Virus genome (UHGV): UHGV-0208829
Strand: one strand, 5' to 3'
Source of the DNA: a virus
Length of the DNA: 62,541 nt
How positions within the stretch are numbered: position 1 is the first letter of the stretch; each line of letters begins with the position of its first letter. The translations under genes and the position numbers were made by a program. Positions 1-62,541 of the stretch are shown one piece after another. The notes beneath the pieces were generated by a model. That model saw only the letters and a list, made by a program, of their open reading frames with translations. It was not told where the DNA came from and ran no database searches.

Positions 1-605
1 TTGGGTGTGTTTGGGTTTTGAGTGAGTTAAAAATTTAAGATCGATCCGAGAGACTTAGTGTCTCTCGAAGAGTATTAAAAAAATTTAAAAGATCAAAAAA
101 CCAAAGCTAGAGAACTACTCAACCTGAATCTTCAGTGTGTGAAGATTCAGTAAGTTGATCAATCCAGCTGATCCGCTAGTACGCGAAGCGTGAATGTTTT
201 TTTGATCGTCGCGGCGGCCGGTCCGCCGACCCGAGGGCGGGGTGGAACTGGTCGAGGGTAATGCCCCTCAGACGCTCTCAATCGAGCTGTAACGAGTTAA
301 ACGGGGTTCGGGTACCCAAGTGTACCCCTTGAGAAGATTTTTGCGTCAAAATGCGTTTTAGAGCGTTTTACGGTGGGGTGGGTTTTCGTCCCACCCAGGG
401 ATAGGGGTTGGCGTGACAGCTCGAACGACAAAATCGCGGTTTCATGGAGTTGAGTGAAAATAAATTCAAAACCCACAACCAAAACACCCTCAAATTCTTC
501 GTAGGAAGCTCTCTGACGAGATAAACGTGGGTAAGGGGTACGAACGTACCACCTGGAAAGAAAAATGCGTTAGAATCGTTCTCATCGCGTTTTTTGATTT
601 TGGGC
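1..605. other. non-coding region rich in short GC hairpins and palindromes
   Basis: No ORF of 60 aa or more on plus strand; the two small minus ORFs overlap and lack ATG/SD; multiple inverted repeats (e.g. gagagac..gtctctc, gggtggg..cccaccc, ggtacg..cgtacc). Confidence 0.4.
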
Positions 606-642
606 AAAAAAAAATAAAAACGGGGGAGACTTCGGTCTCCCC
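606..642 (-). terminator. intrinsic terminator for gene 653..1777
   Basis: 8-bp stem ggggagac/gtctcccc (623-642) with ttcg loop; A-run 606-620 on plus gives U-tract on minus strand. Confidence 0.6.
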
Positions 643-652
643 AGAATATTTT

Positions 653-1777
653 TTACAGAGTCGTCAGTTCTTTTGACGGATAGTACAGTTTCACATCGAC
701 CAAACTGTAACCGGTGGCGTAGAACACCTGATTTCCGACCGAAGCAATAAACCCTTCAGGGTCGATAACGTCAACCGAGAAATCGGAATCGAATAGCCAG
801 GTTTCTTGTTCCCCTTCCCGTTCGAAAACGGCAGCGTAACGCCCGTATTCTGGGCCTCGGCGGAAACGAAACAGCGTTAATCCTGTCTCACGTTCTAAGC
901 CATAAATCACCCCATTTTCCTCGTAGATTTCAGCACGATTGCAGCGTGTAACCGTCAGCAACGCAGGCCGTTGTGTCGGGATTGTTTTAAACGGTGAAGG
1001 CCCATCGTATGTCGTTGAAACCCAATCACCGAGACTGTCTAACGCCAGTGCTCGATACGCAATAGGTGACTTGTAGTTACACAGCCTGTTGCCCTCGGTG
1101 TACATCGTGTATTCGATGCGTAACGTCGTACCGATGATGTCGTTCAAACTCAGTTTGTAGTGCGCTAACTGGGCTTGTATACGACGGGACAAAATTGTAC
1201 ACAGGAAAGTGTGACCTTCTGTAGAACGACACACCACACCGTAGTCGGTGACTGCCAGTAACGTGGCATCCGTTTTACGGACGGGTTCCAGGCGAAACAC
1301 CTCATTTTCAGTTTCTACGAGGAACTGTGAAACCGCTTGGTTTCTGGATTTAGCTTTAATCGTGTCGAAGACGTCTCCTGCTTTTACGATTAACGGCTCT
1401 ACTACGTTTACCTGAAATGGTAGCGGTTTCGTTGGGTATTGTCCCAACGTTGTAATTGTTACTGAGTTGAGTTCTGGGTCCGATGCGTCAGGATCACCAG
1501 ACAACCAGTACGTTAACCATTTCGACAGGGTTTGTGGAATAACGCGTGTGGTGTAAAACAGAATTTCGCCATGTAAACCTGCCTCTGCCAGTTCGCGTGC
1601 AAGAAACGAGTTGACCGCATCGTAGGTACCGTTGCGCAAAATGTCCATACCGCCGACACGAACCAAATCACAAATTACGCCGTGTGGAAGAACCCACATT
1701 TTGACGTTTTGATTTCGGTCGATGGTACCTTCGCGCAGCATTCTGTGCCAAACGGGTTTACGTAAGTAATTTCTCAT
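653..1777 (-). CDS. hypothetical protein (374 aa)
   Basis: ATG start with AGGAG 8 nt upstream; terminator downstream. Confidence 0.6.
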   Translation of the reverse strand: MRNYLRKPVWHRMLREGTIDRNQNVKMWVLPHGVICDLVRVGGMDILRNGTYDAVNSFLARELAEAGLHGEILFYTTRVIPQTLSKWLTYWLSGDPDASDPELNSVTITTLGQYPTKPLPFQVNVVEPLIVKAGDVFDTIKAKSRNQAVSQFLVETENEVFRLEPVRKTDATLLAVTDYGVVCRSTEGHTFLCTILSRRIQAQLAHYKLSLNDIIGTTLRIEYTMYTEGNRLCNYKSPIAYRALALDSLGDWVSTTYDGPSPFKTIPTQRPALLTVTRCNRAEIYEENGVIYGLERETGLTLFRFRRGPEYGRYAAVFEREGEQETWLFDSDFSVDVIDPEGFIASVGNQVFYATGYSLVDVKLYYPSKELTTL

Positions 1778-1805
1778 TTTAAAACTCCTTTAGGTAGAAT
1801 AAGAC

Positions 1806-1827
1806 TCTCACTAGGATAATATCTATC
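1806..1827 (-). promoter_or_regulatory. conserved promoter-like motif, site 1 (plus-strand reading tctcactaGGATAATATCTATC)
   Basis: Near-identical motif recurs at 47972-47993 and 57096-57117, each 14-50 nt upstream of a minus-strand start codon. Confidence 0.4.
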
Positions 1828-1850
1828 CGTAATTATTTCGAGGTTCACTA

Positions 1851-3227
1851 ATGGCTGAACTGGTTTATGATTTTACATCCGGCTGCTACCAGAAAGTCGG
1901 AACTCGCGTCGCTCAGGAATCGTTCGGCCGTGATCCGTTCTTCGATGACGCGGAAACCTCATCGGGTTTGTACTACGACTACGGTTTTGGTGGCTACGTC
2001 CCGATGGGATTCTCTGTCGCACACGAAGCCCGTCGTGACGACCGTTTACGTAAAGCGTTTGACGGCGTGTTTAATAAACTCGTGATTGACCGTAAATTGG
2101 CGTCTAAGTTGCGCCACTACGTAAGCGGGATACTCTCTCGTGAAGGTAACGTGGAGTGGTTAGGGTCGAACCTCCTCGGTGTCCACAGCATCCGTTTTTT
2201 TGATTCAGACCGTAATCGTCTGTTCGATGAAGTTATTAACGTCGACGAAGATTATCTGTCAGAACTGATTAAAGAGTCCCAATCGATTAATACCGATTGG
2301 CAGGTCGCGGGTGATACGTATAACCTGACCATCGTGTATTTGTTGCACCTGATGATTCCAAAGTTTGGCGACAAAGAAATCCTCGCTGCAGCCATCGACC
2401 TGGTGACGATACTCCAGTTTAAATTCTACTCGAGTATTTACTATCACTTCTTTCCGAAACCGGTTGATCTTCCCGCAGCAGAAGCGGCGTATTCGATGCT
2501 CTCAATGAAATTCGATATTCGTCGTTTGGGTAACTGGGGGCTGCATATGGCAGAACGTGCAACGTATTTCTGCTCGCCCGAATACCCGAACTACGACGCC
2601 GTAAAACGTTTCGATACCCCCGACTTGGTACTGCGTTATATCACCGATTTAAATACACGTACGAAACAAACCGTGAAAGACTATTACGCGGTGCTCGATC
2701 GTGTACGTCGTGAGAATACTCGCGTGGTTAGTCAGTCTGCACGCATCGAGTTAGATGGGCAGTCTGTGATTCGTGATAAAGTCGGTGCACTAGAGATTGC
2801 AAAACAGAATCTGTTTGATGCGTCTTACGACATTAACAATCTGTACAAGGAAGAGTTGGCTCGTGTGGTGCTAGAAATGGTGCCCAAAGCATCTCCTGCT
2901 GCGCTGAAAACGTTACTGACCTATATCGCCAGTTTACCGATCGGTAAGAAGCGTGATGAAATCAATAGCATTATGGAGGATACGCTCTCACATGCTTTTG
3001 ATGAGATTGTTACCAACCGTATCAACTTCAACGATGCGGTGACGGTGTTGCAGCGTATGCGTGCGTTGTATCAGGCGTCGAAATCACCGAACCCGTACGT
3101 GTTATCCCTACGGTCGAGAATTGAGAAACTGGCGGCGAAGGAAACACATATCCGTCACGAATCCGCGTTAGCAGCTTTGCGTAATGCGTTGCTGTTATAT
3201 TTCTTAATCCGGTCGTTACAGAAATAA
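1851..3227 (+). CDS. hypothetical protein (458 aa)
   Basis: ATG start, GAGG 9 nt upstream; terminator hairpin after stop. Confidence 0.6.
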   Translation: MAELVYDFTSGCYQKVGTRVAQESFGRDPFFDDAETSSGLYYDYGFGGYVPMGFSVAHEARRDDRLRKAFDGVFNKLVIDRKLASKLRHYVSGILSREGNVEWLGSNLLGVHSIRFFDSDRNRLFDEVINVDEDYLSELIKESQSINTDWQVAGDTYNLTIVYLLHLMIPKFGDKEILAAAIDLVTILQFKFYSSIYYHFFPKPVDLPAAEAAYSMLSMKFDIRRLGNWGLHMAERATYFCSPEYPNYDAVKRFDTPDLVLRYITDLNTRTKQTVKDYYAVLDRVRRENTRVVSQSARIELDGQSVIRDKVGALEIAKQNLFDASYDINNLYKEELARVVLEMVPKASPAALKTLLTYIASLPIGKKRDEINSIMEDTLSHAFDEIVTNRINFNDAVTVLQRMRALYQASKSPNPYVLSLRSRIEKLAAKETHIRHESALAALRNALLLYFLIRSLQK

Positions 3228-3235
3228 AAAAGAGT

Positions 3236-3274
3236 TAGCCAGTAACCCTAACGGGTTACTGGCTAGTTTATTTT
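3236..3274. terminator. bidirectional intrinsic terminator
   Basis: 12-bp stem agccagtaaccc/gggttactggct, loop taac, A-rich upstream and T-rich downstream; between convergent genes. Confidence 0.6.
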
Positions 3275-3282
3275 AGCTGGGT

Positions 3283-3519
3283 TCAATGGGGCCCTGACAT
3301 TACCACGAGGTGTATAGAGTAGACCATATTTAGCGCATAGGTAGCTGACGAACCTGCTACCATCAGGCCAAATACTGCAAATGCCTGTACATACCGTGTT
3401 TTTCGTAGTGGGAAACCTTGCGAACGTCCGTATTGTTTTATCGCTTGGTAACTCTCGCGGATCATTTTATACGTCGCTATCCACGAAAAGAACACAAGTA
3501 AATAGTAAATTGGAGCCAT
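3283..3519 (-). CDS. small membrane protein (78 aa, two hydrophobic segments)
   Basis: Track start 3522 is GTG; ATG at 3519 overlaps terminase TGA stop (TGATG) with GAGGA upstream. Confidence 0.45.
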   Translation of the reverse strand: MAPIYYLLVFFSWIATYKMIRESYQAIKQYGRSQGFPLRKTRYVQAFAVFGLMVAGSSATYALNMVYSIHLVVMSGPH

Positions 3520-5627
3520 CACTTCATCCTCTGGCGTTGGATAAGCTCTCTCAAGCTTTCCATTGACGCCACGTTTTGTGTATCAGTGTTAAGTTGAGCA
3601 ATGAGGGACTGGAGACGGTTACGAGCAGCCATTGCTTGAACCGGGTCTAATAACCCGTTTGTGGTTCGCACAAGACGCTCAATTTCCCCCATCAGTTCCT
3701 GCTGTCGCGCCTCCTCCTCGAGTTGTAATTCCTCATCCACCCCTTCACGATTTTCGACTAAATTACGATTGCGCATCATCAATCGACTGTTGTTGATTTC
3801 ATAATGCCCCAGGTTATTCCCAAGCAGCAATAACCACATCGCAAGTAACCAAGAAATCACGAGGTCGTCATGACCTGAAGCTTTGTGGTCAATACGACCA
3901 TTTTTCTCCACGAGGTTAAGTATCTGGTCGATGAGTTCTCCGCAACGGAGTTTATCCGCGGATAAGCGCAACGCCGTGGTGAATACCTCACCGTACAGTT
4001 TACGACGTTTTTCCTGGTCGGTTGAGAAACCGATATATTTACGGAATTTATTCCAGAACTTCTCAGCGTTACCAATAGGCCCACGGTGATACTCTTTGTA
4101 GAGATCGTCCGTACGTGAGTAGTCCTGAGTGATTCTCACAAATAAACGACGATGTAAGTCCGTGACACGAGACTGTAACTGCAGGATAATTGCATCAGCC
4201 ACAGACGAGCCAGTAGACCGCCGTTCCAGGATTAGTACCGTGTTAGGATATCGCACCATAAAATCCGCTAAATGAATCGCGAAAGAGATAACGTTAGATT
4301 CGTTAACGGTTAATTTACCTGCATACTCTGCGGTCACAGAGTTAACAATAGACATGGCGATCGCGTCTCGACCCACAGCCTCAGAGGTATCCAACCCGAT
4401 GACGTGTCGGTCTTTGAGCTTCGTCATCATCTCCTCTTCGGTGTAGTACCAGTCGGTAACGTAGTTTTGTGGTGAAATATCTTTAAACACAGCACGCATA
4501 CGGGAAGCATTCATACGATCTGCATCTTCCGCTGAGAACGGCTTGTTCAGACCACCGGTCGTCCATTCACCCCCGAAGTCACGACGGATCTGGTCAGGAG
4601 TACCTTTGGCGTTCGCAATCATTGCCGCTAACTGCTCATCACTGGTACCGAGCTGACGGTGGTTGTACTTCACGTAGAACATGATACGTGGGACTTCTGC
4701 CGTGGAGTTAGAACGGATGATGTCAATGAGCTGTTTACGGGTTGGAATGTCGATATAGCGCTCATCCCACATAATCCCTGACGTCATCAGCTCGTACATG
4801 TACTTGCCTTCTTCCGTCGCTAAGTCACCCGGGGTTGTTGCGAATACGTTACCGTAAGGAACACCTTCCGCTTCGTTAATACGACGTGCAGCTGTACCGG
4901 ATGCCAGCGCTGCCGGTAGAATGTGGTGTACGTTTTTGGTAAAGGGTCCTTCGTCCGAGAACAGACGACCAGCGGTAAGTCCACGACCGATACCGTTAGC
5001 CGATTCTGGGTCGTTTTGGCCGATGCCCGTAATCAGTTTGTTACCTTGAGCTAAACACGCAAAAGTTTCGCGGTTATCTGGATCGTCTGGATGTGCTGGC
5101 CACAAGTACGACGGTAGACCGTTACGTAGTTGCTTAAGTTTGTTAATGGTTTCTTCACGCAGTGCCGGACCTTTTGTGATAAGAATCGTACGAGAGTTTT
5201 CCAGAAACCGAATTAACCACAACAGTAATCCGCTCATCCCGACGGTTTTACCGTGCTGACGGAGGAATTCGACGGCGGCGTCGATGTTGTTGAAGAAAAT
5301 CCAATACATCGAAAAGTTACCACGGTCGATACGGAACGGAGACCCGTATTTCATACCGTCCGCAGGTACCCTGACGCACTCTCGAAACCAGTACCAAGGG
5401 TTTTCAGCACACTCGATGGCGATGTACGCTTTCTGTTCGTCCGTTAGGTTTTCGTCAAAAGGATCGACTCCTTGCAGCAAAGGGTTATGTAAGGCGAGAT
5501 GAATATAATAGTGCTTTACACCCAGCTTTTTTAGGATATTTGCAAACTTGATAAACGATTTGTTTGTGGTTTTATCGTCAACAATAGCGCCTGGATAATA
5601 ACGCCAGTCCGATTCACGTAGTATCAT
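3519..5627 (-). CDS. terminase large subunit
   Basis: 702 aa; deviant Walker A (LRQHGKTVGMS) N-terminal; C-terminal nuclease-like motifs (IGLDTSEAVGRD, KASGHDDLVISWLLAMW); GAGGAG 6 nt upstream of ATG. Confidence 0.65.
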   Translation of the reverse strand: MILRESDWRYYPGAIVDDKTTNKSFIKFANILKKLGVKHYYIHLALHNPLLQGVDPFDENLTDEQKAYIAIECAENPWYWFRECVRVPADGMKYGSPFRIDRGNFSMYWIFFNNIDAAVEFLRQHGKTVGMSGLLLWLIRFLENSRTILITKGPALREETINKLKQLRNGLPSYLWPAHPDDPDNRETFACLAQGNKLITGIGQNDPESANGIGRGLTAGRLFSDEGPFTKNVHHILPAALASGTAARRINEAEGVPYGNVFATTPGDLATEEGKYMYELMTSGIMWDERYIDIPTRKQLIDIIRSNSTAEVPRIMFYVKYNHRQLGTSDEQLAAMIANAKGTPDQIRRDFGGEWTTGGLNKPFSAEDADRMNASRMRAVFKDISPQNYVTDWYYTEEEMMTKLKDRHVIGLDTSEAVGRDAIAMSIVNSVTAEYAGKLTVNESNVISFAIHLADFMVRYPNTVLILERRSTGSSVADAIILQLQSRVTDLHRRLFVRITQDYSRTDDLYKEYHRGPIGNAEKFWNKFRKYIGFSTDQEKRRKLYGEVFTTALRLSADKLRCGELIDQILNLVEKNGRIDHKASGHDDLVISWLLAMWLLLLGNNLGHYEINNSRLMMRNRNLVENREGVDEELQLEEEARQQELMGEIERLVRTTNGLLDPVQAMAARNRLQSLIAQLNTDTQNVASMESLRELIQRQRMK

Positions 5628-5639
5628 ACAGACTCCTCA

Positions 5640-5663
5640 CCTCCTACCCTTTCGGGTAGGAGG
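5640..5663 (-). promoter_or_regulatory. stable hairpin immediately 5' of terminase RBS
   Basis: 10-bp stem cctcctaccc/gggtaggagg, loop tttc; no U-tract on minus strand, T-rich on plus side. Confidence 0.35.
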
Positions 5664-5673
5664 CTTGTTATAT

Positions 5674-7314
5674 TTATTCGATGTGGTGCGCCAACATTGG
5701 CGACGCGGCTAAGTTTAACGTATCTGTTGGTGTGCGACGTATCCAACGAATCACTAGCGGAGCGTCCAGTGGTACGCGGTAGTCGATAACCTTTTTATCC
5801 AACCACTCATCTACGCTATAGGTGTAAACTTTACCCCCGACGTGGATTTCGAAGTGTGTTGGTTCAGGCGGTTCAGACTCATTACGACGGTCGTACAACG
5901 GATAAATCGGTTCGTACAACAGCTTCAACCATTCTGCCTTAGAGGCCACTTTGTTACTGACGTCGATTTCAGAATAATTGACGTTGGAGTATTTAAATTC
6001 CGCCCACACGTTTTCCCCATACTTCATACCGTCTGGGAGGTATTCCAGAATGAAGTTCGAGTTCAGTTCGTTACCCGGGTTTACAAGCGTAATAGCGAAT
6101 GACTGAGACTGAATAAACGCACGGAATTTACTGTCTACTTTACTGATATCGACCTGAACGTTAAGGCGTTGCTTAACACCCATCAATAACGGATCGAAGG
6201 TCGTGCCCGTGGTGTAGTTAACGTGTGCGGTTGCATCGTAGACTTTACCGCGTGTCAGGTTATACAGCAAGAAGTCCAGACGATAACCGCGTGTGGCATC
6301 CAACCATCTCGGTACAACGAAAAGTTTCATGCTGTAGGCACCGTCGACCTGTTCTGTTACCGCCGTATAGTTTTTCACAATGGTGTCACCTACGACATCG
6401 GTACCCCCGTAAGTTTCACCTCTGGATAACTTATAGCTCAGTACACAGGGTAGCGTGTTGCCTGAGTTAGAAGCGATGTAGAATGTGTCGTGTGAACCTG
6501 CGTTACGTAATCCGTTGAATTTCACACGAGCTTGGTCGATAGGTAGACGTTTTGTGCCATCGCTGTAAACAACATCACACCAAAGCGGTATAGACTCGAT
6601 TGGCATGTTGATCGGCAGCGTCAGTGTGGTGCCGTCGTTGTCTACCAAGAACGGTGACACTAACTTAATACCCAACACCGTACGTGCTGGTGTTTCTTGC
6701 GGCATTACCAGGTTCGTTTTGATAATGTGTGCGTGACCGATTTGCACCACGTTACCGACGTCGGAGTAAACGGCGAACATACATTCTTCGCCGTTCTCGA
6801 CCTCAGCTAAGCAAGCACCAGGTAACGTTTGTTTAACGACACGCTCAGCACCTTCGACAGAAATCGTCTGGACCGGTAAGTAAGTATATTTCAATTTACC
6901 GTCTTTGTAGTAGCCGGAGAGTATTTCCGCACTGTCGTCAACTTTACTGCCTCGGAAAATGCGCACCCCGTCCACATCCGGTCCTTCAAAGGTGAGTGCG
7001 TTATCTAACACCATCGTTGCCGGGAGCTTCGTAGAATCCACGTAGACGCGATATTTATCGCTACGCAGTGGGTAGTGTCCGTTCAGACGACCGTCTTGAT
7101 TAGCCACCCCTACACCGCCCCACGGTTCGGTTTCCCACGATGGTTTGGCGTAGTTAACGCTTATGACGATATCGAAACCGGAGGTGATATCGTTAACGAT
7201 CAGATCTTTCGGGTTCGGTACGTATCCGGTTGGGCGTTCCGGCGCATAGAGTTCTTCAGGACGCCATACACGGAACCCGCGATCCTTATTAATAATGTCG
7301 GTTGTTAAGGCCAT
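5674..7314 (-). CDS. hypothetical protein (546 aa)
   Basis: Long ORF, ATG start, co-oriented with terminase block. Confidence 0.6.
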   Translation of the reverse strand: MALTTDIINKDRGFRVWRPEELYAPERPTGYVPNPKDLIVNDITSGFDIVISVNYAKPSWETEPWGGVGVANQDGRLNGHYPLRSDKYRVYVDSTKLPATMVLDNALTFEGPDVDGVRIFRGSKVDDSAEILSGYYKDGKLKYTYLPVQTISVEGAERVVKQTLPGACLAEVENGEECMFAVYSDVGNVVQIGHAHIIKTNLVMPQETPARTVLGIKLVSPFLVDNDGTTLTLPINMPIESIPLWCDVVYSDGTKRLPIDQARVKFNGLRNAGSHDTFYIASNSGNTLPCVLSYKLSRGETYGGTDVVGDTIVKNYTAVTEQVDGAYSMKLFVVPRWLDATRGYRLDFLLYNLTRGKVYDATAHVNYTTGTTFDPLLMGVKQRLNVQVDISKVDSKFRAFIQSQSFAITLVNPGNELNSNFILEYLPDGMKYGENVWAEFKYSNVNYSEIDVSNKVASKAEWLKLLYEPIYPLYDRRNESEPPEPTHFEIHVGGKVYTYSVDEWLDKKVIDYRVPLDAPLVIRWIRRTPTDTLNLAASPMLAHHIE

Positions 7315-7316
7315 GA

Positions 7317-9833
7317 TTAACCCTTGATTTTCAGATACTGGTTCAGCTGAACTTCACCATTCAGATACCGCTCGTTAACGCGATCCAAAAACGCGAACCC
7401 GAGTTCGTTAACTTCCACGGTTTGGTATTTCACATGCGGATGGAGCTTGACAAACGCTTTATCGTAACCGATGTACGCGGGGTCGAACGGAAGCAGGTCT
7501 TTATACCGCTCCATAATCTCATCCAACTGTGTTGTTGAAATACGATAATCTGGATCGTCTTCCACGAGGGTGAGAACACCCTGTAAGTAGTCCCACAGGA
7601 TTTTATTCAACGTAGGTGAATAAAGGTGATACAAGTGCGGTAAAGGCACCGGGTTCTGTGGAGGCGGTGTCGGGAACCAGTTAGTCATGTAATTTTCTAC
7701 ACGGCTATCCAGGTCACGAGCTACGTCCCTGAGCGCATACGTGTTCCCCGTTACCAGTGTACGCAACGGTATTGTAGGGTCGTCGACAGAGTAGGGATAA
7801 CCATCATCAACAATTTTGACACCTACCGTGTTGTCCTCGCGGAACACTACCTCGTCGCGCAATAGCAAGGAACCGCCAGCAACGACACGAATAACTTTGT
7901 CGTCGCGACAATCAAATTGGTTGTTATTTGATAACAGGCCACTCGAGACGAAACCGTGTTTCGGAATACGAAGTTCACCAGTGACCCCACGACAACGCAC
8001 TGCGATGTGGTTTTCATCGGAATCACTCATCCACGCTTTACAGACTACAACGATTTCTGGCCAAATGACATGATAATCGATACCGTGTACCAGAGGGTGC
8101 CCGTTTAACCACACTTCGACGGTTTCCATCGGAATCCAGAGTGTGCGTTGTTTACCTTCTTGGTTTCGGGCCAGAATAGGAATACGAATCTCCCCTTCTC
8201 TGACTGCCACATCGATTTCGAAATACAGATGGCGATCGTCGTAAATCACCGTAGGGTGACGACGAGTACGGTCCACAGTCCAGGTAATGCTATTACCTTC
8301 ACGGGTGTAATCCGTCCCTTCCACTGCCTTCAGATATTCGTCTCGTGGAATATCATCAATAACCTTACGCAGCCACAAGTTAACGTTTTGACCTTCCTGA
8401 ATCTCGAAATCGTCGGCGTTATCAACGATAGTTACTGTCTCGGCTTTGTCGCCTTCAATCGCCTCGATAATTCTGGTGTTGGGGTTGCGTGCTTGGTATA
8501 CGTCGTAACCACGGTTTTGATGCGCCTCTAACAGCAAACCATCGCCGTCGTACTCGTACACAGTCGAGTTGGTTGCCAATAACGCAGGTAAGGTGGCGCG
8601 GTACCCTCCTTCCGTTAACGTAAGACGCTGAGGGGTATCTGCAGCATAACGACTTACAGCGTTGTAACCGTAGGCATCAGTACACAAATCGCGCGTAATA
8701 TTCTCAAGCTTAGCCGCTGCTAGTCGGTTAAAAGCAGCTTGTTCCAGATTAGCGGCTTGCCACTCCGTTACGTTCGCATTCGCGCCAATCATCGCGTCGA
8801 TTATCAGGACATCTGATAATCGGTATAAATCGTGAATGTGCGATGAGTTAAACAGCGGCGTAATATCCAGATAGTCGTCGCGAATAATCAGCCTGATGAC
8901 CAGATCGTCCAGGTCGGTGATTGAACCGGTAAAAACGTTGCGATATTTTGCAATGCGTTCAGTCGGGATTGATAAGTCGTTCCATGTTAGCTGGCGTAAC
9001 GCCTGGTGGCGGTGACGATGGTAATAACGTCCCCGGCCTTTCCAATAAAGCTGGATCTCCGCATCGTTGTTAAAAATCCAGATGCCATCTTTTTTCGGGA
9101 TATGGAGTAAGTATTTTCGTTTGCTATCCAGTTTGGACATAAACGTTTGTAAGTCGCCACAGCGAAACTCTACAACACGACGTACGCGACCGTCGACGCG
9201 GATGTCGATATCATCCCACGTTTTAATATCCGCAGGTTTTGGAGAATCAACCAGTTCTCCGTTTAACCAGAACTCAACGTACCCTTTGTTTTGTTGTTTC
9301 AGGTAATTAAACCGATCGATGACCTTTTGGACCTGTTCACGATTCGGCGGTGAATAAAACTCGACGGTCGTCGGGTTGATGTACGGTGCGTTTTCACCCC
9401 CGTTGTAACCAGGATAAATTCGCAGGTAACAAGGATCGTTGTCCAACCAGGCATACCGATCGGATTGCGGAATAGCCATGTAAACCATTCCTGCACTGTT
9501 ACGGTAGAAATAAACGTATTCAGAAGGAATCGTCGTTCCGTTTTCGTTATAGACCTGAATCCAGGTGCTAAAGCCGTTTACGCAAGTGGAGAGTTTCTTC
9601 CAACGGTTTAGGGGGATAGCAAGATTCCCCCAGTTTACGTGAAGTTTGTCCACCGCATAGGCGTGCCACCACGAATTCTCTTTCGGTAAAGCGACCGGAA
9701 TCCGACCGTGTTTGAAAAAGCCGATCGCCCCGGTCTTGGGTGAAAGACGGAAGGGTGCGATGTTGAGCACCCCGTCAAGATATGGACGCTGCCACGCTTT
9801 TTGGATGGCGTGGGCGACCAGCCAGTTCTCCAT
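7317..9833 (-). CDS. hypothetical large protein (838 aa), possibly virion structural
   Basis: Long ORF, ATG start; no diagnostic motif recognised. Confidence 0.55.
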   Translation of the reverse strand: MENWLVAHAIQKAWQRPYLDGVLNIAPFRLSPKTGAIGFFKHGRIPVALPKENSWWHAYAVDKLHVNWGNLAIPLNRWKKLSTCVNGFSTWIQVYNENGTTIPSEYVYFYRNSAGMVYMAIPQSDRYAWLDNDPCYLRIYPGYNGGENAPYINPTTVEFYSPPNREQVQKVIDRFNYLKQQNKGYVEFWLNGELVDSPKPADIKTWDDIDIRVDGRVRRVVEFRCGDLQTFMSKLDSKRKYLLHIPKKDGIWIFNNDAEIQLYWKGRGRYYHRHRHQALRQLTWNDLSIPTERIAKYRNVFTGSITDLDDLVIRLIIRDDYLDITPLFNSSHIHDLYRLSDVLIIDAMIGANANVTEWQAANLEQAAFNRLAAAKLENITRDLCTDAYGYNAVSRYAADTPQRLTLTEGGYRATLPALLATNSTVYEYDGDGLLLEAHQNRGYDVYQARNPNTRIIEAIEGDKAETVTIVDNADDFEIQEGQNVNLWLRKVIDDIPRDEYLKAVEGTDYTREGNSITWTVDRTRRHPTVIYDDRHLYFEIDVAVREGEIRIPILARNQEGKQRTLWIPMETVEVWLNGHPLVHGIDYHVIWPEIVVVCKAWMSDSDENHIAVRCRGVTGELRIPKHGFVSSGLLSNNNQFDCRDDKVIRVVAGGSLLLRDEVVFREDNTVGVKIVDDGYPYSVDDPTIPLRTLVTGNTYALRDVARDLDSRVENYMTNWFPTPPPQNPVPLPHLYHLYSPTLNKILWDYLQGVLTLVEDDPDYRISTTQLDEIMERYKDLLPFDPAYIGYDKAFVKLHPHVKYQTVEVNELGFAFLDRVNERYLNGEVQLNQYLKIKG

Positions 9834-9843
9834 AGTGGACCTC

Positions 9844-10752
9844 TTACTGGTTGTTTATCGGTTTGGTGTTTTGGTTAAGTAATGTGTCGTATGCCATGAT
9901 AAAAGCGTCTTTACGTTTTGCCACGTCACATTTCTTAATTAGTCCACCTAAACGGGAGCGGTTAAATATCACGTTCTCTAAGCAAGTGCGGGTAATAACA
10001 AAGAGAGACGGCGGATATTCGATGGCGCTGGTAACAAGTTGACGATCGTAGCTAATAAAACTACCCAAGCTCGTTGCCAGCATACCTTGCAAACTTACTA
10101 CGCTGAGATCTTTTAAGCGTGCGGTAATGTCTGCAGCTTTTACCATCTCGACAAATTCACCGATATTGCGTGGGAACAGGAACTCTGTGTTTCCGGTAAC
10201 AGTTTCAAAAATCTGTGGTCCGAGGCGAAGTTCACGTTCTAACTGCTGCTGCATTCTTAACATTTTAACTTCATCTTCGAAGTTGTTGTAGAACTGTCCT
10301 ACGGAGAACAGGGCAGCGAGTGCCTTGACTTGACCACTTTGATATGGAGCAAGTGCGTAGGTGTGTTCAATTGCATCGCTAATCCACCTGCTGAAGATCT
10401 CATGGTGATAAGACATACGTGACATTAATGCACCGAGCTTATCATTGTTCCGTTTCCACACTAATTCCCAACGTGCTTCGTCGAGACGTAATTGGTGCTC
10501 AATGGGGTTACGGATTTTCAGTACGCCGTTTTTATCGAGCGTAGTGAAAGTTCGTGCGTCAACGTACACGTCATCACCGATGACGATCGGTAACGGGAAC
10601 GGTTTTACATCGGCGGTTTCGATAACGTAATGTACTTCGTCAGACTGCGCAACAGTCTGATTGACTTTACGCGCCAGTTCCAAATCCGCATGTAAGCGGG
10701 TAAGGTCTATGGTATTAAACGGAGTACCGTTGTAAGCGTTTTTGAGTGCCAT
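9844..10752 (-). CDS. hypothetical protein (302 aa)
   Basis: ATG start; co-oriented array. Confidence 0.55.
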   Translation of the reverse strand: MALKNAYNGTPFNTIDLTRLHADLELARKVNQTVAQSDEVHYVIETADVKPFPLPIVIGDDVYVDARTFTTLDKNGVLKIRNPIEHQLRLDEARWELVWKRNNDKLGALMSRMSYHHEIFSRWISDAIEHTYALAPYQSGQVKALAALFSVGQFYNNFEDEVKMLRMQQQLERELRLGPQIFETVTGNTEFLFPRNIGEFVEMVKAADITARLKDLSVVSLQGMLATSLGSFISYDRQLVTSAIEYPPSLFVITRTCLENVIFNRSRLGGLIKKCDVAKRKDAFIMAYDTLLNQNTKPINNQ

Positions 10753-10814
10753 GAGTATGATACCTTAGTATGACCCTTTTTCAAGGTCTTAAAGACTGAA
10801 TATGGAGACGTTCC

Positions 10815-12872
10815 ATGAGTTTTATTCCACGAAACGGCGCGCCGTTGAATAACAAGCAAGGGTGGCAGGATAACTCTGTCCCTGAACTTGCCCGGACCCC
10901 CACGGGTGATCCGATTCATAAGCCGCTGATCTTCACCTTTGCATCACGCGGGGTAGACGACGAGGCGTTCCCGTTATCCGGGGATAATGCATTGTCTCTG
11001 CTTGGTCGTGATTTGTTCGACCTGCGTGGCGATTACGCGACGTTCAACACACCTTTCCAGGCGATGTTTAATGCCAATGGTAACGAGTGTATGTATCAGC
11101 GTCTGGTGCCGGACGATGCGAAAGTCGCAGCTGTCCGCCTGGTGGCTGACGTCCTCGAAACCAAAGTTCCTTCATACGAGCGTGTGAACGGTGTTATCCA
11201 GTACGAAAGTAATGGTAAGCCGAAGAAGAAAGCGGACGTTGATGGCTTGAAAGTGGTTTTCCGTCTGCAAGTTGTCGAAGATGTAAGCACCCTGAAAACA
11301 GGTGTGGTTACTGAAGGGACAATGACCGACGAAACCACTAGCGCGAAATCAAAGCTCTATCCGATCTTCGACATTAAAGGCCCGTATGCGGGTGCTGATG
11401 TCAACGGTTTCGGTTTTAAACTGGTTCCGCTGAACGAAAAATCCAGCCCATCTATCGCGTCTGCTTATCAGACTAATGTAGGTGGACGTATGTACGCACT
11501 GCAATGGTTTGAAACCTTAGCAGGGGTTACATCGCCGGTAATTTGGAAGACCCTTAAAGGTCTCAGCAGCATCAATGTTAGCTTCAAGCCCGATGCATAC
11601 TATCAGCCGATGGCTACTCAACTGGACTTCGAAGTCGTTGTTCCAGATGCCTATCGTCAGACGATGCCAGACATCGGCGGTCTGCCGGACTACGGTCCTT
11701 TCGAAGAGTTCTACATTTACCGTGAAAACCTGGAAACTGTTCTAAAACTGGCACAGTCTAAAATTCAGAATGCGAAACCAGCGATTACCGATCCGTATAT
11801 GGTCGATATCTTCGGCGGTCTGGATTTAACCGGTCAAATGTACGATGGTCTGCAAGTTAGTCCATCTGATGAAGTGGGTAAAGTTGTCTTTTCTGCTTCT
11901 AACATTCACTATCTGCAGGGCGGTAGTGACGGGACGATGGGTAACGATGCTTACGACAAACTCGTGCGTCGTGAGATGAGCCAGTTCCCGGACGGCGGTA
12001 AAGTCCGTTACGATAATGAGCTGAAATATTCGTTAGGCTGTTTCTGGGACTCCGGCTTTAGCATGGATACCAAGAAAGTGCTGACCAATTTCATTGGCCG
12101 TTCTCGTAACACGTTCTTGACACTCTGTACTCACGTTTATAACGAAGGTCGTAACGACATACAAACCGAAGAGAACGTGAAGACAGCGTTGATCGAAATG
12201 ATTACGTCTGTGCCTGAGTCGTCTTATTACGGTACCCCGGCGTGCCGTGGGATGATTACTGGCCAGTCTGCGTTCATCCGTAACTCGAGCTACAAGAAAC
12301 CGGTTCCGATGTGTTATAGCATTGCGAACTTCTTCTCGAAGTATCTCGGTTCTGGTGAAGGGCGTGCGAAACCGGCGTATCGTTTCAGCCGTGGTGAAGA
12401 GACGATCATCGAAGATCTGTACGATTTGAGTATGCCGTGGAAAGGTAACGAGATTTATGCGTCCGACTGGGATGTGTCTCTGGTTACTGCACGTTCCCGC
12501 GACTACTATCGTTTGTTCATCCCAGCTATCCAGTCCATCTATAGCGAAGAACGTTCAGTGCTGAACAACGCACTGTTTAACTTCATCCTGACTTACGTTT
12601 ATCGTGTCAGTGATCAGGTTTGGGCAGATATGTCCGGTGAAAGCCGTATGACGGACGACGAACGCGCGAAAATGATTGAAAACAAAATCACCGAGCGTTT
12701 GGAAGGTCGCCTGGATAATATTGCCGACATTACTCCGAGTGCGTATATGACAGCGGACGATAAAGCCAATGGCTACTCTATCACGCTGGACATTAAAGCT
12801 GAAGGCGGTGTACTGTTGTCGCAGTTCAACACGACGATCAAAGTTTATCGTCGCGACAGTACGGAGAGCTAA
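10815..12872 (+). CDS. large structural protein, possible contractile tail sheath
   Basis: 685 aa, GGAG upstream; followed 4 nt later by a 291-aa gene and a strong terminator; call rests on size and gene order only. Confidence 0.35.
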   Translation: MSFIPRNGAPLNNKQGWQDNSVPELARTPTGDPIHKPLIFTFASRGVDDEAFPLSGDNALSLLGRDLFDLRGDYATFNTPFQAMFNANGNECMYQRLVPDDAKVAAVRLVADVLETKVPSYERVNGVIQYESNGKPKKKADVDGLKVVFRLQVVEDVSTLKTGVVTEGTMTDETTSAKSKLYPIFDIKGPYAGADVNGFGFKLVPLNEKSSPSIASAYQTNVGGRMYALQWFETLAGVTSPVIWKTLKGLSSINVSFKPDAYYQPMATQLDFEVVVPDAYRQTMPDIGGLPDYGPFEEFYIYRENLETVLKLAQSKIQNAKPAITDPYMVDIFGGLDLTGQMYDGLQVSPSDEVGKVVFSASNIHYLQGGSDGTMGNDAYDKLVRREMSQFPDGGKVRYDNELKYSLGCFWDSGFSMDTKKVLTNFIGRSRNTFLTLCTHVYNEGRNDIQTEENVKTALIEMITSVPESSYYGTPACRGMITGQSAFIRNSSYKKPVPMCYSIANFFSKYLGSGEGRAKPAYRFSRGEETIIEDLYDLSMPWKGNEIYASDWDVSLVTARSRDYYRLFIPAIQSIYSEERSVLNNALFNFILTYVYRVSDQVWADMSGESRMTDDERAKMIENKITERLEGRLDNIADITPSAYMTADDKANGYSITLDIKAEGGVLLSQFNTTIKVYRRDSTES

Positions 12873-12875
12873 TAG

Positions 12876-13751
12876 ATGTCTATTAAAGAACGCATGATTT
12901 TACCTGACCAGGGCCTCCACGTCGATGGCGGCCAGTACGATATGGTTAACCCCTTCTCGTCTGGTCAAAACGGTCCGGTCGGTCAGGTTGGTAAGTTCGT
13001 TACCAACGCCCACCGTCTGCGTCGTAACGTAATCGCACGTGTGATGGAATTCCCTCGTTGGGTTGATTACATGCCGAACCCACAACTGTGGCGTCAGGCA
13101 ATCAAATCCTTCATCGAAGTTCACACCACGATTACCGGCCTGGACAAATCCCTGAGTGCTGAGTACGTACAGACTCAGCAGGGACGTAACAACCGCGTTC
13201 AGTACGAAGCTGGTCTGGTAACGGAAGCACTGTCTTCGGTTACGCACACGACCCCGGATAAACTGGGTAAAGTGTATCAGAACATGCTCTGGGCGTGGTT
13301 GGTTTACGGTGTTTGTGATCCGCACACAGGCCACCCTGGTCTGGCGGCAATCAACCCGAACGTTCCTGACCACCTGCCGGATATGTACAGCATGACCGTG
13401 CTGTATTTCGAACCGGATGCGTATCAGCGTAAACCGCAGAACGCTTGGTGGCTGACGAACATGGCTCCTGAGTCTAACGGTCAGGATATCGGTGAACGTG
13501 ACCCGAACACCGGTCCTCAGACCAACGAACTGTCTATCACCTTCACCTCCCAGCAATGGACAGGTTGGGGCCCGATGCAGGCAGCTCAGAAAGAACTGGA
13601 GCGCATGAAGCTTTACGGCCTGCGTCCTTACGAACGCAAACTGTGGCTTACTCCGTCTCAACAGACCAACGGTATCAACCCAGACGTCGATGCTACGGCT
13701 GGCGGTTATCGTTCTGTGTCCGACGAGCAGATGGCAAATCAGCTTCGTTAA
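12876..13751 (+). CDS. structural protein, possible tail tube
   Basis: 291 aa, GGAGAG 8 nt upstream, tightly coupled to preceding gene; size and order argument only. Confidence 0.3.
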   Translation: MSIKERMILPDQGLHVDGGQYDMVNPFSSGQNGPVGQVGKFVTNAHRLRRNVIARVMEFPRWVDYMPNPQLWRQAIKSFIEVHTTITGLDKSLSAEYVQTQQGRNNRVQYEAGLVTEALSSVTHTTPDKLGKVYQNMLWAWLVYGVCDPHTGHPGLAAINPNVPDHLPDMYSMTVLYFEPDAYQRKPQNAWWLTNMAPESNGQDIGERDPNTGPQTNELSITFTSQQWTGWGPMQAAQKELERMKLYGLRPYERKLWLTPSQQTNGINPDVDATAGGYRSVSDEQMANQLR

Positions 13752-13752
13752 G

Positions 13753-13807
13753 CAAAAAAAATAAGTTTACCTACCTCCGTCAAGGAGGTAGGTAGCTTTT
13801 ATTTTTC
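13753..13807. terminator. bidirectional intrinsic terminator (copy 1 of duplicated element)
   Basis: A-tract, 10-bp stem acctacctcc/ggaggtaggt, T-tract; between convergent genes. Confidence 0.7.
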
Positions 13808-14356
13808 TTCTTGCGCCAGTTGTTTACGGGCAGAAGAACGAATAATTAAGTTTTTCATCTGCATTAACAGCAGGAACGTAGAGAGTAAATCGAACGTGGT
13901 GGGTGGGGTGTTGGTGGTGTCGCTGGGATAAGCAACACGCCACAGCGTTAGTTCTGTGTCGCCATTTCCTTTTTCGTTACGTATAATTTCGTTGTTGTGC
14001 AAGCTAACCAATTCAGATTCCAACGCTTCTAATACATCTTCACCGAACTCAATCCGTAAGAGCTGTTTGAAACGGATAACGTAACCGGCGACGACATTAC
14101 CGACTGAACTGCTACGTATCTCGGTTAAGAAACGCTGGTAGCCGTTGATAGTGTGTGGGATCGTTTCAGCAGGCCAGCCCGCGATGTGTGGAAACGCATC
14201 ACCTAAAGTGGCTTGCATAGACAACGTAAAGATTTCACCGATCTGGTTAAGATGGCTAATGACTTCTGTACGGTTCATGACATTAGGAAGCGGAACAGGC
14301 CGTTCTGTATTCGGCTTTTCTTGAGCCATGGGATAACCATCGAATAAGTTTTGCAT
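13799..14356 (-). CDS. hypothetical protein (185 aa)
   Basis: Track start 14377 is a non-ATG codon; internal ATG at 14356 has AGGAG 9 nt upstream. Confidence 0.55.
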   Translation of the reverse strand: MQNLFDGYPMAQEKPNTERPVPLPNVMNRTEVISHLNQIGEIFTLSMQATLGDAFPHIAGWPAETIPHTINGYQRFLTEIRSSSVGNVVAGYVIRFKQLLRIEFGEDVLEALESELVSLHNNEIIRNEKGNGDTELTLWRVAYPSDTTNTPPTTFDLLSTFLLLMQMKNLIIRSSARKQLAQEEK

Positions 14357-14373
14357 TGTTTTATCTCCTGAAA

Positions 14374-14420
14374 TCAAAAAAAAATAAGGCGGTCATAAGA
14401 CCGCCCTAGATTTTATTTTC
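14374..14420. terminator. hairpin with flanking A and T tracts
   Basis: Stem ggcggtc/gaccgcc (14388-14405), loop ataa, A-run upstream, T-run downstream. Confidence 0.45.
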
Positions 14421-14519
14421 TCCGTCGATGGCTCAGGTAAACCAGACCATCAATCGGTCTAGGTGGCCCTGGCTTCCGAGAAAGAGGTTGTTGCCATTTC
14501 GTAGGATTGATTTTCTCTT

Positions 14520-14548
14520 CAGGAACAAAAGCCCGATATAGTCGGGCT
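14520..14548 (-). terminator. intrinsic terminator for gene 14567..15049
   Basis: Stem agcccga/tcgggct with 5-nt loop; plus-strand A-run gives minus U-tract. Confidence 0.5.
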
Positions 14549-14566
14549 CCTGAAATAATGGCGATC

Positions 14567-15049
14567 TTATTCGTCGTCTTCGTCATCGCCTGCCATCATC
14601 GCGTCGGCAAACACTTTGCGCATTTTCCCTTCCAGCTCTTTTGACTTAGGTACACCGTAACCAAAGCCGATAGAAGCTGCCCATTCAGACGCCCCTACTG
14701 TTTCCCCAGTTGGACGTGAGAACACCGTAGAGAACGACGCGTTACCAATATTCGTGGTAAGGTCCAGTGCGACCAGTTCGTCGTCTGCTTTCGCTTTCTC
14801 AACGATAAGTTCTGATGCAACCTTACCGTAGACTTCCAGGAAGTTCGCATCGTGTTGGCGAACCGCATCCGCATCCTGTAGCGTCAGACGATAATCGGTG
14901 TCGTTCACTTTGATGACCGGAAGTGATTCTTCGTAGATTTTGATTAACGGGTCTGCGTTAAGTACCGCGCTTTCGTCCAGAGTCATTGCCGGAGTTTCCA
15001 GCGCATCGATCATTGCAGCCAGTTCTTTAGTAGACATTACTTGTGCCAT
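14567..15049 (-). CDS. hypothetical protein with acidic C-terminal tail (160 aa)
   Basis: ATG start; C-terminus MMAGDDEDDE. Confidence 0.55.
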   Translation of the reverse strand: MAQVMSTKELAAMIDALETPAMTLDESAVLNADPLIKIYEESLPVIKVNDTDYRLTLQDADAVRQHDANFLEVYGKVASELIVEKAKADDELVALDLTTNIGNASFSTVFSRPTGETVGASEWAASIGFGYGVPKSKELEGKMRKVFADAMMAGDDEDDE

Positions 15050-15068
15050 TTGATTTATTCCTTAAGGT

Positions 15069-15740
15069 TTACTGTTGTTGAAGACGGCTTTCTAAGCCAG
15101 TGATGATTTCGTCGGTGAAATACGCTAAGTCGAGCATTCCAACGTACTCTTGGCGTTCCAAGATTTCTTTCGCAAACAATGCGTTATACCAATCAGGAAC
15201 ACGAGATTTACCATTACGACCGAACTTATTTTGCACGTGACCGATTGCATGGAATTTTGAATCGGTAACGGATTTTCCATGGTCACGTGCGTATAAGTAA
15301 GAGCGGTGCATGTAATTTTTAACTTCTTCGACGGTAGGGATACCGCGATCGGCGGCAGCGACAATTTCAGAAACAATGGAATTATAACCGCCTTTGTGGG
15401 AACTCCGATGTTCTAATACTGCATACGCTACCTCGGTTACATCGTCGGAGGTAAGTTTAAAGCGACGTCTGAGAATAGGTGCAGAATCAAGCACGTAATT
15501 GAATGCTTTGATGTGGTGGGAGGCACGGTCAGCAGGTGTGGAGAAAATATCGTGCGCTGCCACAGCAACCAGAACATTCTTTAAGTGTTGAGTTTCGTTC
15601 AACAGGTAAGCGATACGAACAGCGTTCGACTTCACAGAAAGAATGTGGTCTAGTCGATGTGCGCTATCGGTATAGCGATAGAAATCGCGGAAGTGGCTAA
15701 GTACACGTTCCCAGAATTTATTAATTTCAGTAGCTTCCAT
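15069..15740 (-). CDS. possible HD-domain phosphohydrolase
   Basis: 223 aa; spaced H ... HD ... H ... D pattern (LDHILSV, AVAAHDIFS, SHHIK). Confidence 0.3.
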   Translation of the reverse strand: MEATEINKFWERVLSHFRDFYRYTDSAHRLDHILSVKSNAVRIAYLLNETQHLKNVLVAVAAHDIFSTPADRASHHIKAFNYVLDSAPILRRRFKLTSDDVTEVAYAVLEHRSSHKGGYNSIVSEIVAAADRGIPTVEEVKNYMHRSYLYARDHGKSVTDSKFHAIGHVQNKFGRNGKSRVPDWYNALFAKEILERQEYVGMLDLAYFTDEIITGLESRLQQQ

Positions 15741-15761
15741 TGATAATACCTTACAAGTCGA

Positions 15762-16151
15762 TTAAGAGAATGTGAACTGACAACGTGCCAACAGAATACG
15801 ATGGTTTTTCCAATCGTCAGGTTCTTGGATAATGTTTCGATAAAGGATATGGTCGGCGCTTACTACCTTTGCAAGCTCTTGCACCATATCCGGGAGCGTA
15901 GGTGCTTTTAGCCGATGCGCTTCACGCCACTTAGGAGACGCCATACGGCACAGAAACGCATCTTTAGGTACGATGGTATTGCTTTCCTCTTTTAACGTCT
16001 CTAAATGCGCCTCAACGCGTTTTACGTGGAGCTCAAGTGCTTGTGGGTCTGTTACAAAAGTACAGAATCTGTCATCGCGGCGTAAGCTACACAGAATCCA
16101 TAAGGTGAAGGGGTCACGACAAGCATTGATAAGTTCTTTTGACCATTCCAT
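15762..16151 (-). CDS. hypothetical protein (129 aa)
   Basis: ATG start, 1-nt gap to upstream gene. Confidence 0.5.
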   Translation of the reverse strand: MEWSKELINACRDPFTLWILCSLRRDDRFCTFVTDPQALELHVKRVEAHLETLKEESNTIVPKDAFLCRMASPKWREAHRLKAPTLPDMVQELAKVVSADHILYRNIIQEPDDWKNHRILLARCQFTFS

Positions 16152-16152
16152 C

Positions 16153-16542
16153 TTAGCTACCTACGCTAGAGAGCATCCAATTGTTTTTGATAGCGTTAAT
16201 TTGTTTAACTGATTCCCGAATACCTTCAAACATTTTAATGCGCTCTGGCGTAGTAAGACATTGTTTAAGGTCTTTATCGAGAGAGAACAACATTGCCAGT
16301 TTTGCAAGCGAAACACTCAAGATATCAGACAATTCGTTGTTTCTACGCCACTCTGGGTTACGGACGATAGTCACTAGAGGACCGATATCTTCACAAGAAC
16401 ATTCTTTGTTCAGTAGTTTGTCACGTTGCTCGCACAGATAAGTTTCATCTGTAATTAATCGTTCCAGGTCATCTGGACGCATGATAGCACGAGTAGAAAT
16501 CATTAATACAACAAACGGGTCTTTAAATAATTCGTTTTTCAT
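16153..16542 (-). CDS. hypothetical protein (129 aa)
   Basis: ATG start with AAAGGAG upstream. Confidence 0.5.
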   Translation of the reverse strand: MKNELFKDPFVVLMISTRAIMRPDDLERLITDETYLCEQRDKLLNKECSCEDIGPLVTIVRNPEWRRNNELSDILSVSLAKLAMLFSLDKDLKQCLTTPERIKMFEGIRESVKQINAIKNNWMLSSVGS

Positions 16543-16592
16543 TCTTAATACTCCTTTAGGTTAAACAGTCGAATAGCGTGTAATTCTACAAC

Positions 16593-16623
16593 GCTCACCT
16601 AAGTAAAATATATCTAAGATAAT
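16593..16623 (-). promoter_or_regulatory. weak variant of conserved promoter-like motif
   Basis: gctcacctaagtaaaatatatctaagataat shares CTCAC and ATATCT blocks with sites 1-3 but different spacing. Confidence 0.2.
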
Positions 16624-16639
16624 TTTCAATAGGGTTAAA

Positions 16640-16678
16640 ATAAAGGTGGGCTAGTCTATTCGATGAATAGACTAGCCG
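16640..16678 (-). terminator. intrinsic terminator for gene 16686..17237
   Basis: Perfect 12-bp stem ggctagtctatt/aatagactagcc, 6-nt loop, minus-strand U-tract. Confidence 0.65.
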
Positions 16679-16685
16679 AATGGTT

Positions 16686-17237
16686 TTACTGCACGCACAA
16701 AATCTGACCTGAGTATTCGAAGGGATTTTCTGCGAATGTTCTGAGTTGTCGGCAAATGGCGTCAACGTCAGGCTCATCCGTCCGCGTATAGATCGCGGTC
16801 CCGTTCTTTAACACCCACTCACGGCAATTCCGGCCATAGTCATCCACTAACAATCTCCCCTTATCAGCGTAAGTCGCCTTTTCTGCAGAGTTTGTGGTTA
16901 CGATAACTTTGTGACCAGGCACACCAAAGTGTTTCTCGAAGAATAATTTTTTACACTCAACAACACGGTCGTGATCGAAATGGTCTTCCGAACCCGACGT
17001 TAATATCGCCCAGCATTCCCCCAGACTTTCTACCGTTTCGAGGATTTTTGCAGCCTCGGGTATAGGGTCTAGTTTATAGAAAAGATCCGGGTCCTTTAAA
17101 TACATTTCCCGGACCAGTGCACGGCGGTGCAATTCCGGCATTCCATGAAATTCTTGTATGGACATTCCTTGAAAGTGGTGGGTCAACACGTATTTACGCC
17201 AACTCGCGAACACGCCGTCACTATCTAAATTGAACAT
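16686..17237 (-). CDS. HAD-superfamily hydrolase, 5'(3')-deoxyribonucleotidase-like
   Basis: N-terminal DSDGV (HAD motif I), downstream S/T, K and LLVDDYG (motif IV). Confidence 0.5.
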   Translation of the reverse strand: MFNLDSDGVFASWRKYVLTHHFQGMSIQEFHGMPELHRRALVREMYLKDPDLFYKLDPIPEAAKILETVESLGECWAILTSGSEDHFDHDRVVECKKLFFEKHFGVPGHKVIVTTNSAEKATYADKGRLLVDDYGRNCREWVLKNGTAIYTRTDEPDVDAICRQLRTFAENPFEYSGQILCVQ

Positions 17238-17304
17238 TTTTGATTATCCTTTTTGTAGAAGTTCCTCCGACACAATAACGGTAGAAATCGTAAAATAAAA
17301 AAAA

Positions 17305-17604
17305 TTAAGACTGCTTAATCGAAAGAATGAACCGAAACGGTTCAGTTAACAAGAGGTAAGTACGTGTAAAGTCGATTTCGGTACCGGCTTGACGCACATC
17401 GCAATAAAATTTCGCGATATCTTGTTGTGAAATACCTGCGACAATGTTGTTGACTTTACGTTTGGTGTCAAAACGTTCAGCGAGTATCGAAGAAAGCACT
17501 TCCTTTCCAGCACGCTCTTGAACGGCGTAGATTGTTAGTGCTTTCAATTCCTCAGGCGTTAAAGTTTGCAAAGTCGGAGGTATGGCAATGTTAACCACTT
17601 TCAT
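17305..17604 (-). CDS. hypothetical protein (99 aa)
   Basis: ATG start. Confidence 0.5.
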   Translation of the reverse strand: MKVVNIAIPPTLQTLTPEELKALTIYAVQERAGKEVLSSILAERFDTKRKVNNIVAGISQQDIAKFYCDVRQAGTEIDFTRTYLLLTEPFRFILSIKQS

Positions 17605-17653
17605 GCTTCCCTCACAATCGACAAATTCGGGTTGCAGACCATGAACTGGGCGA

Positions 17654-18292
17654 TTATGGAGTTACAGTGTATTCGTTTAACGCAGCGTCAAAAATACCCC
17701 GAGAGATTTCCTTTGCATCAGAAATCGTAATCTGAGGTTCCCGTTCACTACACGTTACAGTAAGTTCGTAGAATGAACCACCTTTTAATAGCTGGTTAGC
17801 ATTCAAACGAACGTCTTGGTTAAGCGCTACTGCTAACGTGTGGGTGTATCCGTTGTTTGCCAGTCGAACTAAACGCAGTTCACCGACCAAACTGGGTTTA
17901 ATTTCCCAGTTCGATAAGCGGTGAGGAACAATCCACACTTCATTAGCGCGGTAAGGCTCAGCCGACAGTTCTATCGAGGGCTGGACAACATCACGTTCGT
18001 CGAACCCATACAGATAAAAACGTGGCACAGCGGTTGCGGTTTCCGCAGGTGTAAAGTAACGACGGACACCACGCAGGCAACGTTCTAAATCGACAGAGCA
18101 GCAAATACGGGGTACCGTTTTGTCTTCGTCTCTGTAAACGCTATAAGGAACCCGAGGTGTGAAAACCGAAATCTTTCGATCGCTGATATGTAACGGGGCG
18201 CTATCTAACTTTTTCAAAGAAACTTTCTTTGCGGTGCGCGGCAGTTGTTGCTCTAACCACTTCACCAACGAAGGTTCAATAGTATCAGCCAT
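17654..18292 (-). CDS. hypothetical protein (212 aa)
   Basis: ATG start; stop abuts next gene. Confidence 0.55.
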   Translation of the reverse strand: MADTIEPSLVKWLEQQLPRTAKKVSLKKLDSAPLHISDRKISVFTPRVPYSVYRDEDKTVPRICCSVDLERCLRGVRRYFTPAETATAVPRFYLYGFDERDVVQPSIELSAEPYRANEVWIVPHRLSNWEIKPSLVGELRLVRLANNGYTHTLAVALNQDVRLNANQLLKGGSFYELTVTCSEREPQITISDAKEISRGIFDAALNEYTVTP

Positions 18293-19096
18293 TTACCACT
18301 TCCCGTTACCTAAACCCATAACACGCAGGTTAGTTTTCTTATTAGCGATGGCCAGGTACTCCTGCGCTAACGCACGAACTTCACCACGACGAGATTCTGT
18401 CGCGATGGTAGACGTGGTGTTAGGATTTCGCAGAATGTCCTCCAGCGCCTGGAGGGAGACGCGACGGTCCAGCAGAACGCGTGTGGATTCTTGAGCCACT
18501 TTACTACCGCGTTGAATCGCAGAGTATTTGTTACAAATCTGCAACCCGTCTTCGATAACCCAGTCAAACGTTACCAGGCGATCCAGGCGACGTGTTTTCA
18601 CACCACCTACATAACCTTCACGTACGATTGCACGCAGAGAGAAACATACATTCTGGTGTGGGTTTTCGAGCGCTTCTGCTAAGTACGGACCACGTTCGCG
18701 GTTCGGCTTAACCCAGCCCCAGATTTCCATAACCGGTAACCCGTTACAGGTTTGGTCGGTTGGAATCACTTCAACTTCACGAATGTGCATACAGACGTTT
18801 TTCGTCTCAATCCATTCGTTGCGATCAATCCATTGCGCTTCGGTCATACCGGGTTCTGGTGCCGGGTGATCTTCTTCCCCGAACAGATTCCCTGCTTTCA
18901 CTTTACGCATAAAGATGTTCGAGCGTTCGAATACGTGCTTAGACTCGTTATAGGCGTAAAAAATCCCTTCCGAGTTAAAGATATTCAAAGCACCCAATAG
19001 TACGCGGTAATAACCATCCGCGTCTTTCTCCAGTGTGGCTGGAGCGTTAACACCGGCTAACGCTACGCAGTTGTAACGCAGTGTTAAATTGTCCAT
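18293..19096 (-). CDS. hypothetical protein (267 aa)
   Basis: ATG start. Confidence 0.55.
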   Translation of the reverse strand: MDNLTLRYNCVALAGVNAPATLEKDADGYYRVLLGALNIFNSEGIFYAYNESKHVFERSNIFMRKVKAGNLFGEEDHPAPEPGMTEAQWIDRNEWIETKNVCMHIREVEVIPTDQTCNGLPVMEIWGWVKPNRERGPYLAEALENPHQNVCFSLRAIVREGYVGGVKTRRLDRLVTFDWVIEDGLQICNKYSAIQRGSKVAQESTRVLLDRRVSLQALEDILRNPNTTSTIATESRRGEVRALAQEYLAIANKKTNLRVMGLGNGKW

Positions 19097-19127
19097 TGTT
19101 TTCCCCGAGTAAAAGTAAAAGGTAAGA

Positions 19128-19856
19128 TTACCTCATAAACAAATCTTCGAGCGGTTCGGCACGCACCGGGTCAACCTGTAGCGCAGAACGAATACCACGT
19201 TTAAGTTCTACGTCTGCAAGTTTCGCCAGTCTCGACGTTTTGTTAAGTGAACCACTGCGCAATGGAATAAACTGCACAGGGTTGTTAAGATCGCTATCTT
19301 TCTTCAGCGTGTAACGGAAGAACGTTCTCGGATCACCTACTTTACGCTGCGTGTGCGCTGCGTAAACGTCAGCGGTAATCTGATCGGCAAATACAGTAAA
19401 ACCGTTCCATTTCTTGACTTTATCAGGTGCCAAGAGTTCAGCATCATCCGCTGCAGTAAACCAGAAAGGACGATTACCAAAGTCGTAAATATACGACGCA
19501 ATGTTGTAAATAGGGTGAGACAACACCTGTAAATTGCGGTTGGGGAAAACCACTGTACCGGGATCAAAACGAAATTCGTAATAAGGAACACCAAAGACGT
19601 CGATCTCTTCAAACGCCGTTGGGGTAATCTCCATAAGCGTTGTAACGCTGGACACCCCATATGTTTTACGGTCGGTAGAAATCGCAAAGATCCCTACAAT
19701 TGTTACCGTAGAAGAAATAACCGCCAACTCTTTCGCCACAAACCCAACGGGGATGTAAATGTAACACCCCCCTTTGGTAGTGGTGACCGTGCCGTTATTT
19801 ACCAAGTCCGCATGAACCTTAGTAGGGTCACGACGGGCTGTTTCAATCGCACTCAC
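19128..19856 (-). CDS. hypothetical protein (about 242 aa)
   Basis: Track start 19862 is GTG abutting the SD; GTG at 19856 has AGGAGG about 5 nt upstream; no in-frame ATG nearby. Confidence 0.45.
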   Translation of the reverse strand: MSAIETARRDPTKVHADLVNNGTVTTTKGGCYIYIPVGFVAKELAVISSTVTIVGIFAISTDRKTYGVSSVTTLMEITPTAFEEIDVFGVPYYEFRFDPGTVVFPNRNLQVLSHPIYNIASYIYDFGNRPFWFTAADDAELLAPDKVKKWNGFTVFADQITADVYAAHTQRKVGDPRTFFRYTLKKDSDLNNPVQFIPLRSGSLNKTSRLAKLADVELKRGIRSALQVDPVRAEPLEDLFMR

Positions 19857-19874
19857 GATCACCTCCTAAGCGCG

Positions 19875-21335
19875 TTAAAGTTTATCGACAAATACTGAAC
19901 CTGCAATCCAGTTCAATACATAGTCAATCATCCAACTGGTTGCGGCTTCTGCCGGGTCGGTGTTCTCAATCATCGCGGTATGAATCGCACGCATCAGCGG
20001 ATCAATTTCGTAGGCGCAGAATACGGCGTTACATGCAGTCCGGATGATAAACAACGTGATGTCTTCGTCTGCGTTGACAAAGAAATCATCACAAATCCCC
20101 ATAACAACCTGTTTGACTTCTTCGCGAGTACGCGTCAGTTCGCCAACAGTCAGGTAGCCCTGGTCGAGCTGGTCGATTGCAATCGAGAACGCTGTTTTCA
20201 ACGCCTGACGGTTACGACTTACCCAGTCGAGTTCATTTCGTTTCTGAACGATAATTGCACGACGGTTGTAAGCTTCAACATAGGCTTTCTGGTTTTCCAG
20301 CAGAGACGCGACACGTGCGGAAACGTTATAGTCGCCTTCGTCCATCAGGTAAATGGCACCCAACAGGGCTTCAACGATACCGCCTTTTTCCAGGTAGTCA
20401 TCCATCGTTTCCTGACAGATATAGACATTTTTCTCGTTGGTATCGTAAGAGTAAACGATGTTACCTGTGGCGACACGGTTAGCCACCGCTTTTTCGAAAC
20501 CGTATACCCAACCGATAGACGTGTAATAGGCACGGCCCATTTCCGCTTTCCATTTCAGGGCGTCAACACCTGAGTCAGGCCACGGACGTTCAATGAAGAA
20601 CGAAGACAACAGCAGTACCAGAACACGTTCTTTTACCATCTCCGGTGCTTTATCTGCAACAGGTACGGTGTAGTTACCTGCCAGCAACAGTTTTGCTGCA
20701 TCGTACATGCTGAGGTTCAGGTCGTTCAGTAATTTACGTACCAGCTCATCGTACGCTTTTACACCTGTTTCCGGAATCTCGATGTCGGTCGGTACATCGA
20801 ACTTGATTGGGTCGTAAGTCGTACCGTTACCCATCGGGTTGGCGATTTCTTGAATCAGCGCCTGGACAACTGGGGAATCCACACACGGATCGATACCTAC
20901 TGGAATCAGGTTCCAGTCTTCAACCAACGGTTTGACATCTTCAATCGTGTTATTTTGGATAACCAGCTGCACAAATGGTTGAACAACGTTACGGGCAAAG
21001 TCCAGCATCCCGTTGCAACGCTGAATGGCCATGTTCTTCAGCTCGAATAGCGTGGTTTCATGATCATCAACACGCAGTGCTTCAACTTCAACAGCACCGT
21101 CACGAATAATCGAAGCTTCTGCCGTACCGTCTACTGGACGTTTAAGCTGCGTAATCGCGGGCAGTTCCTGGAAGAACTGTTCGTCGGTGATTGTGGTATC
21201 GAAAACGCGGGTAGGGTCGACCGCACGGTTGAGCAAATCAACCGGAGAGTCAACATCTGTGCCAAGCTGAACATTATGCTGTTTGCACAGTTTCATGGCG
21301 TTAGTAACCGCATTCAGCGAGTATAAACTGATCAT
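19875..21335 (-). CDS. hypothetical protein (486 aa)
   Basis: ATG start overlapping upstream stop. Confidence 0.55.
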   Translation of the reverse strand: MISLYSLNAVTNAMKLCKQHNVQLGTDVDSPVDLLNRAVDPTRVFDTTITDEQFFQELPAITQLKRPVDGTAEASIIRDGAVEVEALRVDDHETTLFELKNMAIQRCNGMLDFARNVVQPFVQLVIQNNTIEDVKPLVEDWNLIPVGIDPCVDSPVVQALIQEIANPMGNGTTYDPIKFDVPTDIEIPETGVKAYDELVRKLLNDLNLSMYDAAKLLLAGNYTVPVADKAPEMVKERVLVLLLSSFFIERPWPDSGVDALKWKAEMGRAYYTSIGWVYGFEKAVANRVATGNIVYSYDTNEKNVYICQETMDDYLEKGGIVEALLGAIYLMDEGDYNVSARVASLLENQKAYVEAYNRRAIIVQKRNELDWVSRNRQALKTAFSIAIDQLDQGYLTVGELTRTREEVKQVVMGICDDFFVNADEDITLFIIRTACNAVFCAYEIDPLMRAIHTAMIENTDPAEAATSWMIDYVLNWIAGSVFVDKL

Positions 21336-21625
21336 TGTTTAACCTCTTTATTCGTGCTGATGTTCGCCTGAAGCATCGCGTACAAACGCGCGCCCACCAG
21401 ATCTGCGATATCACGTTTCAGCAGTTTCTGATCACCGATACGGTCAGACATTCCTGAGTTACCGCGAATCAGACCATGCACAATCTCCGTTGCTAATTCG
21501 ACAGTATTACCTAAAGACACGTAGTTGGTACGTTGAATGGGACTGTATCCCTCCACGTTTTGCTGGGTAATATTTTTCCCAGTCGGAATACCGTGCCGCT
21601 GTTTGATTTTATCTAGAATAGACAT
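21332..21625 (-). CDS. hypothetical protein (97 aa)
   Basis: ATG start, GGAG upstream. Confidence 0.5.
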   Translation of the reverse strand: MSILDKIKQRHGIPTGKNITQQNVEGYSPIQRTNYVSLGNTVELATEIVHGLIRGNSGMSDRIGDQKLLKRDIADLVGARLYAMLQANISTNKEVKQ

Positions 21626-21646
21626 TCTCTTCTCCGGAGTTTACCA

Positions 21647-21665
21647 GGGTGGGAGCGACCCACCC
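21647..21665 (-). promoter_or_regulatory. hairpin between co-directional genes just 5' of RBS
   Basis: Stem gggtggg/cccaccc, loop agcga. Confidence 0.3.
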
Positions 21666-21672
21666 CTCGAGA

Positions 21673-24600
21673 TTATTTAAGTGTCGCGGGTAAATCAGGC
21701 ACAGCCTCCCCATCGAGTATACGCCCGATGAGAATCCCGGCTTGTTCACCTACAGCATTCGCGGTACCGATACGTTGGATTGAACCTACGATACGCGCAT
21801 CGACGGAATCACGACCGAACAACACGTCCAGGTCATCGCCATCCTCTGTTTTGTTGTCGCCGTACATGACTTCTTGTACGGTGGTTTTTAGCTGGTTAGC
21901 AATAACCATCTTATCCGCAGCGGCCATCTCAACGTCGTGTGTAATAAAGAATCGAACACAAAGTGAGTTAAAGGCCAAGGGTACACCTTCAACACGGTAG
22001 TCGCCGTTTACACTGCCTGAAACCGGATCACCGCGTCCGACTGCCAGTGCGGCTTTACGACGAATTCTGTCGTATTTACGCACCAGTTCAGCAAGACTTG
22101 GCGTCATGTCTTCGGTTTCACCGTGATACACCACTTCGATTTTATCCACGATACCACGTACCCCTGCACGAGGTGCGTACGAACTTAAACTTTGCAACGT
22201 TGCGGCTGCTTCCTGACTAAAGGCACTCATATCTCCCGTCAAGTCGTCAGTAAACGTGCATAGGATTGTATCGACGTCTACGTGGTCGCCTTCATTCACG
22301 ATTTCCAAAAGCATCTGGTTGCTGTTAATCGTCACTTCTTTCAGCTTTGTTACCTGCCCCACCATTTTCTTCGCGAACCGTTCAGAAATTGCGTTGGAGT
22401 CTTCGATAACTTCTTCAGCTTCTAATAAAGCAACGGTGGCCAGCACCCCGTTTTTCCAGGAAACCTGAGTAGGATCGTAAATATCAGGTTCAAAGTGTTG
22501 CTCGTTGTACGTAATCACTGCCCCGGCCGGGAGCTTGTCACCGGCTTTCCAGCGTGTTACCAAGGTGTGCGGATAGAAGGTACCTTCGTGGGGGCCGAAC
22601 CAGCGCCCTAGAGGAAAGGCTTCTTTACTTCCATCTTCGTACGTAATTTCAATGTGGTCTTTCGACAGACCAGTAATCTTACCTGCTTTATCAATAACGC
22701 GTGCATGTTTCACCGAAGTACGGTGAGCGACGAATTTCTCCTGTTCAGTACGATACGGGGTTGTGGTTGCCCCATTACAACTGGTGGCAGAACCTAACTG
22801 AATCCCAACGAAGTTTTGACGTTTTGCATCGTCCATTAAGGTATCGGGTACTAACCCGTCAATAAACGAAAGGGTATCGCTTGGTTTCGGGGTTTTCTCT
22901 TCACGCTTAAACGTGGTACCGTCAACGGTGTCAAAACGTGGGTTATTGGTGACGAAAGCAGTAATCCCTACGTCGCCGTTATCTACGGTGTTACCCGAGA
23001 CTATCCCGATATCACTGGGTTGGAACTCACGCGTGTGGTAGACCATCGTTTTACGATTACGACCACCTGTACCCCCCATCGTAATAACGTCTTTTTCTTT
23101 AATTGACTGGATAGGGTTAGCGCCTGGTGCCAAAAGTACCGACGGGTCGGAGTTAATTGCACCCCAAACCATGTCTTGCGTCAGTTCGAACTTACGGTTA
23201 CTACCCGGTGCGTTATTGTAGTTACGCATCGCTCTGACCATCGCAGTATAGATGTGGTAGGCAATCCTCTGATTTCCTAAGAACATCATTTCGTCGCCGT
23301 TAATCTCTGGTAAAGAGTGGTCAGTTTGTAACAGTTCGTTAGAACGTTCCAGCAAGCCAATAAAGGTTTCCGGCTCACCCATTTTCCTGAGGATACGTGC
23401 GTGCATGTCGTCAACAAACGCGGACCGCATCTGTTTCAGCTCGTTGATGTACCGTGGTGTTAGGCCATCTGCTTCACGTAATAAGTTCAGGTAAATGTCT
23501 TCGCGGTCTGCTTCTGATTCGGTATAAGCAACCAGGTGTTTGAGATAGCGATCCAAACCATGCAGAATCATCCTCTGCTGATCGTTATCGCAAGTAACTA
23601 AAAGTTTACAGTCTTGTAGTCGAATAATACTGTCGTAGGCATTCTTATCAACACGCTGACCTGTAGGAACCAACTCGTACTGGATACCGAAATGTTTCAA
23701 CATTCCCTGGAGTCCAAGATAGAACGAGAAGATAAAACCAAGCGACAAAGATTTACCCATCAAAGACAGCTCGGTCATTTCGCGAGGCACTTTCTGGTTA
23801 TTAAAGCCCAGTACCTCTGCGATAGTTCCCACCGGTTCAACTTTGTTTCCGTTCACACCGTAAAGCATGGATTTGTCATCCATTGCCAGGATTGTTTCAC
23901 TACGCGGACGTTTCGCCACTGGTAAAAGTTTGGCAGCATCGGCGTCTCTGAGTTGCTCGTCGTTAAAGAAGTTAACGGCTTCTTTGTAGTCGAAGTTCCA
24001 CATATAGCCATTCGCATTAAAGCTGGCAATACGACGTGCAATCTCCGTATACTGACGAGGCAGATGTTGCGTAGGATCGAACACATTTGCTAAACGTGCA
24101 TCGGTGACTTCGGTGTTTGTCGGGTCAACAGCGCGTGTGATGATCGCGTTGGTTAACCAACGACCGTAATCGTTCGCGACCTTATCACTACGACGGACAA
24201 AGTTTTTACCGTAAGCGGTAGTCAGTGCGACAGTATCCGGTGCAACTTTACGAATCGGTAAGTCCACACGTTGCCGACGCATGGTGTATTCGACACCATT
24301 AGCGACCCAAGTACCGTCCTCGGTCAAGCCTGGGATAGAGAAGCGAACGGTTGTTGGCTCACCACCGACTGGCTGAACACGTAAAGTGTGGTGCTCGATA
24401 GTTCCTGTAACAGAAACTTCTTTTTCCACCGTGTGGTTGTGAACCGCCAGACCCAAACGTTGTGAACTGGCGACCGCCGCCAGTACGTCTTTGGTCATCA
24501 TGGTCTGGTTGTATTGTTTCACCATCTGGTCGGTGACGTTCTCTGCCCACCCTTCATCGGTAACAAGCCGCTGAACTTTTTTCGGTTCGGCTTTAACGAC

Positions 24601-25839
24601 AATATCTTTCTCGTGAACAGTCAGTGCTTCCCCGTAGGTTTCTTTCGGGTTATACGGGTTAGGTAGCTGAACGAAACGTTTAGACGATTCTGACAGGAAC
24701 TGATACGCTTTAGAACTTAAGCGGCCCGCTTCAGCTAAGCGTTGTGCTTCCTGTTTAATAATCTCGTCATGCGGAATGACTTTCTCGACGACGATAGTCG
24801 TCGGTTTGACGTCTTCCTTCGGTTCTTCAATAACGACGTCTTCTTTTTCATCGAAGGTGTTATCGGATTCCACCACAGCGTCATTAACAACGTCGTCATC
24901 GTCGACAACATCAACGGTTTCTTCTTCGACGTCTTTAAGGAAAACACGCTCGTCGCCTTCAGGCGTTAGGAATTCCGCTTCGTACGCGTTAGACGGTGCT
25001 TGTGTCATTACACGCACCAGCGTACGGTAGAACATCCTGGCCATTTGGTCGTCACTTAAACGACCGCCGGACGACTTACGCATTTTCTCTACAACACCCA
25101 TGTTCATGGACGTGAAGCCCGTGTTGTGGGTGAAGATAAAGTTCATTCGTGACAGCTGAGTTAAATCCATTCCCGAGAATAAGGAATCGGATTGTTTTCC
25201 ATAAGCCCAAGCAAACAACTCCAATAGCCACAGCAAGTTGAAGTCCTGGAACTTCTCAATCTTGCTCTTAACGCGGTCGTTATAGGTTGTTTGAAACTTC
25301 TGGAACGAAGGTAGAGTCGAACCCAGTTCAATAACGAAATAGTTCTGACGCATGTATTCTTGCGTGTCGTATTTGAACTGGTTAATCATCAACAGTTGGA
25401 TGTTACGCAGTCTATCGTACCAGGCTAACTGGGTGTCAGGATAGTAATAGTGCGATAGCATCGGTGTGTAGTTCTCGACCAGGAGAACTTTTAAGTCTTT
25501 GCGAACCAGATCGTCTGAGGTAAGACGACGCATCGGGCGGTTTGCACGGTGGTAGGCAAAGATAGCACGTTCTTGCCCCTGAACAGGTTTGTTGCGAGGA
25601 TGGCCGCTAATACCGTCTTCCGGTAATTTAAAGTGGTGACGAACCTGTGCAGGTTTTTCTAACGGTTGAATAATCTCGAGTGTTGCAGGTGGCGCTAATA
25701 CCACCTGGTCGAGATCAATGACATGGAGTACAGAACCACGTGGTATCTGTAGCTTCTCGAGCGGGATAATCCTCGGATTACCAAACTCGTCAGTTTTACG
25801 CACCGAGAAGCGTTGGTTAAACTGTTTAATGAGCAGCAT
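21673..25839 (-). CDS. very large protein (1388 aa) immediately downstream of RNAP beta-prime-like gene; possible RNAP partner subunit
   Basis: ATG start 9 nt after upstream stop; acidic low-complexity linker; only weak RNAP-like matches, so function unassigned. Confidence 0.55.
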   Translation of the reverse strand: MLLIKQFNQRFSVRKTDEFGNPRIIPLEKLQIPRGSVLHVIDLDQVVLAPPATLEIIQPLEKPAQVRHHFKLPEDGISGHPRNKPVQGQERAIFAYHRANRPMRRLTSDDLVRKDLKVLLVENYTPMLSHYYYPDTQLAWYDRLRNIQLLMINQFKYDTQEYMRQNYFVIELGSTLPSFQKFQTTYNDRVKSKIEKFQDFNLLWLLELFAWAYGKQSDSLFSGMDLTQLSRMNFIFTHNTGFTSMNMGVVEKMRKSSGGRLSDDQMARMFYRTLVRVMTQAPSNAYEAEFLTPEGDERVFLKDVEEETVDVVDDDDVVNDAVVESDNTFDEKEDVVIEEPKEDVKPTTIVVEKVIPHDEIIKQEAQRLAEAGRLSSKAYQFLSESSKRFVQLPNPYNPKETYGEALTVHEKDIVVKAEPKKVQRLVTDEGWAENVTDQMVKQYNQTMMTKDVLAAVASSQRLGLAVHNHTVEKEVSVTGTIEHHTLRVQPVGGEPTTVRFSIPGLTEDGTWVANGVEYTMRRQRVDLPIRKVAPDTVALTTAYGKNFVRRSDKVANDYGRWLTNAIITRAVDPTNTEVTDARLANVFDPTQHLPRQYTEIARRIASFNANGYMWNFDYKEAVNFFNDEQLRDADAAKLLPVAKRPRSETILAMDDKSMLYGVNGNKVEPVGTIAEVLGFNNQKVPREMTELSLMGKSLSLGFIFSFYLGLQGMLKHFGIQYELVPTGQRVDKNAYDSIIRLQDCKLLVTCDNDQQRMILHGLDRYLKHLVAYTESEADREDIYLNLLREADGLTPRYINELKQMRSAFVDDMHARILRKMGEPETFIGLLERSNELLQTDHSLPEINGDEMMFLGNQRIAYHIYTAMVRAMRNYNNAPGSNRKFELTQDMVWGAINSDPSVLLAPGANPIQSIKEKDVITMGGTGGRNRKTMVYHTREFQPSDIGIVSGNTVDNGDVGITAFVTNNPRFDTVDGTTFKREEKTPKPSDTLSFIDGLVPDTLMDDAKRQNFVGIQLGSATSCNGATTTPYRTEQEKFVAHRTSVKHARVIDKAGKITGLSKDHIEITYEDGSKEAFPLGRWFGPHEGTFYPHTLVTRWKAGDKLPAGAVITYNEQHFEPDIYDPTQVSWKNGVLATVALLEAEEVIEDSNAISERFAKKMVGQVTKLKEVTINSNQMLLEIVNEGDHVDVDTILCTFTDDLTGDMSAFSQEAAATLQSLSSYAPRAGVRGIVDKIEVVYHGETEDMTPSLAELVRKYDRIRRKAALAVGRGDPVSGSVNGDYRVEGVPLAFNSLCVRFFITHDVEMAAADKMVIANQLKTTVQEVMYGDNKTEDGDDLDVLFGRDSVDARIVGSIQRIGTANAVGEQAGILIGRILDGEAVPDLPATLK

Positions 25840-25848
25840 TGCTTAGCC

Positions 25849-27468
25849 TTATGGGTTCTTTAATAACGCTTGCGTTGCACGTTTAATCACGTTGTTGATA
25901 GGATTGATTTTAAAGTTCCCATCAGAATCGAACCAGTAGTTTTTCGAGTGTATCCAATTCCGGTTTTCCTCGAGTGCTTCCTGGGACATAGGCGCGTTAA
26001 ACGACCCGGTATCGCCGTCGTAGTCACCCCCTAAGCCACCTAAGCGTGAAGGGTGTGGTGCCATCGACTCAACGAAGGTAGGAACCGACCGGTCAGGGTA
26101 GCTGATAGCCCCTCGGGGTTTTTCAGTTTCCCAGTCATCTTCCAGTTCTTTTAAGTATAAAGATGACGTGGTGGTCTCCAATCTTATGGTCGATGAATAC
26201 GTCGAGCCTCGGCCTGTAACGGGATAACGTGTAACGAAACCGAAATAATCGTTCCAAAGTTCGTAGCCCGACAAATAAAGCAATTCGACGAGTGTCATAC
26301 CGTGGACGAATTTTCGGTCAAACGTTTTAGGAAGTTCTTCAATATCGTAGAACACCTTAAAATGTTTGGTGTCTTGGTAAACCAACGCAACGTAGTGGGT
26401 GTCGTCCAACATAATCGGCTGATGGCGAAGCTCGCGAGCTTCCATTCGGTTGATTAAGGATTCAATCCCATCGTCGGTGGTGAATGTGTCGTATACACGA
26501 CCACCTACTTCCAAGAATTCACGTTTAAGGGTTTTGGTGTTTACGCCGTAAAGGTTGCCGTCACCAGCACGGATGTTACCGAGGTAACGTTCACGTATCT
26601 GGTATTGCGCAACGGGGAGTAATGCTTTTAAACCCTGGTATAAACCAATTTTGGTGTCGGTGGGACGAATAGCGTCTTCACGACCCATGCACTTAGACCC
26701 CGTCGAGAACGAGGACAGTACGTTACGTGTCCCGTTCATTAATTTACGAGACGTCACTTTACGACGTTGGAAACCCCCTTTACCGTCTTGGATGTTAAAG
26801 AAATACATCCAGATATCGTTGAAGGTTTGTTGCAGCTTCCAGCGTACGGGGTTAGTTAATTCAACACGGGTTGCTCGGTCAGGGATCGCCCTGGCGAGTG
26901 ATACCAACCGACGATACATCCCGCCGATTTCTTCTTCCTGTTCTCTACCATCTTGTCGAATTACTAAATCGCGTAAACCCGCGGGTAACACGAGAACGTA
27001 TCGACTAAGACTAACGGGACGGAATTTCAAAAAGAAATCCACGGTTTCGTCACGTTGTAGAGACTCGTTACGCTTAGGTTTTAAATCGTTATAGTGACTG
27101 AGGAAGAAGTTAAAACCGGTATCTGCGCCTGGGTCTCCCGGCAAGGCCGGTTCGAAATCTTTTTCTTTTTCGCTCCACGTTGCGTAGCGTTTTCCAGAAC
27201 AAATTTCTTCGTAGAGTTGTTTGAGTTGGAATAACGCCAAACACACCGTCGGCGAAATGATATCGAGTTTAATATCGATATAAGAGAAAGTAGAGTCTCG
27301 CGCTTCACTCCCCGTGAGTCCAAATATCTCTGTAGAGTAAAGACCTTCGGGGTGAAAGTTTTTTGTTAACCCCTGGAAAGTATCCGTGGTCGTGACGGGT
27401 CGTAATCGCGACACAAGAGACTTGTTTACATTGAGCAGATAAAAGTCAACCCAATTAAGTTTATTCAC
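25849..27468 (-). CDS. multisubunit RNA polymerase beta-prime-like subunit, N-terminal split fragment
   Basis: 539 aa; YVLVLPAGLRDLV...IGGMYRRL (region B-like), GKGGFQRRKV (region C-like), catalytic GDYDGD at 26011-26025 near C-terminus; GTG start with AGGAG 8 nt upstream. Confidence 0.65.
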   Translation of the reverse strand: MNKLNWVDFYLLNVNKSLVSRLRPVTTTDTFQGLTKNFHPEGLYSTEIFGLTGSEARDSTFSYIDIKLDIISPTVCLALFQLKQLYEEICSGKRYATWSEKEKDFEPALPGDPGADTGFNFFLSHYNDLKPKRNESLQRDETVDFFLKFRPVSLSRYVLVLPAGLRDLVIRQDGREQEEEIGGMYRRLVSLARAIPDRATRVELTNPVRWKLQQTFNDIWMYFFNIQDGKGGFQRRKVTSRKLMNGTRNVLSSFSTGSKCMGREDAIRPTDTKIGLYQGLKALLPVAQYQIRERYLGNIRAGDGNLYGVNTKTLKREFLEVGGRVYDTFTTDDGIESLINRMEARELRHQPIMLDDTHYVALVYQDTKHFKVFYDIEELPKTFDRKFVHGMTLVELLYLSGYELWNDYFGFVTRYPVTGRGSTYSSTIRLETTTSSLYLKELEDDWETEKPRGAISYPDRSVPTFVESMAPHPSRLGGLGGDYDGDTGSFNAPMSQEALEENRNWIHSKNYWFDSDGNFKINPINNVIKRATQALLKNP

Positions 27469-27497
27469 GCTAAATCTCCTGATACGGATTAAACGTT

Positions 27498-30400
27498 ATG
27501 GCTAAAAAAGGTAAAGATGATTTCGATGAAATCGATCTTGATAACATGGACGACTGGGACGATTTTGATGAGCCCCCTCGTCAACAAGACCAATCGCGTA
27601 ACCCGGTCATGGACACATTTCGTGCTGCCCGTAAGTCGGCGTTGTCGACTATCTGGCCCGAAAACAAACGTGATCAGGTTATTTTAAAAGGGATGCCTAA
27701 ACCTGCGGCAGAAGCCTACGAAGGCTATCAAAACGTTAAAGCTGCAGGTCAAGACATTCTGGCCCATACGAAAGACGAGATTGAAAAGACGTCTCGCGTC
27801 GTTAAGATGCAAGCGAGACAGTTAGGCCCAACACTGAAACGGTATTTACCGGAATCCGTAACACGGAAAATCGACAAGTGGGCACGTAACGATCAAATCG
27901 ACTATGGGAATTACGATCCTAAACAAGCGATGATGGATCGTGAGCTGGACAGCGTGTTCTCAGGTGCACCGCAAACGGCGGACCAGCAACGCGAAACGCA
28001 AGAAGGGATGGTTGAAGACCGCTTGCGTGACACGATTAAGGACATGAAGTCCGACGCACTGTTCCAGACAGTAATCGGTATTGCAAAAGACGTCAACTTA
28101 ACGACTAGCTTAAGTCGTGGCGTGTTGTTGAATGTTCAGCGTAAGCAGTTAGAGCTGCAATACCGGACATTGTTTGCTTTGCAGGATATTGCGAAACTCA
28201 AACAAGACGAGTTTGCACGCAATACACCGGCATTAGAAGCCATCGTTAAGAACACAGCACTGCCAGACTACGCGAAGGAAGAGTTTTCTGAAATTCGTTG
28301 GGCTAATGTAAAACGTAAAGCTGCGGAGTGGATGAACCCCTTACACTACGCAGATAATTTCATTGGTCAGATTCGCGAAAACGCGAAGAAGAAAATCTCG
28401 AACATCTTTAGTGATGGTCGTGGGATTCTAGAACAAGTTCTAGGGATGGCTCAGGAAGATGACTTTGACATGTCGGACAGCTCATCGTTGTCTCCTGACC
28501 GTCGTAACACAAACTCGCGTAATAAAGCGGCAGGTTTTGCAGGTGGGTGGGTCGCAAAACGTCTCTTACAACCCCAGATCGAACGTCTTCAGAACTGGAC
28601 CCGTGGCGAGTTAGAGAAAAACCCAGAAGTCATGAAACGCCTACAGTTGGCGAAGTATGGCTTTGGAAATTTGTCGTCTATTTCTAACTCGGCAATAGCA
28701 GGAGAAACAAGCGGTCCGTTAGCTGATCTGTTTCGACTAATGCACGAGTTGGGGTTAGTTAACCCGCTACGTCGCGAAACCTTAGCATTAGACGATCGTT
28801 CTGCGGAATCTCTTTCTGCCGCGGCGAAATTCGATCGTAAAGCTTACCTTAGTATCACCGAAGTTATTCCGACGTTACTGTCCGAGATTAACAAATCTAT
28901 TCGTCGTGGGTATGGCGAACACCACGATCAGGTTTATGACCTGACCACGCGCGGCATGGTGGATCGCAAAGTTATTGGTAATCGCGTACGTAAGGCCGTT
29001 GCTAATGACGATCAGCGCAAACGTTTACAGACGTACATCAACGACACTGTCGACTTTATCGATAAAGATAAAACGCTCGATAGGAAAACACGTCAAGCGT
29101 TAGCGGACTACATCGAATCTCGTGCCTCAGAAGGGAAAGCGTTCGATGTAGGGTCTTTATTGAAAGACCCGATGCACATGTATCGGTACATGAACGCAAA
29201 CGCTGTGGAAGCGATTCAGGGTATTTTAGAAACCCGTTCTGCGGAACTGGTTGGCGGTCACCATGAACTGAGTAATGCGATTTCAAACAAAATCGCCGCT
29301 ATTCAGTCAACGATTCGTGCACGTCAAGACACGGTTGATGCTGCGTCTGTGATTTACGGCGAGAACGCACTTCGCGATTCCGGTATTTTTAAATACGATG
29401 CGAAGAACGACATTTTCGAAGTCGATAAGGACATTAACGATCCCTATACGCTATTTAACGACCTGTCGATGGGTAAGACCCGTTCTGGCCGTTCGTTAAC
29501 CCGTGAGCAAGAGATTCAACGTAAGCTGCAAAATGGTTCTGCGTTGGGTGATTACTTGCGTCGGATGGGTGCAGGAGCAGAGCCGAGCTTTGAAGACAAA
29601 GAACTGTCCAACGTACGTGGTGGTGGAAAAGGTGGTCGCGGTCGTGGTTTAAGCGCCCGTCAACTCGCTGCGGTACTTTATGGAGAGAAATCTACCAACT
29701 TTGTTGAGCTCTTAAGCAACCGTCCAGATACGAACGCTGGGCTGGAACAACAGTTCGATCGATTGATTGATGCGGTACGTAAACAGTCCGAATCTAGCAC
29801 CGTGCAAGATATCCTCAAACACGTTAAGAACATGGATGAGGAAGGTATTCTTCTAGCCAGTTTAGGCGGTAGCCGTGATGACGGTGACGAACCTGAAAGT
29901 TCGAGTGAATCGGGCCGTAAACGTCGTCGTAAGCGCAAACGTATTGTACTAGGCGAGACAGGTTTGCTACGTCGCTGGGCTGGGGTGCTTTGGGATACCG
30001 GTTCTGGTGTAGGACGGTTTGGTAAGAATCTGTTCCTACGTGGGAAAGATCGCCTACAAGCATTAGGTGGTTTTATTCGCGGGAAATTCTCAGGCGGTTC
30101 CTCCGAAGGTCCCGGCGTATTTAGCCGACTGAAAGGGTTAGTAACCGGTACATTATCGACGGGTTGGAATTCTGCCGTAGCTTTCGGTAAAGGCGTTTTA
30201 GGCGTTCGCGACATCTACGATGAACGTGGTAACGTCGTATTACAAGGAAGTCGTTTAGAGGCTGGGGAATATTACCAGGCTGACCCGAAAACTGAGAAGC
30301 TGATTCAACTTAAAACTCTCGACGATATTAAACTGGGACGTGACATCGTCGACGAAGCGGGTAATTTAATCTTAGCGGCTGCTGATTTGGCTGCCGCAGG

Positions 30401-31010
30401 TAAACTGCGCTTCTACAAAGGCGGTAAAGTTCAAGCGCTTTTCCAGTACATTTCTGGGAAAGCAGGAACGGCGGTAAACAAAGCTGTGACTTTACCGAAG
30501 AAACTTCTGGGTTTCATTTCGCCTAAAGCGGCTTCGTTGTTCGAGAAAGCACGCGAGTGGTTAAATGAGGTTCCAGAGGGTGCAGAGAAAACCCGTTTAC
30601 AAAGCATGATTTCCCGCGTAACGGGAATGCCAGCTCGTCTGTGGAACAATGCAAAACGTGGGTTTGAGAAGCTCAAAGAGTTGGCTTCTGATAATCCGTT
30701 GACACGTTGGTGGCAGAACCGTAAGGAAGGGGGCTCTGGTGGTGGGTTTAGTGTGTTCTCGTGGTCGAATGGCCGTAAAACTAACCACATCCTAATCCGT
30801 ATCTACAAACTCCTTAACCGGAGATTGCCAGGTGAACCTGAAGATGACACCTGGACAGAACAGATGGAGCGGAATACAGGGGCCAGTTCAGTTAAAGGAT
30901 TATTCCAACGTGCTAAGGCCATACGCGATGGGTTCCGTGAACATTTTCAAGGTTTCCGGGTTTGCGTGGTCGGATGCGTGACAGAATGTCCCGTTACCGC
31001 AGTGCGGTAG
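27498..31010 (+). CDS. giant protein (1170 aa), probable virion-associated
   Basis: ATG start; acidic N-terminus, Gly/Arg-rich and polybasic RKRRRKRKR segments. Confidence 0.55.
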   Translation: MAKKGKDDFDEIDLDNMDDWDDFDEPPRQQDQSRNPVMDTFRAARKSALSTIWPENKRDQVILKGMPKPAAEAYEGYQNVKAAGQDILAHTKDEIEKTSRVVKMQARQLGPTLKRYLPESVTRKIDKWARNDQIDYGNYDPKQAMMDRELDSVFSGAPQTADQQRETQEGMVEDRLRDTIKDMKSDALFQTVIGIAKDVNLTTSLSRGVLLNVQRKQLELQYRTLFALQDIAKLKQDEFARNTPALEAIVKNTALPDYAKEEFSEIRWANVKRKAAEWMNPLHYADNFIGQIRENAKKKISNIFSDGRGILEQVLGMAQEDDFDMSDSSSLSPDRRNTNSRNKAAGFAGGWVAKRLLQPQIERLQNWTRGELEKNPEVMKRLQLAKYGFGNLSSISNSAIAGETSGPLADLFRLMHELGLVNPLRRETLALDDRSAESLSAAAKFDRKAYLSITEVIPTLLSEINKSIRRGYGEHHDQVYDLTTRGMVDRKVIGNRVRKAVANDDQRKRLQTYINDTVDFIDKDKTLDRKTRQALADYIESRASEGKAFDVGSLLKDPMHMYRYMNANAVEAIQGILETRSAELVGGHHELSNAISNKIAAIQSTIRARQDTVDAASVIYGENALRDSGIFKYDAKNDIFEVDKDINDPYTLFNDLSMGKTRSGRSLTREQEIQRKLQNGSALGDYLRRMGAGAEPSFEDKELSNVRGGGKGGRGRGLSARQLAAVLYGEKSTNFVELLSNRPDTNAGLEQQFDRLIDAVRKQSESSTVQDILKHVKNMDEEGILLASLGGSRDDGDEPESSSESGRKRRRKRKRIVLGETGLLRRWAGVLWDTGSGVGRFGKNLFLRGKDRLQALGGFIRGKFSGGSSEGPGVFSRLKGLVTGTLSTGWNSAVAFGKGVLGVRDIYDERGNVVLQGSRLEAGEYYQADPKTEKLIQLKTLDDIKLGRDIVDEAGNLILAAADLAAAGKLRFYKGGKVQALFQYISGKAGTAVNKAVTLPKKLLGFISPKAASLFEKAREWLNEVPEGAEKTRLQSMISRVTGMPARLWNNAKRGFEKLKELASDNPLTRWWQNRKEGGSGGGFSVFSWSNGRKTNHILIRIYKLLNRRLPGEPEDDTWTEQMERNTGASSVKGLFQRAKAIRDGFREHFQGFRVCVVGCVTECPVTAVR

Positions 31011-34000
31011 GTGGCCGTCTTTCTCGTTGGGGTGGTGCAGCACGTGATTGGTTTGACCGTTTCCGTGGCCGTGCAAGCGATATGGTCGATACCTTCCGTG
31101 ATCCGCGTTACGATATCGGAACACGTTATCGAATGGAGAGTCGTTTAGCAGGACGCGATGACGACGTTGCTGAGTTTTATCGTCAACACATCTACGCAAG
31201 AGGCAAGGTGTCTAAAACACGTATCATCGATGCGGCAAAAGAAGACTTAGATACCGTAACGGATAGCGCTGGACGTGTGATTAATAAAGGGAAACAGAAA
31301 GCCCGTAGCGTTGGGTCGGCTTTACTGGAACGCCTGAACAGAATGGTTAATCTTCAGGAAATGTCGTGGTTTAATACCATGCGCGATTCTGCGGAAAAAG
31401 CAGGTGCTTCGGATGGTTTGTTAAGAACCATGTTCAGTAAGTTCGGTCAACGTAACAAGCCACCTGCCAGTGATGAAAAACGCGATTACTTCCAGTTCTT
31501 CCGACGCCGTCGTCGTTCTAAGGAAGAGGAAAAGGCTAAGAAAGAGGCTGAGAAGAAAGGCGGTAAACGTGGGGTAATGGATTTCCTTAAAGGACTGCCG
31601 TTGGTAGGACCGATTGTGAGTATTTTAGGCACAGTGGGTTCAATCTTAGGTAAAGTCGCAAAATGGGGAATCTTTAAGCCGGTTGGGTTTGCAGGCAAAG
31701 CGTTGTGGAACGTTGGTAAATTTGCCGTAACCCGTTTGGCTGTTCCTGCGGTGAGTGCTGTCGCGACGGCAGCATCTGCAGTGGTAACTGCGGTTGGCTG
31801 GCCGATTATCGGTTTGGTTGCTGCAGGCGCTGCGTTGTCTTGGTTTGCGTATAAAACTGCAACCCGTGTGAATGCCCAGTATCTGGATAACATGCGATTG
31901 GCACAGTACGGATTTAGAGATCATGATGAGTGGTCTTCCGATGATGGTGCAAAAGCACGTTATTTAGAAGACAACTTGAAACCGTATATCTCTTATACAG
32001 AGAACGGTCAAGCACAGTTGCGTGGTTTGTCCGGTGACGACGTGAAGAAACTGGCCGAAGGGTTTGGTACTAACGTAGAAGACAAAGGCGAAATGCTGGC
32101 GTTTACTGCGTTTATGTTACAACGTTTTGTGCCGATCTATTTACGTTGGATTACAGCGTTACGTTCAATGGATAACGATATCGCGTTAGCTGATGTTGGT
32201 AATCCGTCGAAGGTATCAAAAGCAGACATGCTTACCATCTTTAACAAAATGAAGATGACAAAAGATGCGCCCGCTTTTAAATCGCTGACAGACCCCCGTA
32301 AAGTTAACCAAGGTTGGTTCTCTAAAGCGTGGGATTTCGTGACCTTCACACCGGCAGAATTTTTGTCAGGTGAAGAAGTTGTCGAAGCACAAGATCGTGT
32401 TTTCCGTTCGATCAACATGCGTCGTGATGATAAGCGTAAGGAAACAACTGGAGTCGGTGCTGTGCCTGAAGGACATAAGGTTGCTTCTGTGGCAGAATCT
32501 TCGCAGGTACTCGCGAAGAACGATACCGAGCGTAACGAAACTGTTGCTAAAGCTGAGGGTTGGGAAGACGGTACTGAACAGGTTCAAATTCAAGTTGACT
32601 GGAGAGTATTACCTGAGAAGAAAGATTTGGACGCGATGGAATCCGTCCGTTGGAAATCTTACGGTGTGAAATCTGTTAATGAGACAACACGTACCCTCTT
32701 TAGGTTGCTTGAGAAAGAAGTGTTGAAGGACACGGATATCAAAAATTGCATTTATAAGGGCGATTGGAAGAAAGCAATTTCTGCGATTGCGCCTGATGCA
32801 ATTGGCGGTCCAAAAGAGGAACGTTACAAGAACTGGTTCTATAATCGATTCTTACCTGTATTCATGACTTACGTTTATGGTGTAAAACGCTACGTACCTC
32901 ATGCCGATCCGTTGGATCTGAAACTCACAGGGGGGTTCCTCTATGAGCTGGCACTGATGATGCGTGGTGCTTACAACATGAAAGGGGGTATCCGACAGTC
33001 TGTGTGGGAAATCGCATTTAACCCGTTAGGGGGCGATGCGAATACCGATGCAGGTTCAGTGAGGGAAGAATTAGCAACGCTGAAAGAGTTGTCTAAAGAA
33101 CCCGATCTGGCTGTAAGGAATATGCTCAAAGAAACACCGAGCACGCCTAAGCGTATGACATGGAAATCGCCAGCGACAAACTCCAGTGTCCATCAGACGA
33201 ATGAAGATAGCAAAGAGCGTTATAAGGGAATTAACAGCTACGGCGAAGCTTCAAACGACGGCTACTTACCGAAGGGTGGCCAGTCCTACGGTACGCCAGG
33301 TGACCTATCACAAGTTGTTGGCGATATGGGTATAGGGAACTATGCGAAATACTCCACTGGACAATCGGGTATCACCCTCGGTGAGTTACAAGACGGTGAT
33401 TACAAGTCGTTAGTGACTAAATACCCAAGGGAAGTGCTCGGCAAACCGATGCAGTCAAATACTGAAGCCATCAAGTCATTGATTATTGACGCGGCAAACA
33501 TGGTGGGTATTCCGCCATCTGTTGCGATTGCAATGGCACAAGCAGAATCTGGCTTGCAGTATGGCAACTATCCTGGCGCATCCTCTGGCAGACCGAGAAG
33601 TAATAAGATGACTGCCGCTGGCCTGTTCCAATTCACCAACGGTACTTGGAACGGGGTTATGAAGCAATACGCCCGAAGATACGGTATCCCACAAACCGAT
33701 CAGTTCGACCCGTGGGCTAACGCAATCTTAGGTGTTAACTTCATTAGAGACAACATCAAGACCGCACAAAAGGATCTGGGTGGGATTGCCCCGCCACCGG
33801 CAGTAGCGTACCTATACCACTTCTTAGGTCCAGGTGGTGGTGCTGAGTTCCTTAAAGCCTGGAAAACCAATCCTAACGGCTCGCCCGACAAAGTGAAGTA
33901 CATTACACCTGCCGTTCTTAACGGTAACGAAGGTGTTTTCTACATCATGAACGGGAAGAAACGCGTTAGGATGCGTACGGTCGGCGAGGTTGTCGAGGAG

Positions 34001-34663
34001 CTGAACCGCCGTATGGGTGCGGTTGGAACTAACGAGATTGCAGCAAATCCTGCGTCTGCGAAAAACATGACAAAAGGGTTATCGCCAGTTCCATCGTCTC
34101 CTGCAATTGCTGCGGGCGCTGCTAACGATCCGTCTATTGCTGGACCGGCAGATAACCTGCCAGCCGCGAACGAGGCGAATCGTGACACCGCTTTAGCAGA
34201 CAAAGGTGCGATGGGTGCCGAAGATATTAAAGCTGCAACGGGTGGTGGTCCGGCTGTGCCGAGTCCTGGCGGCGACGTTACGCCGAGTGATGCGTCTGTC
34301 GTTGTAGAAACGGTGGGTAAAAATGCGCGTGCCGACGGCCTGGCCGAAGAGGAAGTTGCCAAAGTAAAAGAAGGTGCTAGACAGCAAATGGAGAAATCCG
34401 CACGTCCTGCACCAACGGTAACGTCTGATGCACAGACTGCGCCAACAGTGAACAGCGGCGATCCGATTAGCGTACAACAGCTGGCGGTTGCAAAAGAGTC
34501 TGCGGGCTATCTGAGAGAGATTGTTACAATTCTTCGTCAGCGGCCACAGGCTATGCAGCCATCCCCAGCGACCTCGGCAGCTTCTGCTCCGGGATCAGCA
34601 TCACGTAACATCGCGGTTGAACAACCTGCCCGCCAACTCGATGTTGGTCGTAAACGGGCGTAA
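30974..34663 (+). CDS. giant protein with lytic transglycosylase (SLT) domain and transmembrane segments
   Basis: First ATG at 30974 (track start 30962 is TTG); SLT motifs AMAQAESGLQ ... AAGLFQF ... AYLYHFLGPGG around 33430-33900; hydrophobic stretch; Ala/Pro-rich C-terminus. Confidence 0.6.
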   Translation: MRDRMSRYRSAVGGRLSRWGGAARDWFDRFRGRASDMVDTFRDPRYDIGTRYRMESRLAGRDDDVAEFYRQHIYARGKVSKTRIIDAAKEDLDTVTDSAGRVINKGKQKARSVGSALLERLNRMVNLQEMSWFNTMRDSAEKAGASDGLLRTMFSKFGQRNKPPASDEKRDYFQFFRRRRRSKEEEKAKKEAEKKGGKRGVMDFLKGLPLVGPIVSILGTVGSILGKVAKWGIFKPVGFAGKALWNVGKFAVTRLAVPAVSAVATAASAVVTAVGWPIIGLVAAGAALSWFAYKTATRVNAQYLDNMRLAQYGFRDHDEWSSDDGAKARYLEDNLKPYISYTENGQAQLRGLSGDDVKKLAEGFGTNVEDKGEMLAFTAFMLQRFVPIYLRWITALRSMDNDIALADVGNPSKVSKADMLTIFNKMKMTKDAPAFKSLTDPRKVNQGWFSKAWDFVTFTPAEFLSGEEVVEAQDRVFRSINMRRDDKRKETTGVGAVPEGHKVASVAESSQVLAKNDTERNETVAKAEGWEDGTEQVQIQVDWRVLPEKKDLDAMESVRWKSYGVKSVNETTRTLFRLLEKEVLKDTDIKNCIYKGDWKKAISAIAPDAIGGPKEERYKNWFYNRFLPVFMTYVYGVKRYVPHADPLDLKLTGGFLYELALMMRGAYNMKGGIRQSVWEIAFNPLGGDANTDAGSVREELATLKELSKEPDLAVRNMLKETPSTPKRMTWKSPATNSSVHQTNEDSKERYKGINSYGEASNDGYLPKGGQSYGTPGDLSQVVGDMGIGNYAKYSTGQSGITLGELQDGDYKSLVTKYPREVLGKPMQSNTEAIKSLIIDAANMVGIPPSVAIAMAQAESGLQYGNYPGASSGRPRSNKMTAAGLFQFTNGTWNGVMKQYARRYGIPQTDQFDPWANAILGVNFIRDNIKTAQKDLGGIAPPPAVAYLYHFLGPGGGAEFLKAWKTNPNGSPDKVKYITPAVLNGNEGVFYIMNGKKRVRMRTVGEVVEELNRRMGAVGTNEIAANPASAKNMTKGLSPVPSSPAIAAGAANDPSIAGPADNLPAANEANRDTALADKGAMGAEDIKAATGGGPAVPSPGGDVTPSDASVVVETVGKNARADGLAEEEVAKVKEGARQQMEKSARPAPTVTSDAQTAPTVNSGDPISVQQLAVAKESAGYLREIVTILRQRPQAMQPSPATSAASAPGSASRNIAVEQPARQLDVGRKRA

Positions 34664-34671
34664 CAGTAATC

Positions 34672-34700
34672 GGGGGTAGGTAACTACCCCCTACTTTTTT
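34672..34700 (+). terminator. intrinsic terminator
   Basis: Stem gggggtag/ctaccccc, loop gtaa, then T-run. Confidence 0.7.
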
Positions 34701-34711
34701 AGAGGTATAAA

Positions 34712-36883
34712 GTGGACGCTAGAACAGCTAACGACTCAAGCTGGGTCAAAAGCCTCTTTAACGGCGTGTTGGATGGCCGAGATGAACGTTTCCTGGCCTT
34801 GCGACGCTACTCCAACGGTATGTTATCGTTCGAGGACACCACGTTAGGTGGCAGTAAAGCGATTAACACACCACCCCAATTTACATGGTTTGCAGATCCG
34901 CCCTCGACTGGCGCATTTGCACAACCTGACAACCCGAGGGCCGAAACCAAAACATTCTCCAATAACCGAGAAACAGGTTCGTATAAACTCGGTACTTATT
35001 TCTACGAAAGCATTAATCAGAATTCGTTTTATGTTCACTGTCGGTTCGGTAAACCGAAATATCTGGGTATGGCCGCATTCTTTGCGAACATGTACGACTC
35101 CAACCTAGCGTACTTGGCCCGTACTGGTGACTATCCAGGTATGATGAGAACGATGGTTTCGTATTTAGGTGCAGCCGCAATATGGGCCACTGTAGGTACC
35201 GTTGCTTTTGCGGTTATTCTCATCACGCCACGAATTCTAAAAGCGGTGTTGAACAAACAAACATCGCGTTACTATTACGTCAAGCCAACGATGCATTTGT
35301 ATTTGCGTGCTGTGCAAAACATTCTAAATACGCAACTTATTTATCGTCGTTTGGTTCCCACAGGCGTGCTCGGTAATTTCAAACTACAAGAAAATACCGA
35401 CGATGGCACAAATTCATACAGCAATGATAAACAAGACTGGTATGCTTCGTTGCCTACTATCTGGAAAGATAACGGGGAGTTTGACGTTTATCGAATGATA
35501 AACCGCTATCAAACGTTAGCGAATTATCAGACCAAAGCCATAGAGCAAATGCGTGTTGAAAGCGGTGGAGATGAAGAAGCATTTGCAAGAAAACTACGTG
35601 CGTTTTATAACGAAGGGATGTACTCCAAACGCGTTATCAATGATGCGGGTAGTTTCGAAGTTTCGTTGCATGACTTAGAAATGGTCGCTCAAAAAGACAA
35701 CGCTTATAAAGCACCTTTTGAAGATATTAACGATCAGGAGTCTATGTTGGTTGAAGGGATCACTGGCACACTAACCGCTGGCGGTACCGCAGATGAAATT
35801 GATGCGAACACAAAGAAACTTCGAGAATCGATGGCAGCAAACATGGCTGCTGCGGAAAAAGCTGAAAGCGAAATCGGTGGTGAGGAAGTCCCTGATATAG
35901 CCAAGATACAAGAATGGGCAGATGCGGGTTCTAAAGAAAATGTAGGTACCTTCTTTAAAGATTTCGTCGAAATGGGTAAAAACTATATCGATGGTATTAA
36001 GGAAAATGCGCTTTCTGAAATCCGTAATGGTTCACAATGGGTATCGTGGCGTATCGATGCTAAAGACACGGTTTCTCGTTCGTTCTCTAACTCTACTAAA
36101 GAGCCAGAGATTTCTGGTACCGTTAACTCGTTAACCGCGAAAGCACGTTCGTTAGAAGTCAACTTATCCGGTGGTCAAACGGGTTTCAGCGCTGTAGATG
36201 CTTTAGTTTCCGGGATTAAGTCCGCGATGCGTGGCGTTGCCGACACCTTACATTTGACAGGGATCATGTCGTTGTACAATTCTTCGGTAATTGACTTTCC
36301 AGAAGTGTGGGACAGTTCGGATGCGTCGGGTGATGACATTACGTTAACGATACCGTTACGCTGTTGGTCTGGCAACGATTTGGATATCTTCCAAGACTTG
36401 CTCGTTCCACTGTCATTCTGGATCGCTGCGGTTTGTCCGCTGGCTACAGGTAAACAATCTTTTACTCACCCGTTCTATTTAGAGTGTTACTCACAAGGAC
36501 GCTTTTCTTTCCGTAATGCGATGGTGACGTCAATGTCATTGCAATTCGGTGTGGGTGGTTTAGGTTGGCGGCCAGGTGATTCCGTTCCGCTGTCTTGCGA
36601 TATCTCTGTTACTATTCGTGATTTGACTCGCGTTATGTACATGCCCATTGTTACCGACACAGGTGTGTGGGATGACGATAATAAATTCAGTGAATTTATG
36701 GCGTGTTTAGGCGGTGCTACGTTGTACGAGCGTACTAACGGTATTGCGCGTGCCAAGATTAATGCGAGCATCTGGGCACAAAACTGGGCATCCGCGTGGT
36801 CACAGGGTAGTTTTATTAACTCTGCACTGGATGTTATCCCAGCACGCCAGATCGCGAACATCTTCTTGCCGCAAGCACGTTAA
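34712..36883 (+). CDS. hypothetical protein (723 aa)
   Basis: GTG start with AGAGG 6 nt upstream. Confidence 0.55.
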   Translation: MDARTANDSSWVKSLFNGVLDGRDERFLALRRYSNGMLSFEDTTLGGSKAINTPPQFTWFADPPSTGAFAQPDNPRAETKTFSNNRETGSYKLGTYFYESINQNSFYVHCRFGKPKYLGMAAFFANMYDSNLAYLARTGDYPGMMRTMVSYLGAAAIWATVGTVAFAVILITPRILKAVLNKQTSRYYYVKPTMHLYLRAVQNILNTQLIYRRLVPTGVLGNFKLQENTDDGTNSYSNDKQDWYASLPTIWKDNGEFDVYRMINRYQTLANYQTKAIEQMRVESGGDEEAFARKLRAFYNEGMYSKRVINDAGSFEVSLHDLEMVAQKDNAYKAPFEDINDQESMLVEGITGTLTAGGTADEIDANTKKLRESMAANMAAAEKAESEIGGEEVPDIAKIQEWADAGSKENVGTFFKDFVEMGKNYIDGIKENALSEIRNGSQWVSWRIDAKDTVSRSFSNSTKEPEISGTVNSLTAKARSLEVNLSGGQTGFSAVDALVSGIKSAMRGVADTLHLTGIMSLYNSSVIDFPEVWDSSDASGDDITLTIPLRCWSGNDLDIFQDLLVPLSFWIAAVCPLATGKQSFTHPFYLECYSQGRFSFRNAMVTSMSLQFGVGGLGWRPGDSVPLSCDISVTIRDLTRVMYMPIVTDTGVWDDDNKFSEFMACLGGATLYERTNGIARAKINASIWAQNWASAWSQGSFINSALDVIPARQIANIFLPQAR

Positions 36884-36899
36884 TGTTTGAGAGGAAATA

Positions 36900-37463
36900 A
36901 TGGCTAATACGCTATTAGGTAAATCAGGAAAACAACTGGTTTATGAGTTATTAGTAAAAAAGAATCCTGGTTTGGTAGAGAAAGGTATTACAATCGATAA
37001 GTTGAATTTTGGTACACCGTCACATATTCCTGCGGTAGAAACACCAGAAACTCAATTTACACGATTAAATACCCAACTTAGCGTCCAGGGAATTATTGAA
37101 CAGAAAACGTTTGGTAAAATTGACGTTATTTATCGTCGTTTGGATTTAGAGCACCTCTTAGGTGACTTTGTAGTTTCTGTTGCGGGTGTTAATGCGGCTA
37201 CGGTATCTGAGGTACTACAGCTTTTCCGCAATAAGTACAATTTACAGATTACTGACGACGAAGTTGAGAACCCAACAGCTGCACCAGACAGCAAAGATAA
37301 AACCATCATTACCATGAATGGGACATCTTTGGCGTGGACAGGGCGGCTGGAGGTGTACTTAACAGAGCTACCGTCTGACGGTAAGGATATTTCGAAGTTG
37401 ATTAAAGTCACTGAACTTGACGGTTTGACGTATATCTCTTCTGGGATTGTTCCAGGCGCTTAA
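36900..37463 (+). CDS. hypothetical protein (187 aa)
   Basis: ATG with GAGAGGA upstream; terminator after stop. Confidence 0.55.
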   Translation: MANTLLGKSGKQLVYELLVKKNPGLVEKGITIDKLNFGTPSHIPAVETPETQFTRLNTQLSVQGIIEQKTFGKIDVIYRRLDLEHLLGDFVVSVAGVNAATVSEVLQLFRNKYNLQITDDEVENPTAAPDSKDKTIITMNGTSLAWTGRLEVYLTELPSDGKDISKLIKVTELDGLTYISSGIVPGA

Positions 37464-37520
37464 AAAAAGAAAAAAAATAAGAAAGTTAACCTACCTCCGA
37501 AAGGAGGTAGGTACTTTTAT
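37464..37520. terminator. bidirectional intrinsic terminator (copy 2 of duplicated element)
   Basis: A-tract, stem acctacctcc/ggaggtaggt, T-tract; near-identical to 13753-13807. Confidence 0.7.
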
Positions 37521-38354
37521 TTATTTCGCCAGGTCTGCTTCTTTTACAAAGATAGCGTCGGCGTTCAGATAACCTTTACGGTCTTTGATTTCGTGCCAGG
37601 CCAAAGAGAAACAATGACGAATGTCCAGTTTGTAATACAAGGCGATACGAGCAAGATGAGCTAAACCCAGGCTAACGAAATCGAAACCATGATCTTTACC
37701 TTCCATAAAGGTTGTGGCAAAACTTTCAATAGCGTGAAGGTATTGTTGATGTGGGTATCCAGCGTTGTTTAAATTTTCTTCAACTTCAGCTACATCTTCC
37801 ACGCCTAAGCGTAGACCAGACTCGATGCAGTCTTCTGCCACTGTAAGGTGACCAGAATACGCATCCCCTAATTCGATGATGTTTACCAGAACCACCAACG
37901 CATCACCAATACCATCCATGATCAACTCAGGTTTGTTTTTACTGATACCCGCCGCAATTTCACCTAACTCTTCAAAGAACTTCGTGATTTGGGTTTCCAG
38001 TTTACCGTTATCGAGAATACCACGTTCTTTAGACCAACCTTTAACGAGTTTTACACATTTTGCGATCGTGCAAACTAGAACAGATTCTGTATGCATTACC
38101 GTGCCGTTGTAAACAGCATCGGTAAGCTTTATAGGTGCTACAATTGTTTCGATGTCCAGTTCTTGATTACCGGTGTGGCGTTTACCTTCTACACGAATAC
38201 GGTTGGTGCCAGGGTTTACACCAATTGTGTAAATAGCATCGAACTGTACTGCATTCTCATTCAGAGCGCGCAGTTGTGCGTTAACTTCTTCCAGGTGCTG
38301 ACCAGGATTAACTACGATGTTGTAAATAGTGTTGATGTCAAAACGTTCGCCCAT
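37521..38354 (-). CDS. possible MazG-like all-alpha NTP pyrophosphohydrolase
   Basis: EELGEIAAG ... IMDGIGDALVVLVNIIELGD resembles MazG/dimeric dUTPase motifs; track start 38378 is TTG, ATG at 38354 has GGAG upstream. Confidence 0.4.
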   Translation of the reverse strand: MGERFDINTIYNIVVNPGQHLEEVNAQLRALNENAVQFDAIYTIGVNPGTNRIRVEGKRHTGNQELDIETIVAPIKLTDAVYNGTVMHTESVLVCTIAKCVKLVKGWSKERGILDNGKLETQITKFFEELGEIAAGISKNKPELIMDGIGDALVVLVNIIELGDAYSGHLTVAEDCIESGLRLGVEDVAEVEENLNNAGYPHQQYLHAIESFATTFMEGKDHGFDFVSLGLAHLARIALYYKLDIRHCFSLAWHEIKDRKGYLNADAIFVKEADLAK

Positions 38355-38393
38355 TTTAAACTCCATTAGATTAAACAAAAAGAATAAGGATTA

Positions 38394-38414
38394 GGGGTGC
38401 TACATAAGCACCCC
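38394..38414 (-). terminator. intrinsic terminator hairpin
   Basis: Stem ggggtgc/gcacccc, 7-nt loop, minus-strand U-tract. Confidence 0.5.
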
Positions 38415-38422
38415 AGGAACTG

Positions 38423-38785
38423 TTAAATTTTGCAAGCCCCGCCTGAACAGTTATCGTCTTCCGTAGTTGGGTCAGCACCCTTCTCTACGGTAGCTTCCGG
38501 GTCTAAGCCAGGGATTGCAAATTCATCAGTTTCTTTAACGGTTTCTACTTTAACTTCTTCAGACATTTTAGTTCCCAAATTTCTTACAAAGGGGTTAACA
38601 GTTTTGATTTTAAGGTTGGCAAATGGTGATAGTAGCATTGCCAACCGCGGTAGACTTGGCGGTGTCTCTTTATATTGTACAACGCGTACCTTCGACTTAC
38701 CAGGACCCTTACGTACACGGTTGTAGCCAATAAAATATACAGTACCTGTAAAGTATCTAAGGCTGTGAAATCGTGGTTTCTTCAT
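38423..38785 (-). CDS. small basic protein with acidic C-terminus (120 aa), paralog of 38782..38955
   Basis: ATG with AAGGAAG upstream; ATGA overlap with upstream ORF; shared motif R-x-RKGP-x-K. Confidence 0.45.
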   Translation of the reverse strand: MKKPRFHSLRYFTGTVYFIGYNRVRKGPGKSKVRVVQYKETPPSLPRLAMLLSPFANLKIKTVNPFVRNLGTKMSEEVKVETVKETDEFAIPGLDPEATVEKGADPTTEDDNCSGGACKI

Positions 38786-38955
38786 CGCACTTCCTTTTCG
38801 AACGGGTTAGTTTCAAGGAACTTGGAATAATCAAGTTGAATTACTTGGAAACGTTTACGTCCTTTGCGTGGCCCTTTCCGACAACGTGTGGCAATGGTAC
38901 GAAATTTTTTCGGCTCGAAATACGTTATCGTGAAATTAAGAACATCACCCAACAT
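38782..38955 (-). CDS. small basic protein (57 aa), not in ORF track
   Basis: ATG at 38955 with AAGGA 8 nt upstream; translation MLGDVLNFTITYFEPKKFRTIATRCRKGPRKGRKRFQVIQLDYSKFLETNPFEKEVR; stop overlaps next start. Confidence 0.4.
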   Translation of the reverse strand: MLGDVLNFTITYFEPKKFRTIATRCRKGPRKGRKRFQVIQLDYSKFLETNPFEKEVR

Positions 38956-38974
38956 AATTTTTCCTTATCACCAA

Positions 38975-39421
38975 CTAACCCATTAAATGTATTACAACGT
39001 CTTTAGTTACTGAGTTTGCCAGTAAGCGAAAGAACTTCATGTAACGGAAAATGCTAAAGAAAACCCCAGCGTTATCTACAATAACAAGACTGTATTTTTC
39101 TTTTTCTGTACCCATTTGGTAACCGATGATTTGGGTGATATTCTCCGGTAAGTCTTCGAGACCCAAACGGAATATCACATCGTCCTCTAAGAACCCTTTC
39201 GGATTAACGAATAATACCTTCCCTTTATGGTTCTTAGCTAACTCGACAGCAAAGTCTGTAAGTCCTGTCTGTCTGCCTGTACCGTAGCGGAGAGTACGGA
39301 ACTCAGATAAAGCTTTGGCTCCATAACGATCGGTAAACGGATTATCTTTAGAATCCAGATCAGTTAAACCTTTTGATAATTCTTCTACTACGATGTTATA
39401 GTTAACATGAGTTTTAGACAT
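38975..39421 (-). CDS. hypothetical protein (148 aa)
   Basis: ATG start; downstream of thyA. Confidence 0.5.
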   Translation of the reverse strand: MSKTHVNYNIVVEELSKGLTDLDSKDNPFTDRYGAKALSEFRTLRYGTGRQTGLTDFAVELAKNHKGKVLFVNPKGFLEDDVIFRLGLEDLPENITQIIGYQMGTEKEKYSLVIVDNAGVFFSIFRYMKFFRLLANSVTKDVVIHLMG

Positions 39422-39450
39422 TTCATCATTCCTTTTAGTTAAGTGGTAGT

Positions 39451-39747
39451 TTATACCGCGACAGGCGCAGCAATATGTGGTTGTGCTTGATATCCAACCA
39501 ATTCGAAGTCTTCGTATTTATAATCGAAGATAGAATCAGGTTTACGTTTGATAACCAGTTTAGGTAACGGATAAGGTTCACGGGTAAGCTGAAGTTTTGC
39601 TTGCTCCAGATGGTTAGAGTACAAATGGACGTCTACGCCACTGTAAACCAACTCGTCTGGAACCATGTTCAGTTGTTGAGCAACGATGTGTGTTAACAAC
39701 GCGTAAGAGGCGATGTTAAATGGCAAACCTAAGAATACGTCATTACT
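39451..39747 (-). CDS. thyA: thymidylate synthase, exon 2
   Basis: [18 protein letters not shown]...HLYSNH...PHIAAPVAV matches the ThyA C-terminal half; in frame with exon 1 after intron removal. Confidence 0.85.
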
Positions 39748-40831
39748 CATTACGTTCAGATGCGGTCGTTAGTCGCATCCCGCGCCATTACGCGCAGCTG
39801 CATGTCACCATGCAGATCGGACTATATCACCCTCTACAATGTAGAGGCTCTCCCGTTTCGAGAACACTTGTTCCCTACGAACAGTCACGTTCTAGTCTCT
39901 GGGCATTTATCTGACCATTTCCATGTGGCATACTTTGGATTTTTACTGTTTACTCTCCAGAGGACAACGGTTTTGTGTTTACCTAGCTGTCTTCCGGCCT
40001 CTGTAATACTTTCGTATTCGATGCCGTCAATGTTTACTGGTCTGCTGTTTGTGGGCTTGGTACCCATCATGCGTTCGGCAAGTTTACGTTTAGTCTCGTC
40101 AGAATGTTGTCTACCGTAAAAAGGATTTTTCTCTCCAACACGCTGTGAAGCAATGATGGATAACTTTCTACGTGTTTCCTCACTGCGTTTTATCCCGATG
40201 CACGGTGAGGTATTATGTTTATACCATTCTGCTAACTTCTCTCTAATTTTCTTCCTGGTTTCGGGAGTATGCGTGCGACCATACATGCCATTTGCCTTGC
40301 CGAATTTACCGTAAATTTTTTGACGTTCTTCCTTTGTCATTTTTGAGAATCTTCGATAGAGCGAGTTAGTCATTTTTTGAATAATCTCTGCCCTTCTTGG
40401 ATTCCTACTAATGCAGTCGTAACCGCATTCAATGTTAACAAACCCTTTTTCACTACTAATCATTTTCTGTTCGAGCTCTCGCGCCTTCGTTTTAGATGAA
40501 CAAGGCACGATAGTTGGGTTACCGTCGTATCTATATCCTTCATTCCAGATTTTCTGGAGTGTAAAGTTATGATGCGTACCTTTCTCTAACAGATTTAAAT
40601 GAATTTTGATACGCTCGTTGAAATCACGAGTCTCTCCGACGTAGCGAAAACGTTTTTCACCTTTTACGAAAGTAATAATGTAAACAACTGCCATAGGACC
40701 TCCTTTGTTTCATATTAAAAGGTTGTCCTAGAAATGGTTCGAATTTAGCAACGGGTTCTCTCCGTGGAGTTCTTCCCGTTTTAAGGAGAGTTTTTCGACT
40801 AAGGTCACCCTTAGAAGGCGCAGTTATGTTT
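39748..40831 (-). mobile_element. group I self-splicing intron (1084 nt) in thyA
   Basis: Exon 1 ends in U (CGU), intron ends in G (AAUG|AGU); R-like element CAGAGACUAGAAC (39889-39901) and S-like element GAUAUAGUCC (39819-39828) give P7 GACUA/UAGUC; splice restores KLSCFYMMR|SNDVFLGLP. Confidence 0.8.
39885..40694 (-). CDS. intron-encoded GIY-YIG homing endonuclease (I-TevI-like)
   Basis: VYIITF...RYVGET...LEKGTHHNFTLQKIWNEGY matches I-TevI catalytic domain; NUMOD-like repeats; C-terminal HTH-like region; AAGGAGG upstream of ATG. Confidence 0.85.
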   Translation of the reverse strand: MAVVYIITFVKGEKRFRYVGETRDFNERIKIHLNLLEKGTHHNFTLQKIWNEGYRYDGNPTIVPCSSKTKARELEQKMISSEKGFVNIECGYDCISRNPRRAEIIQKMTNSLYRRFSKMTKEERQKIYGKFGKANGMYGRTHTPETRKKIREKLAEWYKHNTSPCIGIKRSEETRRKLSIIASQRVGEKNPFYGRQHSDETKRKLAERMMGTKPTNSRPVNIDGIEYESITEAGRQLGKHKTVVLWRVNSKNPKYATWKWSDKCPETRT

Positions 40832-41569
40832 ACGCATCATGTAAAAACATGAAAGTTTACGACGCGGGATACCTTCACGATCTAAAGTTTCATGAAGTCG
40901 TTCTTCATCATCAATATCTTCGTGATTAATAAGTGGTGCGTTCGCAAATTTTTCCGGTTCATTTGCTTCGTACCAATCCAGTCGCTCAAGCAGTGTCATT
41001 TCTGTAGTGTAGAACTGGAAGTAGTTGTGACACGGATTAAGTGCCATATCGTCCAGGTCACCTACATTCCAGGCACTAACAATAATACGGCGGGAGTCAG
41101 GGTCTTCACGAAGTTGTTGGATAACTTTCCCGATCTGGTCATGTGCTTTTTCATAAACCAAATACGTCGTACCATCTTCCTTCATATTCCCAATATACTT
41201 GTAACCCCGCTGCATTAGTTGTTGCGTACGTCTTACGTCATGACACTCCACAACTTTACAGTCGCGCCATTCGCGCCATTGTTTACCATAAACTGGCCCT
41301 AAGTTCCCCTCTTCATCACTCCATGCATTCCAGATTTTTACCCCGTTCTCTTGCAGGTACTTCACGTTAGTGTCACCGTTTAAGAACCACAACAGTTCAT
41401 GAATGATACTTTTCAGGTGAACCTTTTTCGTAGTAACTAATGGGAAACCTTCTTTCAAGTCAAAACGTAGTTGACGACCAAATACAGAAAGTGTCCCTAC
41501 ACCTGTACGATCTTTCTTAACAACGCCGTTATTCAGAATGTCTTGCATTAACGATAAATACTGTTTCAT
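40832..41569 (-). CDS. thyA: thymidylate synthase, exon 1
   Basis: [74 protein letters not shown]; active-site PCH at 41027-41035; track ORF reads 6 codons into intron before stop. Confidence 0.9.
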
Positions 41570-41886
41570 TTGTTATTACTCCCCATTCGTTTCGTTAGAA
41601 TATCTAAATTGCGCTGCGCTTGCTCAGGGCTAAAAATAATGTTTTCCTGGCTATACGTTACATGAAAATGTTTTTTGTTAACAATGTCAACTTTAAGGCC
41701 ACGAACTTCGAATTGCCGTTTAGCCTCTTCAACCTTTTTTGGTGAGATTCTAAGAAGACCTGGAAATAGTTCGTCTGCGGGAACGTAGTATTTGATTTCC
41801 TTAGTTTCGGGAATTAATTCGATTCTATCTAAACTGACGCTTATAATCTCGTCAATCTTTTTCTTTATATTGTCGTTCACAGTCAT
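41566..41886 (-). CDS. hypothetical protein (106 aa)
   Basis: ATG start; overlaps neighbours by 1-4 nt. Confidence 0.5.
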
Positions 41887-42194
41887 TAGATTTTGTCCTT
41901 TTCGAGTTCAGTTAAAATTTCAAACAGGTCTGCGTTGGACTGCAGTACGATTTCACTGCCCTCTGCTACAACGGTAATTGTTGGCTTCTTACCGCGTAGC
42001 AAGAACTCCCAACGCATTGTTCTTACGTGGCTGTCGAGTAACTGCTTTAATTTGTGGTTAACTTCGACTTCCAATTTGCCCAGTAACTGTGGTGTAATAG
42101 CTTCGCCTGAGTTTTTGTTATAAAGCGTACGCACTAAAGAACGTAAAGAATAACCAATGCACTGCGAAATTGCCCAACCCGAATAGTTTTCCAT
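41886..42194 (-). CDS. hypothetical protein (102 aa)
   Basis: ATG start. Confidence 0.5.
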   Translation of the reverse strand: MENYSGWAISQCIGYSLRSLVRTLYNKNSGEAITPQLLGKLEVEVNHKLKQLLDSHVRTMRWEFLLRGKKPTITVVAEGSEIVLQSNADLFEILTELEKDKI

Positions 42195-42195
42195 G

Positions 42196-42741
42196 TTAAT
42201 CCTTCAAAATGTCTTTAAGCTTTAGTTTTGTATAGAACGGAGAACTGCTTAGTTCTTCTGTCCAACTTATACGTCCGTTCTGTAGAACCCGGTCGAAGAT
42301 TAGGCCGTTCATCTTTACAATTCTAGCCAACTGATAAAAGAGTGTCGTGAGGTGTAGTCGACGCTCCATTTGTGCGCGTGCGGTACAACTGCGTACCGCT
42401 TTGATAGCAAGTACCGCTTCTGGCATCAACGTCACCGCGATGGTCTCAGGATGTTCGTTTTTCCATTTCTTAATGGCTAGTAGTCGGTGTAATGATTTTT
42501 CAAGGGGACGTAAATCCCCGTTATTCATCACGTAAACTAAAGCAGCAAGATCCCACAAGGCAATACCTACTGCTTTAGCAACAAACAACCCGTCGTGTGT
42601 TGTCGTGGATTCACAGACTTTGCCAATACTTCCATAAACACGTGCAGTCCATGCGTCTGTCTGTTCGCCAGGTTTTATACCCGCGTTATCCAGAAAGTGT
42701 TTAAACGCATTAACGTGATCAGTTAACTGTATTTGTTTCAT
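42196..42741 (-). CDS. hypothetical protein (181 aa)
   Basis: ATG start. Confidence 0.5.
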   Translation of the reverse strand: MKQIQLTDHVNAFKHFLDNAGIKPGEQTDAWTARVYGSIGKVCESTTTHDGLFVAKAVGIALWDLAALVYVMNNGDLRPLEKSLHRLLAIKKWKNEHPETIAVTLMPEAVLAIKAVRSCTARAQMERRLHLTTLFYQLARIVKMNGLIFDRVLQNGRISWTEELSSSPFYTKLKLKDILKD

Positions 42742-42755
42742 TTCCGATACCCGAT

Positions 42756-43304
42756 TTAGTCACGAGACTTTATTTTAAGGTACGCAACCGCAGCTCCCAC
42801 GATTGCAATCCCGGCACCCCAACCTATCTTTTCTATCACAGTCAAATCAGACCATTTCTTCTCTTCCGTAGTAGACGGGCCTGTATTCGATGTGGAGGTT
42901 TGCGTTCTCATGCGTTCTGTTTCAACACTGTTACGTTCGATTTCGTCTTCTACCTGTTTCAACAACGCTTCGCGGTTTAGGTATTTGGCGTTTATCTCCA
43001 CTGTTCTGGCATTCATTTCTGCAGCCCTTTGACGTTTCCGTTCTTCAATTTTCCTAATCAGATCTTCTAAATAGAGCCTAGTTTCTTCCACAGCTTGTTC
43101 ATAGACGTCTATGCGATCAGGAAGAATTCTCCTGTGGTTGGATTTGTTGCGAACGGAAGCAATCATGTGGAGTTTCCGTTCGTATTTTGGTTCGAGAAGA
43201 TGAGCTATGCTTTCGGTCTTCTCATGAAGTCCGCGACCAGTACCGCCGAGTTTTTCCACAAGTTCTTCTACAGAAATTGCAAGATCGAGAATATATCCAC
43301 GCAT
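42756..43304 (-). CDS. coiled-coil protein with C-terminal transmembrane anchor (182 aa)
   Basis: Track start 43355 is TTG; ATG at 43304 has GGAGA 8 nt upstream; C-terminal IGWGAGIAIVGAAVAYL. Confidence 0.5.
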   Translation of the reverse strand: MRGYILDLAISVEELVEKLGGTGRGLHEKTESIAHLLEPKYERKLHMIASVRNKSNHRRILPDRIDVYEQAVEETRLYLEDLIRKIEERKRQRAAEMNARTVEINAKYLNREALLKQVEDEIERNSVETERMRTQTSTSNTGPSTTEEKKWSDLTVIEKIGWGAGIAIVGAAVAYLKIKSRD

Positions 43305-43364
43305 AATTGTTTCTCCGCTTAAACGCAGTCTTGGGAGACATAAGTCTGTTCCCAACTGTAAAAA

Positions 43365-43733
43365 TCATTTTAACAAAACAAGATGAATTTGGTATTCGTC
43401 ATCCGCAGGAGAAGAATAATCGCCAGTTACAGGTAACGTTATATCTTCCAGTAGAGCGTGGAAGGGTAATCCACGGGCAGCCTCAACTGTTCGTACAAGC
43501 GGAAAACCTGTTCTTTTAATCCAATTGTAATCAACAAACATAACACCGCCAGGAGTTCCCGAACCTTCCCACACACGAATTTCCACAGTCTTTCCCGAAA
43601 AGTTGGCAAGTACAGTGCGCAGTCCTAATTGCACATAACGGGGGAAGGGTACTTCAATAACTTGTTTTGGTAAAACAAATTCAGGGAATTTAAAACCGAA
43701 ACCTTTGGGTGTACTAAAAAACTGAGCTTGCAT
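43365..43733 (-). CDS. hypothetical protein (122 aa)
   Basis: ATG start. Confidence 0.5.
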   Translation of the reverse strand: MQAQFFSTPKGFGFKFPEFVLPKQVIEVPFPRYVQLGLRTVLANFSGKTVEIRVWEGSGTPGGVMFVDYNWIKRTGFPLVRTVEAARGLPFHALLEDITLPVTGDYSSPADDEYQIHLVLLK

Positions 43734-43766
43734 GGTAATTCTCCTTTAGGGTAAAAAATGAAAATA

Positions 43767-43790
43767 CCCTACTCCTAGTCAGGAGTAGGG
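43767..43790 (-). terminator. intrinsic terminator for gene 43797..44456
   Basis: 10-bp stem ccctactcct/aggagtaggg, loop agtc, minus U-tract. Confidence 0.6.
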
Positions 43791-43796
43791 TAGGTG

Positions 43797-44456
43797 TTAC
43801 ATACGGGTAACTGAATCCCAGTAATCACGAAGATATTCTTGGTCTTCAGGATCTTTTGGCGTAGCCGGAATATGGCCGTCAAACTCAAACGGAATCACAG
43901 ACAGAACATCCGCAATCTCGTAACGCTCGACTTCCAGTTCAACTTTCACCCAGTCACCGACGCTGGTACTGCTACGCATTTCAGTGAGGAGATCGTTAAA
44001 GTCACTCGAAAGTTCAATTGCAGGGTGTCCGGTGGTGATCGTGAAAATATCAATATCCCAATGCTTAGCACCTTTATCGGCTAATTCGCCCGGTTCTAAG
44101 TGGATACGTTTCACCAGGTGAGCCAAATAACCGTCCTTGTAAAAAGAGAGTGCAGAACTAATACCGATATCCGAATTCTCTTCAACCTTTCCGTCCAGGA
44201 ATTTACGCTTAAGCGTTAGCTGTGCTGTACCGTCTTCTTTAATACGGATACGACGACGCCCACCTTCTATCGGCATGAGAATGTCCATGAACATCTTAGT
44301 GGACTGTGCGTGTAGCCAATCCCATCCCGCTTGCGTGGGTTTTACCCAAACGCAATATTCCTTTTCCACTTCACGTTTAATGGATTCGCCTGCAACGCGA
44401 ATAACCTCTTCTTCCTGCGCTTTTTCCAATTGCGCAAGGGTATCGAATAATCCCAT
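43797..44456 (-). CDS. hypothetical protein (219 aa)
   Basis: ATG start overlapping upstream stop. Confidence 0.5.
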   Translation of the reverse strand: MGLFDTLAQLEKAQEEEVIRVAGESIKREVEKEYCVWVKPTQAGWDWLHAQSTKMFMDILMPIEGGRRRIRIKEDGTAQLTLKRKFLDGKVEENSDIGISSALSFYKDGYLAHLVKRIHLEPGELADKGAKHWDIDIFTITTGHPAIELSSDFNDLLTEMRSSTSVGDWVKVELEVERYEIADVLSVIPFEFDGHIPATPKDPEDQEYLRDYWDSVTRM

Positions 44457-45277
44457 TAGATTAATCCCATACTTTCACTGACGCTCGTAATGTCGAACGT
44501 TGTGTCGTTAAAGTCGATGTTTTCTACAATAGAAACCACCAGATTAGGAAGCCATTCCGAATGGGGCGGTGTAATAACACGGCCGTTCATAACGTAGTAA
44601 TGCAAGAACGGTAATCCCATCGAATGGCAGTACGATAACACATTACCTAAGCAGCTTCCGTCAAACTTCAAGAGTCGGAGCTTACGCAATAATGCGTTTT
44701 GAAATGCACCGCTTGCGTAATTGCTAAACTCGCCAGGCCGATAATCCGTGCCCCCGTAGATACTCGCCTTTAATCGCCGACCGTGTTGTATACATTCAGC
44801 CCCAGTCAGGGTGCGTAATAAACGGATGTCAGGATATTCAGTTTCCAAACGACCCAAAGCGTTTATTCCGTAACCCTTGTAGAACAGATAGTCTACGATC
44901 CTTAAATAATGATAGTAACCTTCTAACGTTAAAAACTGACCGTGAATTGTGGCGATTTTAGCACCGTCAGGTTGCGCGTATAAGTTACTGATCATTTTCC
45001 CTACGGTAGTACGACCGTTAGAGTAAAAGTTAACATGGTTGATACCATCGGTAAAAGGGAGTTTTTCGGGTAACGCACAAACGTAGCCTAAACGACGAAG
45101 GTATAGGACATAAACAAAGCGCTCATCAGGAGTAAGCACGATGTTTGACGCGTTAACGTATGTATTAGGATTATTTTGGCCAGGTTGATAACCCAGCGTT
45201 AATGCCAAAGCGTGATTGTTTTCGCTCTGACTTTTGATCTTCTTTAATACGGAACGCAGTAATTGTGGTTCGGACAT
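44456..45277 (-). CDS. hypothetical protein (273 aa)
   Basis: Track start 45298 is TTG; ATG at 45277 has AAGAGG 7 nt upstream. Confidence 0.5.
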   Translation of the reverse strand: MSEPQLLRSVLKKIKSQSENNHALALTLGYQPGQNNPNTYVNASNIVLTPDERFVYVLYLRRLGYVCALPEKLPFTDGINHVNFYSNGRTTVGKMISNLYAQPDGAKIATIHGQFLTLEGYYHYLRIVDYLFYKGYGINALGRLETEYPDIRLLRTLTGAECIQHGRRLKASIYGGTDYRPGEFSNYASGAFQNALLRKLRLLKFDGSCLGNVLSYCHSMGLPFLHYYVMNGRVITPPHSEWLPNLVVSIVENIDFNDTTFDITSVSESMGLI

Positions 45278-45287
45278 AACCGGCCTC

Positions 45288-46562
45288 TTAAATTGCAAAA
45301 TAGTCTTCCACGATTTTATCGGTAGACTGGTAACTTACACTGCCTGCAGCAATCACGTAATTACGTTTCTCAGTGGTCAGTAGCGCCTGAATCGCATTTA
45401 CGCCTGCATAGGTGTAAAGTTTAAGTTCAGTCATTTCCGGCGTGATGTTTTTCGCTTTGTCCCACTTTGCATCTAATCCTTTAAATAGCGTTAATAGGCG
45501 AGTACCATACGTTTTGAAACTGACACCAGGTTCAACCCGAAGGTTAGCCATGAGGTTTTGGATAACGGTGGTTGCGATCTGGGTTCCTTGTCCTGGCTGG
45601 AGTTTATCCAGATAGTATTCCGTTGAATCCAGATTACCTGTAGCTGCTGCTTGAATCATCAGCTCGCCGTACAGTACCTCTTTTGCTTGTGCATCAGTGA
45701 TCGCTTGAAGCATCGGTTCGATTTTAGCCGGTAAACCATAACTGTTCAGTTTGGTAGACAGGCCATAAATCAGCGCTGAAGAGGTATTAATGTCTAACGT
45801 GGAGAAACTGTTGCTGCCTTTAAAGCTGTTAATCAGGTTATCGATGGCCAAGAAGTCGTCCAAGTCTTTGTAGCTGTCGAAAGTATGCTGTACGTCATCA
45901 ACGATCGAGGTGATTTGATAACGCATACTGTTGACTTCGGACATAAACCCGTTGACTTCTTGACTAACTTCCGAGGGGAGTTTAGCCAGTTGCCCAGCAA
46001 TGTTCATCGTCCCTTCGAGACGTTTTTTCACCGAGTTAAAGTCAGTACCGATACCGGATAAAACGGAGTCGGTTAAGCTGCCGATGCTGTCCCAACCTTT
46101 ATTTAACAGTTTCCCCATCCCACCTGGACTTAGGTAGTCTAACGCCTTTAGACCATCTTCATCCTTTTTCTTAAAAGGTTCAGAAACGGCACGCTTTTGT
46201 GGGTCGAGGACAGGAAGCGTTTCTTTGGTGTTAGATGCAAACCCGGGAACTTTTTGTCCTGGAGATACACCGGAAGCCGAACTCCCCGCAGTCTTACTTC
46301 CCCCAACACTGGCGGTATCGCTACCGCCAAAAAGGTTACCAATTTTGCTGGTCAGTTCGTTGCCGCCGCTAATCAGTTTGTTGAATGTTTCACCAGCACG
46401 TTCTGATAATCGGTTGACGCTATCGACCGTGTTTTTAATACCACGCTCCGCATTCTCCACCGTCGATTGTACGCGGTTTGCGGCGTTCTTTGCCGTATTA
46501 ACGGAATTATCGATTGCTGACTGACCTTTATTTATCTGACTGGTTATTTGGTCGATTTTCAT
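45288..46562 (-). CDS. hypothetical protein (424 aa), Ser/Gly-rich middle region
   Basis: Track start 46589 is TTG; ATG at 46562 has GGAGA 6 nt upstream. Confidence 0.5.
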   Translation of the reverse strand: MKIDQITSQINKGQSAIDNSVNTAKNAANRVQSTVENAERGIKNTVDSVNRLSERAGETFNKLISGGNELTSKIGNLFGGSDTASVGGSKTAGSSASGVSPGQKVPGFASNTKETLPVLDPQKRAVSEPFKKKDEDGLKALDYLSPGGMGKLLNKGWDSIGSLTDSVLSGIGTDFNSVKKRLEGTMNIAGQLAKLPSEVSQEVNGFMSEVNSMRYQITSIVDDVQHTFDSYKDLDDFLAIDNLINSFKGSNSFSTLDINTSSALIYGLSTKLNSYGLPAKIEPMLQAITDAQAKEVLYGELMIQAAATGNLDSTEYYLDKLQPGQGTQIATTVIQNLMANLRVEPGVSFKTYGTRLLTLFKGLDAKWDKAKNITPEMTELKLYTYAGVNAIQALLTTEKRNYVIAAGSVSYQSTDKIVEDYFAI

Positions 46563-47370
46563 TCTGGTCTCCAATTTGGTATTCGTCAAGGTTTACCGTG
46601 ACCTGAACTTCGTAGATTTTATTGTCTTTCTGACGCCTTAAGGTCAGAAGGATTTCGAAACTACGAACATCAATTGCCTTGAGTACCCTCATAAACCATT
46701 TCCAGGAAAACTTCTTTTTTAACCTTAGATTGTGCTGCATGTTGTGCCGCAAATCATTTCGTTTCGACGGCGTCTGTTCACAGTTAGCAGGATCGTTAAC
46801 GAAGTTTGTGGAAAGACGGTACCACCAGTCCGCATTCATTTTCATGTTTGCGAAGATAGTCCAAGTTAGCCGAGATAACGGATGTACCATCATCTTTGCG
46901 GTCTCACCACAGTTCTGGAAATAACGGTTCAATTGTGCAGTTGCAGACTCTTTAGGTCGTTCGTCGTTATCTTCGAACAAATCCCGAGCGAGATCTTCAC
47001 GCACGCGTGTGGTAATTTCAGATACGGTTTTTGTTTTGAAGTGTCCTCGGTAAGTGGTTACACAAATCCGCAGTGTTTCCACTCCGGTAATCACCAACCC
47101 TTCTGTAAAACCTCGCCAGGTAAGATCGACAGGTAGTGCAGGGATGTTACCTGAACTCAGCTTCGTGGAGATACGTTGTATTCGATCGTCCATCGTTGCT
47201 TTTGAACGTGTTTTAAATTCTGGAGACAGAATATGTTTGGCGACGGCGAGTTTATAATCCGAAGGCTTCCATCCGATCAATTCTTTATAATTCCAATATA
47301 GTGTTTGAAGTGGTCCGCCTGCACGTTCGTCTTCAGCGTCCACGACCACACTTACTTTTTTGCTATCCAT
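46528..47370 (-). CDS. hypothetical protein (280 aa)
   Basis: Track start 47373 is GTG; ATG at 47370 has AAGGTGA upstream. Confidence 0.5.
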   Translation of the reverse strand: MDSKKVSVVVDAEDERAGGPLQTLYWNYKELIGWKPSDYKLAVAKHILSPEFKTRSKATMDDRIQRISTKLSSGNIPALPVDLTWRGFTEGLVITGVETLRICVTTYRGHFKTKTVSEITTRVREDLARDLFEDNDERPKESATAQLNRYFQNCGETAKMMVHPLSRLTWTIFANMKMNADWWYRLSTNFVNDPANCEQTPSKRNDLRHNMQHNLRLKKKFSWKWFMRVLKAIDVRSFEILLTLRRQKDNKIYEVQVTVNLDEYQIGDQNENRPNNQSDK

Positions 47371-47403
47371 CACATCACCTTGTTACAAGGGGTTACTGGT
47401 TTA

Positions 47404-47952
47404 TTAAATAGGACGTTCTAAAAGGTAGTGTTCAATCAATGTTTCCAACTCCCGGAATAAATGCGCAGTTTGATTTACCAGCGCTTTGTCTTCGTCGGAC
47501 TCCGGTTTAAGGAACGCCGATTCATAGGGTTGAATTAGCGCGAGTAATTTACCCAGCTTATAAGCGGCAACCTCAGGACTGGACGTCCCAAAATAAGTGT
47601 CTAGCCATCGGTATTCCGCCAAGTCGTTTCGTTTATTTAAAGCGTCAGGTAATGGTAGCCATTCGATTGAACTCCTGTTAATTGCTCGTTGGTATTCATT
47701 AATGAGAAATGCTAAACGTTGATAAACAAGATCAATGTTATTAACACGCAATTCGAGGAAACCGCGAAGGCTGGGACGAAAAGGTTCTTCATTTATGTTT
47801 AAAGGCAACGTAAGCAATTGTAAGCCGGTAAAGACTCTGACATAGGGGTTGTGGGTGTTCTTATGGAACTCCTGCTTCAGAGACTCTTTGAGGGCTTTTA
47901 AACGATTATTCTCTAACCGTTGTTTAAAACGAGTTATTATTCCTGTTAACAT
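47404..47952 (-). CDS. hypothetical protein (182 aa)
   Basis: ATG start; promoter-like motif 20-40 nt upstream. Confidence 0.5.
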   Translation of the reverse strand: MLTGIITRFKQRLENNRLKALKESLKQEFHKNTHNPYVRVFTGLQLLTLPLNINEEPFRPSLRGFLELRVNNIDLVYQRLAFLINEYQRAINRSSIEWLPLPDALNKRNDLAEYRWLDTYFGTSSPEVAAYKLGKLLALIQPYESAFLKPESDEDKALVNQTAHLFRELETLIEHYLLERPI

Positions 47953-47971
47953 AATTCACTCCTAAAGAATG

Positions 47972-47993
47972 TCTCACGTAGATAATATCTGTC
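47972..47993 (-). promoter_or_regulatory. conserved promoter-like motif, site 2 (plus reading tctcacgtaGATAATATCTGTC)
   Basis: Same motif as sites 1 and 3; in divergent gap between 47404..47952 and 48024..48488. Confidence 0.4.
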
Positions 47994-48023
47994 TGACTTC
48001 TTTTTGAAATTGAGGTAGTAAGA

Positions 48024-48488
48024 ATGGCTGACGAAGAAGTGAAATATCAGGCGTTTGATGGAGATGTGGACGACGAAGAATCGCTTCTCCGCCAAACGCA
48101 ACAAGCCCGTGTACGGATTGTGAATCTCATCTTAGACGATCCACAAGCACACAAAGACTTGAAAACGGTAGACCGGTTAGGGTCTTTGCTTAACGACGTT
48201 GACAAACAAATCATTTCCAAACGTCGCGTCGCCGCTGCACAGAAAAACAGCGAAGCTAACCAAGATTTGGCGAATGCACTTAATAGCATCCTCATGCAAC
48301 GTGGCAATATCAAAATACGTCGTCACGATGAGGAAATCGAAGAAAGCCAGGGCTACCAGCCCCCCGTTCCTGTTATTCCGGATGTTGAAGTAACAGAAGG
48401 GGAGCTGGCACCAGTAGGCGAACAAATCGATGTTAGGTCCATTATGACGGCGGCGTTTGCACGTCCTGAGCAGGGCGAGCAAGACTAA
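48024..48488 (+). CDS. hypothetical acidic protein (154 aa)
   Basis: ATG with GAGGT 7 nt upstream; 3' end overlaps convergent minus gene by 47 nt. Confidence 0.45.
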   Translation: MADEEVKYQAFDGDVDDEESLLRQTQQARVRIVNLILDDPQAHKDLKTVDRLGSLLNDVDKQIISKRRVAAAQKNSEANQDLANALNSILMQRGNIKIRRHDEEIEESQGYQPPVPVIPDVEVTEGELAPVGEQIDVRSIMTAAFARPEQGEQD

Positions 48489-49164
48489 ATAAAGCGGCAT
48501 CTCGTGGGTCGACACCGACCCACTCTGCCATAAACCGGATATGTTCCTTAAACGGGTTAACCCCGTCTTGTTTGATTTGTTCGACCAATTCCCCGGTCAG
48601 TTCTGGTGTGAGCATGGCAGGGTGTGTGATGGTAAAGCTTGGAATCGGTTTTTTCAAGTGTGTAGCGTTAAGCTTAATCCACTCGAACCAATCGTACATT
48701 ATCCAGCAATCCCACGCCAATGACAATCTCCCCGGTGTGAGATCTTCTAACGACCAAGACACTAATTCAACTTGTACGTTATTGTAGTACATCCGAAACA
48801 GATTCAAAAAGGCTTGAAGTTCTTCGCCCGTTAAATCCGTATAAGGCCACGTATTGATGGTCAGAGTGGGCTTTTCAATTGGCGAATGCATTTCGATTTC
48901 AAGCAACATACACTCGAATTCGTTTTTCATTGTTGCCAATAATTCAGTAGGCTGCGCATTAATCAACGCGCGCTTATCCCGCTTCCGCCACTCTTCATCC
49001 CATTTTTCAAATCCAAGTACGCCAGCCCAAGCTTCTGTATAGCGACGACGATAAACATCGTAGTCTAGCAATGCTAAGCTTTCAGGCTTAACGGCTTTTA
49101 CCCAACCTAAACGCGTATCAAATAACGTATCAATATCGATTAAGAAACGCCGAGATAATCTCAT
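48442..49164 (-). CDS. hypothetical protein (240 aa)
   Basis: ATG start, ATGA overlap with upstream gene. Confidence 0.5.
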   Translation of the reverse strand: MRLSRRFLIDIDTLFDTRLGWVKAVKPESLALLDYDVYRRRYTEAWAGVLGFEKWDEEWRKRDKRALINAQPTELLATMKNEFECMLLEIEMHSPIEKPTLTINTWPYTDLTGEELQAFLNLFRMYYNNVQVELVSWSLEDLTPGRLSLAWDCWIMYDWFEWIKLNATHLKKPIPSFTITHPAMLTPELTGELVEQIKQDGVNPFKEHIRFMAEWVGVDPRDAALFSLARPAQDVQTPPS

Positions 49165-49829
49165 GACGGATGGCCTATGTTGTTACCGATATGCATCGCT
49201 TTTAGGTACGCCGACCACGTACGCGTTGCTTTAGAACTCGTTCGCTCCGCTCCAGGCAAGTCAATACGCCCTTTACCGGTTTGGCGCAGCGATTGATAGA
49301 AAGCACGTTGTAGTGCGTCGTTACCACCACGCGCCCACAAGAACTCTTTCAGTGTCCAGTCGTGACCATCGGAGTACATGATGTATGCCTCTGGGAAGGA
49401 CACCCCGGATGCTTTGGAAGGTCCGACGACTTGACCGGAGAGTTTATCGCGAACTTTGTCGTTTTTCGCAACCGCCATTTTCTTTTCTTGCATCTGTGTC
49501 TGACGACGGACAGGCAAGCGTAAGACTAAGTGAGGGTAACGAGTACGGTGATAGACACCCGTTTTTGGTTCTGTTAACCAGAGTCGTTGCTCCAGGTTTA
49601 CCCCGAGAATTTTGCACACCTCGATATTGCGCAGGTGATCAATTTCGACTTTACTTCCCACCGGGTTGTAAATAGGCAAACCGTTACGAAGTCGGTTAAA
49701 CTGTTCGTCGGTCATTCGTGCGAAGGCTTTCTTCGCGGCTTCGGCATTAATGCCAGAAGGGTCTACCAACTTTAAGATTTGTAAGGCGTAGGCTTCCGCC
49801 TTTTTACGCCGCGCTGGTTCGAGTTTCAT
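49161..49829 (-). CDS. hypothetical protein (222 aa)
   Basis: ATG start. Confidence 0.5.
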   Translation of the reverse strand: MKLEPARRKKAEAYALQILKLVDPSGINAEAAKKAFARMTDEQFNRLRNGLPIYNPVGSKVEIDHLRNIEVCKILGVNLEQRLWLTEPKTGVYHRTRYPHLVLRLPVRRQTQMQEKKMAVAKNDKVRDKLSGQVVGPSKASGVSFPEAYIMYSDGHDWTLKEFLWARGGNDALQRAFYQSLRQTGKGRIDLPGAERTSSKATRTWSAYLKAMHIGNNIGHPS

Positions 49830-50103
49830 TGTCTACCGCCTTACGTAAATTGGATAACGTTTCTGCTTCAAGCAGGTCAATCCAGTAGCTGATAGCTTCC
49901 GTGTTTTCAGGAAGTTCGGAACGTACTGGCGCATACCCGTAACGTACTAATAGATTCGAGTAATACTCAGCGACCTTTAAACAAAAGGATTCCAGATCGG
50001 GAAACGGGTGAGTGAAGGCTTCACGAAATTCGGCCGCTGTTTCTAAATTAACACTTGCCAATCCTTCACTTAAGCGTTCCACAATCTCCGTTTGATAACG
50101 CAT
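49804..50103 (-). CDS. hypothetical protein (99 aa)
   Basis: ATG with AAGGAG upstream; 26-nt overlap with downstream gene. Confidence 0.45.
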   Translation of the reverse strand: MRYQTEIVERLSEGLASVNLETAAEFREAFTHPFPDLESFCLKVAEYYSNLLVRYGYAPVRSELPENTEAISYWIDLLEAETLSNLRKAVDNETRTSAA

Positions 50104-50118
50104 GATGACTCCTTAGGT

Positions 50119-50140
50119 CGGGTAGGGTAAACCCTACCCG
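50119..50140 (-). promoter_or_regulatory. hairpin between co-directional genes just 5' of RBS
   Basis: Stem cgggtagg/cctacccg; T-rich only on plus side. Confidence 0.3.
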
Positions 50141-50147
50141 AGCCTAT

Positions 50148-51644
50148 TTATTTCTTTTTCGTCAGGAACTTCGGTTCTAGTCCATCGACAGCCATACCCA
50201 GAATAGTACGTGCAGTCAGTGTACGTTTACCACCTTTAGTTTCCTGGTCTTTAAACATCCAGTATTCTACCGTGTTGTCCAGAATTTCATTCCAGTCCCA
50301 CTTCACGTCAATCAGTTTGTAAATCTCACCCATGCTGAGATGATACTTCATTTCAAGACGATGGTAGTTGTTTTGCATATACGCAATTGCCGCAGTGATT
50401 TCTAAAGCGCGACGTAAGCGGGCGTTATCAGAAATCATATCACGGATTGTCGTGCGTTGGAATTTCACACCAGGTAGAATGTCCAGTTCTTTGATGGAAC
50501 CACCACTACCGCTTGATGTGAAACCAAAGTCTGACTTCTTCAGCGTGTCACTTAAATAGTGCCACAGGCTCAGGTGATATAACAAACCCATTTCCTGAGA
50601 GAAGATCATCTGGAATTTCACACCGGTATGACCACCCTTCGCACGATACTGGGTAAAGGTGATAATCTTCAAGTCGTTTACCGACGCATTCATCGCCTTA
50701 GAACGTGACGTCGGATAAAGTTCTTCGTTAACACCGGTCTGCGCGTTATAGCTCTGGTCTTTCTTCAGTTCCCCTGATTTCGTCGCGACGATAAAAGAGT
50801 TTGTTAAGAAGCTAAGCTGACGGCGAGGAATACCTGCGAATTTGAGGTCATCGTTGGCGTCGTCGAGAATTTTCGCATTTGCTTTTTGTGCCTGTCGGCC
50901 ACCCGCCATCGCTTTCCCAGAGTCATCGGCCATCTGTGCCACGAAGCCCATGTAAAAACCGCCGCGTGCAAACGCAGACGGCCAGCGGCTCATCATATTC
51001 GATTTTTGCAGCGCATCGTGGGCGTTCAGGATGTTCTGATCAGAATCCCCGATATCCGTTTTTGCGTGTTTGTCTTCCAGTGAACTGGAATGCCACTCTG
51101 ACAGGGAGTCGATAGAATAAAGCCAGGGGTCCAGGATTTCTTTTAACTTGCGACGAACCGGATCGGGGAACGGTGTTACGCGGGTCTTACCAGACATATA
51201 CTGTTTGAAGCGTTTTTCAACTTCATCACGAATATAATCACTGTAATACTGTTCCCCAGGCATTACGTCAGAACCGACCAGGTTATAACGACCTTCGTGG
51301 ATAAGTTCCAGTACGGATGTTCCGTCGTCGATACCGTTGGCGTTCATGGCAGAGATGTACCCAGTTTCTAAACGATCGAGGGCAGCGGACACTTCTGTAT
51401 CGTACTTAGAACCCCACTCTGCTTTATAACGTTGCAGGATTTGGAAGATACAGAAATCTAACAAGGTGGATTTAAAGGTGTTACCGCGACCTGCGAAACC
51501 CATGATGTGGGCAAAACCACCGTTAAGGTAGTACAAACCATCTTCACCTTTTTCGTAGTTACCTAAGGCATGATCCATGATGGTGTAAACGTTAAAACGT
51601 GGACGAATTACTTCACCGATAACTTGCTTAGTTGGGCCTGCCAT
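50148..51644 (-). CDS. UvsX/RecA-family recombinase-like ATPase
   Basis: 498 aa; deviant Walker A FAGRGNTFKST with same G-x5-K-S spacing as T4 UvsX GPSKSFKS; Walker B-like YSIDSLS. Confidence 0.5.
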   Translation of the reverse strand: MAGPTKQVIGEVIRPRFNVYTIMDHALGNYEKGEDGLYYLNGGFAHIMGFAGRGNTFKSTLLDFCIFQILQRYKAEWGSKYDTEVSAALDRLETGYISAMNANGIDDGTSVLELIHEGRYNLVGSDVMPGEQYYSDYIRDEVEKRFKQYMSGKTRVTPFPDPVRRKLKEILDPWLYSIDSLSEWHSSSLEDKHAKTDIGDSDQNILNAHDALQKSNMMSRWPSAFARGGFYMGFVAQMADDSGKAMAGGRQAQKANAKILDDANDDLKFAGIPRRQLSFLTNSFIVATKSGELKKDQSYNAQTGVNEELYPTSRSKAMNASVNDLKIITFTQYRAKGGHTGVKFQMIFSQEMGLLYHLSLWHYLSDTLKKSDFGFTSSGSGGSIKELDILPGVKFQRTTIRDMISDNARLRRALEITAAIAYMQNNYHRLEMKYHLSMGEIYKLIDVKWDWNEILDNTVEYWMFKDQETKGGKRTLTARTILGMAVDGLEPKFLTKKK

Positions 51645-51659
51645 TTAGCGCTCCGATAA

Positions 51660-51959
51660 TTAACGATTCTTGGTCGGAAGAAGGAGACGGCGGTTGTGCC
51701 AGAATTCAAAGTAGGTCTCTACCCACTCAGTAACTTCTTCCGCATTTTCAGGATAAGGGTTTTCAATAGACTCGAAACGGCGTTTATTACGCTCGTCAAT
51801 TTCCAGTTCCATAACACGTTTACCGCTCGGGCACGACGTTACGCTCAAGACTTTTCCAACTTGAATAGGCTTACCGTTCTGACCTTTTTTAACAGGGGTC
51901 AGATAAATTTCCGGTTCTAAACGCGGTGTGGTGTTTCGAGTCAGTAATTTGATTTTCAT
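51660..51959 (-). CDS. hypothetical protein (99 aa)
   Basis: ATG start. Confidence 0.45.
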   Translation of the reverse strand: MKIKLLTRNTTPRLEPEIYLTPVKKGQNGKPIQVGKVLSVTSCPSGKRVMELEIDERNKRRFESIENPYPENAEEVTEWVETYFEFWHNRRLLLPTKNR

Positions 51960-52057
51960 CGAGCTTTACCTTTATGGAAGAGTCTCGGTCATAAGGTTTG
52001 GGTGAACTGTAAAAAGACTTTACTATGTAACCCTGACTTATAATCCGAGGTTTTAGA

Positions 52058-52813
52058 ATGAATGTAAATCCACTTGCAGCGTTATCTAGCTTCGCCGCTA
52101 AAGCGTCTGCAATCTTACCGAAAGGGTTTAGTGGCCCTCAACAAGAGATTGCATTAACCACTTATGACGAGATGTCGGACGTTTCCAAGTGGATGCAACA
52201 AGAAAAATTCCTACACTTTGCGGGAATGTTGGTTATCGTTCCACCTGGGTTTAATACCTACGTGATGGATCACTTGAACCGCTTAGAATCTGTATGGAGT
52301 TCACTACAAAACATCTACACGGGTATTCTGCTGCCGGTCGATAAACAACTTTCGGCCCTTACACATGATGTGGGGGTACTGTCATTACCGATTGGTTTCC
52401 GTTACAAAAATGTTAATTTACCGCTACGTAATGTTAACCCGAAAGACCTGGTTAACTTATTAGCGAAATCGTACACTAATAACGTTATTGACCAGCGACC
52501 AATTGAGAAGACGTACCATAGCGCTTCTGAGATTGACGTTGCGTTCAATCGTGCTAAAGCCCTGAACGTTGAAATTACGAAACGTTTACGGACGAACATC
52601 GACAAGTCAATCGAGTCCATTCGCACTACGTCGGAAATCTTGTCTGAACAAAACATTCATCCGAATGTAGCAAAAGAACTGACGATGATGTTAGATTTTG
52701 CATCCGATTGGGTGGAGCTGTTTGGTCTGTTCATGAAACAGGTTAACGAGTTAATCGAATGCCTGAACGTTACTGCCGAACGCTTAAAAGCGCTTAAGGC
52801 AAACAAAAAATAA
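52058..52813 (+). CDS. hypothetical protein (251 aa)
   Basis: ATG with GAGG upstream; terminator after stop. Confidence 0.55.
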   Translation: MNVNPLAALSSFAAKASAILPKGFSGPQQEIALTTYDEMSDVSKWMQQEKFLHFAGMLVIVPPGFNTYVMDHLNRLESVWSSLQNIYTGILLPVDKQLSALTHDVGVLSLPIGFRYKNVNLPLRNVNPKDLVNLLAKSYTNNVIDQRPIEKTYHSASEIDVAFNRAKALNVEITKRLRTNIDKSIESIRTTSEILSEQNIHPNVAKELTMMLDFASDWVELFGLFMKQVNELIECLNVTAERLKALKANKK

Positions 52814-52829
52814 AAAAAAAGTAAAGTTA

Positions 52830-52853
52830 CCCCTAGACCGTGTGGTCTAGGGG
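52830..52853. terminator. bidirectional intrinsic terminator
   Basis: 10-bp stem cccctagacc/ggtctagggg, loop gtgt, A-run upstream and T-rich downstream. Confidence 0.7.
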
Positions 52854-52861
52854 TAAACTAT

Positions 52862-53761
52862 TTATTTCCCACGATAAAATCCAGAAATGTAACTCGGCGC
52901 TATCCATCGCCATTCGCGCCAGCGCATTTCTGACATCTTACCACACCATACACGCTTCCAATGCGCACGACGGATATGTGCGGCGCAATAAATCGCCAAA
53001 CAAACCTCGTGTCCTTCCTTGCGTTGCTGCTCTATATCTTCCCATTGTAGCGGACTTACATCTAAAACGACCGCTTCACTACGTGGGCGAATTTCTGTAT
53101 CAGGAACATAACGAATGGACCTTCCACGAAATTCTTTCTTCTCACGTTCAGTTCGTTTAATTCGCGATGAAAGATATAACCCGATGTAGACCGCGTCGAG
53201 TAGTCGTTGATTCTCCTTAACCGAAGTAAGGAGCGGCTTTAACTCCACGAAATCATCATTACTTTTATCGATCGTGTAAATCTCAAACTCCATGTATACC
53301 GACTCGTCATGTTCTTCGCATGACATCACAAAGAGAACTTCTTCACCTTCGTAAAGACGTCTTCCGATAAATAACGTGATTGGACTTTCGTCGAGATTTA
53401 CAGTAACCGAGAAAGTAAATGAAGGGATGGTTTCTATCCAGAAGTACGGGATATTTTTTAGTCTCTCAGTTTTTGCTAAGAGCGCCATCAGTTCTTCATC
53501 CGAGATGATTTCAACAGCAGCGTATTGCCATCCTAGTCCCAGGGACTGCTTAATCAGTCTGGGGATCTGTTCGGTAACGCCATACTCACGATAGGTCGGA
53601 TCTTTAACTGGCATAAACGTTACGGGTATTTGACGTTTATGCTCGTTAATGAACCGAATAAAGCGACACTGATCTAATCCGTGAATTGTTTGGTGTGCCT
53701 TTTCTATTTGTTCGCTCATGCGTCTTAGCGCTTTCCCGTAAAGTCTATTATTCGTTGTCAT
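52862..53761 (-). CDS. hypothetical protein, tandem paralog B (299 aa)
   Basis: Track start 53917 overlaps upstream gene; ATG at 53761 has AGGAG 8 nt upstream; C-terminal AAHIRRAHWKRVW...WIAPSYISGFY. Confidence 0.5.
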   Translation of the reverse strand: MTTNNRLYGKALRRMSEQIEKAHQTIHGLDQCRFIRFINEHKRQIPVTFMPVKDPTYREYGVTEQIPRLIKQSLGLGWQYAAVEIISDEELMALLAKTERLKNIPYFWIETIPSFTFSVTVNLDESPITLFIGRRLYEGEEVLFVMSCEEHDESVYMEFEIYTIDKSNDDFVELKPLLTSVKENQRLLDAVYIGLYLSSRIKRTEREKKEFRGRSIRYVPDTEIRPRSEAVVLDVSPLQWEDIEQQRKEGHEVCLAIYCAAHIRRAHWKRVWCGKMSEMRWREWRWIAPSYISGFYRGK

Positions 53762-53786
53762 TTTAATACTCCTAAACACTTTTAGC

Positions 53787-54713
53787 TTAATTGTGGGGTA
53801 CGTAGCCACGGACAAATGTAGGTGGAATCCAACAAAGTTTTCTCTTTCTTTCACCATTTCTAGGGCCGACCCAATATCTGCGCCAGTGAGCGCGACGGAT
53901 GTGGGCAGCCTTAGCATGTTTGATACCCTGCATGGTTTTCAAGTCAGTGTTAAACCCTTTTAGATAATTCACTTGTCCTGGCGTGATATCTATCTTAACA
54001 TCGCGTTCACGAGGTTTAACGTCGTAACTAATACTACCGTTCTTTTTGATTTCCTTGAACTTAATATCATTAAAAGACTCCCTGTAATTAGGCGGGATTA
54101 GCGTACACAGAAATATCATCGAAGTGGCGGCTTTGGCCAGAGATAACCATAGCATCTTTTCTTGTTCGTTCTCCACACCGTCGGCATAGTCGATTTCAAC
54201 AAGCCCGTTTCCAACACTACATATCTCTAACGAGCAGGTGGCGATTGTGGTAACGCCTTCTGTTAACCCGTAATCAGTATTTGTAGCAATTATAATAAAC
54301 CTTCTCTTCCCGTTTTTTCGATAGCCGAGAAAGAAAGTCTCATCCTCTTTACCTACGTCGATTGCTACAGTCCATGTGGGTATAAAGTCCAACCATTCTT
54401 CAGGGAATTTACTGGGCATCTCAGTCTCGAAAACAAGTTCTCTAAGTGCTTGGTTGGATATTAAGGAAGCACCACCGTATAGCCATCCAATTGCCAATGT
54501 TTGAGCGTGAAGGGAACGGGGATCTTTGAGACCTAACTCAGCGTCGTAAGGTATAAAGGCATTGGTTAAATGGTTACGATTCTTTTTTATCCATTTCGAG
54601 ACAGGATTTTCCTTTATTCGGTTTTCTTCCATGACATTTTCAAGATGCTGAGACCCCATTTGTCTAAGGCAGTCTTTAATACCTTTTACTTTTTTACTTT
54701 TGTACAAATACAT
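53787..54713 (-). CDS. hypothetical protein, tandem paralog A (308 aa)
   Basis: ATG start; C-terminal AAHIRRAHWRRYW...WIPPTFVRGY shared with paralog B. Confidence 0.5.
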   Translation of the reverse strand: MYLYKSKKVKGIKDCLRQMGSQHLENVMEENRIKENPVSKWIKKNRNHLTNAFIPYDAELGLKDPRSLHAQTLAIGWLYGGASLISNQALRELVFETEMPSKFPEEWLDFIPTWTVAIDVGKEDETFFLGYRKNGKRRFIIIATNTDYGLTEGVTTIATCSLEICSVGNGLVEIDYADGVENEQEKMLWLSLAKAATSMIFLCTLIPPNYRESFNDIKFKEIKKNGSISYDVKPRERDVKIDITPGQVNYLKGFNTDLKTMQGIKHAKAAHIRRAHWRRYWVGPRNGERKRKLCWIPPTFVRGYVPHN

Positions 54714-54748
54714 GGTTTATTCTCCTAAAATGGTTAAAAATAAAGTAA

Positions 54749-54766
54749 CCCTAGCCGAAGCTAGGG
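54749..54766 (-). terminator. intrinsic terminator for gene 54773..55261
   Basis: Stem ccctagc/gctaggg, loop cgaa, minus U-tract. Confidence 0.6.
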
Positions 54767-54772
54767 TGTCTA

Positions 54773-55261
54773 TTAGTCGATTTTGACGTAATCAGGATAA
54801 TTAGCTTTTAGCCACTCCCATAGTTGCAGAGCAAGTTGGTTTTCGTTACGCTTGATGATTTCTACGATTTCGTTCAAGAGAGAGTCTTCAACCCAAATCC
54901 GGGTATAAAATTTTTCCCATTCCGGTTCTGTATAAGGGACTAGCGGAGTAGGGAATCGACCCATGTGGTACGCATCAGAAACTTTCTTTAAGAACTCGTT
55001 GCGACCATGGCGTAGACGTTGCCGAACGTCTGTTTCTGTCATGCGCTTGCTTGATGGATCGAAGAAGTCAAGTATGATAAATATGTATCCAAATAAGCTC
55101 TGAGAAGAAAAGTAGGACGCGGCGTAGTCCGCCATCCAGGGAGTGTCTACAACCAACGGAGTCAACTTTTCTTCAATTTCTTTTCTTACACGTGTTTCGT
55201 TATTGAGAAATTCATGTACGAAATCGGTGTCACGAATATCGAAGTTATGATTTAAGTTCAT
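54773..55261 (-). CDS. hypothetical protein (162 aa)
   Basis: ATG start. Confidence 0.5.
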   Translation of the reverse strand: MNLNHNFDIRDTDFVHEFLNNETRVRKEIEEKLTPLVVDTPWMADYAASYFSSQSLFGYIFIILDFFDPSSKRMTETDVRQRLRHGRNEFLKKVSDAYHMGRFPTPLVPYTEPEWEKFYTRIWVEDSLLNEIVEIIKRNENQLALQLWEWLKANYPDYVKID

Positions 55262-55262
55262 T

Positions 55263-55787
55263 TTATTGTCCTAAAATTGGGGAGAGTTTGTCTGCGGTGT
55301 TTAACAACGCTTTTGTAATTTCGTGGTTGGTCTCTTTTAGGATGGCGCAGCAGAGAGTGGTATAAACCTCGATTGCTAACGTGATTTCTTGTTCAGTCAG
55401 GCACGGTTCGGTACCGCCAACCCCATAACGTTGAGCTGCATATTCAATTTCAAGTTTCAAACGTTTTCGTAGTGCTTCGTCATTAGTTAAACGCGTACAT
55501 GTCCGATCGAAACGTCTATTGTAAGCCTCGATCTTGTGGACAATTTCGCGTCGCAGTTGGTCGACATTTACGTTATCATCAAGAGTGATGGTGACGTTGT
55601 CAACTAAACAGTAATGCACTGTGTGTCGTAAGTTGTGTAATGTGGCGACAGTAACGACCCGCTCCTGATGGTCGCTAAAGCCGTGAGCACCACAGAGCTT
55701 GCGTGCAACTGCGCCGGAGATTTTCTCCTCTAGCGCTATCGGTGTGGCAATGGTTGTTTTCTTACGAAGCTGAATTAAAATATCCAC
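55263..55787 (-). CDS. hypothetical protein (174 aa)
   Basis: GTG start with AAGGAG 8 nt upstream. Confidence 0.5.
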   Translation of the reverse strand: MDILIQLRKKTTIATPIALEEKISGAVARKLCGAHGFSDHQERVVTVATLHNLRHTVHYCLVDNVTITLDDNVNVDQLRREIVHKIEAYNRRFDRTCTRLTNDEALRKRLKLEIEYAAQRYGVGGTEPCLTEQEITLAIEVYTTLCCAILKETNHEITKALLNTADKLSPILGQ

Positions 55788-55789
55788 GA

Positions 55790-56332
55790 TTATACTCCTT
55801 TAAGTTGACCGTATTTTGATGACAGGTAGATGAGTTCAGCATGGCAGATTTTCTCAACTAACCCGAGTGTCTCAAGGAAAATATCCCGGATACGGGACAT
55901 TGTTTCATTGGTAAGAATATCGCTCCAACACGTTGTGTCTATTATATCCGTCGTTGAAGATTGTCGCTGCAATATGGCGACATACACTTCATCGAGGGTA
56001 TCTGGAGCATTATTCTGTAAGTAATGCGCGGCATGTAGAAAGGCTTTCTCAAGAATCAGGTGAATATCCGTATCGGGATCAGTTACCCGCACCAAATGTG
56101 GGTATGTCATGGCCGAATGGATTTTTCGCTCTAACTGTTCAATGAGATTATTCACCATCGCTTCTGAATCCAGGATAGTAATTTCGACCCCACTGTGTTC
56201 TTCAGAAATCTTGTTCTCATGTACTGCTATCGCGTCGTGCAGTTCAAACGCAACGCGGCTACGCATCCCACTTAACAGTTTGTTTAATTTACCCCGTGAC
56301 TCGCTGAGTGAGAAATCGATAAGTATTTTCAT
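55790..56332 (-). CDS. hypothetical protein (180 aa)
   Basis: ATG start. Confidence 0.5.
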   Translation of the reverse strand: MKILIDFSLSESRGKLNKLLSGMRSRVAFELHDAIAVHENKISEEHSGVEITILDSEAMVNNLIEQLERKIHSAMTYPHLVRVTDPDTDIHLILEKAFLHAAHYLQNNAPDTLDEVYVAILQRQSSTTDIIDTTCWSDILTNETMSRIRDIFLETLGLVEKICHAELIYLSSKYGQLKGV

Positions 56333-57075
56333 TATGCATATTCCTGATAAATTGCCCGACCCCGATCTTCTCGAATCTGGCAGTAAGTTACAACAGCACC
56401 ATTAGGGATTTGTGCTCCGCTGTCTTCAAGGTAAATAACGCCCGTAGCTTCACAGAGGTAAAACGACCACAATCGTGAGATACCAAGCCGTGCGTTCTCG
56501 TAGTCACTGAATGGCCAGAAACCACAGTGAAGCTCAACATAGTCTCCACGTTCTATCCCGTAAGCAATCAATTCTTTTTCCCACAACGTACATTCGGCGT
56601 CGTAAATCGAAAACCAGAAACCAACGAGGTTCTTTGTTTGTTTAACGTTGAGTAAGTCGTTATAAATGGGGAAGAGTGCTTTATTGAAACTTTCTAACAT
56701 CTCTGGAGAGAATAGAAAATTCATGTAGTATTCTAGCCATTGATAAACGGCTTCCCAGACATCTTCAGAAGAGAAATGTTCGAATACAGCGTCATCGCAA
56801 TCGTAGTTATCGAAGATCCCTGAGAGATCTATTTCGACTACGCCGCGAAGGTCAAAGTTTCGGTTGGTATTGACAGCCTCGATAACTTCGGAGATGAGAC
56901 GAGTAAAGACGATTGTGCAAGCCGTCTGTGCGGTATAAAAGAATTCTCCTTGTACGGTTGACCACTTTGGGTCCTTCAAATGTTCATTGAAGTATTGTGG
57001 CCAAATTTTATAAAAGATTCCCTCGAACAACGAGGGATTGATACGTTGTAATTGAGGGACATAAACTTTTAGCAT
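56332..57075 (-). CDS. hypothetical protein (247 aa)
   Basis: ATG start; promoter-like motif 20-40 nt upstream. Confidence 0.5.
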   Translation of the reverse strand: MLKVYVPQLQRINPSLFEGIFYKIWPQYFNEHLKDPKWSTVQGEFFYTAQTACTIVFTRLISEVIEAVNTNRNFDLRGVVEIDLSGIFDNYDCDDAVFEHFSSEDVWEAVYQWLEYYMNFLFSPEMLESFNKALFPIYNDLLNVKQTKNLVGFWFSIYDAECTLWEKELIAYGIERGDYVELHCGFWPFSDYENARLGISRLWSFYLCEATGVIYLEDSGAQIPNGAVVTYCQIREDRGRAIYQEYA

Positions 57076-57095
57076 TTTAATAACTCCAATGGTGT

Positions 57096-57117
57096 TACAC
57101 CTGGATAATATCTATCT
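57096..57117 (-). promoter_or_regulatory. conserved promoter-like motif, site 3 (plus reading ttacacctGGATAATATCTATC)
   Basis: Same motif as sites 1 and 2; overlaps 3' end of gene 57112..57780. Confidence 0.4.
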
Positions 57118-57780
57118 AAGAATATTTTTAGCGAAAAAAGGATCGACTGTAAACTCCTTCACCTGTGAGTCATAACCCGAATGTATTTGATCGCTACTGA
57201 GCAAATACCCGTCTAAATCGTGTGGAAGAATCCAAGAATCGCCTTGTTTAAAAATACCATAATCTGTTGTTCCAGAGGAAAAAACGATTTCCTCTGGAGA
57301 CGAATAGATGTGGCGTAAGGCAAGATCTGACGGCTTTAACACGATTAATCGAACGGGATGTTGACTGACTGCCTCTTTAATAAACTGTTCACGATTAAAC
57401 CAAATTATTTTTTCGGGGTAAGTTTCGAATTCAGCCCATGTCCGCGTGATAACTAATTTGGAAATCTTTCTCAATTCTTCAGAATGCTCTGCGTAGCCGA
57501 TACACTCCTTGCGCACTTCATGATTTTCTACCGATGCTGCGAATTTTTGGAATAGGTGTTGTTGGAAAAAGCCGTTCTCCGGGATATCACAACCTGCGTT
57601 GTATAGTGCAATGATCTCCCACAACAACGAAAGAGAAAACACAAATGCTAACTTTTCCACCACTTCCCAATCTTCGGAGTAAGGGGCTTTAAAGCCCCAA
57701 TACTGCCGTGCGTTATACATAAAGTGAGTTTGTAAAAACCGGGGGGCTTTTGACAAGACCTCACTATAAACGATCAGCAT
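57112..57780 (-). CDS. hypothetical protein (222 aa)
   Basis: ATG start; 7-nt overlap with upstream gene. Confidence 0.5.
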   Translation of the reverse strand: MLIVYSEVLSKAPRFLQTHFMYNARQYWGFKAPYSEDWEVVEKLAFVFSLSLLWEIIALYNAGCDIPENGFFQQHLFQKFAASVENHEVRKECIGYAEHSEELRKISKLVITRTWAEFETYPEKIIWFNREQFIKEAVSQHPVRLIVLKPSDLALRHIYSSPEEIVFSSGTTDYGIFKQGDSWILPHDLDGYLLSSDQIHSGYDSQVKEFTVDPFFAKNILR

Positions 57781-59294
57781 TCAAGCTCCTTATCCGTCAA
57801 TATTCGTTTGTTTGAATAATAGCCACACCACAACCCATGATATTTTTCCCCAATATAAACCAACGCGTACTCGATATACTGCCGTTCTGGACGCCGTACC
57901 GCCACGTAGAATCGTCCTTCTGGTTCTTTCATACGGTTGATTTCCGTACGCGTCGGTATGTCGATACCTCGAGTAAGGATGGTTTTAACCTTGTTTTTGC
58001 TACCAGGGATATGGATGGCTACGTCAAAACCTTTATCTACGTTACGATAAAAGTCTTTCTTCGGCTTACCTTTCTCATCGTAAAGCAGGTCAGTAATGTC
58101 GTTCATTACGACTGAGTTTTTCCCCTCCATGGCATCGCGTAACCAACCTGCAAGCTCATCACGAATCGTAATGCAGCGATAAGACAATAACGCGGGACGA
58201 AGAATTCGTGTAATCGAAAGATCTTCAAACATCCACAGGTTTTTGTCTTCGCTAAAATGCATCCGATCGATAGGAATACCGTTAGCTGCGGCTTCTGCGA
58301 ACTTTTTACGCTTTACGAATAAGTTAAATACAACGGCGATGGGATCAAATTGACGTAAACGGGGCACCCCTTCCCACGCTTTCGCAGAGTGGGTATTTAC
58401 CAACTCGTATACGTTATCCCACGGTTCTTTGGTAAACATTACGCAGAATTGTGCGTCTGGAATGTACTTACCAACGAAGACGATATCGTCCTTCTGTTTT
58501 GCATGGTTCCCACCGAACATGTAATAAAGTTTATTACCGTTAACCGTAACCGTGGGATGGGGTTCGTTCACCATCGGGTAACAGAACTTCGTAACACAGA
58601 TATCGGGAAAAGCGGACAAATTGACACCTTCACCAACAACTTCTGGTTGCTGTTCTTCCTCAGGCATCTCGTCTTTTGACCAATACGGTGTATAGTCTAA
58701 CCCATCACCTCGAGCCGAAATACTTGAACCTTTCCGTGCTAACTCGTCGGCACGCTCGTTTCCATAGCGTCCTGAGTGCCCTTTAATTTTAAGGACACGA
58801 ACACCTTTCCCTTCTTTCTTTAACCGCTGTTTAACCTCCCACATCCGTTGGATTAATTCCAAGTTCGCAATAGGCGTACCGTCTGCACGACGCCAACCGC
58901 GTGCAGCCCAACCATCAATCCAATCGTTATACGTGTTGACAACGTAAGATGCGTCAATATAGATAACATAGTTTTTGGCAACGAAAGGTGCGTGTTCGAA
59001 GACGGTCAGGAAAGCCACGAGTTCTGCAACGTCGGAGTGTGACATTTTTGGTACAGGCACAACACCGTCAATAAACTCCACGGTTTCTGGTAAAGGTGGA
59101 AGTTTTTCATCCTTGTTTATCTGGCGGTATCCTGACGTCGTAATCCCCTCGGGAATAGAGGGATGGCGGTAAACCCGACCATCCTCAATCGTTTCACGAT
59201 TAAATAAGTATCCATGAATCCCCGCTCCTGTACCGAGCGGGGAGGTCAAATGGCTACCATCCGTGTAAATTACTGCAACATCAACGTTCTTCAT
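57774..59294 (-). CDS. RNase HI-domain protein with ~300-aa C-terminal extension
   Basis: N-terminal IYTDGS ... SDVAELVA ... IYIDASYV ... W..W..GW ... VKGHSGRYGNERADELA matches RNase HI catalytic D-E-D-D and basic protrusion. Confidence 0.7.
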   Translation of the reverse strand: MKNVDVAVIYTDGSHLTSPLGTGAGIHGYLFNRETIEDGRVYRHPSIPEGITTSGYRQINKDEKLPPLPETVEFIDGVVPVPKMSHSDVAELVAFLTVFEHAPFVAKNYVIYIDASYVVNTYNDWIDGWAARGWRRADGTPIANLELIQRMWEVKQRLKKEGKGVRVLKIKGHSGRYGNERADELARKGSSISARGDGLDYTPYWSKDEMPEEEQQPEVVGEGVNLSAFPDICVTKFCYPMVNEPHPTVTVNGNKLYYMFGGNHAKQKDDIVFVGKYIPDAQFCVMFTKEPWDNVYELVNTHSAKAWEGVPRLRQFDPIAVVFNLFVKRKKFAEAAANGIPIDRMHFSEDKNLWMFEDLSITRILRPALLSYRCITIRDELAGWLRDAMEGKNSVVMNDITDLLYDEKGKPKKDFYRNVDKGFDVAIHIPGSKNKVKTILTRGIDIPTRTEINRMKEPEGRFYVAVRRPERQYIEYALVYIGEKYHGLWCGYYSNKRILTDKELEC

Positions 59295-59296
59295 TC

Positions 59297-60031
59297 TTAA
59301 TCCCTGGTTAATTGATCACGAATCTGCGGCGCAACATACTCGCCCGTTTTCAGTTCTTCGTGACAGGCTTTGGCGCGTTCAAACCCGTATTGGCGAGTGA
59401 CCAAAGCGAGGTGGTAAATACGTGCCGTGGTGTAGGCTTCTTTTGCTGCATCCCACATTGCGTGGTGCTCAAAAGCGGGCTTACCGCGTGTCCAGTAAAT
59501 TTGCTCTACGGTTAGGTCAGGCTCGAACCCAAATGCAAAGGCTAAACGTTCTGCGGTACGATCGCTATCCAGTGCACTGAATTTACGGAACTTCCCTGGC
59601 GGAATATCACATTGTGCGAACGCGTTCATGAAAATCGGCGCATCGAAGTCAGGACCACGCATGGTAATAACAAACTCATGTTTTGCGGTAATCTCCCCGA
59701 GCCATTTTTGCATCGCCCAGAGCGCGTCTGGCAATGCTGTCGTCCCACCCCATGCTTCCGCATAGGCTTCACGAGACGGTGCGTATTCGGGTTCGCCTTT
59801 ACCTTCCCACCAACCAACGGTTTGTGGGTCTTCGTGGAAAATGGCTTTTGCTTTAGGATCGTTAGGATCGATCCTGATGTATGAGGAACCTACCATTTTC
59901 AATGTAGGGACGTCAAAAGCCACTAAACCCGCACTTAACAGATAAGCATCGGGACGTAATGATTTGGTTTCAGCATCAGCACCAATAACCAGCGTCGGTG
60001 TGTACGGGGTGACAATTTTTGGGTAGGTCAT
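59297..60031 (-). CDS. DEDD-family (DnaQ-like) 3'-5' exonuclease
   Basis: LVIGADAET (Exo I-like) and HHAMWDAAKEAY (Exo III-like); ATG with AGGAG upstream. Confidence 0.5.
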   Translation of the reverse strand: MTYPKIVTPYTPTLVIGADAETKSLRPDAYLLSAGLVAFDVPTLKMVGSSYIRIDPNDPKAKAIFHEDPQTVGWWEGKGEPEYAPSREAYAEAWGGTTALPDALWAMQKWLGEITAKHEFVITMRGPDFDAPIFMNAFAQCDIPPGKFRKFSALDSDRTAERLAFAFGFEPDLTVEQIYWTRGKPAFEHHAMWDAAKEAYTTARIYHLALVTRQYGFERAKACHEELKTGEYVAPQIRDQLTRD

Positions 60032-60086
60032 GTTGAATTCTCCTGTTAGTCTACATTAAAATAGTTACAAACGTTAAAAAGAAAGA

Positions 60087-60117
60087 CCCTCCTGTACCAC
60101 GAATGGGTACAGGAGGG
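60087..60117 (-). terminator. intrinsic terminator for gene 60122..60577
   Basis: 12-bp stem ccctcctgtacc/ggtacaggaggg, 7-nt loop, minus U-tract. Confidence 0.65.
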
Positions 60118-60121
60118 GGTG

Positions 60122-60577
60122 TCAGTACAAACACGATGTCAAGTATTGGTTGTACGAATCGAGTAGTGTCTGACGGTCGGAACGGTAATTCCACAACAAA
60201 TTATTGAGTTTACGCGATAAATCACGGCTAATCTCTTGGGGCGTTAAAGAGCTTTCATCAAGAGATAAGCGTTCAGGTACAACATGTAACTTCGGTAACT
60301 CATAACGTTCACAAAGTGGGGCCAGCATTGGTGGGCTCCAGCCACGTTTAACGGCTTGTTGGTTTAAATTTCGGGTGTAGACATAAACGTAGTAAGCATA
60401 GGTGTTGACGTCCGCAACATACTCACGCATTGCATTATTGTCAATTTTCCAATTCACCATTATTGGCGGTGTAGGAGGAAGTTCCAGTGGCCTATAAGCT
60501 GGACGTTTAACTTCGTCGCCGTAGCTATTACTCACCAACCCCACGAACACCATCATGATGAATAACAGCATTTTCAT
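60122..60577 (-). CDS. secreted/periplasmic protein with N-terminal signal peptide (151 aa)
   Basis: Track start 60580 is TTG; ATG at 60577 has AAGGAG upstream; N-terminus MKMLLFIMMVFVGLVSNSYG then charged region. Confidence 0.5.
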   Translation of the reverse strand: MKMLLFIMMVFVGLVSNSYGDEVKRPAYRPLELPPTPPIMVNWKIDNNAMREYVADVNTYAYYVYVYTRNLNQQAVKRGWSPPMLAPLCERYELPKLHVVPERLSLDESSLTPQEISRDLSRKLNNLLWNYRSDRQTLLDSYNQYLTSCLY

Positions 60578-60580
60578 CAA

Positions 60581-61084
60581 TCACTCCTTAGAAGACGTTA
60601 GCGTCTTTATGATCTCCTGTCGAAAACTGTTCGCATTTAAATTGCCAACAGGTCTCGCCGAAGCCTCTTTACGTTGTTCTGGTGTTGAAGCTGGATTAAC
60701 AGGAGTTTCTGGTTTTGTCGAAGACAGATCCTTCGCCGTACCGCTCGCTTTCGATGAATTAAACGTGCTTTCATATGGCGGTTTCTGGCCGAGGCAAACG
60801 AAGAGCCTGTCGTATAACTTCCCATTATCTTCTTTTAGTTTATCTCGATCTTGTTTCATCTCTTGGTAAGACTGCGACATATACGTGTCATGAGACTGCA
60901 CTGCAACGAGCGCGTGAAACTGTTGTACATAGGCGTAGGAGACGAAGCCAGAATACGACAACAAGATCGTGATGATTAAAGTCATTATCTTGCTTGCTCT
61001 TGATACGTTTTCTCCTTCTCCTGGTTTAAATGCTTCCATTAACATCTGAAGGAAGAACGGAAGCACTTTAAAAAATGAACCCAT
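60581..61084 (-). CDS. membrane protein with one internal transmembrane helix (167 aa)
   Basis: ATG start; hydrophobic IMTLIITILLSYSGFVSYAYV; C-terminal charged/coiled region; stop abuts next gene. Confidence 0.5.
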   Translation of the reverse strand: MGSFFKVLPFFLQMLMEAFKPGEGENVSRASKIMTLIITILLSYSGFVSYAYVQQFHALVAVQSHDTYMSQSYQEMKQDRDKLKEDNGKLYDRLFVCLGQKPPYESTFNSSKASGTAKDLSSTKPETPVNPASTPEQRKEASARPVGNLNANSFRQEIIKTLTSSKE

Positions 61085-61109
61085 TGCTCACCTCGGAGTA
61101 TTTTTAATT

Positions 61110-62541
61110 ATGTTAGACTTACAAGGTTTTATTCAGATACCGGCACTGTTTGACAATCAGGACGGCGTCACCGCTCCGGTGGGCGAGCTGTCGGATTTGA
61201 CACTCTCGTACGCGAAGAGTAAACAGACGTTTACTAAAACCAATTTGCAAGTTCAATTGGTGACTTTTACGTCTAAACGAGAAAAACAGACGGTTGTTGT
61301 ACCAGCCGAATTTTCTGATCATATTCTAACCGTTTCTCAATGGATTTACCAGCAAGCCATCTTGGGGAATCTGAGAAATGACGAACTTGAATTCCAGCGC
61401 CTGTTACTAGGACAATTCCAATCAACCATTTCTGGCGTTCAGTCCGGTGCGATGATCCAGACGAACAGTAACTGGTTCCCACGCTGGGTGAGCTGGAAAT
61501 ATGAAGCAACAGCAGATCAAGTACAAGATGACACCGATGTAGATAATCAGATCATTGTTTGGTTCTCGGATGAAGACTTCGATCAAGATTACACAGGGTT
61601 CGAAATCGAAGTGCAGATGCCGATTTCACCAATCGACACATTTTTGTCGACCAAGTCAGTCGTTGAAAAGGCGATGGAAGGGTTTAACCTTACCGAACAC
61701 CATAAGAAAATCAATGAGTTAATGGCAGGGTTTCCTTACACCGCTATCCAAACCAACTACTATACTTGGCACGATAAAGAAAACTACGAGTCCACCCTAG
61801 TTGTCCCAATGTCGGTTATTATTTACGGCCGCGCGGGAAAAAACCCAACGAAAATAAAGCAAGCGTTGCGAGAACATATTCTCGCCAATTCTAGCTTTAC
61901 TGTCCCCGTCGGGGTAAAGGTATTTCCTGAAATTTTCACTACCACGAAATTTACAATTGTTCCTGGATGGAAAATTCGTGGAATACCTAATGAGGAAGAC
62001 GTAGCGGCGCTTTATTCCCCTATCCTTCCATATGATTTCTGGGTCAAAGCTATCAGTCGGTTTGGAGAATGGGCAGACCTGACGGTAGCAGAAAGAAATA
62101 CTAAAACGATCAGTAAGCCTACGACAGATGTAACTGACTTACCAACCGTTTATAAATCATTAAACTGTGTTGTAATCAGTGGGCCAGAAAATGATACGCG
62201 GAAAGCGACCTTACACGAAACTATCCCGGATTATGCGTTAATTGCGACGACTAACCCTGATATTGCGCGTATGTCGAAAACAACGACCGAATGGTTGGCG
62301 TTATTTTTCCAGGCACTTATTGCTGCGGAAGAATACCACCCGTATCAAACCAGCTTGGATATTGTAAAACTGGTCGATGAGGCTGACCCTGATAACTACT
62401 TCTGGGTGTTTGAATACGACAACGTAGAATATCGTATCCTGTCTCGGAAAGCGAAATGGTACACCGAGTTAGACAAGGAGTTATCAATCGCTACGCCTTT
62501 TCCACTCGAGGTACCAGTCACCACCGCGGGACTGGTTACAG
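61110..62541 (+). CDS. hypothetical protein, 5' partial at window edge (477+ codons, no stop in window)
   Basis: ATG at 61110 with GGAG upstream; frame stays open to the end of the window; absent from ORF track because no stop is present. Confidence 0.6.
   Translation, partial: MLDLQGFIQIPALFDNQDGVTAPVGELSDLTLSYAKSKQTFTKTNLQVQLVTFTSKREKQTVVVPAEFSDHILTVSQWIYQQAILGNLRNDELEFQRLLLGQFQSTISGVQSGAMIQTNSNWFPRWVSWKYEATADQVQDDTDVDNQIIVWFSDEDFDQDYTGFEIEVQMPISPIDTFLSTKSVVEKAMEGFNLTEHHKKINELMAGFPYTAIQTNYYTWHDKENYESTLVVPMSVIIYGRAGKNPTKIKQALREHILANSSFTVPVGVKVFPEIFTTTKFTIVPGWKIRGIPNEEDVAALYSPILPYDFWVKAISRFGEWADLTVAERNTKTISKPTTDVTDLPTVYKSLNCVVISGPENDTRKATLHETIPDYALIATTNPDIARMSKTTTEWLALFFQALIAAEEYHPYQTSLDIVKLVDEADPDNYFWVFEYDNVEYRILSRKAKWYTELDKELSIATPFPLEVPVTTAGLVT

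Follow-up and report, generated by a model that had tools for sequence, protein, structure and literature searches.

The stretch of viral DNA analyzed here (the window; 62,541 nucleotides) begins with a region that contains no genes. The region extends to position 652, since the stop codon of the first gene, coding for a 374-aa protein, occupies positions 653–655, and it is the largest non-coding stretch of the 62.5-kb window (a second large apparent gap, at 53918–54772, is no real gap, being occupied by a 308-aa ORF that overlaps its neighbor). The preliminary description had singled out positions 1–605 as unusually long and free of convincing ORFs, and our ORF scan agrees: the plus strand contains no ORF of at least 60 aa, and the minus strand contains two overlapping ones with TTG starts, at 297–482 (61 aa) and 368–607 (79 aa). 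Neighboring genes have no Pfam matches and match only PHROGs of no assigned function; a "putative DNA ligase" label found among them is unsupported. The elements of the region are given below, with the strand where one is assigned.

1–15: contig-start bases with no match in any relative; BLAST and MAFFT homology to relatives L005, L018, and L094 begins at about window position 13–16
14–42: palindrome rich in A+T that corresponds to the conserved TTTTAAAAA-N-TTTTTAAA, overlapping a GATCGATC pair at 39–46; syntenic AT palindromes are found in 12 lineages
47–67: hairpin A, CGAGAGAC-TTAGT-GTCTCTCG, with an 8-bp stem; other genera have a hairpin of unrelated stem sequence at the same position
91–94: GATC site, within a ~16–19-nt segment missing from sister lineage L094
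124–150: hairpin B, CTGAATCTTC-AGTGTGT-GAAGATTCAG; the stem fully covaries between genera
157–173: two GATC sites (157 and 170) in TTGATCAATCCAGCTGATCC, the counterpart of a conserved A.AACGATCCAG island
181–191, plus strand: mini-hairpin C, ACGC-GAA-GCGT, with GCGAAGC at 183–189; variants occur in other lineages
200–245: core of highest conservation, TTTTGATCGTCGCGGCGG (GATC at 204), and then a GC-rich block at 207–245; the exact core is present in L005, L018, phiEaH2, Asesino, and Stratton
273–372: distal islands CGCTCTCAATCG (273–284), TAAACGGGGT (298–307), and TTTTAGAGCGTTTTACG (356–372), common to Seoulvirus, Erskinevirus, Machinavirus, and L094
310–327: hairpin GGGTAC-CCAAGT-GTACCC, island ACCCAAGTGTAC, one of the distal islands common to the same genera and L094
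376–396: hairpin GGGTGGG-TTTTCGT-CCCACCC, specific to the lineage; in L094 its place is taken by another hairpin (CCGGTT...AACCGG)
458–500: island AAAATAAATTC...CCCTCAAATTCTTC, also present in Seoulvirus
506–527: further island GAAGCTCTCTGACGAGATAAAC
537–550: palindrome GGTACGAACGTACC, counted among the islands
561–578: further island AAAAATGCGTTAGAATCG
603–654, minus strand: intrinsic terminator of the 374-aa gene, composed of an A-run, the hairpin GGGGAGAC-TTCG-GTCTCCCC (623–642), and a T-run
653–1777, minus strand: conserved 374-aa gene (phrog_8136, no assigned function), with its own class-1 promoter-like motif at ~1823

The terminator, with its GC-rich hairpin and T-run, keeps its position in all lineages, reading GGGGAGAC-NNNN-GTCTCCCC and then TTTTTATTTTTTTTT on the minus strand; L005 and L018 have the loop in flipped orientation. 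All lineages retain the minus-strand T-run, while the one on the plus strand is not conserved in Seoulvirus or Erskinevirus. In the lineage of the window, the terminator looks bidirectional.

The preliminary description had named a translated small protein as one finding that would speak against a non-coding region. No coding pattern was found: the 368–607 ORF is disrupted by a frameshift in the 98.5%-identical relative L005 and by two in-frame stops in L018, and in comparisons of close relatives none of the small ORFs of the region showed an excess of third-codon-position substitutions. Three relatives have minus-strand ORFs of 69–95 aa annotated across the conserved core (Asesino gp287, Stratton gp286, and Huxley gp277), and a 40-aa minus-strand ORF with a TTG start at 159–281 is open in the window, L005, and L018, as would be the case if one or more small proteins were encoded here. 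However, the annotated ORFs vary among relatives in start, length, and extent, phiEaH2 and the Seoulviruses have no annotation over the core, and the conserved part overlaps hairpins and the GC palindrome. Substitutions in the 159–281 ORF (2, 6, and 1 at the three codon positions) fall mostly at second positions, and the larger ORFs are interrupted in L005 and L018. We consider a coding function barely credible, and the small ORFs annotated over the module in several GenBank records are probably spurious.

A conserved module of SPN3US-like jumbo phages

The window opens inside a larger ORF-free module of ~1.7 kb, which is cut by the window edge; relatives carry at least 1 kb more on the left side. 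Positions 1–652 are the right-hand arm of this module, a single-copy non-coding element of SPN3US-like (Chimalliviridae-type) jumbo phages. The module is kept in ~60 such phages in GenBank, almost always without annotation, and no description of it was found in the literature searched. The same ordered architecture is seen in Seoulvirus, Erskinevirus, Machinavirus, Wellingtonvirus, and the window's own metagenomic lineage, and consists of an RNA-like structured left arm, an A+T block, and the right arm. The A+T block (~130–230 bp, ~96% A+T, with alternating purine/pyrimidine GC palindromes at both edges) lies outside the window, directly to the left of window position 1 in L005, L094, MET_P1, phiEaH2, and others. 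A complete 243-kb relative has one copy of the module, which contains the most AT-rich 100 nt of the genome (0.96; the next best is 0.75). The left arm also lies beyond the window edge and is interpreted as a structured RNA, with transcription leading away from the A+T block; on the minus strand, 15 of its 35 pairs are compensatory, ~17% are G·U pairs, and GNRA loops are present. The unmatched bases from position 1 to ~12–15 stem either from an artefact at the end of the assembly or from a difference specific to the lineage.

Comparison with related phages, which the preliminary description had proposed, revealed ordered islands and covarying hairpins kept across genera whose flanking proteins are merely 43–62% identical. 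The proximal part of the arm is 96.8% identical to L018, compared with 79–91% at neutral third-codon sites, and positions 100–210 are 86.5% identical to L094, compared with 50–65% at such sites. The core at 200–245 is the sole part of positions 1–660 that matches Erskineviruses by BLAST; both the core and the distal islands at 273–372 are single-copy in the window. Positions 246–605 are 62% identical to L094, which is within the 50–65% range of neutral third codon positions. In Seoulvirus, Erskinevirus, and Machinavirus, the module is separated from the 374-aa gene by one or two additional small genes, and the local gene content is therefore fluid. At the syntenic site in the Derbicusviruses (CR5, Phobos), the module is absent, though the flanking genes are shared.

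The near-neutral rate at 246–605 between sub-lineages, the fluid gene content, and the Derbicusviruses that lack the module would all be expected if the region had no specific function, i.e., were a spacer holding the neighbor's terminator together with decaying remains of lost genes or the scar of a mobile element. However, the proximal 200 nt are conserved far above neutral sites, and the islands and covarying hairpins survive across genera despite the divergence of the flanking proteins. For positions 16–245, covariation and constraint already largely refute a functionless spacer, and we consider this explanation highly improbable.

Hairpins and GATC sites of the right arm

The many short inverted repeats mentioned in the preliminary description are well above expectation: seven perfect hairpins with stems of at least 6 bp were observed, compared with 1.2 ± 1.2 in 500 dinucleotide shuffles, and when the window was divided into 188 tiles of the same size, no tile reached seven. 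Folding z-scores were −4.9 for DNA (positions 1–260), −5.7 for plus-strand RNA, and −8.2 for minus-strand RNA. The covariance scans that had been suggested matched no RNA family and no tRNA: the window gave no Rfam match at gathering or permissive thresholds beyond chance-level hits, the modules of relatives gave nothing at gathering thresholds, and ARAGORN found no tRNA or tmRNA in the window, in agreement with the earlier report of no tRNA-like T-loop (in relatives, only tRNAs farther to the left were found). G·T strand asymmetry, considered as a pointer to the transcribed strand, revealed no bias (107 vs. 121).

Hairpins B and C were paired in 77 of 77 cells, while slid controls gave 22–38% pairing; 7 of their 11 pairs changed on both sides and none on one side only. 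In hairpin B, with 100% of the cells paired, five of seven counted helix pairs changed on both sides, and its closing pair has undergone an additional C-G to T-A change in L094; the AGTGTGT loop also occurs in Seoulvirus. Covariation thus shows that the conserved hairpin structures are under selection. Hairpin A and the AT palindrome are retained across lineages with unrelated stem sequences (the TTTTAAAAA-N-TTTTTAAA element is present in every lineage), and the loop of hairpin A is reverse-complemented in L005. G·U or G·T pairs occur in 0 of the 77 cells of hairpins B and C, compared with ~17% G·U pairs in the left-arm RNA. Stems with Watson–Crick pairs only are no proof of a role at the DNA level, because G·T pairs are likewise missing from the terminator hairpins, genuine elements of RNA.

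The counterparts of mini-hairpin C in other lineages are CAC-GAA-GTG, CAC-GTA-GTG, GCGCAAGC, and GCGCTAGC; their outer stems covary, and on the plus strand the class has G-N-A or G-N-N-A loops with a C·G closing pair. SNUABM4 is the exception to this rule (CCGC-AAA-GCGG). In the window, GCGAAGC at 183–189 belongs to the GCGNAGC/GCGNNAGC type and lies in a hairpin-rich non-coding segment. The invariant TGATCG plus GC-rich core starts 12 nt after the mini-hairpin; its GC-rich block, also pointed out in the preliminary description, was located at 207–245 and includes a hairpin at 212–228 (CGGCGG-CCGGT-CCGCCG). The shape of hairpin C would also suit a hairpin promoter of the N4 type (5–7-bp stem, 3-nt purine-rich loop, N4-like single-subunit vRNAP). 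N4 promoters are listed among the contexts of mini-hairpins (PMC13037366), and SPN3US-like phages use multisubunit RNAPs (PMC7598289).

Six GATC sites at 39–207 form the densest GATC cluster in the 62.5-kb window. In the 243-kb relative, GATC is under-represented overall, and its densest cluster lies in the module (nine in 500 nt; λ = 0.99, P ~1e-6); the second-densest cluster is within the portal coding sequence. In L005, 13 GATCs fall within ~490 nt. Several of the GATC positions are shared between genera; the sites at 157 and 170 are retained in L094 with different intervening bases. The sites are found on both sides of the A+T block, in heterogeneous contexts (GGATCA, AGATCC, CGATCC, TGATCG, and others). 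The methylase encoded by the phage is a member of the D12/Dam family (PF02086, E = 4e-54), and every module-bearing genus, as well as the lineage of the window, has homologues of it. The module of the Caitlin/SNUABM4 branch has merely 3–4 GATCs, with Dam still encoded. A high GATC density is thus dispensable, and the prediction that Dam and the GATCs would be lost together failed, as Caitlin has few module GATCs but retains Dam.

Transcription and packaging as alternative functions

Two recurrent promoter-like motifs, class 1 (ATAGATATTATCT) and class 2 (CAGATATATATTACCTAGGTGAG), were derived from the complete relative. Neither was found on either strand of window positions 1–700 with up to two mismatches, and the A+T block of relatives contains promoter-motif matches at the level expected from composition only. 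GGTTAAAAA, searched for as a genome-wide motif, was not recurrent. A reiterated promoter or operator was rejected, as both promoter classes are missing from 1–652 and the islands are single-copy. The single-copy core motifs and the absence of recurrent promoters fit a unique site rather than a reiterated signal.

It is possible, though doubtful, that the module is a transcribed regulatory region, with divergent promoters in the A+T block, a right arm that is a non-coding RNA or a long leader mirroring the left arm, and Dam-methylated GATCs that modulate the promoters. The left arm is RNA-like on its minus strand, and a promoter should therefore be present at or near the A+T block; in both orientations, palindromes in this block agree with 10 of the 12 positions of the class-1 core TAGATATTAT. 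The folding of both RNA strands far better than that of shuffles is consistent with transcription, as are the seemingly bidirectional terminator in the window's lineage and the three changes in the 376–396 hairpin of L018, which retain pairing solely as G·U on the plus strand. Expression of non-coding RNAs has been reported for phiKZ (PMC13282480). However, neither promoter class, exact or near, occurs within 1–652, the plus-strand T-run past the terminator is not kept in Seoulvirus and Erskinevirus, no Rfam family was matched, and hairpins B and C lack the G·U pairs that are frequent in the adjacent bona fide RNA. Moreover, a role as RNA leaves unexplained both the positionally conserved GATC cluster and the 96% A+T block, which is unlike any other promoter region of the genome.

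The Dam sites and the phage-encoded Dam also bring to mind the packaging site of P1, where repeated TGATCA/G hexamers flank the cleavage region. A headful pac site of this kind, in which Dam-site clusters flank the first terminase cut and the phage Dam controls cleavage, seems unlikely to us. GATC clusters do lie on both sides of the central block, the large terminase gene is ~3 kb away (window 3519–5627), three independent metagenomic contigs (the window, L018's, and L095's) end no farther than ~80 nt from where the A+T block stops on its right side, and several independently assembled GenBank records start inside the module, at differing positions. However, contigs L005 and L094 pass through the A+T block uninterrupted, and a palindromic stretch of 130–230 bp that is 96% A+T is an obvious breakpoint of assembly or coverage; the module explains the frequent assembly breaks at this place in these phages. 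The ends of GenBank records were discounted as physical termini because bp 1 of the BYU phages was set by alignment to the family (PMC6256631). Unlike P1 pac, the module has a long A+T block as its central region and GATC contexts that share no single hexamer, and SPN3US-like phages are considered to package by the headful mechanism, like T4 (PMC5694885). Packaging in a nucleus that contains only phage DNA may need little sequence discrimination, and a pac site gives no reason for the covarying hairpins.

According to the preliminary description, the stretch could hold a non-coding RNA, could contain a site for replication or packaging, or could be a regulatory hub. The non-coding nature of the region, its excess of structure, and functional constraint (identity above neutral and stem covariation) were borne out; a known RNA family or tRNA-like element, and recurrent phage promoter motifs in 1–652, were not found. 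The evidence leans towards a replication or packaging site: the cis-acting DNA element occurs once, adjoins a unique AT-rich block, and has a GATC cluster.

A candidate replication origin

We tentatively interpret window 1–652 as a cis-acting DNA element whose best candidate role is that of the flank of a phage replication origin. This interpretation is supported by the non-coding and constrained sequence, the shared ordered architecture, and the covarying hairpins B and C, and by the genome-unique AT-rich and GATC-dense locus, the phage Dam, and the single-copy core motifs. The absence of G·U or G·T pairs from the B and C stems, together with hairpin C loops that obey the DNA mini-hairpin rule GCGNAGC/GCGNNAGC, may be further support. 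An AT-rich unwinding element, as in theta-type origins, is available in the A+T block outside the window, and a GATC cluster with a Dam methylase is present as well, Caitlin/SNUABM4 being the exception. No origin of replication or packaging-initiation site for Chimalliviridae-type phages was found in a 2026 jumbo-phage review or in the literature searched, and the role of the origin is therefore vacant.

Several observations speak less clearly or point the other way. In the 243-kb relative, the locus is unmarked in cumulative GC skew, which is uninformative as an origin marker because it follows gene orientation and almost every gene lies on the same strand. The module yielded neither an iteron array nor convincing repeats for initiator binding; the repeats seen are a ~10-nt periodicity in the A+T block and a TGGTTAAAAAGTG..CA 20-mer repeated two to three times in Erskineviruses. 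An R-loop-type signature was rejected as a general feature, since the G-run and GC-skew asymmetry 3′ of the core varies among lineages. GCGNAGC occurs at chance frequency genome-wide. The Derbicusviruses, which share the flanking genes and have no module at the site, would count against an origin here; in addition, T4-like and phiKZ-like phages may depend largely on recombination-dependent replication.

If the module is an origin, the A+T block bounded by GC palindromes just to the left of the window would be the site easiest to unwind in the genome. Its opening would make the neighboring DNA single-stranded, allowing it to fold into hairpins A, B, and C, and hairpin C, of the GCGNAGC type, could together with the TGATCG plus GC-rich core serve as a priming or loading signal, by analogy with primase-dependent phage origins. 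The module GATCs would be methylated by the phage Dam-family methylase, and firing may be coupled to their methylation state. Read-through transcription from the 374-aa gene upstream would be stopped by the intrinsic terminator of that gene and so be kept out of the element. Since the left arm is transcribed away from the A+T block, the origin may be transcription-coupled, as in the case of T4 oriF/oriG or T7.

Dam-controlled theta origins with an AT-rich unwinding element are known from E. coli oriC and from oriR, the origin of the P1 plasmid. The module resembles them in having, at a single-copy locus, a unique AT-rich block that adjoins a dense, positionally conserved GATC cluster, with a Dam-family methylase at hand (here phage-encoded). 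It differs in that it has no recognised DnaA boxes or iteron arrays and no sequence homology, its A+T block is far larger and more extreme (~96% over 130–230 bp) and is bounded by GC palindromes, its flanks are dominated by covarying hairpins, and host SeqA and DnaA are presumably kept out of the phage nucleus. Transcription-activated phage origins, such as T4 oriF/oriG and the T7 primary origin, are comparable in that promoter-like sequences of the module adjoin an AT-rich unwinding element and a structured left-arm transcript is predicted to leave the region. However, the promoters here are putative, there is no consistent G-rich strand bias favoring an R-loop, and the module, which has several hairpins as well as a GATC cluster, is much larger. 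Herpes simplex virus oriS and oriL have an A+T center, dyad symmetry, and flanking GC-rich inverted elements. The module shares the A+T center with dyad symmetry and such flanking elements, and hairpins are proposed to form after unwinding, but this is an analogy of layout only: the scale and the initiator proteins are different, and there is no homology. GCGNAGC/GCGNNAGC mini-hairpins occur at primase-dependent single-strand initiation signals, namely, the complementary-strand origins of G4, St-1, and α3 and ssiA of RSF1010 (PMC13037366). Similarly, GCGAAGC at 183–189 (GCGCAAGC and GCGCTAGC in other genera) is found among larger non-coding hairpins, with a conserved loop class and a covarying stem. 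However, the known examples are on single-stranded phage or plasmid templates and use host DnaG or the plasmid primase RepB′, while the genome here is ~225–245 kb of dsDNA and a priming role is putative; the mini-hairpin motif alone is at chance frequency in the genome.

Taken as a whole, the module may be the lytic origin of SPN3US-like nucleus-forming jumbo phages, built from an A+T unwinding block, Z-DNA-prone GC palindromes, single-stranded hairpins including a priming mini-hairpin, and a GATC cluster read by Dam, and possibly activated by transcription of the left-arm RNA; this fuller proposal is a plausible one, though far from assured. If true, it would be the first origin defined for these phages. 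The module provides a concrete target, which can be deleted or cloned, for asking whether DNA synthesis in the phage nucleus starts here, and allows one to ask whether the phage Dam serves timing besides anti-restriction. It also bears on the design of origin-containing vectors or minimal genomes for these phages.

Coding capacity and composition of the module

The preliminary description had found no convincing ORF and many inverted repeats at positions 1–605 of the window. An ORF scan bore this out: the plus strand holds no ORF of at least 60 aa, and the minus strand only two, which overlap and start with TTG. One of them, 368–607, has a frameshift in L005 and is interrupted by two stops in L018 (the nearest relatives of the window, IMG/VR metagenomic contigs 98.5% and 94.4% identical to it). 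Since third-position changes were not in excess in any small ORF of 1–652 either, these ORFs were rejected as genes, and a reading in which the region encodes small proteins is scarcely credible. Seven perfect stems of at least 6 bp are present against 1.2 expected, a count reached by 0 of 188 other window tiles, and folding z-scores range from −4.9 to −8.2. In line with the missing tRNA-like T-loop of the preliminary description, there was no tRNA or tmRNA match, and the suggested non-coding RNA found no family in a covariance-model (Rfam) scan of the region. The gap in fact extends to 652, up to the stop codon of a conserved minus-strand gene, and is the longest non-coding stretch within the window.

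A second apparent large gap was rejected, because it is accounted for by a 308-aa ORF (53787–54713, minus strand), for which the phage collection has no match at the nucleotide level. The adjacent 351-aa ORF (52862–53917, minus strand) overlaps it by 131 nt and shares its C-terminal motif AHIRRAHW.R.W.G; the arrangement suggests tandem paralogues.

The window comes from a jumbo phage whose relatives include Salmonella phage SPN3US and, among Erwinia phages, phiEaH2, Stratton, and Asesino (~75% nucleotide identity in coding regions). Two further metagenomic contigs, L094 and L095, represent a sister sub-lineage, with a neighbouring protein 89% identical. L005 and L094 extend leftward and place window position 1 around the middle of an ORF-free stretch of ~1.7 kb, the parts of which are listed below in window orientation.

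Elements of the module and the adjoining gene
Left arm, 450–850 nt: invariant islands and variable hairpins
Between left arm and AT block: GATCTCGTAATAAGGATCACGCGCG
AT block, 130–230 bp, ~96% A+T: two palindromes with covarying arms (AATATCTAAAGATATT, AATACCTAAAGGTATT, ATCCCTACGGGAT)
Next part: alternating purine/pyrimidine GC palindrome, e.g., GTGTGCGCGTACGCGCGTATAA
Right arm (the ORF-free window start), comprising:
14–42: AT palindrome, first element
47–67: hairpin A
124–150: hairpin B
Between hairpins B and C: GATCC island
181–191: mini-hairpin C
200–245: core TTGATCGTCGCGGCGG and GC-rich block
After the core, in order: islands CGCTCTCAATCG, ACCCAAGTGTAC, TAGAGCGTTTT, AAAATAAATTC...CCCTCAAATTC
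623–642: strong terminator hairpin, last element, just before the stop codon of the 374-aa gene
653–1777, minus strand: gene for a 374-aa protein, which, with its homologues, bears the label 'putative DNA ligase' in certain records (Proteus phage 7, MET_P1_082_240), has no Pfam match, and is assigned to a PHROG of unknown function

The same ordered architecture was found in Seoulvirus (SPN3US, MET_P1_082_240, SPAsTU, pEa_SNUABM_29), Erskinevirus (phiEaH2, Stratton, Asesino), Machinavirus (Huxley, Caitlin, pEa_SNUABM_4), and Wellingtonvirus (Kwan, pEa_SNUABM_11). The module occurs in about 60 GenBank records, nearly all without annotation, and is absent in Derbicusviruses (CR5, Phobos) despite common flanking genes. 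In the syntenic gap of the latter (~4700–4790 in both, minus strand read), a class-2 early-type promoter points leftward, while a conserved hairpin and T-run on the opposite strand adjoin the gene terminator and may mark a small convergent transcript. Small 'hypothetical proteins' are annotated over the conserved hairpin C/GC-rich core in Asesino (gp287, 1172–1381), Stratton (gp286, 1164–1451), and Huxley (gp277, 1448–1648). Their starts and lengths vary, the ORFs overlap covarying hairpins, and they are probably spurious gene calls. The first ~12–15 bases of the window (TTGGGTGTGTTTGGG, within 1–15) match no relative (these read ...CTTGAGATCAGATTT/GGTTT) and are possibly a contig-end artefact; they pair with 471–493 in a single-sequence fold.

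Constraint and covariation in the two arms

Positions 16–232 are 96.8% identical to L018, as compared to 79–91% at third-codon positions of four neighbouring genes. Similarly, positions 100–210 are 86.5% identical to L094 (third positions, 50–65%). Identity to L094 falls to ~62% overall across 246–605, yet discrete conserved islands persist there; the right-arm islands are single-copy. The chance that the region is a junk spacer is very small.

When seven sequences representing three genera were aligned, all 77 cells of hairpins B and C were paired. Both partners had changed in 7 of the 11 pairs and a single partner in none, whereas pairing in slid controls reached only 22–38% of cells. L094 shows a further change, C-G to T-A, at the closing pair of hairpin B. 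Hairpin A and the AT palindrome keep their positions across lineages with unrelated stem sequences, and at the place of window hairpin 376–396 L094 carries a different one. In two perfect hairpins, A and the terminator, the window and L005 carry reverse complements of each other's loop (TTAGT/ACTAA and TTCG/CGAA, respectively). Loop flips are known to arise at pairing inverted repeats, and these flips, seen in comparisons with L005 and L018, are small inversions across such repeats.

No G.U pair occurs in the 77 cells of hairpins B and C, against ~17% in the left arm. The hairpin C loops (GAA, GTA, GCAA, GCTA), with a C.G closing pair on the plus strand, fit the GCGNAGC/GCGNNAGC rule for 'mini-hairpin DNA', a motif frequent at phage replication-initiation sites (G4, St-1, alpha3, RSF1010 ssiA) according to a 2026 review, which also cites the N4 hairpin promoters (PMC13037366). 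These features favour a DNA-level role for the right arm. They do not prove it, since RNA terminator hairpins likewise lack G.T pairs, GCGNAGC occurs genome-wide at chance level, and the AT-block palindromes resemble a promoter core in both orientations.

On the minus strand, the sense strand of the downstream HslV-like gene and tRNAs, the left arm has a clearly RNA-like character: compensatory changes affect 15 of the 35 predicted pairs, one G.U is invariant, and GNRA tetraloops occur. Its invariant islands are CCCCTCTCGTCT-TTCCGAGCCGCCAAGA, TTCGACGCAACG, AGTGTTAG, and TCGAAAAAG; its hairpins covary, and it has neither an ORF nor an Rfam family match. Its features suggest a large structured RNA or leader, so far undescribed. 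The arm lies at ~8950–8130 of L005 (minus strand), 1995–2880 of MET_P1_082_240, and 2990–3850 of phiEaH2. In Kwan (~692–1201), a ~600-nt insertion with an annotated HNH endonuclease (gp291) splits this segment, which suggests a homing endonuclease entering a structured RNA gene.

Candidate functions of the module

The module stands out in two ways in MET_P1_082_240, a complete 243-kb relative: no other 100-nt stretch is as AT-rich (0.96, against at most 0.75 elsewhere), and GATC sites are nowhere denser (9 in 500 nt, lambda 0.99, P ~1e-6 per window). The second-densest cluster lies inside the portal coding sequence. GATC is under-represented in this genome, at ~2.0 per kb, about half of the base-composition expectation, in a phage with its own Dam-family methylase. 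Six GATCs in 39–207 form the densest cluster of the 62.5-kb window, L005 has 13 in ~490 nt, and different genera share several positions even where the surrounding sequence differs. The D12/Dam-family N6-adenine methyltransferase (PF02086, E = 4e-54) has homologues in all four named genera and the window's own lineage. The AT block spans ~230 nt in L094 (~4990–4790) and ~130 nt in L005 (~8110–7990), minus strands.

We infer that the module is most likely a unique cis-acting site. Of the preliminary suggestions, the evidence favours a replication or packaging site. That the right arm flanks a replication origin is the best single explanation, held tentatively. The A+T block would then be the unwinding element, hairpins would arise on exposed single strands, and the mini-hairpin with the TGATCG/GC core would act as a signal for priming or loading. 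Dam-dependent control would lie in the GATC cluster, the terminator would shield the element from the upstream operon, and a left-arm transcript may activate the origin. Several observations do not support an origin: GC skew is uninformative in MET_P1_082_240, where nearly all genes lie on one strand; no iterons were found in the module; G-richness varies inconsistently across lineages; and the GATC count is not universal, Caitlin and SNUABM4 having only 3–4 in the module although both encode Dam.

A somewhat unlikely alternative is a transcribed leader or ncRNA driven from the AT block by divergent promoters. Two recurrent promoter-like motifs were derived from intergenic regions of MET_P1_082_240. 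Class 1, ATAGATATTATCT, lies ~35–45 nt upstream of start codons, has exact window copies at 1823, 47989, and 57112 (all minus strand), and supplies the core that the AT-block palindromes resemble. Class 2, CAGATATATATTACCTAGGTGAG, has six copies in MET_P1_082_240 and none in the window, and is like the phiKZ early-promoter core TATATTAC (PMC7598289). Neither was found in 1–652. A P1-like pac site is improbable: the terminase gene lies ~3 kb off and three metagenomic contigs (the window, L018, and L095) stop within ~80 nt of the right edge of the AT block, but two contigs cross the block uninterrupted, several GenBank record starts are set by convention, and assemblies can be expected to break at a palindromic block so extreme in A+T. 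The block is probably a hotspot for assembly breaks.

In the literature searched, we found no account of the region, nor an origin or pac site reported in any Chimalliviridae phage, SPN3US-like or other. It is a real, conserved, previously undescribed non-coding module, of a known kind (an origin-like or pac-like cis element) and of new composition. For jumbo-phage biology, the module makes the replication start site directly testable.

Follow-up and report, generated by a model that had tools for sequence, protein, structure and literature searches.

Candidate early promoters of the virion RNA polymerase in a jumbo phage related to SPN3US and Asesino

For the jumbo phage phiKZ, Ceyssens 2014 (J Virol) is said to be the primary source for mapped early motifs. 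Wicke 2020 and Putzeys 2024 are reportedly further sources on phiKZ early promoters, which are attributed to the virion RNA polymerase (RNAP), and Lavysh 2016 (Virology) is said to predict early motifs across jumbo phages.

According to a review, bioinformatic searches find, in all jumbo phages that encode an RNAP, an AT-rich motif ahead of the early operons with its centre near −10, and where tested this motif proved to be the early promoter (PMC7598289). The consensus early promoter of phiKZ has been given as AGATgTATATTACaaatGTG / tatattaaaaaaaatttaAGATgTATATTACaaatGTG / tatattaaaaaaaatttaagatgtatattacaaatgtg (2025 preprint, PMC12676376 Table S1). An early promoter with a primary start site was reported for PHIKZ054, and phiKZ leaders are typically 31-40 nt long (PMC8244752). 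In the Bacillus jumbo phage AR9, dRNA-seq and primer extension yielded the early consensus ATATATTAT / AAATATATATTAT-(6N)-G(+1), and chloramphenicol did not block the two AR9 early promoters that were tested, P087 and P104 (Lavysh 2017, PMC5312081). Early transcription in AR9 does not require protein synthesis, an indication that the virion RNAP carries it out.

We analysed a stretch of 62,541 nucleotides from the virus genome UHGV-0208829 (hereafter the window, to which all coordinates refer unless another genome is named). In megablast searches with both of its ends, the window is about 75% identical at the DNA level to the Erwinia phages vB_EamM_Asesino and phiEaH2 and to Salmonella phage SPN3US. 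The matches to these phages form long syntenic stretches and extend to their relatives, and the phage collection holds no record closer to either end of the window than the relatives of SPN3US and Asesino. Judged by this similarity, the source of the window is an SPN3US/Asesino-like jumbo phage of the phiKZ type, predicted to have two multisubunit RNAPs. The window runs in the opposite direction to the Asesino and SPN3US genomes, whose main coding strand is therefore equivalent to its minus strand.

Four minus-strand ORFs of the window are 76-90% identical to SPN3US gp240, gp241, gp218 and gp244, which are virion-packaged RNAP subunits (Thomas et al. 2016, PMC5105663). Two of them are genes for beta-like subunits (25849..27468 and 21673..25839, 76-86% identical to gp240 and gp241). 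The third is the orthologue of gp218 (49161..49829, 83-86% identity), and the fourth, orthologous to gp244, corresponds to the C-terminal subunit of beta′ (19128..19862, 86-90% identity). PHROGs labels the first three 'RNA polymerase beta subunit' and the fourth 'virion structural protein', and the virion RNAP beta subunit had no match in the PDB.

An earlier note on this DNA had described a promoter-like motif at three minus-strand sites, all of which are present exactly as it said: GATAGATATTATCCTAGTGAGA at 1827-1806 (site 1), GACAGATATTATCTACGTGAGA at 47993-47972 (site 2) and (A)GATAGATATTATCCAGGTGTAA at 57117-57096 (site 3). The pattern GAYAGATATTATCYNNGTG matches the window three times, always on the minus strand, and has no match in 100 dinucleotide-preserving shuffles. 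Taken alone and searched with up to one mismatch, the 10-mer is not significantly enriched (7 matches observed versus 3.4 expected).

We then used a 40-column weight matrix, trained on sites from Asesino and SPN3US only, with the window left out. Seeds for the matrix were picked by sequence score, and neither strand nor location played a part in their selection. In the window the matrix has exactly four matches, at 1824 (43.3 bits), 16611 (43.0 bits), 47990 (37.2 bits) and 57113 (35.0 bits); in 20 shuffles of the three sequences (window, Asesino, SPN3US) no score exceeded 16 bits. The match at 16611 belongs to a stretch, 16593-16623, that the earlier note had taken for a weaker variant. With 43.0 bits it is not weaker than sites 1-3. 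Rather, this fourth site represents a second subtype of the motif, with the core ATATTTTACT at 16611-16602.

Three one-mismatch copies of the 10-mer, at 15742, 24598 and 35722, are excluded from the motif family because each scores below 8 bits with the full matrix. The first of these, AGGTATTATC at 15742-15751 on the minus strand, lies within a 21-nt gap right before the ATG of gene 15069..15740, an HD-domain gene according to the Asesino and SPN3US annotations. With such a low score and in this position, it looks like a ribosome binding site (RBS) with its spacer, not a promoter.

Aligned sites define an element of about 35 nt. It consists of an A-tract, about 6 nt, a (C/G)(A/G)GAT box, the core A(G/T)ATATTA(T/C)C, 3-4 nt and GTG(A), and the last TG is nearly invariant. 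All four candidate promoters in the window lie on the minus strand. Candidate promoter 1 (subtype A, 1805..1844) has the A-tract and the GTG, its box reads CGGAT, and its core is AGATATTATC at 1824-1815. The same core occurs at 47990-47981 in candidate promoter 2 (subtype A, 47971..48010) and at 57113-57104 in candidate promoter 3 (subtype A, 57094..57133). Promoter 3 overlaps the end of the gene upstream of it, 57112..57780, at the TAG stop codon. Candidate promoter 4 (16592..16631) belongs to subtype B.

If the mapped promoters of AR9 and phiKZ are taken as a guide, the AT-rich core would be a −10-like element. The predicted transcription start is the final, invariant G in GTG, six bases after TATTAT/C, which lies at 1809, 47975, 57098 and 16596 on the minus strand for promoters 1 to 4. 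The corresponding leaders would be 32, 23, 23 and 54 nt long, the last of them spanning 16543..16596. The distance of 32-41 nt between motif and ATG given in the earlier note is wrong: from the end of the 22-nt motif it is 28, 19 and 20 nt to the ATGs at 1777, 47952 and 57075, and the range also fails for the 10-nt core, whose end lies 37, 28 and 28 nt before these start codons.

A −10-like element raises the question of whether the host sigma-70 RNAP reads the sites as weak '-10 only' promoters, with TATTAT as the −10 hexamer and early transcription dependent on the host. TATTAT agrees with TATAAT at five of six positions, including the key A at −11 and the T at −7, and the G 7 nt downstream is at the normal distance for a sigma-70 start; moreover, independence from host RNAP is established in phiKZ and AR9 and not in SPN3US-like phages. 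However, the four sites lack both the −35 hexamer and the TG extension, the bases before TATTAT being AGA instead of TGN. The earlier note had already remarked on the missing −35 element, and this holds true: a consensus scan of the four sites found no sigma-70 −35/−10 pair at any of them. What they do have upstream is the conserved A-tract and the (C/G)(A/G)GAT box. In subtype B, the sequence TATTAC loses the essential T at −7, yet all other boxes are shared with subtype A, and neither the conserved AGAT box nor the A-tract nor the invariant GTG is a sigma-70 element. We therefore consider it quite improbable that the host enzyme reads these sites. The distribution of the motif in related genomes bears on the other reading, promoters of the injected virion RNAP.

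The complete genomes of Asesino and SPN3US were scanned with the matrix alongside the window. Asesino has 23 matches on the plus strand and none on the minus strand, and SPN3US has 24 on the plus strand and 3 on the minus strand, counts that partly reflect the seeding of the matrix from high-scoring matches; all three minus-strand matches in SPN3US are palindrome echoes at plus-strand sites. Exact copies of the core AGATATTATC number 11 in Asesino and 9 in SPN3US, all of them on the plus strand. The genome-wide search called for in the earlier note, run in these two phages, gave about 23 sites per genome on the main coding strand. In SPN3US, where intergenic DNA makes up 6.4% of the genome, 21 of 23 cores are intergenic (binomial P = 1.6e-23), and 20 of the 23 lie 35-110 nt upstream of a plus-strand start codon (P = 3e-20), most sites being at distances of 41-110 nt. 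The possibility that the motif is equally common inside coding regions, which the earlier note had named as evidence against a promoter, clearly does not hold, given the 21 intergenic cores among 23. All four sites in the window are intergenic as well.

Two broader searches contributed little. A scan of IMG/VR for the 14-mer AGATAGATATTATC gave at least 120 loci, almost all of them single chance matches in unrelated contigs, and was uninformative. A full-text literature search for the string ATATTATC returned only primers and unrelated sequences.

The positions of the sites are conserved. Site 1 has counterparts in the orthologous gaps of Asesino (242446) and SPN3US (238185), as do site 2 (Asesino 195738, SPN3US 191606) and site 3 (Asesino 186032, SPN3US 184048). 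The counterparts of site 4 are at 227943 in Asesino and 223281 in SPN3US, and their core, TATATTAC, is identical to the phiKZ core. Positional conservation of the window sites is thus complete across three genera, and between the two complete genomes each Asesino site has a positional counterpart in SPN3US and vice versa. In three-way alignments of the window, Asesino and SPN3US, the element is a block of identity and the surrounding non-coding DNA has diverged; site 3, for example, is an island of identity within an otherwise diverged gap. The proteins encoded downstream of the four conserved sites are only 27-63% identical to their orthologues in Asesino and SPN3US.

The first genes after the motif, all on the minus strand, are as follows. 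Promoter 1 precedes 653..1777, which encodes a protein of 374 aa (phrog_8136) orthologous to SPN3US gp263 and Asesino gp284 (56-63% identity). The gene after promoter 2, 47404..47952, encodes 182 aa and is the orthologue of SPN3US gp221 and Asesino gp243 (48-51% identity). After promoter 3 comes 56332..57075 (247 aa), orthologous to SPN3US gp209 and Asesino gp228 (34-38% identity), and after promoter 4 comes 16153..16542 (129 aa), orthologous to SPN3US gp249 and Asesino gp271 (27-33% identity). PHROGs describes all four only as 'unknown function'. Pfam searches with these four genes, with their divergent neighbours and with the subunits of the virion RNAP gave nothing meaningful, the sole match being DUF1904, below threshold.

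The region around the four sites is otherwise full of late structural genes and virion-RNAP genes. In the matrix scan, no early motif lies upstream of the window's virion-RNAP genes, as expected of genes that are not early. The virion-RNAP polypeptides of phiKZ are described as middle-gene products by Yakunina et al. 2015.

In the related genomes, the motif is associated with genes that are more informative. When four Asesino homologues were tested against the chains of the phiKZ non-virion RNAP (nvRNAP) structure, 7OGP, gp40 was homologous to PHIKZ055, gp47 to PHIKZ068, gp51 to PHIKZ071 and gp94 to PHIKZ123. A motif site is located immediately 5′ of the operons of gp40 (16341/16433), gp47 (24560), gp51 (29799) and gp94 (74904). 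Directly after gp51 lies gp52, which is annotated as an RNAP subunit and is the orthologue of SPN3US gp35, a protein assigned to the nvRNAP beta′ subunit (Thomas 2016, PMC5105663). In SPN3US, two sites (15618 and 15711) are found upstream of gp22, the gene for the nuclear-shell protein ChmA (YP_009153316.1; accession from PMC10643120, checked against the record). Because the nvRNAP cannot make the first copies of its own subunits, whatever reads the motif must already be present at infection.

This placement also bears on the idea that the sites are middle or late promoters of the nvRNAP itself. The clade does encode this second polymerase, and its promoters are poorly defined outside phiKZ (PMC7598289). 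However, the motif precedes the enzyme's own subunit operons in the relatives, which the nvRNAP could not be the first to transcribe, and the motif is absent from the minus-strand blocks of structural genes. The known phiKZ non-virion promoters are also dissimilar, with a TATG start motif or, in the middle class, a weak AT-rich motif at −24 (PMC7598289). Promoters of the non-virion enzyme are thus a very improbable explanation of the sites.

By contrast, we consider it highly probable, by analogy with the mapped promoters of other phages, that the sites are early promoters read by the injected virion RNAP. The multisubunit enzyme would be packaged in the capsid, enter the cell with the DNA and read the motif, and within minutes of infection each of the four sites would activate one early transcription unit. 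What we infer here is the nucleotide at which transcription begins, when it does so and which polymerase reads the sites; our literature search found no transcript, start-site or timing data for SPN3US-like phages. The earlier note had proposed a phage-specific promoter class read by the phage RNAP. Strict orientation, intergenic placement, fixed distance to the start codon, conservation in three genera and placement before nvRNAP and ChmA genes strongly support such a class on comparative grounds, but it is not new to this phage, since the class has already been described. The motif also agrees, base for base, with early promoters that experiments have defined in phiKZ and AR9.

We noticed several further features of the motif in the relatives. 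Upstream of the ChmA gene, early-type sites occur in tandem about 92 nt apart in both relatives (Asesino 16341/16433, SPN3US 15618/15711). This arrangement recalls the pair of start sites of different temporal classes reported for phiKZ gp54. Asesino gp39 was not linked to chimallin in a phmmer search against the PDB. A conserved core AGATATTATC with partial flanks lies inside the PHIKZ068-like nvRNAP subunit gene (Asesino 25976, SPN3US 25230), about 275-300 nt before the next gene, and could be an internal promoter. Finally, a strong subtype A site at position 72490 of the SPN3US record follows the major capsid gene and is itself followed by an RBS and an ATG. The ATG opens a short unannotated ORF of fewer than 35 codons, and Asesino has a 269-aa gene, gp92, in the same place. 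It seems that the promoter was retained in SPN3US although the gene was lost or truncated.

As the earlier note had stated, sites 1 and 2 lie in divergent gaps. These are 71-73 nt long, with no co-directional gene upstream. In both gaps (1778-1850 and 47953-48023), a conserved block 5′ of the A-tract is the reverse complement of the RBS (GAGGT) of the divergent gene. Since this plus-strand RBS abuts the A-tract of the promoter, the gaps are fully occupied, which leaves three places for the transcripts of 1851..3227 and 48024..48488 to begin: in the early promoter itself, beyond it, or in the early gene. At both divergent gaps, transcription units would then overlap in antisense. We identified no promoter for the plus-strand genes 1851..3227 and 48024..48488.

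The divergent arrangement had led to the suggestion that sites 1 and 2 might work in both directions, which is unsupported. The family is strictly one-directional, the reverse strand of site 2 scores 13 bits versus 37 for the forward strand, and the weak reverse-strand scores seen at some sites (13-20 bits) only echo the half-palindrome GATA.TATC. The same half-palindrome, with inverted arms of 4 nt in the subtype A core (GATA-T-TATC), and these weak reverse scores might suggest that the sites are operators for a dimeric regulator of phage or host origin, and not promoters. We find this hardly credible. Subtype B (ATATATTACC) is not palindromic, yet it has all the flanking boxes of subtype A, and the conserved flanks are asymmetric. 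Furthermore, the sites are all co-directed with the downstream gene at a fixed distance from it, and in the two divergent gaps the motif is the only conserved element, other than the RBS, that is able to act as a promoter. Just as hard to credit is the idea that the motif works in RNA, within a longer transcript that it would mark for processing or for translation. Read-through RNA might include site 3, which comes after a co-directional gene with a gap of only 36 nt. Sites 1 and 2, however, are preceded by no gene in their own direction, and a terminator hairpin lies ahead of site 4. Moreover, the motif itself shows no conserved RNA structure, and in AR9 and phiKZ identical motifs are upstream of mapped primary 5′ ends.

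Among the candidate promoters of the virion RNAP, the two subtypes differ in more than the core. Subtype A (sites 1-3) ends in TATTATC, is followed by a short unstructured leader of 23-37 nt, and includes all sites upstream of nvRNAP and ChmA genes in the relatives. Subtype B ends in TATTAC(C/T), includes site 4 and precedes small accessory genes. Core position 9, which is T or C, is the same in 23 of 23 pairs of Asesino and SPN3US sites and in the four sites of the window, despite diverged flanks.

The leaders of subtype B contain a stable hairpin that starts at about +2, with energies mostly of about −6.5 to −10 kcal/mol (−3.9 at one Asesino site). The window, Asesino and SPN3US all retain the hairpin, though with stems of different sequence. 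After it come a box, (A)ATCGAC(T/C)(A/G)T, at 27-30 nt before the ATG, and then TAAGGAG. In the leader of promoter 4, AGCGT (16595-16591) pairs with ACGCT (16579-16575) on the minus strand, for −7.4 kcal/mol, and the box is TCGACTGT at 16572-16565, followed by AAGGAG. SPN3US also has intergenic copies of the box that are not preceded by a strong early motif, three or four in number (57148, 167594, 224199).

Immediately upstream of promoter 4 is a terminator-like hairpin of 13 bp with a T-rich tail (16649..16677, minus strand). It is kept as a structure in Asesino and SPN3US with different stem sequences, and it marks a boundary between transcription units. A terminator hairpin is often found upstream of subtype B sites. 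It is possible, though we think it unlikely, that the subtypes are functionally distinct, either as separate tiers of early expression or because subtype B is a promoter cassette similar to PeSL. If there are such tiers, what sets them apart may be the strength or timing of the promoters, the stability or translational control of the mRNA, or a specificity factor.

For a phage that had no annotation, these results provide four predicted early transcription units with predicted start sites. They also mark four genes of unknown function as probably early, and the early class usually holds functions in host takeover and anti-defence. As of the AR9 paper of 2017, the virion RNAP of nucleus-forming jumbo phages had not yet been purified, and we found no later account of promoter recognition by the virion RNAP in the literature. 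Some 50 natural promoters are now aligned; they come from three genera, include two conserved core variants and can serve as templates for in vitro work. The promoter set could also be used in early-expression cassettes for enterobacterial jumbo phages, as cassettes for phiKZ have already been built.

Of the systems described so far, phiKZ offers the closest comparison. Its consensus consists of an A-tract, AGAT, one base (g), TATATTAC, four bases (aaat) and GTG, and has the same boxes and spacing as the motif described here, A-tract ... (C/G)(A/G)GAT-A-(G/T)ATATTA(T/C)-C/N3-GTG. The 8-mer TATATTAC is identical in subtype B and phiKZ, whereas sites 1-3 carry GATATTAT, with two bases changed. 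With our enterobacterial matrix, the phiKZ consensus reaches 23.5 bits and the promoter of phiKZ gp54 30.9 bits, compared with at most 17.4 bits in 50 shuffles. In the first 50 kb of phiKZ, TATATTAC occurs seven times on the plus strand, always upstream of genes, and never on the minus strand; one copy is 80 nt before PHIKZ054 (chimallin). Copy numbers are about 23 per genome in Asesino and SPN3US and 28-32 in phiKZ, with the motif co-oriented with genes in both cases, and the motif precedes the chimallin and nvRNAP genes in phiKZ as well as in the SPN3US/Asesino clade. PhiKZ differs from the window phage in host and genus, and its start sites are experimental, whereas ours are predicted.

Four features of phiKZ-type early promoters recur here. 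The window has genes for a virion multisubunit RNAP, and its motif has a highly conserved AT-rich core, about 10 nt long and similar to the validated consensus. Tens of intergenic, co-oriented copies were counted in the relatives, where the motif also precedes the nvRNAP and nuclear-shell genes, which lie outside the window.

The resemblance to AR9 is more restricted. The AR9 consensus and subtype A share ATATTAT-(6N)-G exactly, at all three of the sites first reported. However, AR9 is a distant relative with uracil-containing DNA and no phage nucleus, and its stated consensus has neither the AGAT box nor the GTG context. Early transcription independent of host RNAP, shown for phiKZ and AR9, is predicted for the window phage by analogy with them.

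Two other systems share only part of this organization. The PeSL (promoter-early stem-loop) cassettes of T4-type phages have promoters that are read by host sigma-70 RNAP. The subtype B module resembles them in its succession of terminator hairpin, early promoter, 5′ stem-loop and conserved leader, and in recurring before small accessory genes; subtype B sites, however, keep their position between genera. In phage N4, as proposed here, an injected virion RNAP reads a small set of phage-specific early promoters. The N4 enzyme, however, is single-subunit and uses DNA hairpin promoters, whereas the one considered here is multisubunit. We rejected an N4-type hairpin promoter (5-7 bp stem, 3-nt loop) for the motif: the arms GATA/TATC have 4 nt and are separated by a single base, so no hairpin is possible at subtype A, and subtype B has no inverted repeat. 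The motif is closest to the promoters of phiKZ. It is a known promoter class, found here in another phage, and it confirms the existing model rather than changing it.

Follow-up and report, generated by a model that had tools for sequence, protein, structure and literature searches.

The open reading frame (ORF) at 25849–27468, on the minus strand, encodes with a probability that we put at about 95% the N-terminal subunit of a split β′ (β′N) belonging to a virion RNA polymerase (vRNAP). Coordinates refer throughout to the window, by which we mean the whole 62,541-nucleotide stretch of viral DNA analysed here. phiKZ-like phages have two multisubunit RNA polymerases (RNAPs), a virion enzyme (vRNAP) and a non-virion enzyme (nvRNAP), and the protein is an ortholog of the virion subunits (SPN3US gp240, phiKZ gp180) rather than of the non-virion paralog. 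The window belongs to a jumbo phage related to phiKZ, of the SPN3US/phiEaH2 type, whose genome measures about 224 kb, and three verified pieces of the phage's vRNAP lie within the window: β′N, βN and βC. Because β′N is plainly orthologous to a subunit that has been described and studied by experiment, it counts as already known, and we see no new biology here beyond what SPN3US and phiKZ have provided; the assignment is relevant to annotation, to host-defence evasion and to phage-therapy considerations.

The β′N gene and its similarity to cellular β′

The 539-aa ORF that the initial annotation had reported, with its strand unstated, is present and lies on the minus strand; the plus strand over the same interval is riddled with stop codons. 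Direct reading of the sequence places a GTG start codon at 27468 and a Shine-Dalgarno sequence, AGGAG, at 27476–27480 on the minus strand, separated from the start by a 7-nt spacer. The sole alternative in-frame start within codons 1–30 is a GTG at codon 19, which lacks a Shine-Dalgarno sequence, and gene callers also arrived at 539 aa for β′N on four related contigs. Only 29 bp (27469–27497) lie between this start and that of the divergently oriented gene for a giant virion protein with an SLT domain, so the promoters of either gene must sit within the coding sequence of the other.

All four sequence motifs named in the initial annotation are found in the protein, and in the canonical order given there. 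Profile alignment places LPAGLRDLV (residues 161–169; 26962–26988, minus strand) in a block resembling β′ region B, which continues to YRRL (residues 185–188; 26905–26916, minus strand); the block aligns with 'vlpPeLRpi...inelYRRv' of plastid RpoC1 and with approximately residues 314–430 of bacterial β′ (Streptomyces/mycobacterial numbering), and its residues A163, R166 and Y185 are invariant in a 28-sequence alignment of β′N homologs. The block resembling region C, also placed by profile alignment, is GKGGFQRRKV (residues 229–238; 26755–26784, minus strand), followed by GTRNV (246–250). It aligns with 'GKeGrfRetllgkRvdysGRsVi' of RpoC1 and with 'GKKGFLRKNImgsRInfsaRNVi' of the phage AR9 β′N, and G229, K230, R241, G246, T247, R248 and V250 are invariant in the same alignment.

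The catalytic Mg2+-binding aspartate triad, D482/D484/D486, is found in GDYDGD (residues 481–486; 26011–26028, minus strand), which the profile alignment matches to NADFDGD of plastid and E. coli β′ and to the identical GDYDGD of AR9. In the 28-sequence alignment D482 is invariant and D484 and D486 are conserved in at least 90% of sequences. In a larger set of 268 β′N homologs, 244 have xxDxDGD, and the GGDYDGD variant seen here (residues 480–486) occurs in 31. The chain ends 53 residues after GDYDGD, as compared with 50–69 residues in 228 of the 244 homologs that bear the motif; the motif is therefore close to the C-terminus, as originally described, although the distance of 58 residues given at the time is trivially off (53 after the motif, 59 counting from its first G). 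The protein has only three cysteines (76, 90 and 260), none of them invariant in the family, and it has no counterpart of the Cys4 zinc element found at the N-terminus of bacterial β′. This absence sets β′N apart from cellular β′, and the element is not required in the phage clade.

The relationship to β′ is seen most clearly with family profiles. PHROG 2986 ('RNA polymerase beta subunit') matches β′N over its full length (E 7e-234), well outside what chance would give. When the 28-sequence alignment, whose members span 38–85% identity, was used as a profile to search the PDB, the best match was the β′N of the non-virion RNAP of Bacillus phage AR9 (7S00/7S01 chain d, E 4e-13), followed by plastid RpoC1 and cyanobacterial gamma (~1e-9) and by dozens of bacterial β′ chains (~1e-6). 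Profile positions 469–528 align to E. coli β′ 447–507, and HMM alignments show regions B and C and the DxDGD loop to be collinear between the profile and both the cellular and the AR9 β′. The comparison with RpoC that had been proposed as a check thus matched β′ chains and aligned the catalytic loop to NADFDGD. Such profiles were needed for β′N and for its partners βN and βC, as single-sequence PDB searches were insufficient: they returned only a marginal plastid RpoC1 match for β′N (E 0.4), chance laccase matches for βN, and nothing for βC. Scanning the 539-, 1388- and 1170-aa proteins against Pfam gave no match even at E<=1, which implies that the Pfam RNAP models are blind to the phage RNAP clade. 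The predicted structure of β′N gave low global TM-scores (~0.3) and a pLDDT below 50 in the catalytic loop, as expected for an isolated fragment of a multi-domain protein.

Based on these observations, β′N contains the fold elements of β′ as far as the double-psi β-barrel (DPBB) and its DxDGD metal-binding loop, both included: the barrel, the aspartate triad and the collinear regions B and C are those of the N-terminal half of a largest subunit (β′/A′/Rpb1). The PHROG and PDB profile matches and the conserved triad therefore support the earlier proposal of a split β′ N-terminal subunit. The other architecture that we considered, the single-polypeptide two-barrel RNAP of crAss-like phi14:2 gp66 and P23-45 gp96, has both DPBBs in one chain and no collinearity with β/β′; β′N does not have these features, and we rejected it. 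Family membership and synteny also bear out the placement in or near the phiKZ-like group, but not the argument by which the initial annotation reached it, that a β′ ending just after the active site is a hallmark of these phages. In cyanobacteria and plastids, too, β′ is split, gamma and RpoC1 being the respective N-terminal halves, so the split is not diagnostic by itself; family membership and synteny are. These two cellular chains differ from β′N in length (592–688 aa), and identity to cellular β′ in general is 11–14%.

Assignment to the virion enzyme

β′N is 86% identical to SPN3US gp240 over the full length and 32% identical to phiKZ gp180 (E 2e-72), versus no significant BLASTP match to the nvRNAP subunit gp55 (E 2.1). 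In agreement with these values, the gene order equals that of phiKZ gp175–gp182 and SPN3US gp238–gp245: a head maturation protease, gp176/gp244-like and gp177/gp243-like genes, a small ORF, βN and β′N, and then, divergently oriented, the giant SLT-domain virion protein and a gp182/gp238-like gene. This is the neighbourhood of a phiKZ-like (Chimalliviridae-type) vRNAP β′N gene, with βN directly downstream, the head protease cluster beyond it and the giant SLT-domain gene on the divergent side. Orthologs of SPN3US gp241, gp244, gp218, gp239, gp238 and gp245 are all in the window with their order kept, and the flanking genes include terminase, tail sheath, head protease and virion proteins. The likeness to phiKZ extends through protease, gp176, gp177, gp178 and gp180 and then the divergent gp181 and gp182. 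The likeness to SPN3US includes the same neighbours, gene order and split point. SPN3US gp240 is annotated with 537 aa (519 aa according to Thomas et al.), the SPN3US genome is 240 kb rather than ~224 kb, and nucleotide identity across the RNAP genes is ~75%; no functional difference between the two β′N proteins is apparent.

The profile search could be read as pointing instead to the nvRNAP, that is, to an enzyme of the phiKZ gp55 or AR9 gp270 type that acts on middle and late genes in the phage nucleus: among solved structures the AR9 non-virion β′N comes closest, and no virion-RNAP chain (phiKZ gp180- or gp178-like) is among the PDB matches. The AR9 chain, from a Bacillus phage with uracil-containing DNA, is a non-virion paralog of 410–448 aa with 15–16% identity, and phiKZ gp55 (PDB 7OGP chain A), from the nucleus-located middle/late enzyme, has no significant BLASTP similarity to β′N. 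Given the 86% identity to gp240 and the difference between the E values for gp180 and gp55, we rejected the non-virion paralog as highly improbable.

It is similarly hard to sustain that β′N descends from β′ but is catalytically dead and purely a structural protein of the head. The loop does read GGDYDGD instead of NADFDGD, and the bacterial Cys4 zinc element is missing; however, the three aspartates are kept and are invariant or nearly so across hundreds of diverged homologs, the active AR9 enzyme also has GDYDGD, the blocks that contact RNA and DNA are invariant, and early transcription is credited to the phiKZ vRNAP. We give almost no credence to a fragment of cellular rpoC, whether host-derived, of the split cyanobacterial/plastid type, or a contaminant. 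Although the best PDB matches include two proteins that also end after the active site, plastid RpoC1 and cyanobacterial gamma, identity to cellular β′ is just 11–14%, the close relatives are all jumbo-phage genes (323 phage records), the neighbours are phage terminase, tail sheath, head protease and virion proteins, and the identical protein is found on phage-like contigs of ~224 kb. The conserved triad, and the phage relatives and neighbourhood, led us to reject both of these explanations, leaving the β′N of the virion enzyme as the assignment, which none of our observations contradicts.

What this enzyme does has been studied in relatives. Thomas et al. (2016) assigned SPN3US gp240 as β′N, gp241 as βN, gp218 as βC and gp42 as β′M, with gp244 as candidate β′C (PMC5105663). 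The SPN3US vRNAP subunits and gp244 were all detected in virions, and in a gp241 amber mutant gp240, gp42, gp218 and gp244 were lost from the particles (PMC5105663). phiKZ gp180 is present at ~10 copies per virion, is injected with the DNA and co-immunoprecipitates gp178, gp80 and gp149 (PMC10612078), and early transcription in the early-infection vesicle has been attributed to the vRNAP that phiKZ injects (bioRxiv 10.1101/2024.03.24.586471). From these SPN3US and phiKZ experiments we infer virion packaging and early, host-independent transcription for the phage in the window.

In the mechanism that we propose, β′N contributes one barrel of a two-barrel RNAP, the metal-binding DPBB, together with the clamp-core, lid and rudder region, and the second barrel comes from the adjacent β-like protein, βN. 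Cellular RNAPs (bacterial, cyanobacterial and plastid) use α2, ω and σ. By analogy with the studied phages, β′N, β′M, possibly β′C, βN and βC would form a single enzyme that has no α, ω or host σ, and the complex would be loaded into the prohead in a step that, as in SPN3US, may depend on βN. Some 10 copies would then be ejected with the DNA and would transcribe early genes independently of the host RNAP, probably including those for the second, non-virion RNAP. Infection is thus predicted to be started by an injected phage enzyme that is independent of the host's. Host-independent transcription as it is understood in phiKZ would also need that second enzyme, whose genes lie outside the window.

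Partner subunits in the window

The βN gene (21673–25839, minus strand) encodes a 1388-aa ortholog of SPN3US gp241 and phiKZ gp178 (PHROG 3148). It lies downstream of β′N on the same strand with a gap of 9 nt, an arrangement from which the two genes are probably co-transcribed. Its product shares 77% identity with gp241 and, over the full length, 31% with phiKZ gp178. The family profile matches only bacterial RpoB in the PDB (T. thermophilus, E 3e-11) and is collinear with T. thermophilus β from ~117 to 914, including the GDKxxxxxxxKG barrel segment. The N-terminal ~480 residues are without a counterpart in cellular β; this extension contains a strongly acidic, low-complexity stretch at about residues 300–345, DDDDVVNDAVVESDNTFDEKEDVVIEEPKEDVKP.

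The remainder of β is encoded elsewhere: the βC gene (49161–49829, minus strand), 23 kb from the β′N gene but in the same window, encodes a 222-aa ortholog of SPN3US gp218 and phiKZ gp149 (PHROG 3233, E 6e-93), with 83% identity to gp218 and 36.5% to PHIKZ149. An 8-sequence profile matches RpoB only (E. coli β 1164–1310, E 6e-5), and the segment covered implies that βC continues β downstream of the end of βN.

The status of β′C is different. The candidate proposed in the literature, the virion protein related to SPN3US gp244 and phiKZ gp176, is encoded at 19128–19862 (minus strand; 242–244 aa), with 87% and 31% identity to these two proteins, respectively. Two profiles of this gp244-like protein found no β′ or other largest-subunit RNAP chain in the PDB, all matches being at chance level. 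The sole RNAP-associated match was to plastid PAP12/omega (E 0.93, chance level), the first profile gave a chance-level match to the lambda-P helicase loader (E 0.0035), and the broader profile, to which phiKZ, PhiPA3, Ralstonia, Serratia and Vibrio homologs had been added, gave nothing. The AF2 model has a pLDDT of 54.6, and Foldseek returned no match for it at E<=0.001. The gp244-like protein therefore stays a candidate for β′C, which our searches could not confirm and do not refute. Since neither the two profiles nor the model show similarity to β′, it may instead be a phage-specific accessory or packaging subunit of the vRNAP and not the missing β′ C-terminus; if so, no part of the β′ a17-a20 region would be present in this clade's virion enzyme. 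The 244-aa ORF opens with GTG; gene calls on related contigs give 242 aa, and SPN3US gp244 aligns from residue 3 onwards, so the true start is probably two codons downstream, at ~19856.

The search for further RNAP fragments that the initial annotation had recommended was thus rewarded, within the window, by βN and βC, whereas β′ homology of the gp244-like protein did not emerge. PHROG scans of 33 ORFs of the window found no RNAP families beyond β′N, βN and βC, and tblastn with phiKZ gp55, gp68, gp71, gp73, gp74 and gp80 found neither β′M (gp80) nor nvRNAP subunits in the window. Rfam at the gathering threshold detected no RNA families in the window, and ARAGORN no tRNAs.

Distribution and interrupted genes

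The β′N family is large: 323 phage records have a match, and among representatives of 50% identity clusters there are 1618 at E<=1e-3 and 624 at E<=1e-30, nearly all of ~540 aa. The identical 539-aa protein occurs in 331 indexed blocks of public assemblies, including ~224-kb metagenome contigs and two NCBI assemblies, and one contig with the identical β′N is 98.4% identical to the window in nucleotide sequence over 20.5 kb. In a Salmonella Wangata assembly, a 220-kb contig carries a relative with 96% identity. This phage is common both in Salmonella assemblies and in metagenomes. Its nearest named relatives are phiEaH2, Stratton, Asesino and the SPN3US group (~75% nucleotide and 85–86% amino-acid identity). 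Among the Salmonella phages SPFM5-15 (LR5359xx), several records match the β′N, βC and gp244-like proteins in pieces, with 6–22% coverage; their sister SPFM records give full-length matches, and the fragmented ones look like broken gene models (frameshifted or error-rich).

Unlike the uninterrupted β′N gene in the window, that of phiKZ (NC_004629, 14242–17259, minus strand) appears in two parts. The annotated gp180 has 490 aa and ends in '...APLGAD', and its continuation ('FDGDT...', FDGDTVSFNAVYSEEA) follows ~1.45 kb farther downstream, on the other side of the gp179 ORF, from which we conclude that the gp180 gene is interrupted inside its catalytic NADFDGD-type motif. About 20 of the 268 β′N homologs (about 7%, phiKZ gp180 included) end at or just after the first catalytic aspartate, which on sequence grounds suggests a recurrent insertion site at this codon of β′N genes. 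In PhiPA3, introns with homing endonucleases have been documented in vRNAP genes (PMC11620839). When related phages co-infect, their homing endonucleases may accordingly target the intron-less β′N allele of the window. This would parallel the case of PhiPA3 gp210, which reportedly interferes with phiKZ gp178. These two modest suggestions, the gp244-like protein as an accessory or packaging subunit and the intron-less β′N gene as a homing-endonuclease target, we regard as rather unlikely.

An interrupted gene is found in the window itself, that for thymidylate synthase (39454–41569, minus strand), of which residues 1–235 are encoded at 41569–40847 and residues 241–338 at 39747–39454. The ~1.1-kb insert carries a homing-endonuclease ORF (39885–40694, PHROG 314) and has a weak Rfam match to a group I intron (39798–39984, 21.9 bits, E 0.0066) that is below the gathering score. 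The thymidylate synthase genes of SPN3US and phiEaH2, in contrast, are uninterrupted.

The giant virion gene with the SLT transglycosylase domain (27498–34663, plus strand; phiKZ gp181/SPN3US gp239-like, PHROG 3201) is also split, into two overlapping ORFs at 27498–31010 (1170 aa) and 30962–34663 (1233 aa). The cause is a 1-nt deletion at ~30964–30965 relative to the 98.4%-identical contig; that contig and two related ones encode a single 2388-aa protein, and a fourth encodes one of 2374 aa. The deletion could be a sequencing error or else a genuine mutation that inactivates the gene or requires a frameshift. Finally, two adjacent, overlapping ORFs on the minus strand, at 52862–53917 (351 aa) and 53787–54713 (308 aa), both match the uncharacterised PHROG 6160 and look like tandem paralogs.

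Follow-up and report, generated by a model that had tools for sequence, protein, structure and literature searches.

Positions 27498–34663 on the plus strand of a 62,541-nucleotide phage sequence (UHGV virus genome UHGV-0208829; hereafter, the window) very probably hold one tape measure gene of an SPN3US/phiEaH2-like jumbo phage, a member of the phiKZ-related group, split by a private one-nucleotide deletion at 30960–30964. The gene as a whole encodes a tail tape measure protein that carries an SLT domain, and is a homologue of phiKZ gp181 and SPN3US gp239. Restoring one base gives a product of 2388 residues (approximately 264 kDa). The split is not an evolved overlap, a coupling device or a programmed frameshift.

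Two reading frames, one protein family

Both of the giant plus-strand frames reported in a preliminary description of this DNA are present: ORF1 (27498–31010; 1170 residues from an ATG), the amino-terminal half; and ORF2 (30962–34663; 1233 residues from a TTG or 1229 from the ATG at 30974), the carboxyl-terminal half. They overlap, as described there, by 49 nucleotides from the TTG or 37 from the ATG, with codon phases (0 and 2 mod 3, respectively) that place ORF2 in the −1 frame.

A megablast search of the gene against a phage collection returned only a 216-nucleotide patch of 77% identity, which is uninformative, and protein-level searches were therefore required. In these, the two frames cover phrog_3201 (2408 positions) collinearly, ORF1 matching 1–1024 (E=0) and ORF2 matching 1204–2406 (E=1.6e-282). 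Because both halves match the same family, the occurrence of two long collinear frames here is, on this sequence comparison, not chance. Residues 1–1148 and 1155–2380 of the phiEaH2 protein likewise map onto the ORF1 and ORF2 frames, respectively, and the more distant phiKZ gp181 aligns through residues 26–576 with ORF1 (E=2e-16) and 1366–2052 with ORF2 (E=3e-26).

The homologues are encoded by single reading frames: phiEaH2 gp159 (2382 residues); SPN3US_0239 (2372); Asesino gp261 (2379); and phiKZ gp181 (2237). Each of the 101 homologues at E≤1e-20 is a single protein, with lengths ranging from 1939 to 4026 residues. The closest database proteins are 96–99% identical to a reconstruction that fuses the two frames, and at 2387–2388 residues agree in length with the gene once its missing base is restored; among them, P0001 (2388 residues) matches the reconstruction at 97% and P0112 (2387) at 99.4%. 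The 90% cluster has 257 members; every one of the 12 listed at full length has 2387–2388 residues, shares 96.4–99.4% identity, and reads FQGFRDWRGRMRDRM straight across the junction. A split version of the gene was found neither among the 101 homologues nor among the full-length members listed from that cluster. That the gene here departs from the single-frame form of its family reflects a lesion in this one member, and is no evidence against homology. The preliminary description had framed the region as two overlapping genes, joined either by translational coupling or in a fused product; this framing is not supported, given the uniformly single homologues, the one-nucleotide deletion, and the absence of recoding signals.

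Both halves are covered in tblastn with phiEaH2 and SPN3US. Homology to the relatives stops in the ORF1 frame at 30926–30959 and begins in the ORF2 frame at 30962–30971. Native ORF1 sequence thus ends at about 30962, and the final 16 or so codons (VCVVGCVTECPVTAVR) are out-of-frame read-through, a Cys-rich tail whose counterpart is absent from relatives.

Tape measure proteins of related jumbo phages

SPN3US gp239 is named as a tail tape measure protein, of 259 kDa. Mass spectrometry finds it in the tails of virions (PMC5105663, PMC10052503), and particles without tails lack it or contain less of it (PMC5105663, PMC5694885, PMC10052503). The protein described here shares about 60% amino acid identity with gp239, is collinear over its full length, and belongs to the same PHROG 3201. 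It differs in that gp239 is an uninterrupted frame, whereas the copy in the window is one base short and appears as two frames; and in the Arg-rich linker at the junction, for which SPN3US has a different length and sequence. The mass spectrometry evidence concerns SPN3US gp239 only, and by analogy the present protein would also be located in the tail and may help to set its length.

The phiKZ gp181 protein is a virion-associated muralytic enzyme whose activity has been measured (reviewed in PMC5380687, citing Briers 2008), and has been proposed as a cell-puncturing or tape measure protein. Both halves of the split gene are collinear, distant homologues of gp181, in which the SLT-type domain is likewise proximal to the carboxyl terminus. 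The gp181 protein differs in being encoded by a single frame, and identity is only 21–25%. Homology, together with the literature on these relatives, thus predicts a tail-associated virion protein with a carboxyl-terminal SLT domain related to the muralytic domain of gp181, and the claim in the preliminary description of a virion-associated peptidoglycan-degrading or tape-measure-like protein is borne out by homology to both phiKZ gp181 and SPN3US gp239.

Much closer are jumbo-phage contigs of approximately 220–225 kb, from uncultured or contaminant sources (proteins P0112, P0109, P0113, P0103, and others; loci L003, L005, and L006), at 96.4–99.4% protein and 92–98% DNA identity. Their gene order is identical, but the extra base is present in them and the product is one protein of 2387–2388 residues.

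Gene order agrees throughout. Upstream of the split gene, and divergent from it, minus-strand genes at 21673–25839 and 25849–27468 match RNA polymerase beta-subunit PHROGs; downstream lie genes at 34712–36883 and 36900–37463. The same neighbourhood is common to phiEaH2, SPN3US, Asesino, and phiKZ: two divergent virion RNA polymerase beta-subunit genes upstream; and downstream, a gene for a protein of about 660–740 residues followed by a virion protein gene (about 185 residues). In SPN3US these flanking genes are gp240 and gp241 (the divergent polymerase subunits), and gp238 and gp237; phiKZ synteny is identical, with gp178, gp180, and gp182. Directly after the ORF2 stop codon, an intrinsic terminator-like hairpin (34672–34700, plus strand; 8 bp, 6 of them GC) is followed by a T-run, and no comparable signal is present between ORF1 and ORF2. 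(A terminator-like hairpin at 31004–31018 was discounted: it has only five pairs, and such sites are fewer in the region than expected from shuffling.)

Features of the carboxyl-terminal half

The four features that the preliminary description assigned to ORF2 all recur on closer analysis. Its amino terminus is Arg-rich, with Arg making up 25% of the first 60 residues compared with 6.8% overall. A long hydrophobic, membrane-span-like block occupies residues 207–292 (31592–31849, plus strand; Kyte-Doolittle 19-residue windows above 1.6). The last 209 residues (34034–34660, plus strand) form an Ala/Pro-rich tail, with 30% Ala plus Pro against 16% overall. Finally, residues 836–934 (33479–33775, plus strand) match the Pfam SLT lytic transglycosylase domain PF01464 at E=1e-8, the score of 35.2 bits lying above the curated cut-off of 21.3 bits.

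This SLT region also matches phrog_4067, annotated 'transglycosylase' (E=1.8e-21), and aligns to residues of about 1890–2050 in phiKZ gp181. The nearest solved structure is that of another phiKZ protein, the lytic transglycosylase gp144 (PDB 3BKH, E=1.9e-10; also 9XPS, E of about 2e-10). The Glu of the ORF2 motif AQAES (33545–33547), a putative catalytic residue, aligns with the Glu of the IES motif in both gp144 structures, which we take to be the catalytic residue of that enzyme. The likeness extends to this Glu-Ser motif; gp144, however, is a soluble endolysin of 260 residues with an amino-terminal peptidoglycan-binding domain, rather than one segment of a giant tail protein. By analogy with the gp181 domain, the ORF2 domain would be expected to cleave peptidoglycan.

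In the proposed mechanism, the tape measure protein, housed inside the tail tube, would exit upon sheath contraction; the SLT domain would then cleave peptidoglycan locally, and the hydrophobic block may assist in crossing the membrane.

The missing base

Re-examination of 30950–31010, as the preliminary description had proposed, reveals a one-nucleotide deletion relative to relatives at 30960–30964, where they read GGGATTGGCG and the window reads GGG-TTTGCG. Over the lesion site (30958–30965, plus strand) the window has CGGG-TTTGC whereas all four fetched relatives have CGGGATTGGC: the lesion comprises the deletion plus one substitution, at a place where relatives encode FQGFRDWRGRM. The gene spans 7166 nucleotides here compared with 7167 in L003, and the alignment of the two contains 558 mismatches and a single indel. 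Compared with L005 and L006, which are 97.7% identical over 26 kb, this is the sole frame-breaking indel in a conserved gene across 17498–37460. Viral, metagenome, and genome collections gave no match to the 25-mer that contains the deletion; the intact 26-mer is present in two IMG/VR contigs of approximately 220 kb. The junction region had no match in Escherichia coli complete genomes or in a search of plasmids.

The missing base is probably an assembly or sequencing error, an explanation favoured over a loss of function that arose very recently in the genome sampled. Around the deletion, a stretch of 45 nucleotides (30919–30963) contains four window-private changes, where about 0.18 are expected per 50 nucleotides. 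Of the three substitutions near the deletion, the one at 30919 is non-synonymous (D to A), and a second, by our reading of the junction, alters the Asp of RDW; every relative showing this stretch has Asp at both positions. Such a cluster suggests a consensus with poor local support.

A real knockout would be a sub-case of the same one-gene explanation, differing only in whether the deletion is biological or technical. It would mean a defective variant whose tape measure allele is null, such as one that co-infection maintains or that had only just mutated. The rest of the assembly is clean, which favours such a variant: among 67 Asesino open reading frames with matches in the window, the tape measure gene alone is frameshifted, so the assembly is not generally error-prone. 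(An apparent triple frameshift at 51663–52273, relative to an unannotated Asesino reading frame, proved to be the antisense shadow of homologues of gp236 and gp237.) The sequence context points the same way. Sequencing indels usually occur in long homopolymers, and the deletion lies outside any such run, none there exceeding four. Moreover, the downstream frame is undecayed, as a very recent event would leave it: window-private substitutions number 38 synonymous and 6 non-synonymous overall, and within ORF2 the bias is 13 to 1. Nevertheless, virions of the model relative contain this tail protein (PMC10052503), and a null allele of it would not be expected to prevail in the consensus of a population; the private, partly non-synonymous changes beside the deletion are also more like a problem of consensus quality. 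A genuine knockout is accordingly unlikely, while deserving serious consideration.

Could the two halves be expressed?

If the deletion were real and tolerated, two polypeptides might be made, ORF2 being translated by re-initiation or coupling at the ATG at 30974 or 30986, and both halves assembling in the tail. These codons lie 34 and 22 nucleotides, respectively, upstream of the ORF1 stop codon, and the anti-SD pairing energy at 30986 (−6.2 kcal/mol) is average-looking beside the median of −5.95 for real starts in the window. The break falls in the Arg-rich linker, which varies between genera; no other conserved gene in the window is frameshifted; and the 13:1 ratio in ORF2 is what purifying selection would produce. 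The same ratio, however, is equally expected of an artefact or of a deletion only days old. Both Met codons are conserved at internal positions in the intact relatives, and so are not evolved start sites. Moreover, the only 1170-residue entry is this very sequence, the split form being foreign to the homologues and the listed cluster members, and the deleted variant is missing from all three collections. Assembly of two separate polypeptides is therefore improbable. Likewise distinctly improbable is the broader proposition of a genuine deletion in a viable phage, which would live either on separate halves (from 30974 or 30986) or on −1 slippage, unprogrammed and at a low level, at T_TTT_C or T_TTC_CGG.

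The two frames might instead be fused by programmed −1 ribosomal frameshifting or by transcriptional slippage, with ORF1 alone as a shorter second product. The geometry is permissive: ORF2 is in the −1 frame, which is open from 30941, ahead of the ORF1 stop codon, and there are two single-tRNA re-pairing sites, T_TTT_C at 30944 and T_TTC_C at 30953. The next zero-frame codon at the latter is CGG, a rare codon in enterobacteria. The overlap nonetheless contains no in-phase X_XXY_YYZ slippery heptamer, and its sole GGGTTTG (30958) is a product of the deletion and lies out of phase. A stimulatory structure is also absent, the minimum free energy of 30960–31060 (−29.8 kcal/mol) being weaker than the shuffled mean (−33.7; z=+1.08), and no run of A or T is long enough for transcriptional slippage. 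Finally, the two-frame arrangement is not conserved, relatives all having single in-frame genes. Programmed fusion is thus most improbable, and a single gene broken by a private deletion remains the preferred reading.

Implications

The tape measure gene itself is already known, and the split frames provide no evidence of new biology. The result matters most for annotation. The exact ORF1 sequence, which a look-up in the contig index did not return, was found by cluster look-up in nr as DAO89065.1, 'MAG TPA: hypothetical protein [Caudoviricetes sp.]'; ORF2, from the ATG at 30974 or 30986, is absent from the collection searched. The window itself appears to derive from a viral MAG with third-party annotation. 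The deposited record thus apparently presents the amino-terminal half as a separate hypothetical protein. The two frames should be annotated together as one frameshifted gene for a tail tape measure/lytic transglycosylase protein, homologous to SPN3US gp239 and phiKZ gp181.

Should the deletion instead prove genuine in a viable phage, the amino- and carboxyl-terminal halves of the gp181/gp239 family would be separable modules, and the Arg-rich linker dispensable. A real and tolerated split would thereby offer modest insight into the modularity of giant tail proteins.

One gene in relatives, two reading frames in the window

Two large plus-strand ORFs overlap out of frame, as the preliminary description stated. 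ORF1 (27498-31010; 1170 aa, ATG start) and ORF2 (30962-34663; 1233 aa from a TTG, or 1229 aa from ATG 30974) share 49 nt with the TTG start and 37 nt with the ATG start. Codons begin at 0 mod 3 in ORF1 and at 2 mod 3 in ORF2, which therefore lies in the -1 frame; this frame is open from 30941.

Both ORFs match one PHROG family, phrog_3201, whose 2408-position profile carries the label 'tail fiber protein'; positions 1-1024 are covered by ORF1 and positions 1204-2406 by ORF2. The corresponding gene is a single ORF, with the same synteny, in four phages: Erwinia phages phiEaH2 (2382 aa) and Asesino (2379 aa); Salmonella phage SPN3US (SPN3US_0239; 2372 aa); and Pseudomonas phage phiKZ (gp181; 2237 aa). 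By tblastn, phiEaH2 residues 1-1148 align to 27498-30926 in the ORF1 frame, and residues 1155-2380 to 30965-34654 in the ORF2 frame. The phiKZ protein is likewise collinear (aa 26-576 with ORF1, E=2e-16; aa 1366-2052 with ORF2, E=3e-26).

Re-reading one base at 30959 fuses the ORFs into a protein of 2388 aa (about 264 kDa). Searched against 5.8 billion proteins, this reconstruction yields 101 matches at E<=1e-20, each of 1939-4026 aa; none is half-length. The best match, P0001, has exactly the same length (2388 aa) at 97% identity and belongs to a 90% cluster of 257 members; among those listed, 12 are full-length (2387-2388 aa, 96.4-99.4% identical to the reconstruction), and all 12 read ...FQGFRDWRGRMRDRMSRY... 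across the junction. Only one member has 1170 aa: ORF1 of the window itself (nr DAO89065.1, 'MAG TPA: hypothetical protein [Caudoviricetes sp.]'). This entry suggests that the window derives from a viral genome assembled from metagenomic data and annotated by a third party.

The DNA agrees. The gene spans 7166 nt in the window versus 7167 nt in L003, a related jumbo-phage locus, and the alignment (92.2% identity, 558 mismatches) contains one indel only. Relatives read CCGGGATTGGCGTGG at the junction, whereas the window reads CCGGG-TTTGCGTGG. In the comparison with two closer relatives (L005 and L006, sharing 97.7% identity over 26 kb), no other frame-breaking indel falls in a conserved gene across 17498-37460. 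The proposed re-check of 30950-31010 thus finds the window one base short, and the preliminary view of two overlapping genes, coupled or fused in translation, gives way to a single gene.

Several 2388-aa members of the P0001 cluster (EDU0148406.1, HCS5018577.1, EDP8995118.1, EGI8965146.1) come from contigs of ~221-225 kb that were submitted as isolate assemblies of Salmonella enterica or Escherichia coli. Entire genomes of this jumbo phage apparently accompany the sequencing of enterobacterial isolates, by carrier state or contamination. Complete E. coli genomes and PLSDB plasmids yielded no match.

Recoding, error, or mutation

Programmed frameshifting could in principle join the two frames, but it is rejected: the permissive interval (30941-31007) offers no X_XXY_YYZ heptamer in the phase of ORF1; the longest homopolymer is T4; folding of the 100 nt downstream is no stronger than that of shuffled sequence (z=+1.08); and no relative conserves the two-frame arrangement. 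The only GGGTTTG is out of phase and was created by the deletion. Recoding is most improbable. No internal promoter or convincing terminator was found between the ORFs; a strong hairpin with a T-run (34672-34700) follows the ORF2 stop codon.

The overlap is most probably an artefactual one-base lesion. Four points favor an artefact or else a lesion that arose very recently. First, window-private substitutions are 38 synonymous versus 6 non-synonymous overall, and 13 versus 1 within ORF2, so the downstream frame has not decayed. Second, the deletion-bearing 25-mer did not turn up in the IMG/VR, JGI metagenome, or GTDB genome collections, whereas the intact 26-mer is present in two ~220-kb viral contigs. 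Third, private changes cluster around the deletion: four within 45 nt, versus about 0.18 expected per 50 nt. One, at 30919, changes Asp to Ala; a second affects the Asp of RDW (by our reading of the junction). Relatives covering these two positions have Asp at each. Fourth, the homologue is a virion tail component in a model relative (PMC10052503), and a null allele would not be expected to become prevalent in a population.

Assembly or sequencing error is the probable source of the deletion, although the sequence elsewhere in the window is clean (among 67 Asesino ORFs with matches, this gene alone is frameshifted) and the deletion lies outside any long homopolymer. A real, recent knockout is unlikely, given the fourth point. 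Taken jointly, error and knockout, both of which posit a single gene whose 1-nt lesion is private and non-adaptive, very probably account for the arrangement. The ribosome-binding context of ATG 30986 looks average (-6.2 kcal/mol; real starts have a median of -5.95), which leaves a tolerated split into two proteins as an improbable reading.

The native protein

The features first described for ORF2 hold up: an Arg-rich amino terminus (25% in the first 60 residues versus 6.8% overall); a long hydrophobic block (aa 207-292; 31592-31849); an Ala/Pro-rich tail (30% versus 16% overall); and a Pfam SLT domain (aa 836-934; E=1e-8, 35.2 bits, cut-off 21.3). Among solved structures, the phiKZ gp144 lytic transglycosylase (3BKH/9XPS; E~2e-10) comes closest, and the Glu of its IES motif aligns with the Glu of AQAES.

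Homology to SPN3US gp239 and phiKZ gp181 likewise upholds the suggestion of a tape-measure-like, virion-associated protein, with peptidoglycan-degrading activity presumed for the window's domain. SPN3US gp239 is a 259-kDa 'tail tape measure protein', found in virions by mass spectrometry and depleted in, or missing from, particles that lack tails (PMC5105663, PMC5694885, PMC10052503). For phiKZ gp181, a virion-associated lysin assigned to the cell-puncturing end of the tail, muralytic activity has been measured (review PMC5380687, citing Briers et al. 2008).

The intact window protein would occupy the tail tube lumen and be expelled upon sheath contraction, whereupon the SLT domain (Glu at 33545-33547) would cut peptidoglycan locally. 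The hydrophobic block may then enter the membrane and help DNA pass, as proposed for other tape measure proteins.

Other features of the window

A second private cluster lies inside ORF1: four substitutions within 50 nt (28547-28574), of which one replaces Phe with Val and the other three are synonymous. Recombination with an unsampled lineage may have left this short tract.

The minus-strand thymidylate synthase gene (39454-41569) is split by a ~1.08-kb insertion (39749-40833) that L005 and L006 lack. Its coding pieces, 41569-40847 and 39747-39454, correspond to Asesino ThyA residues 4-239 and 245-342. Within the insertion, a 269-aa ORF (39885-40694) encodes an I-TevI-like homing endonuclease (GIY-YIG, NUMOD3, and I-TevI DNA-binding domains), and 39798-39984 shows weak similarity to Rfam group I introns, below threshold (22.7 bits versus a gathering score of 50; E=0.004). 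The insertion is probably a mobile group I intron, resembling the arrangement in the T4 td gene. Nearby, where the window has a single minus-strand 120-aa ORF (38423-38785), L005 and L006 have a pair of short ORFs that overlap (47 and 74 aa), owing to a 2-nt indel near 38565; a further 1-nt indel lies near 38357. Thus, small frame-changing indels also occur in this lineage's poorly conserved small-gene block.

The genes around ORF1 and ORF2 are ones usually seen in phiKZ-related jumbo phages: an S80 prohead protease gene (18293-19096); two divergent virion RNA polymerase beta-subunit genes upstream (21673-25839 and 25849-27468); and, downstream within 34712-37463, a 723-aa gene followed by one for a DUF7941-type 187-aa virion protein. 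Gene order in this conserved block (17654-27468 plus 34712-37463) follows phiKZ gp175-gp184.

The gene is of a known kind, with near-identical entries in databases; the useful outcome is a corrected annotation for 27498-34663.
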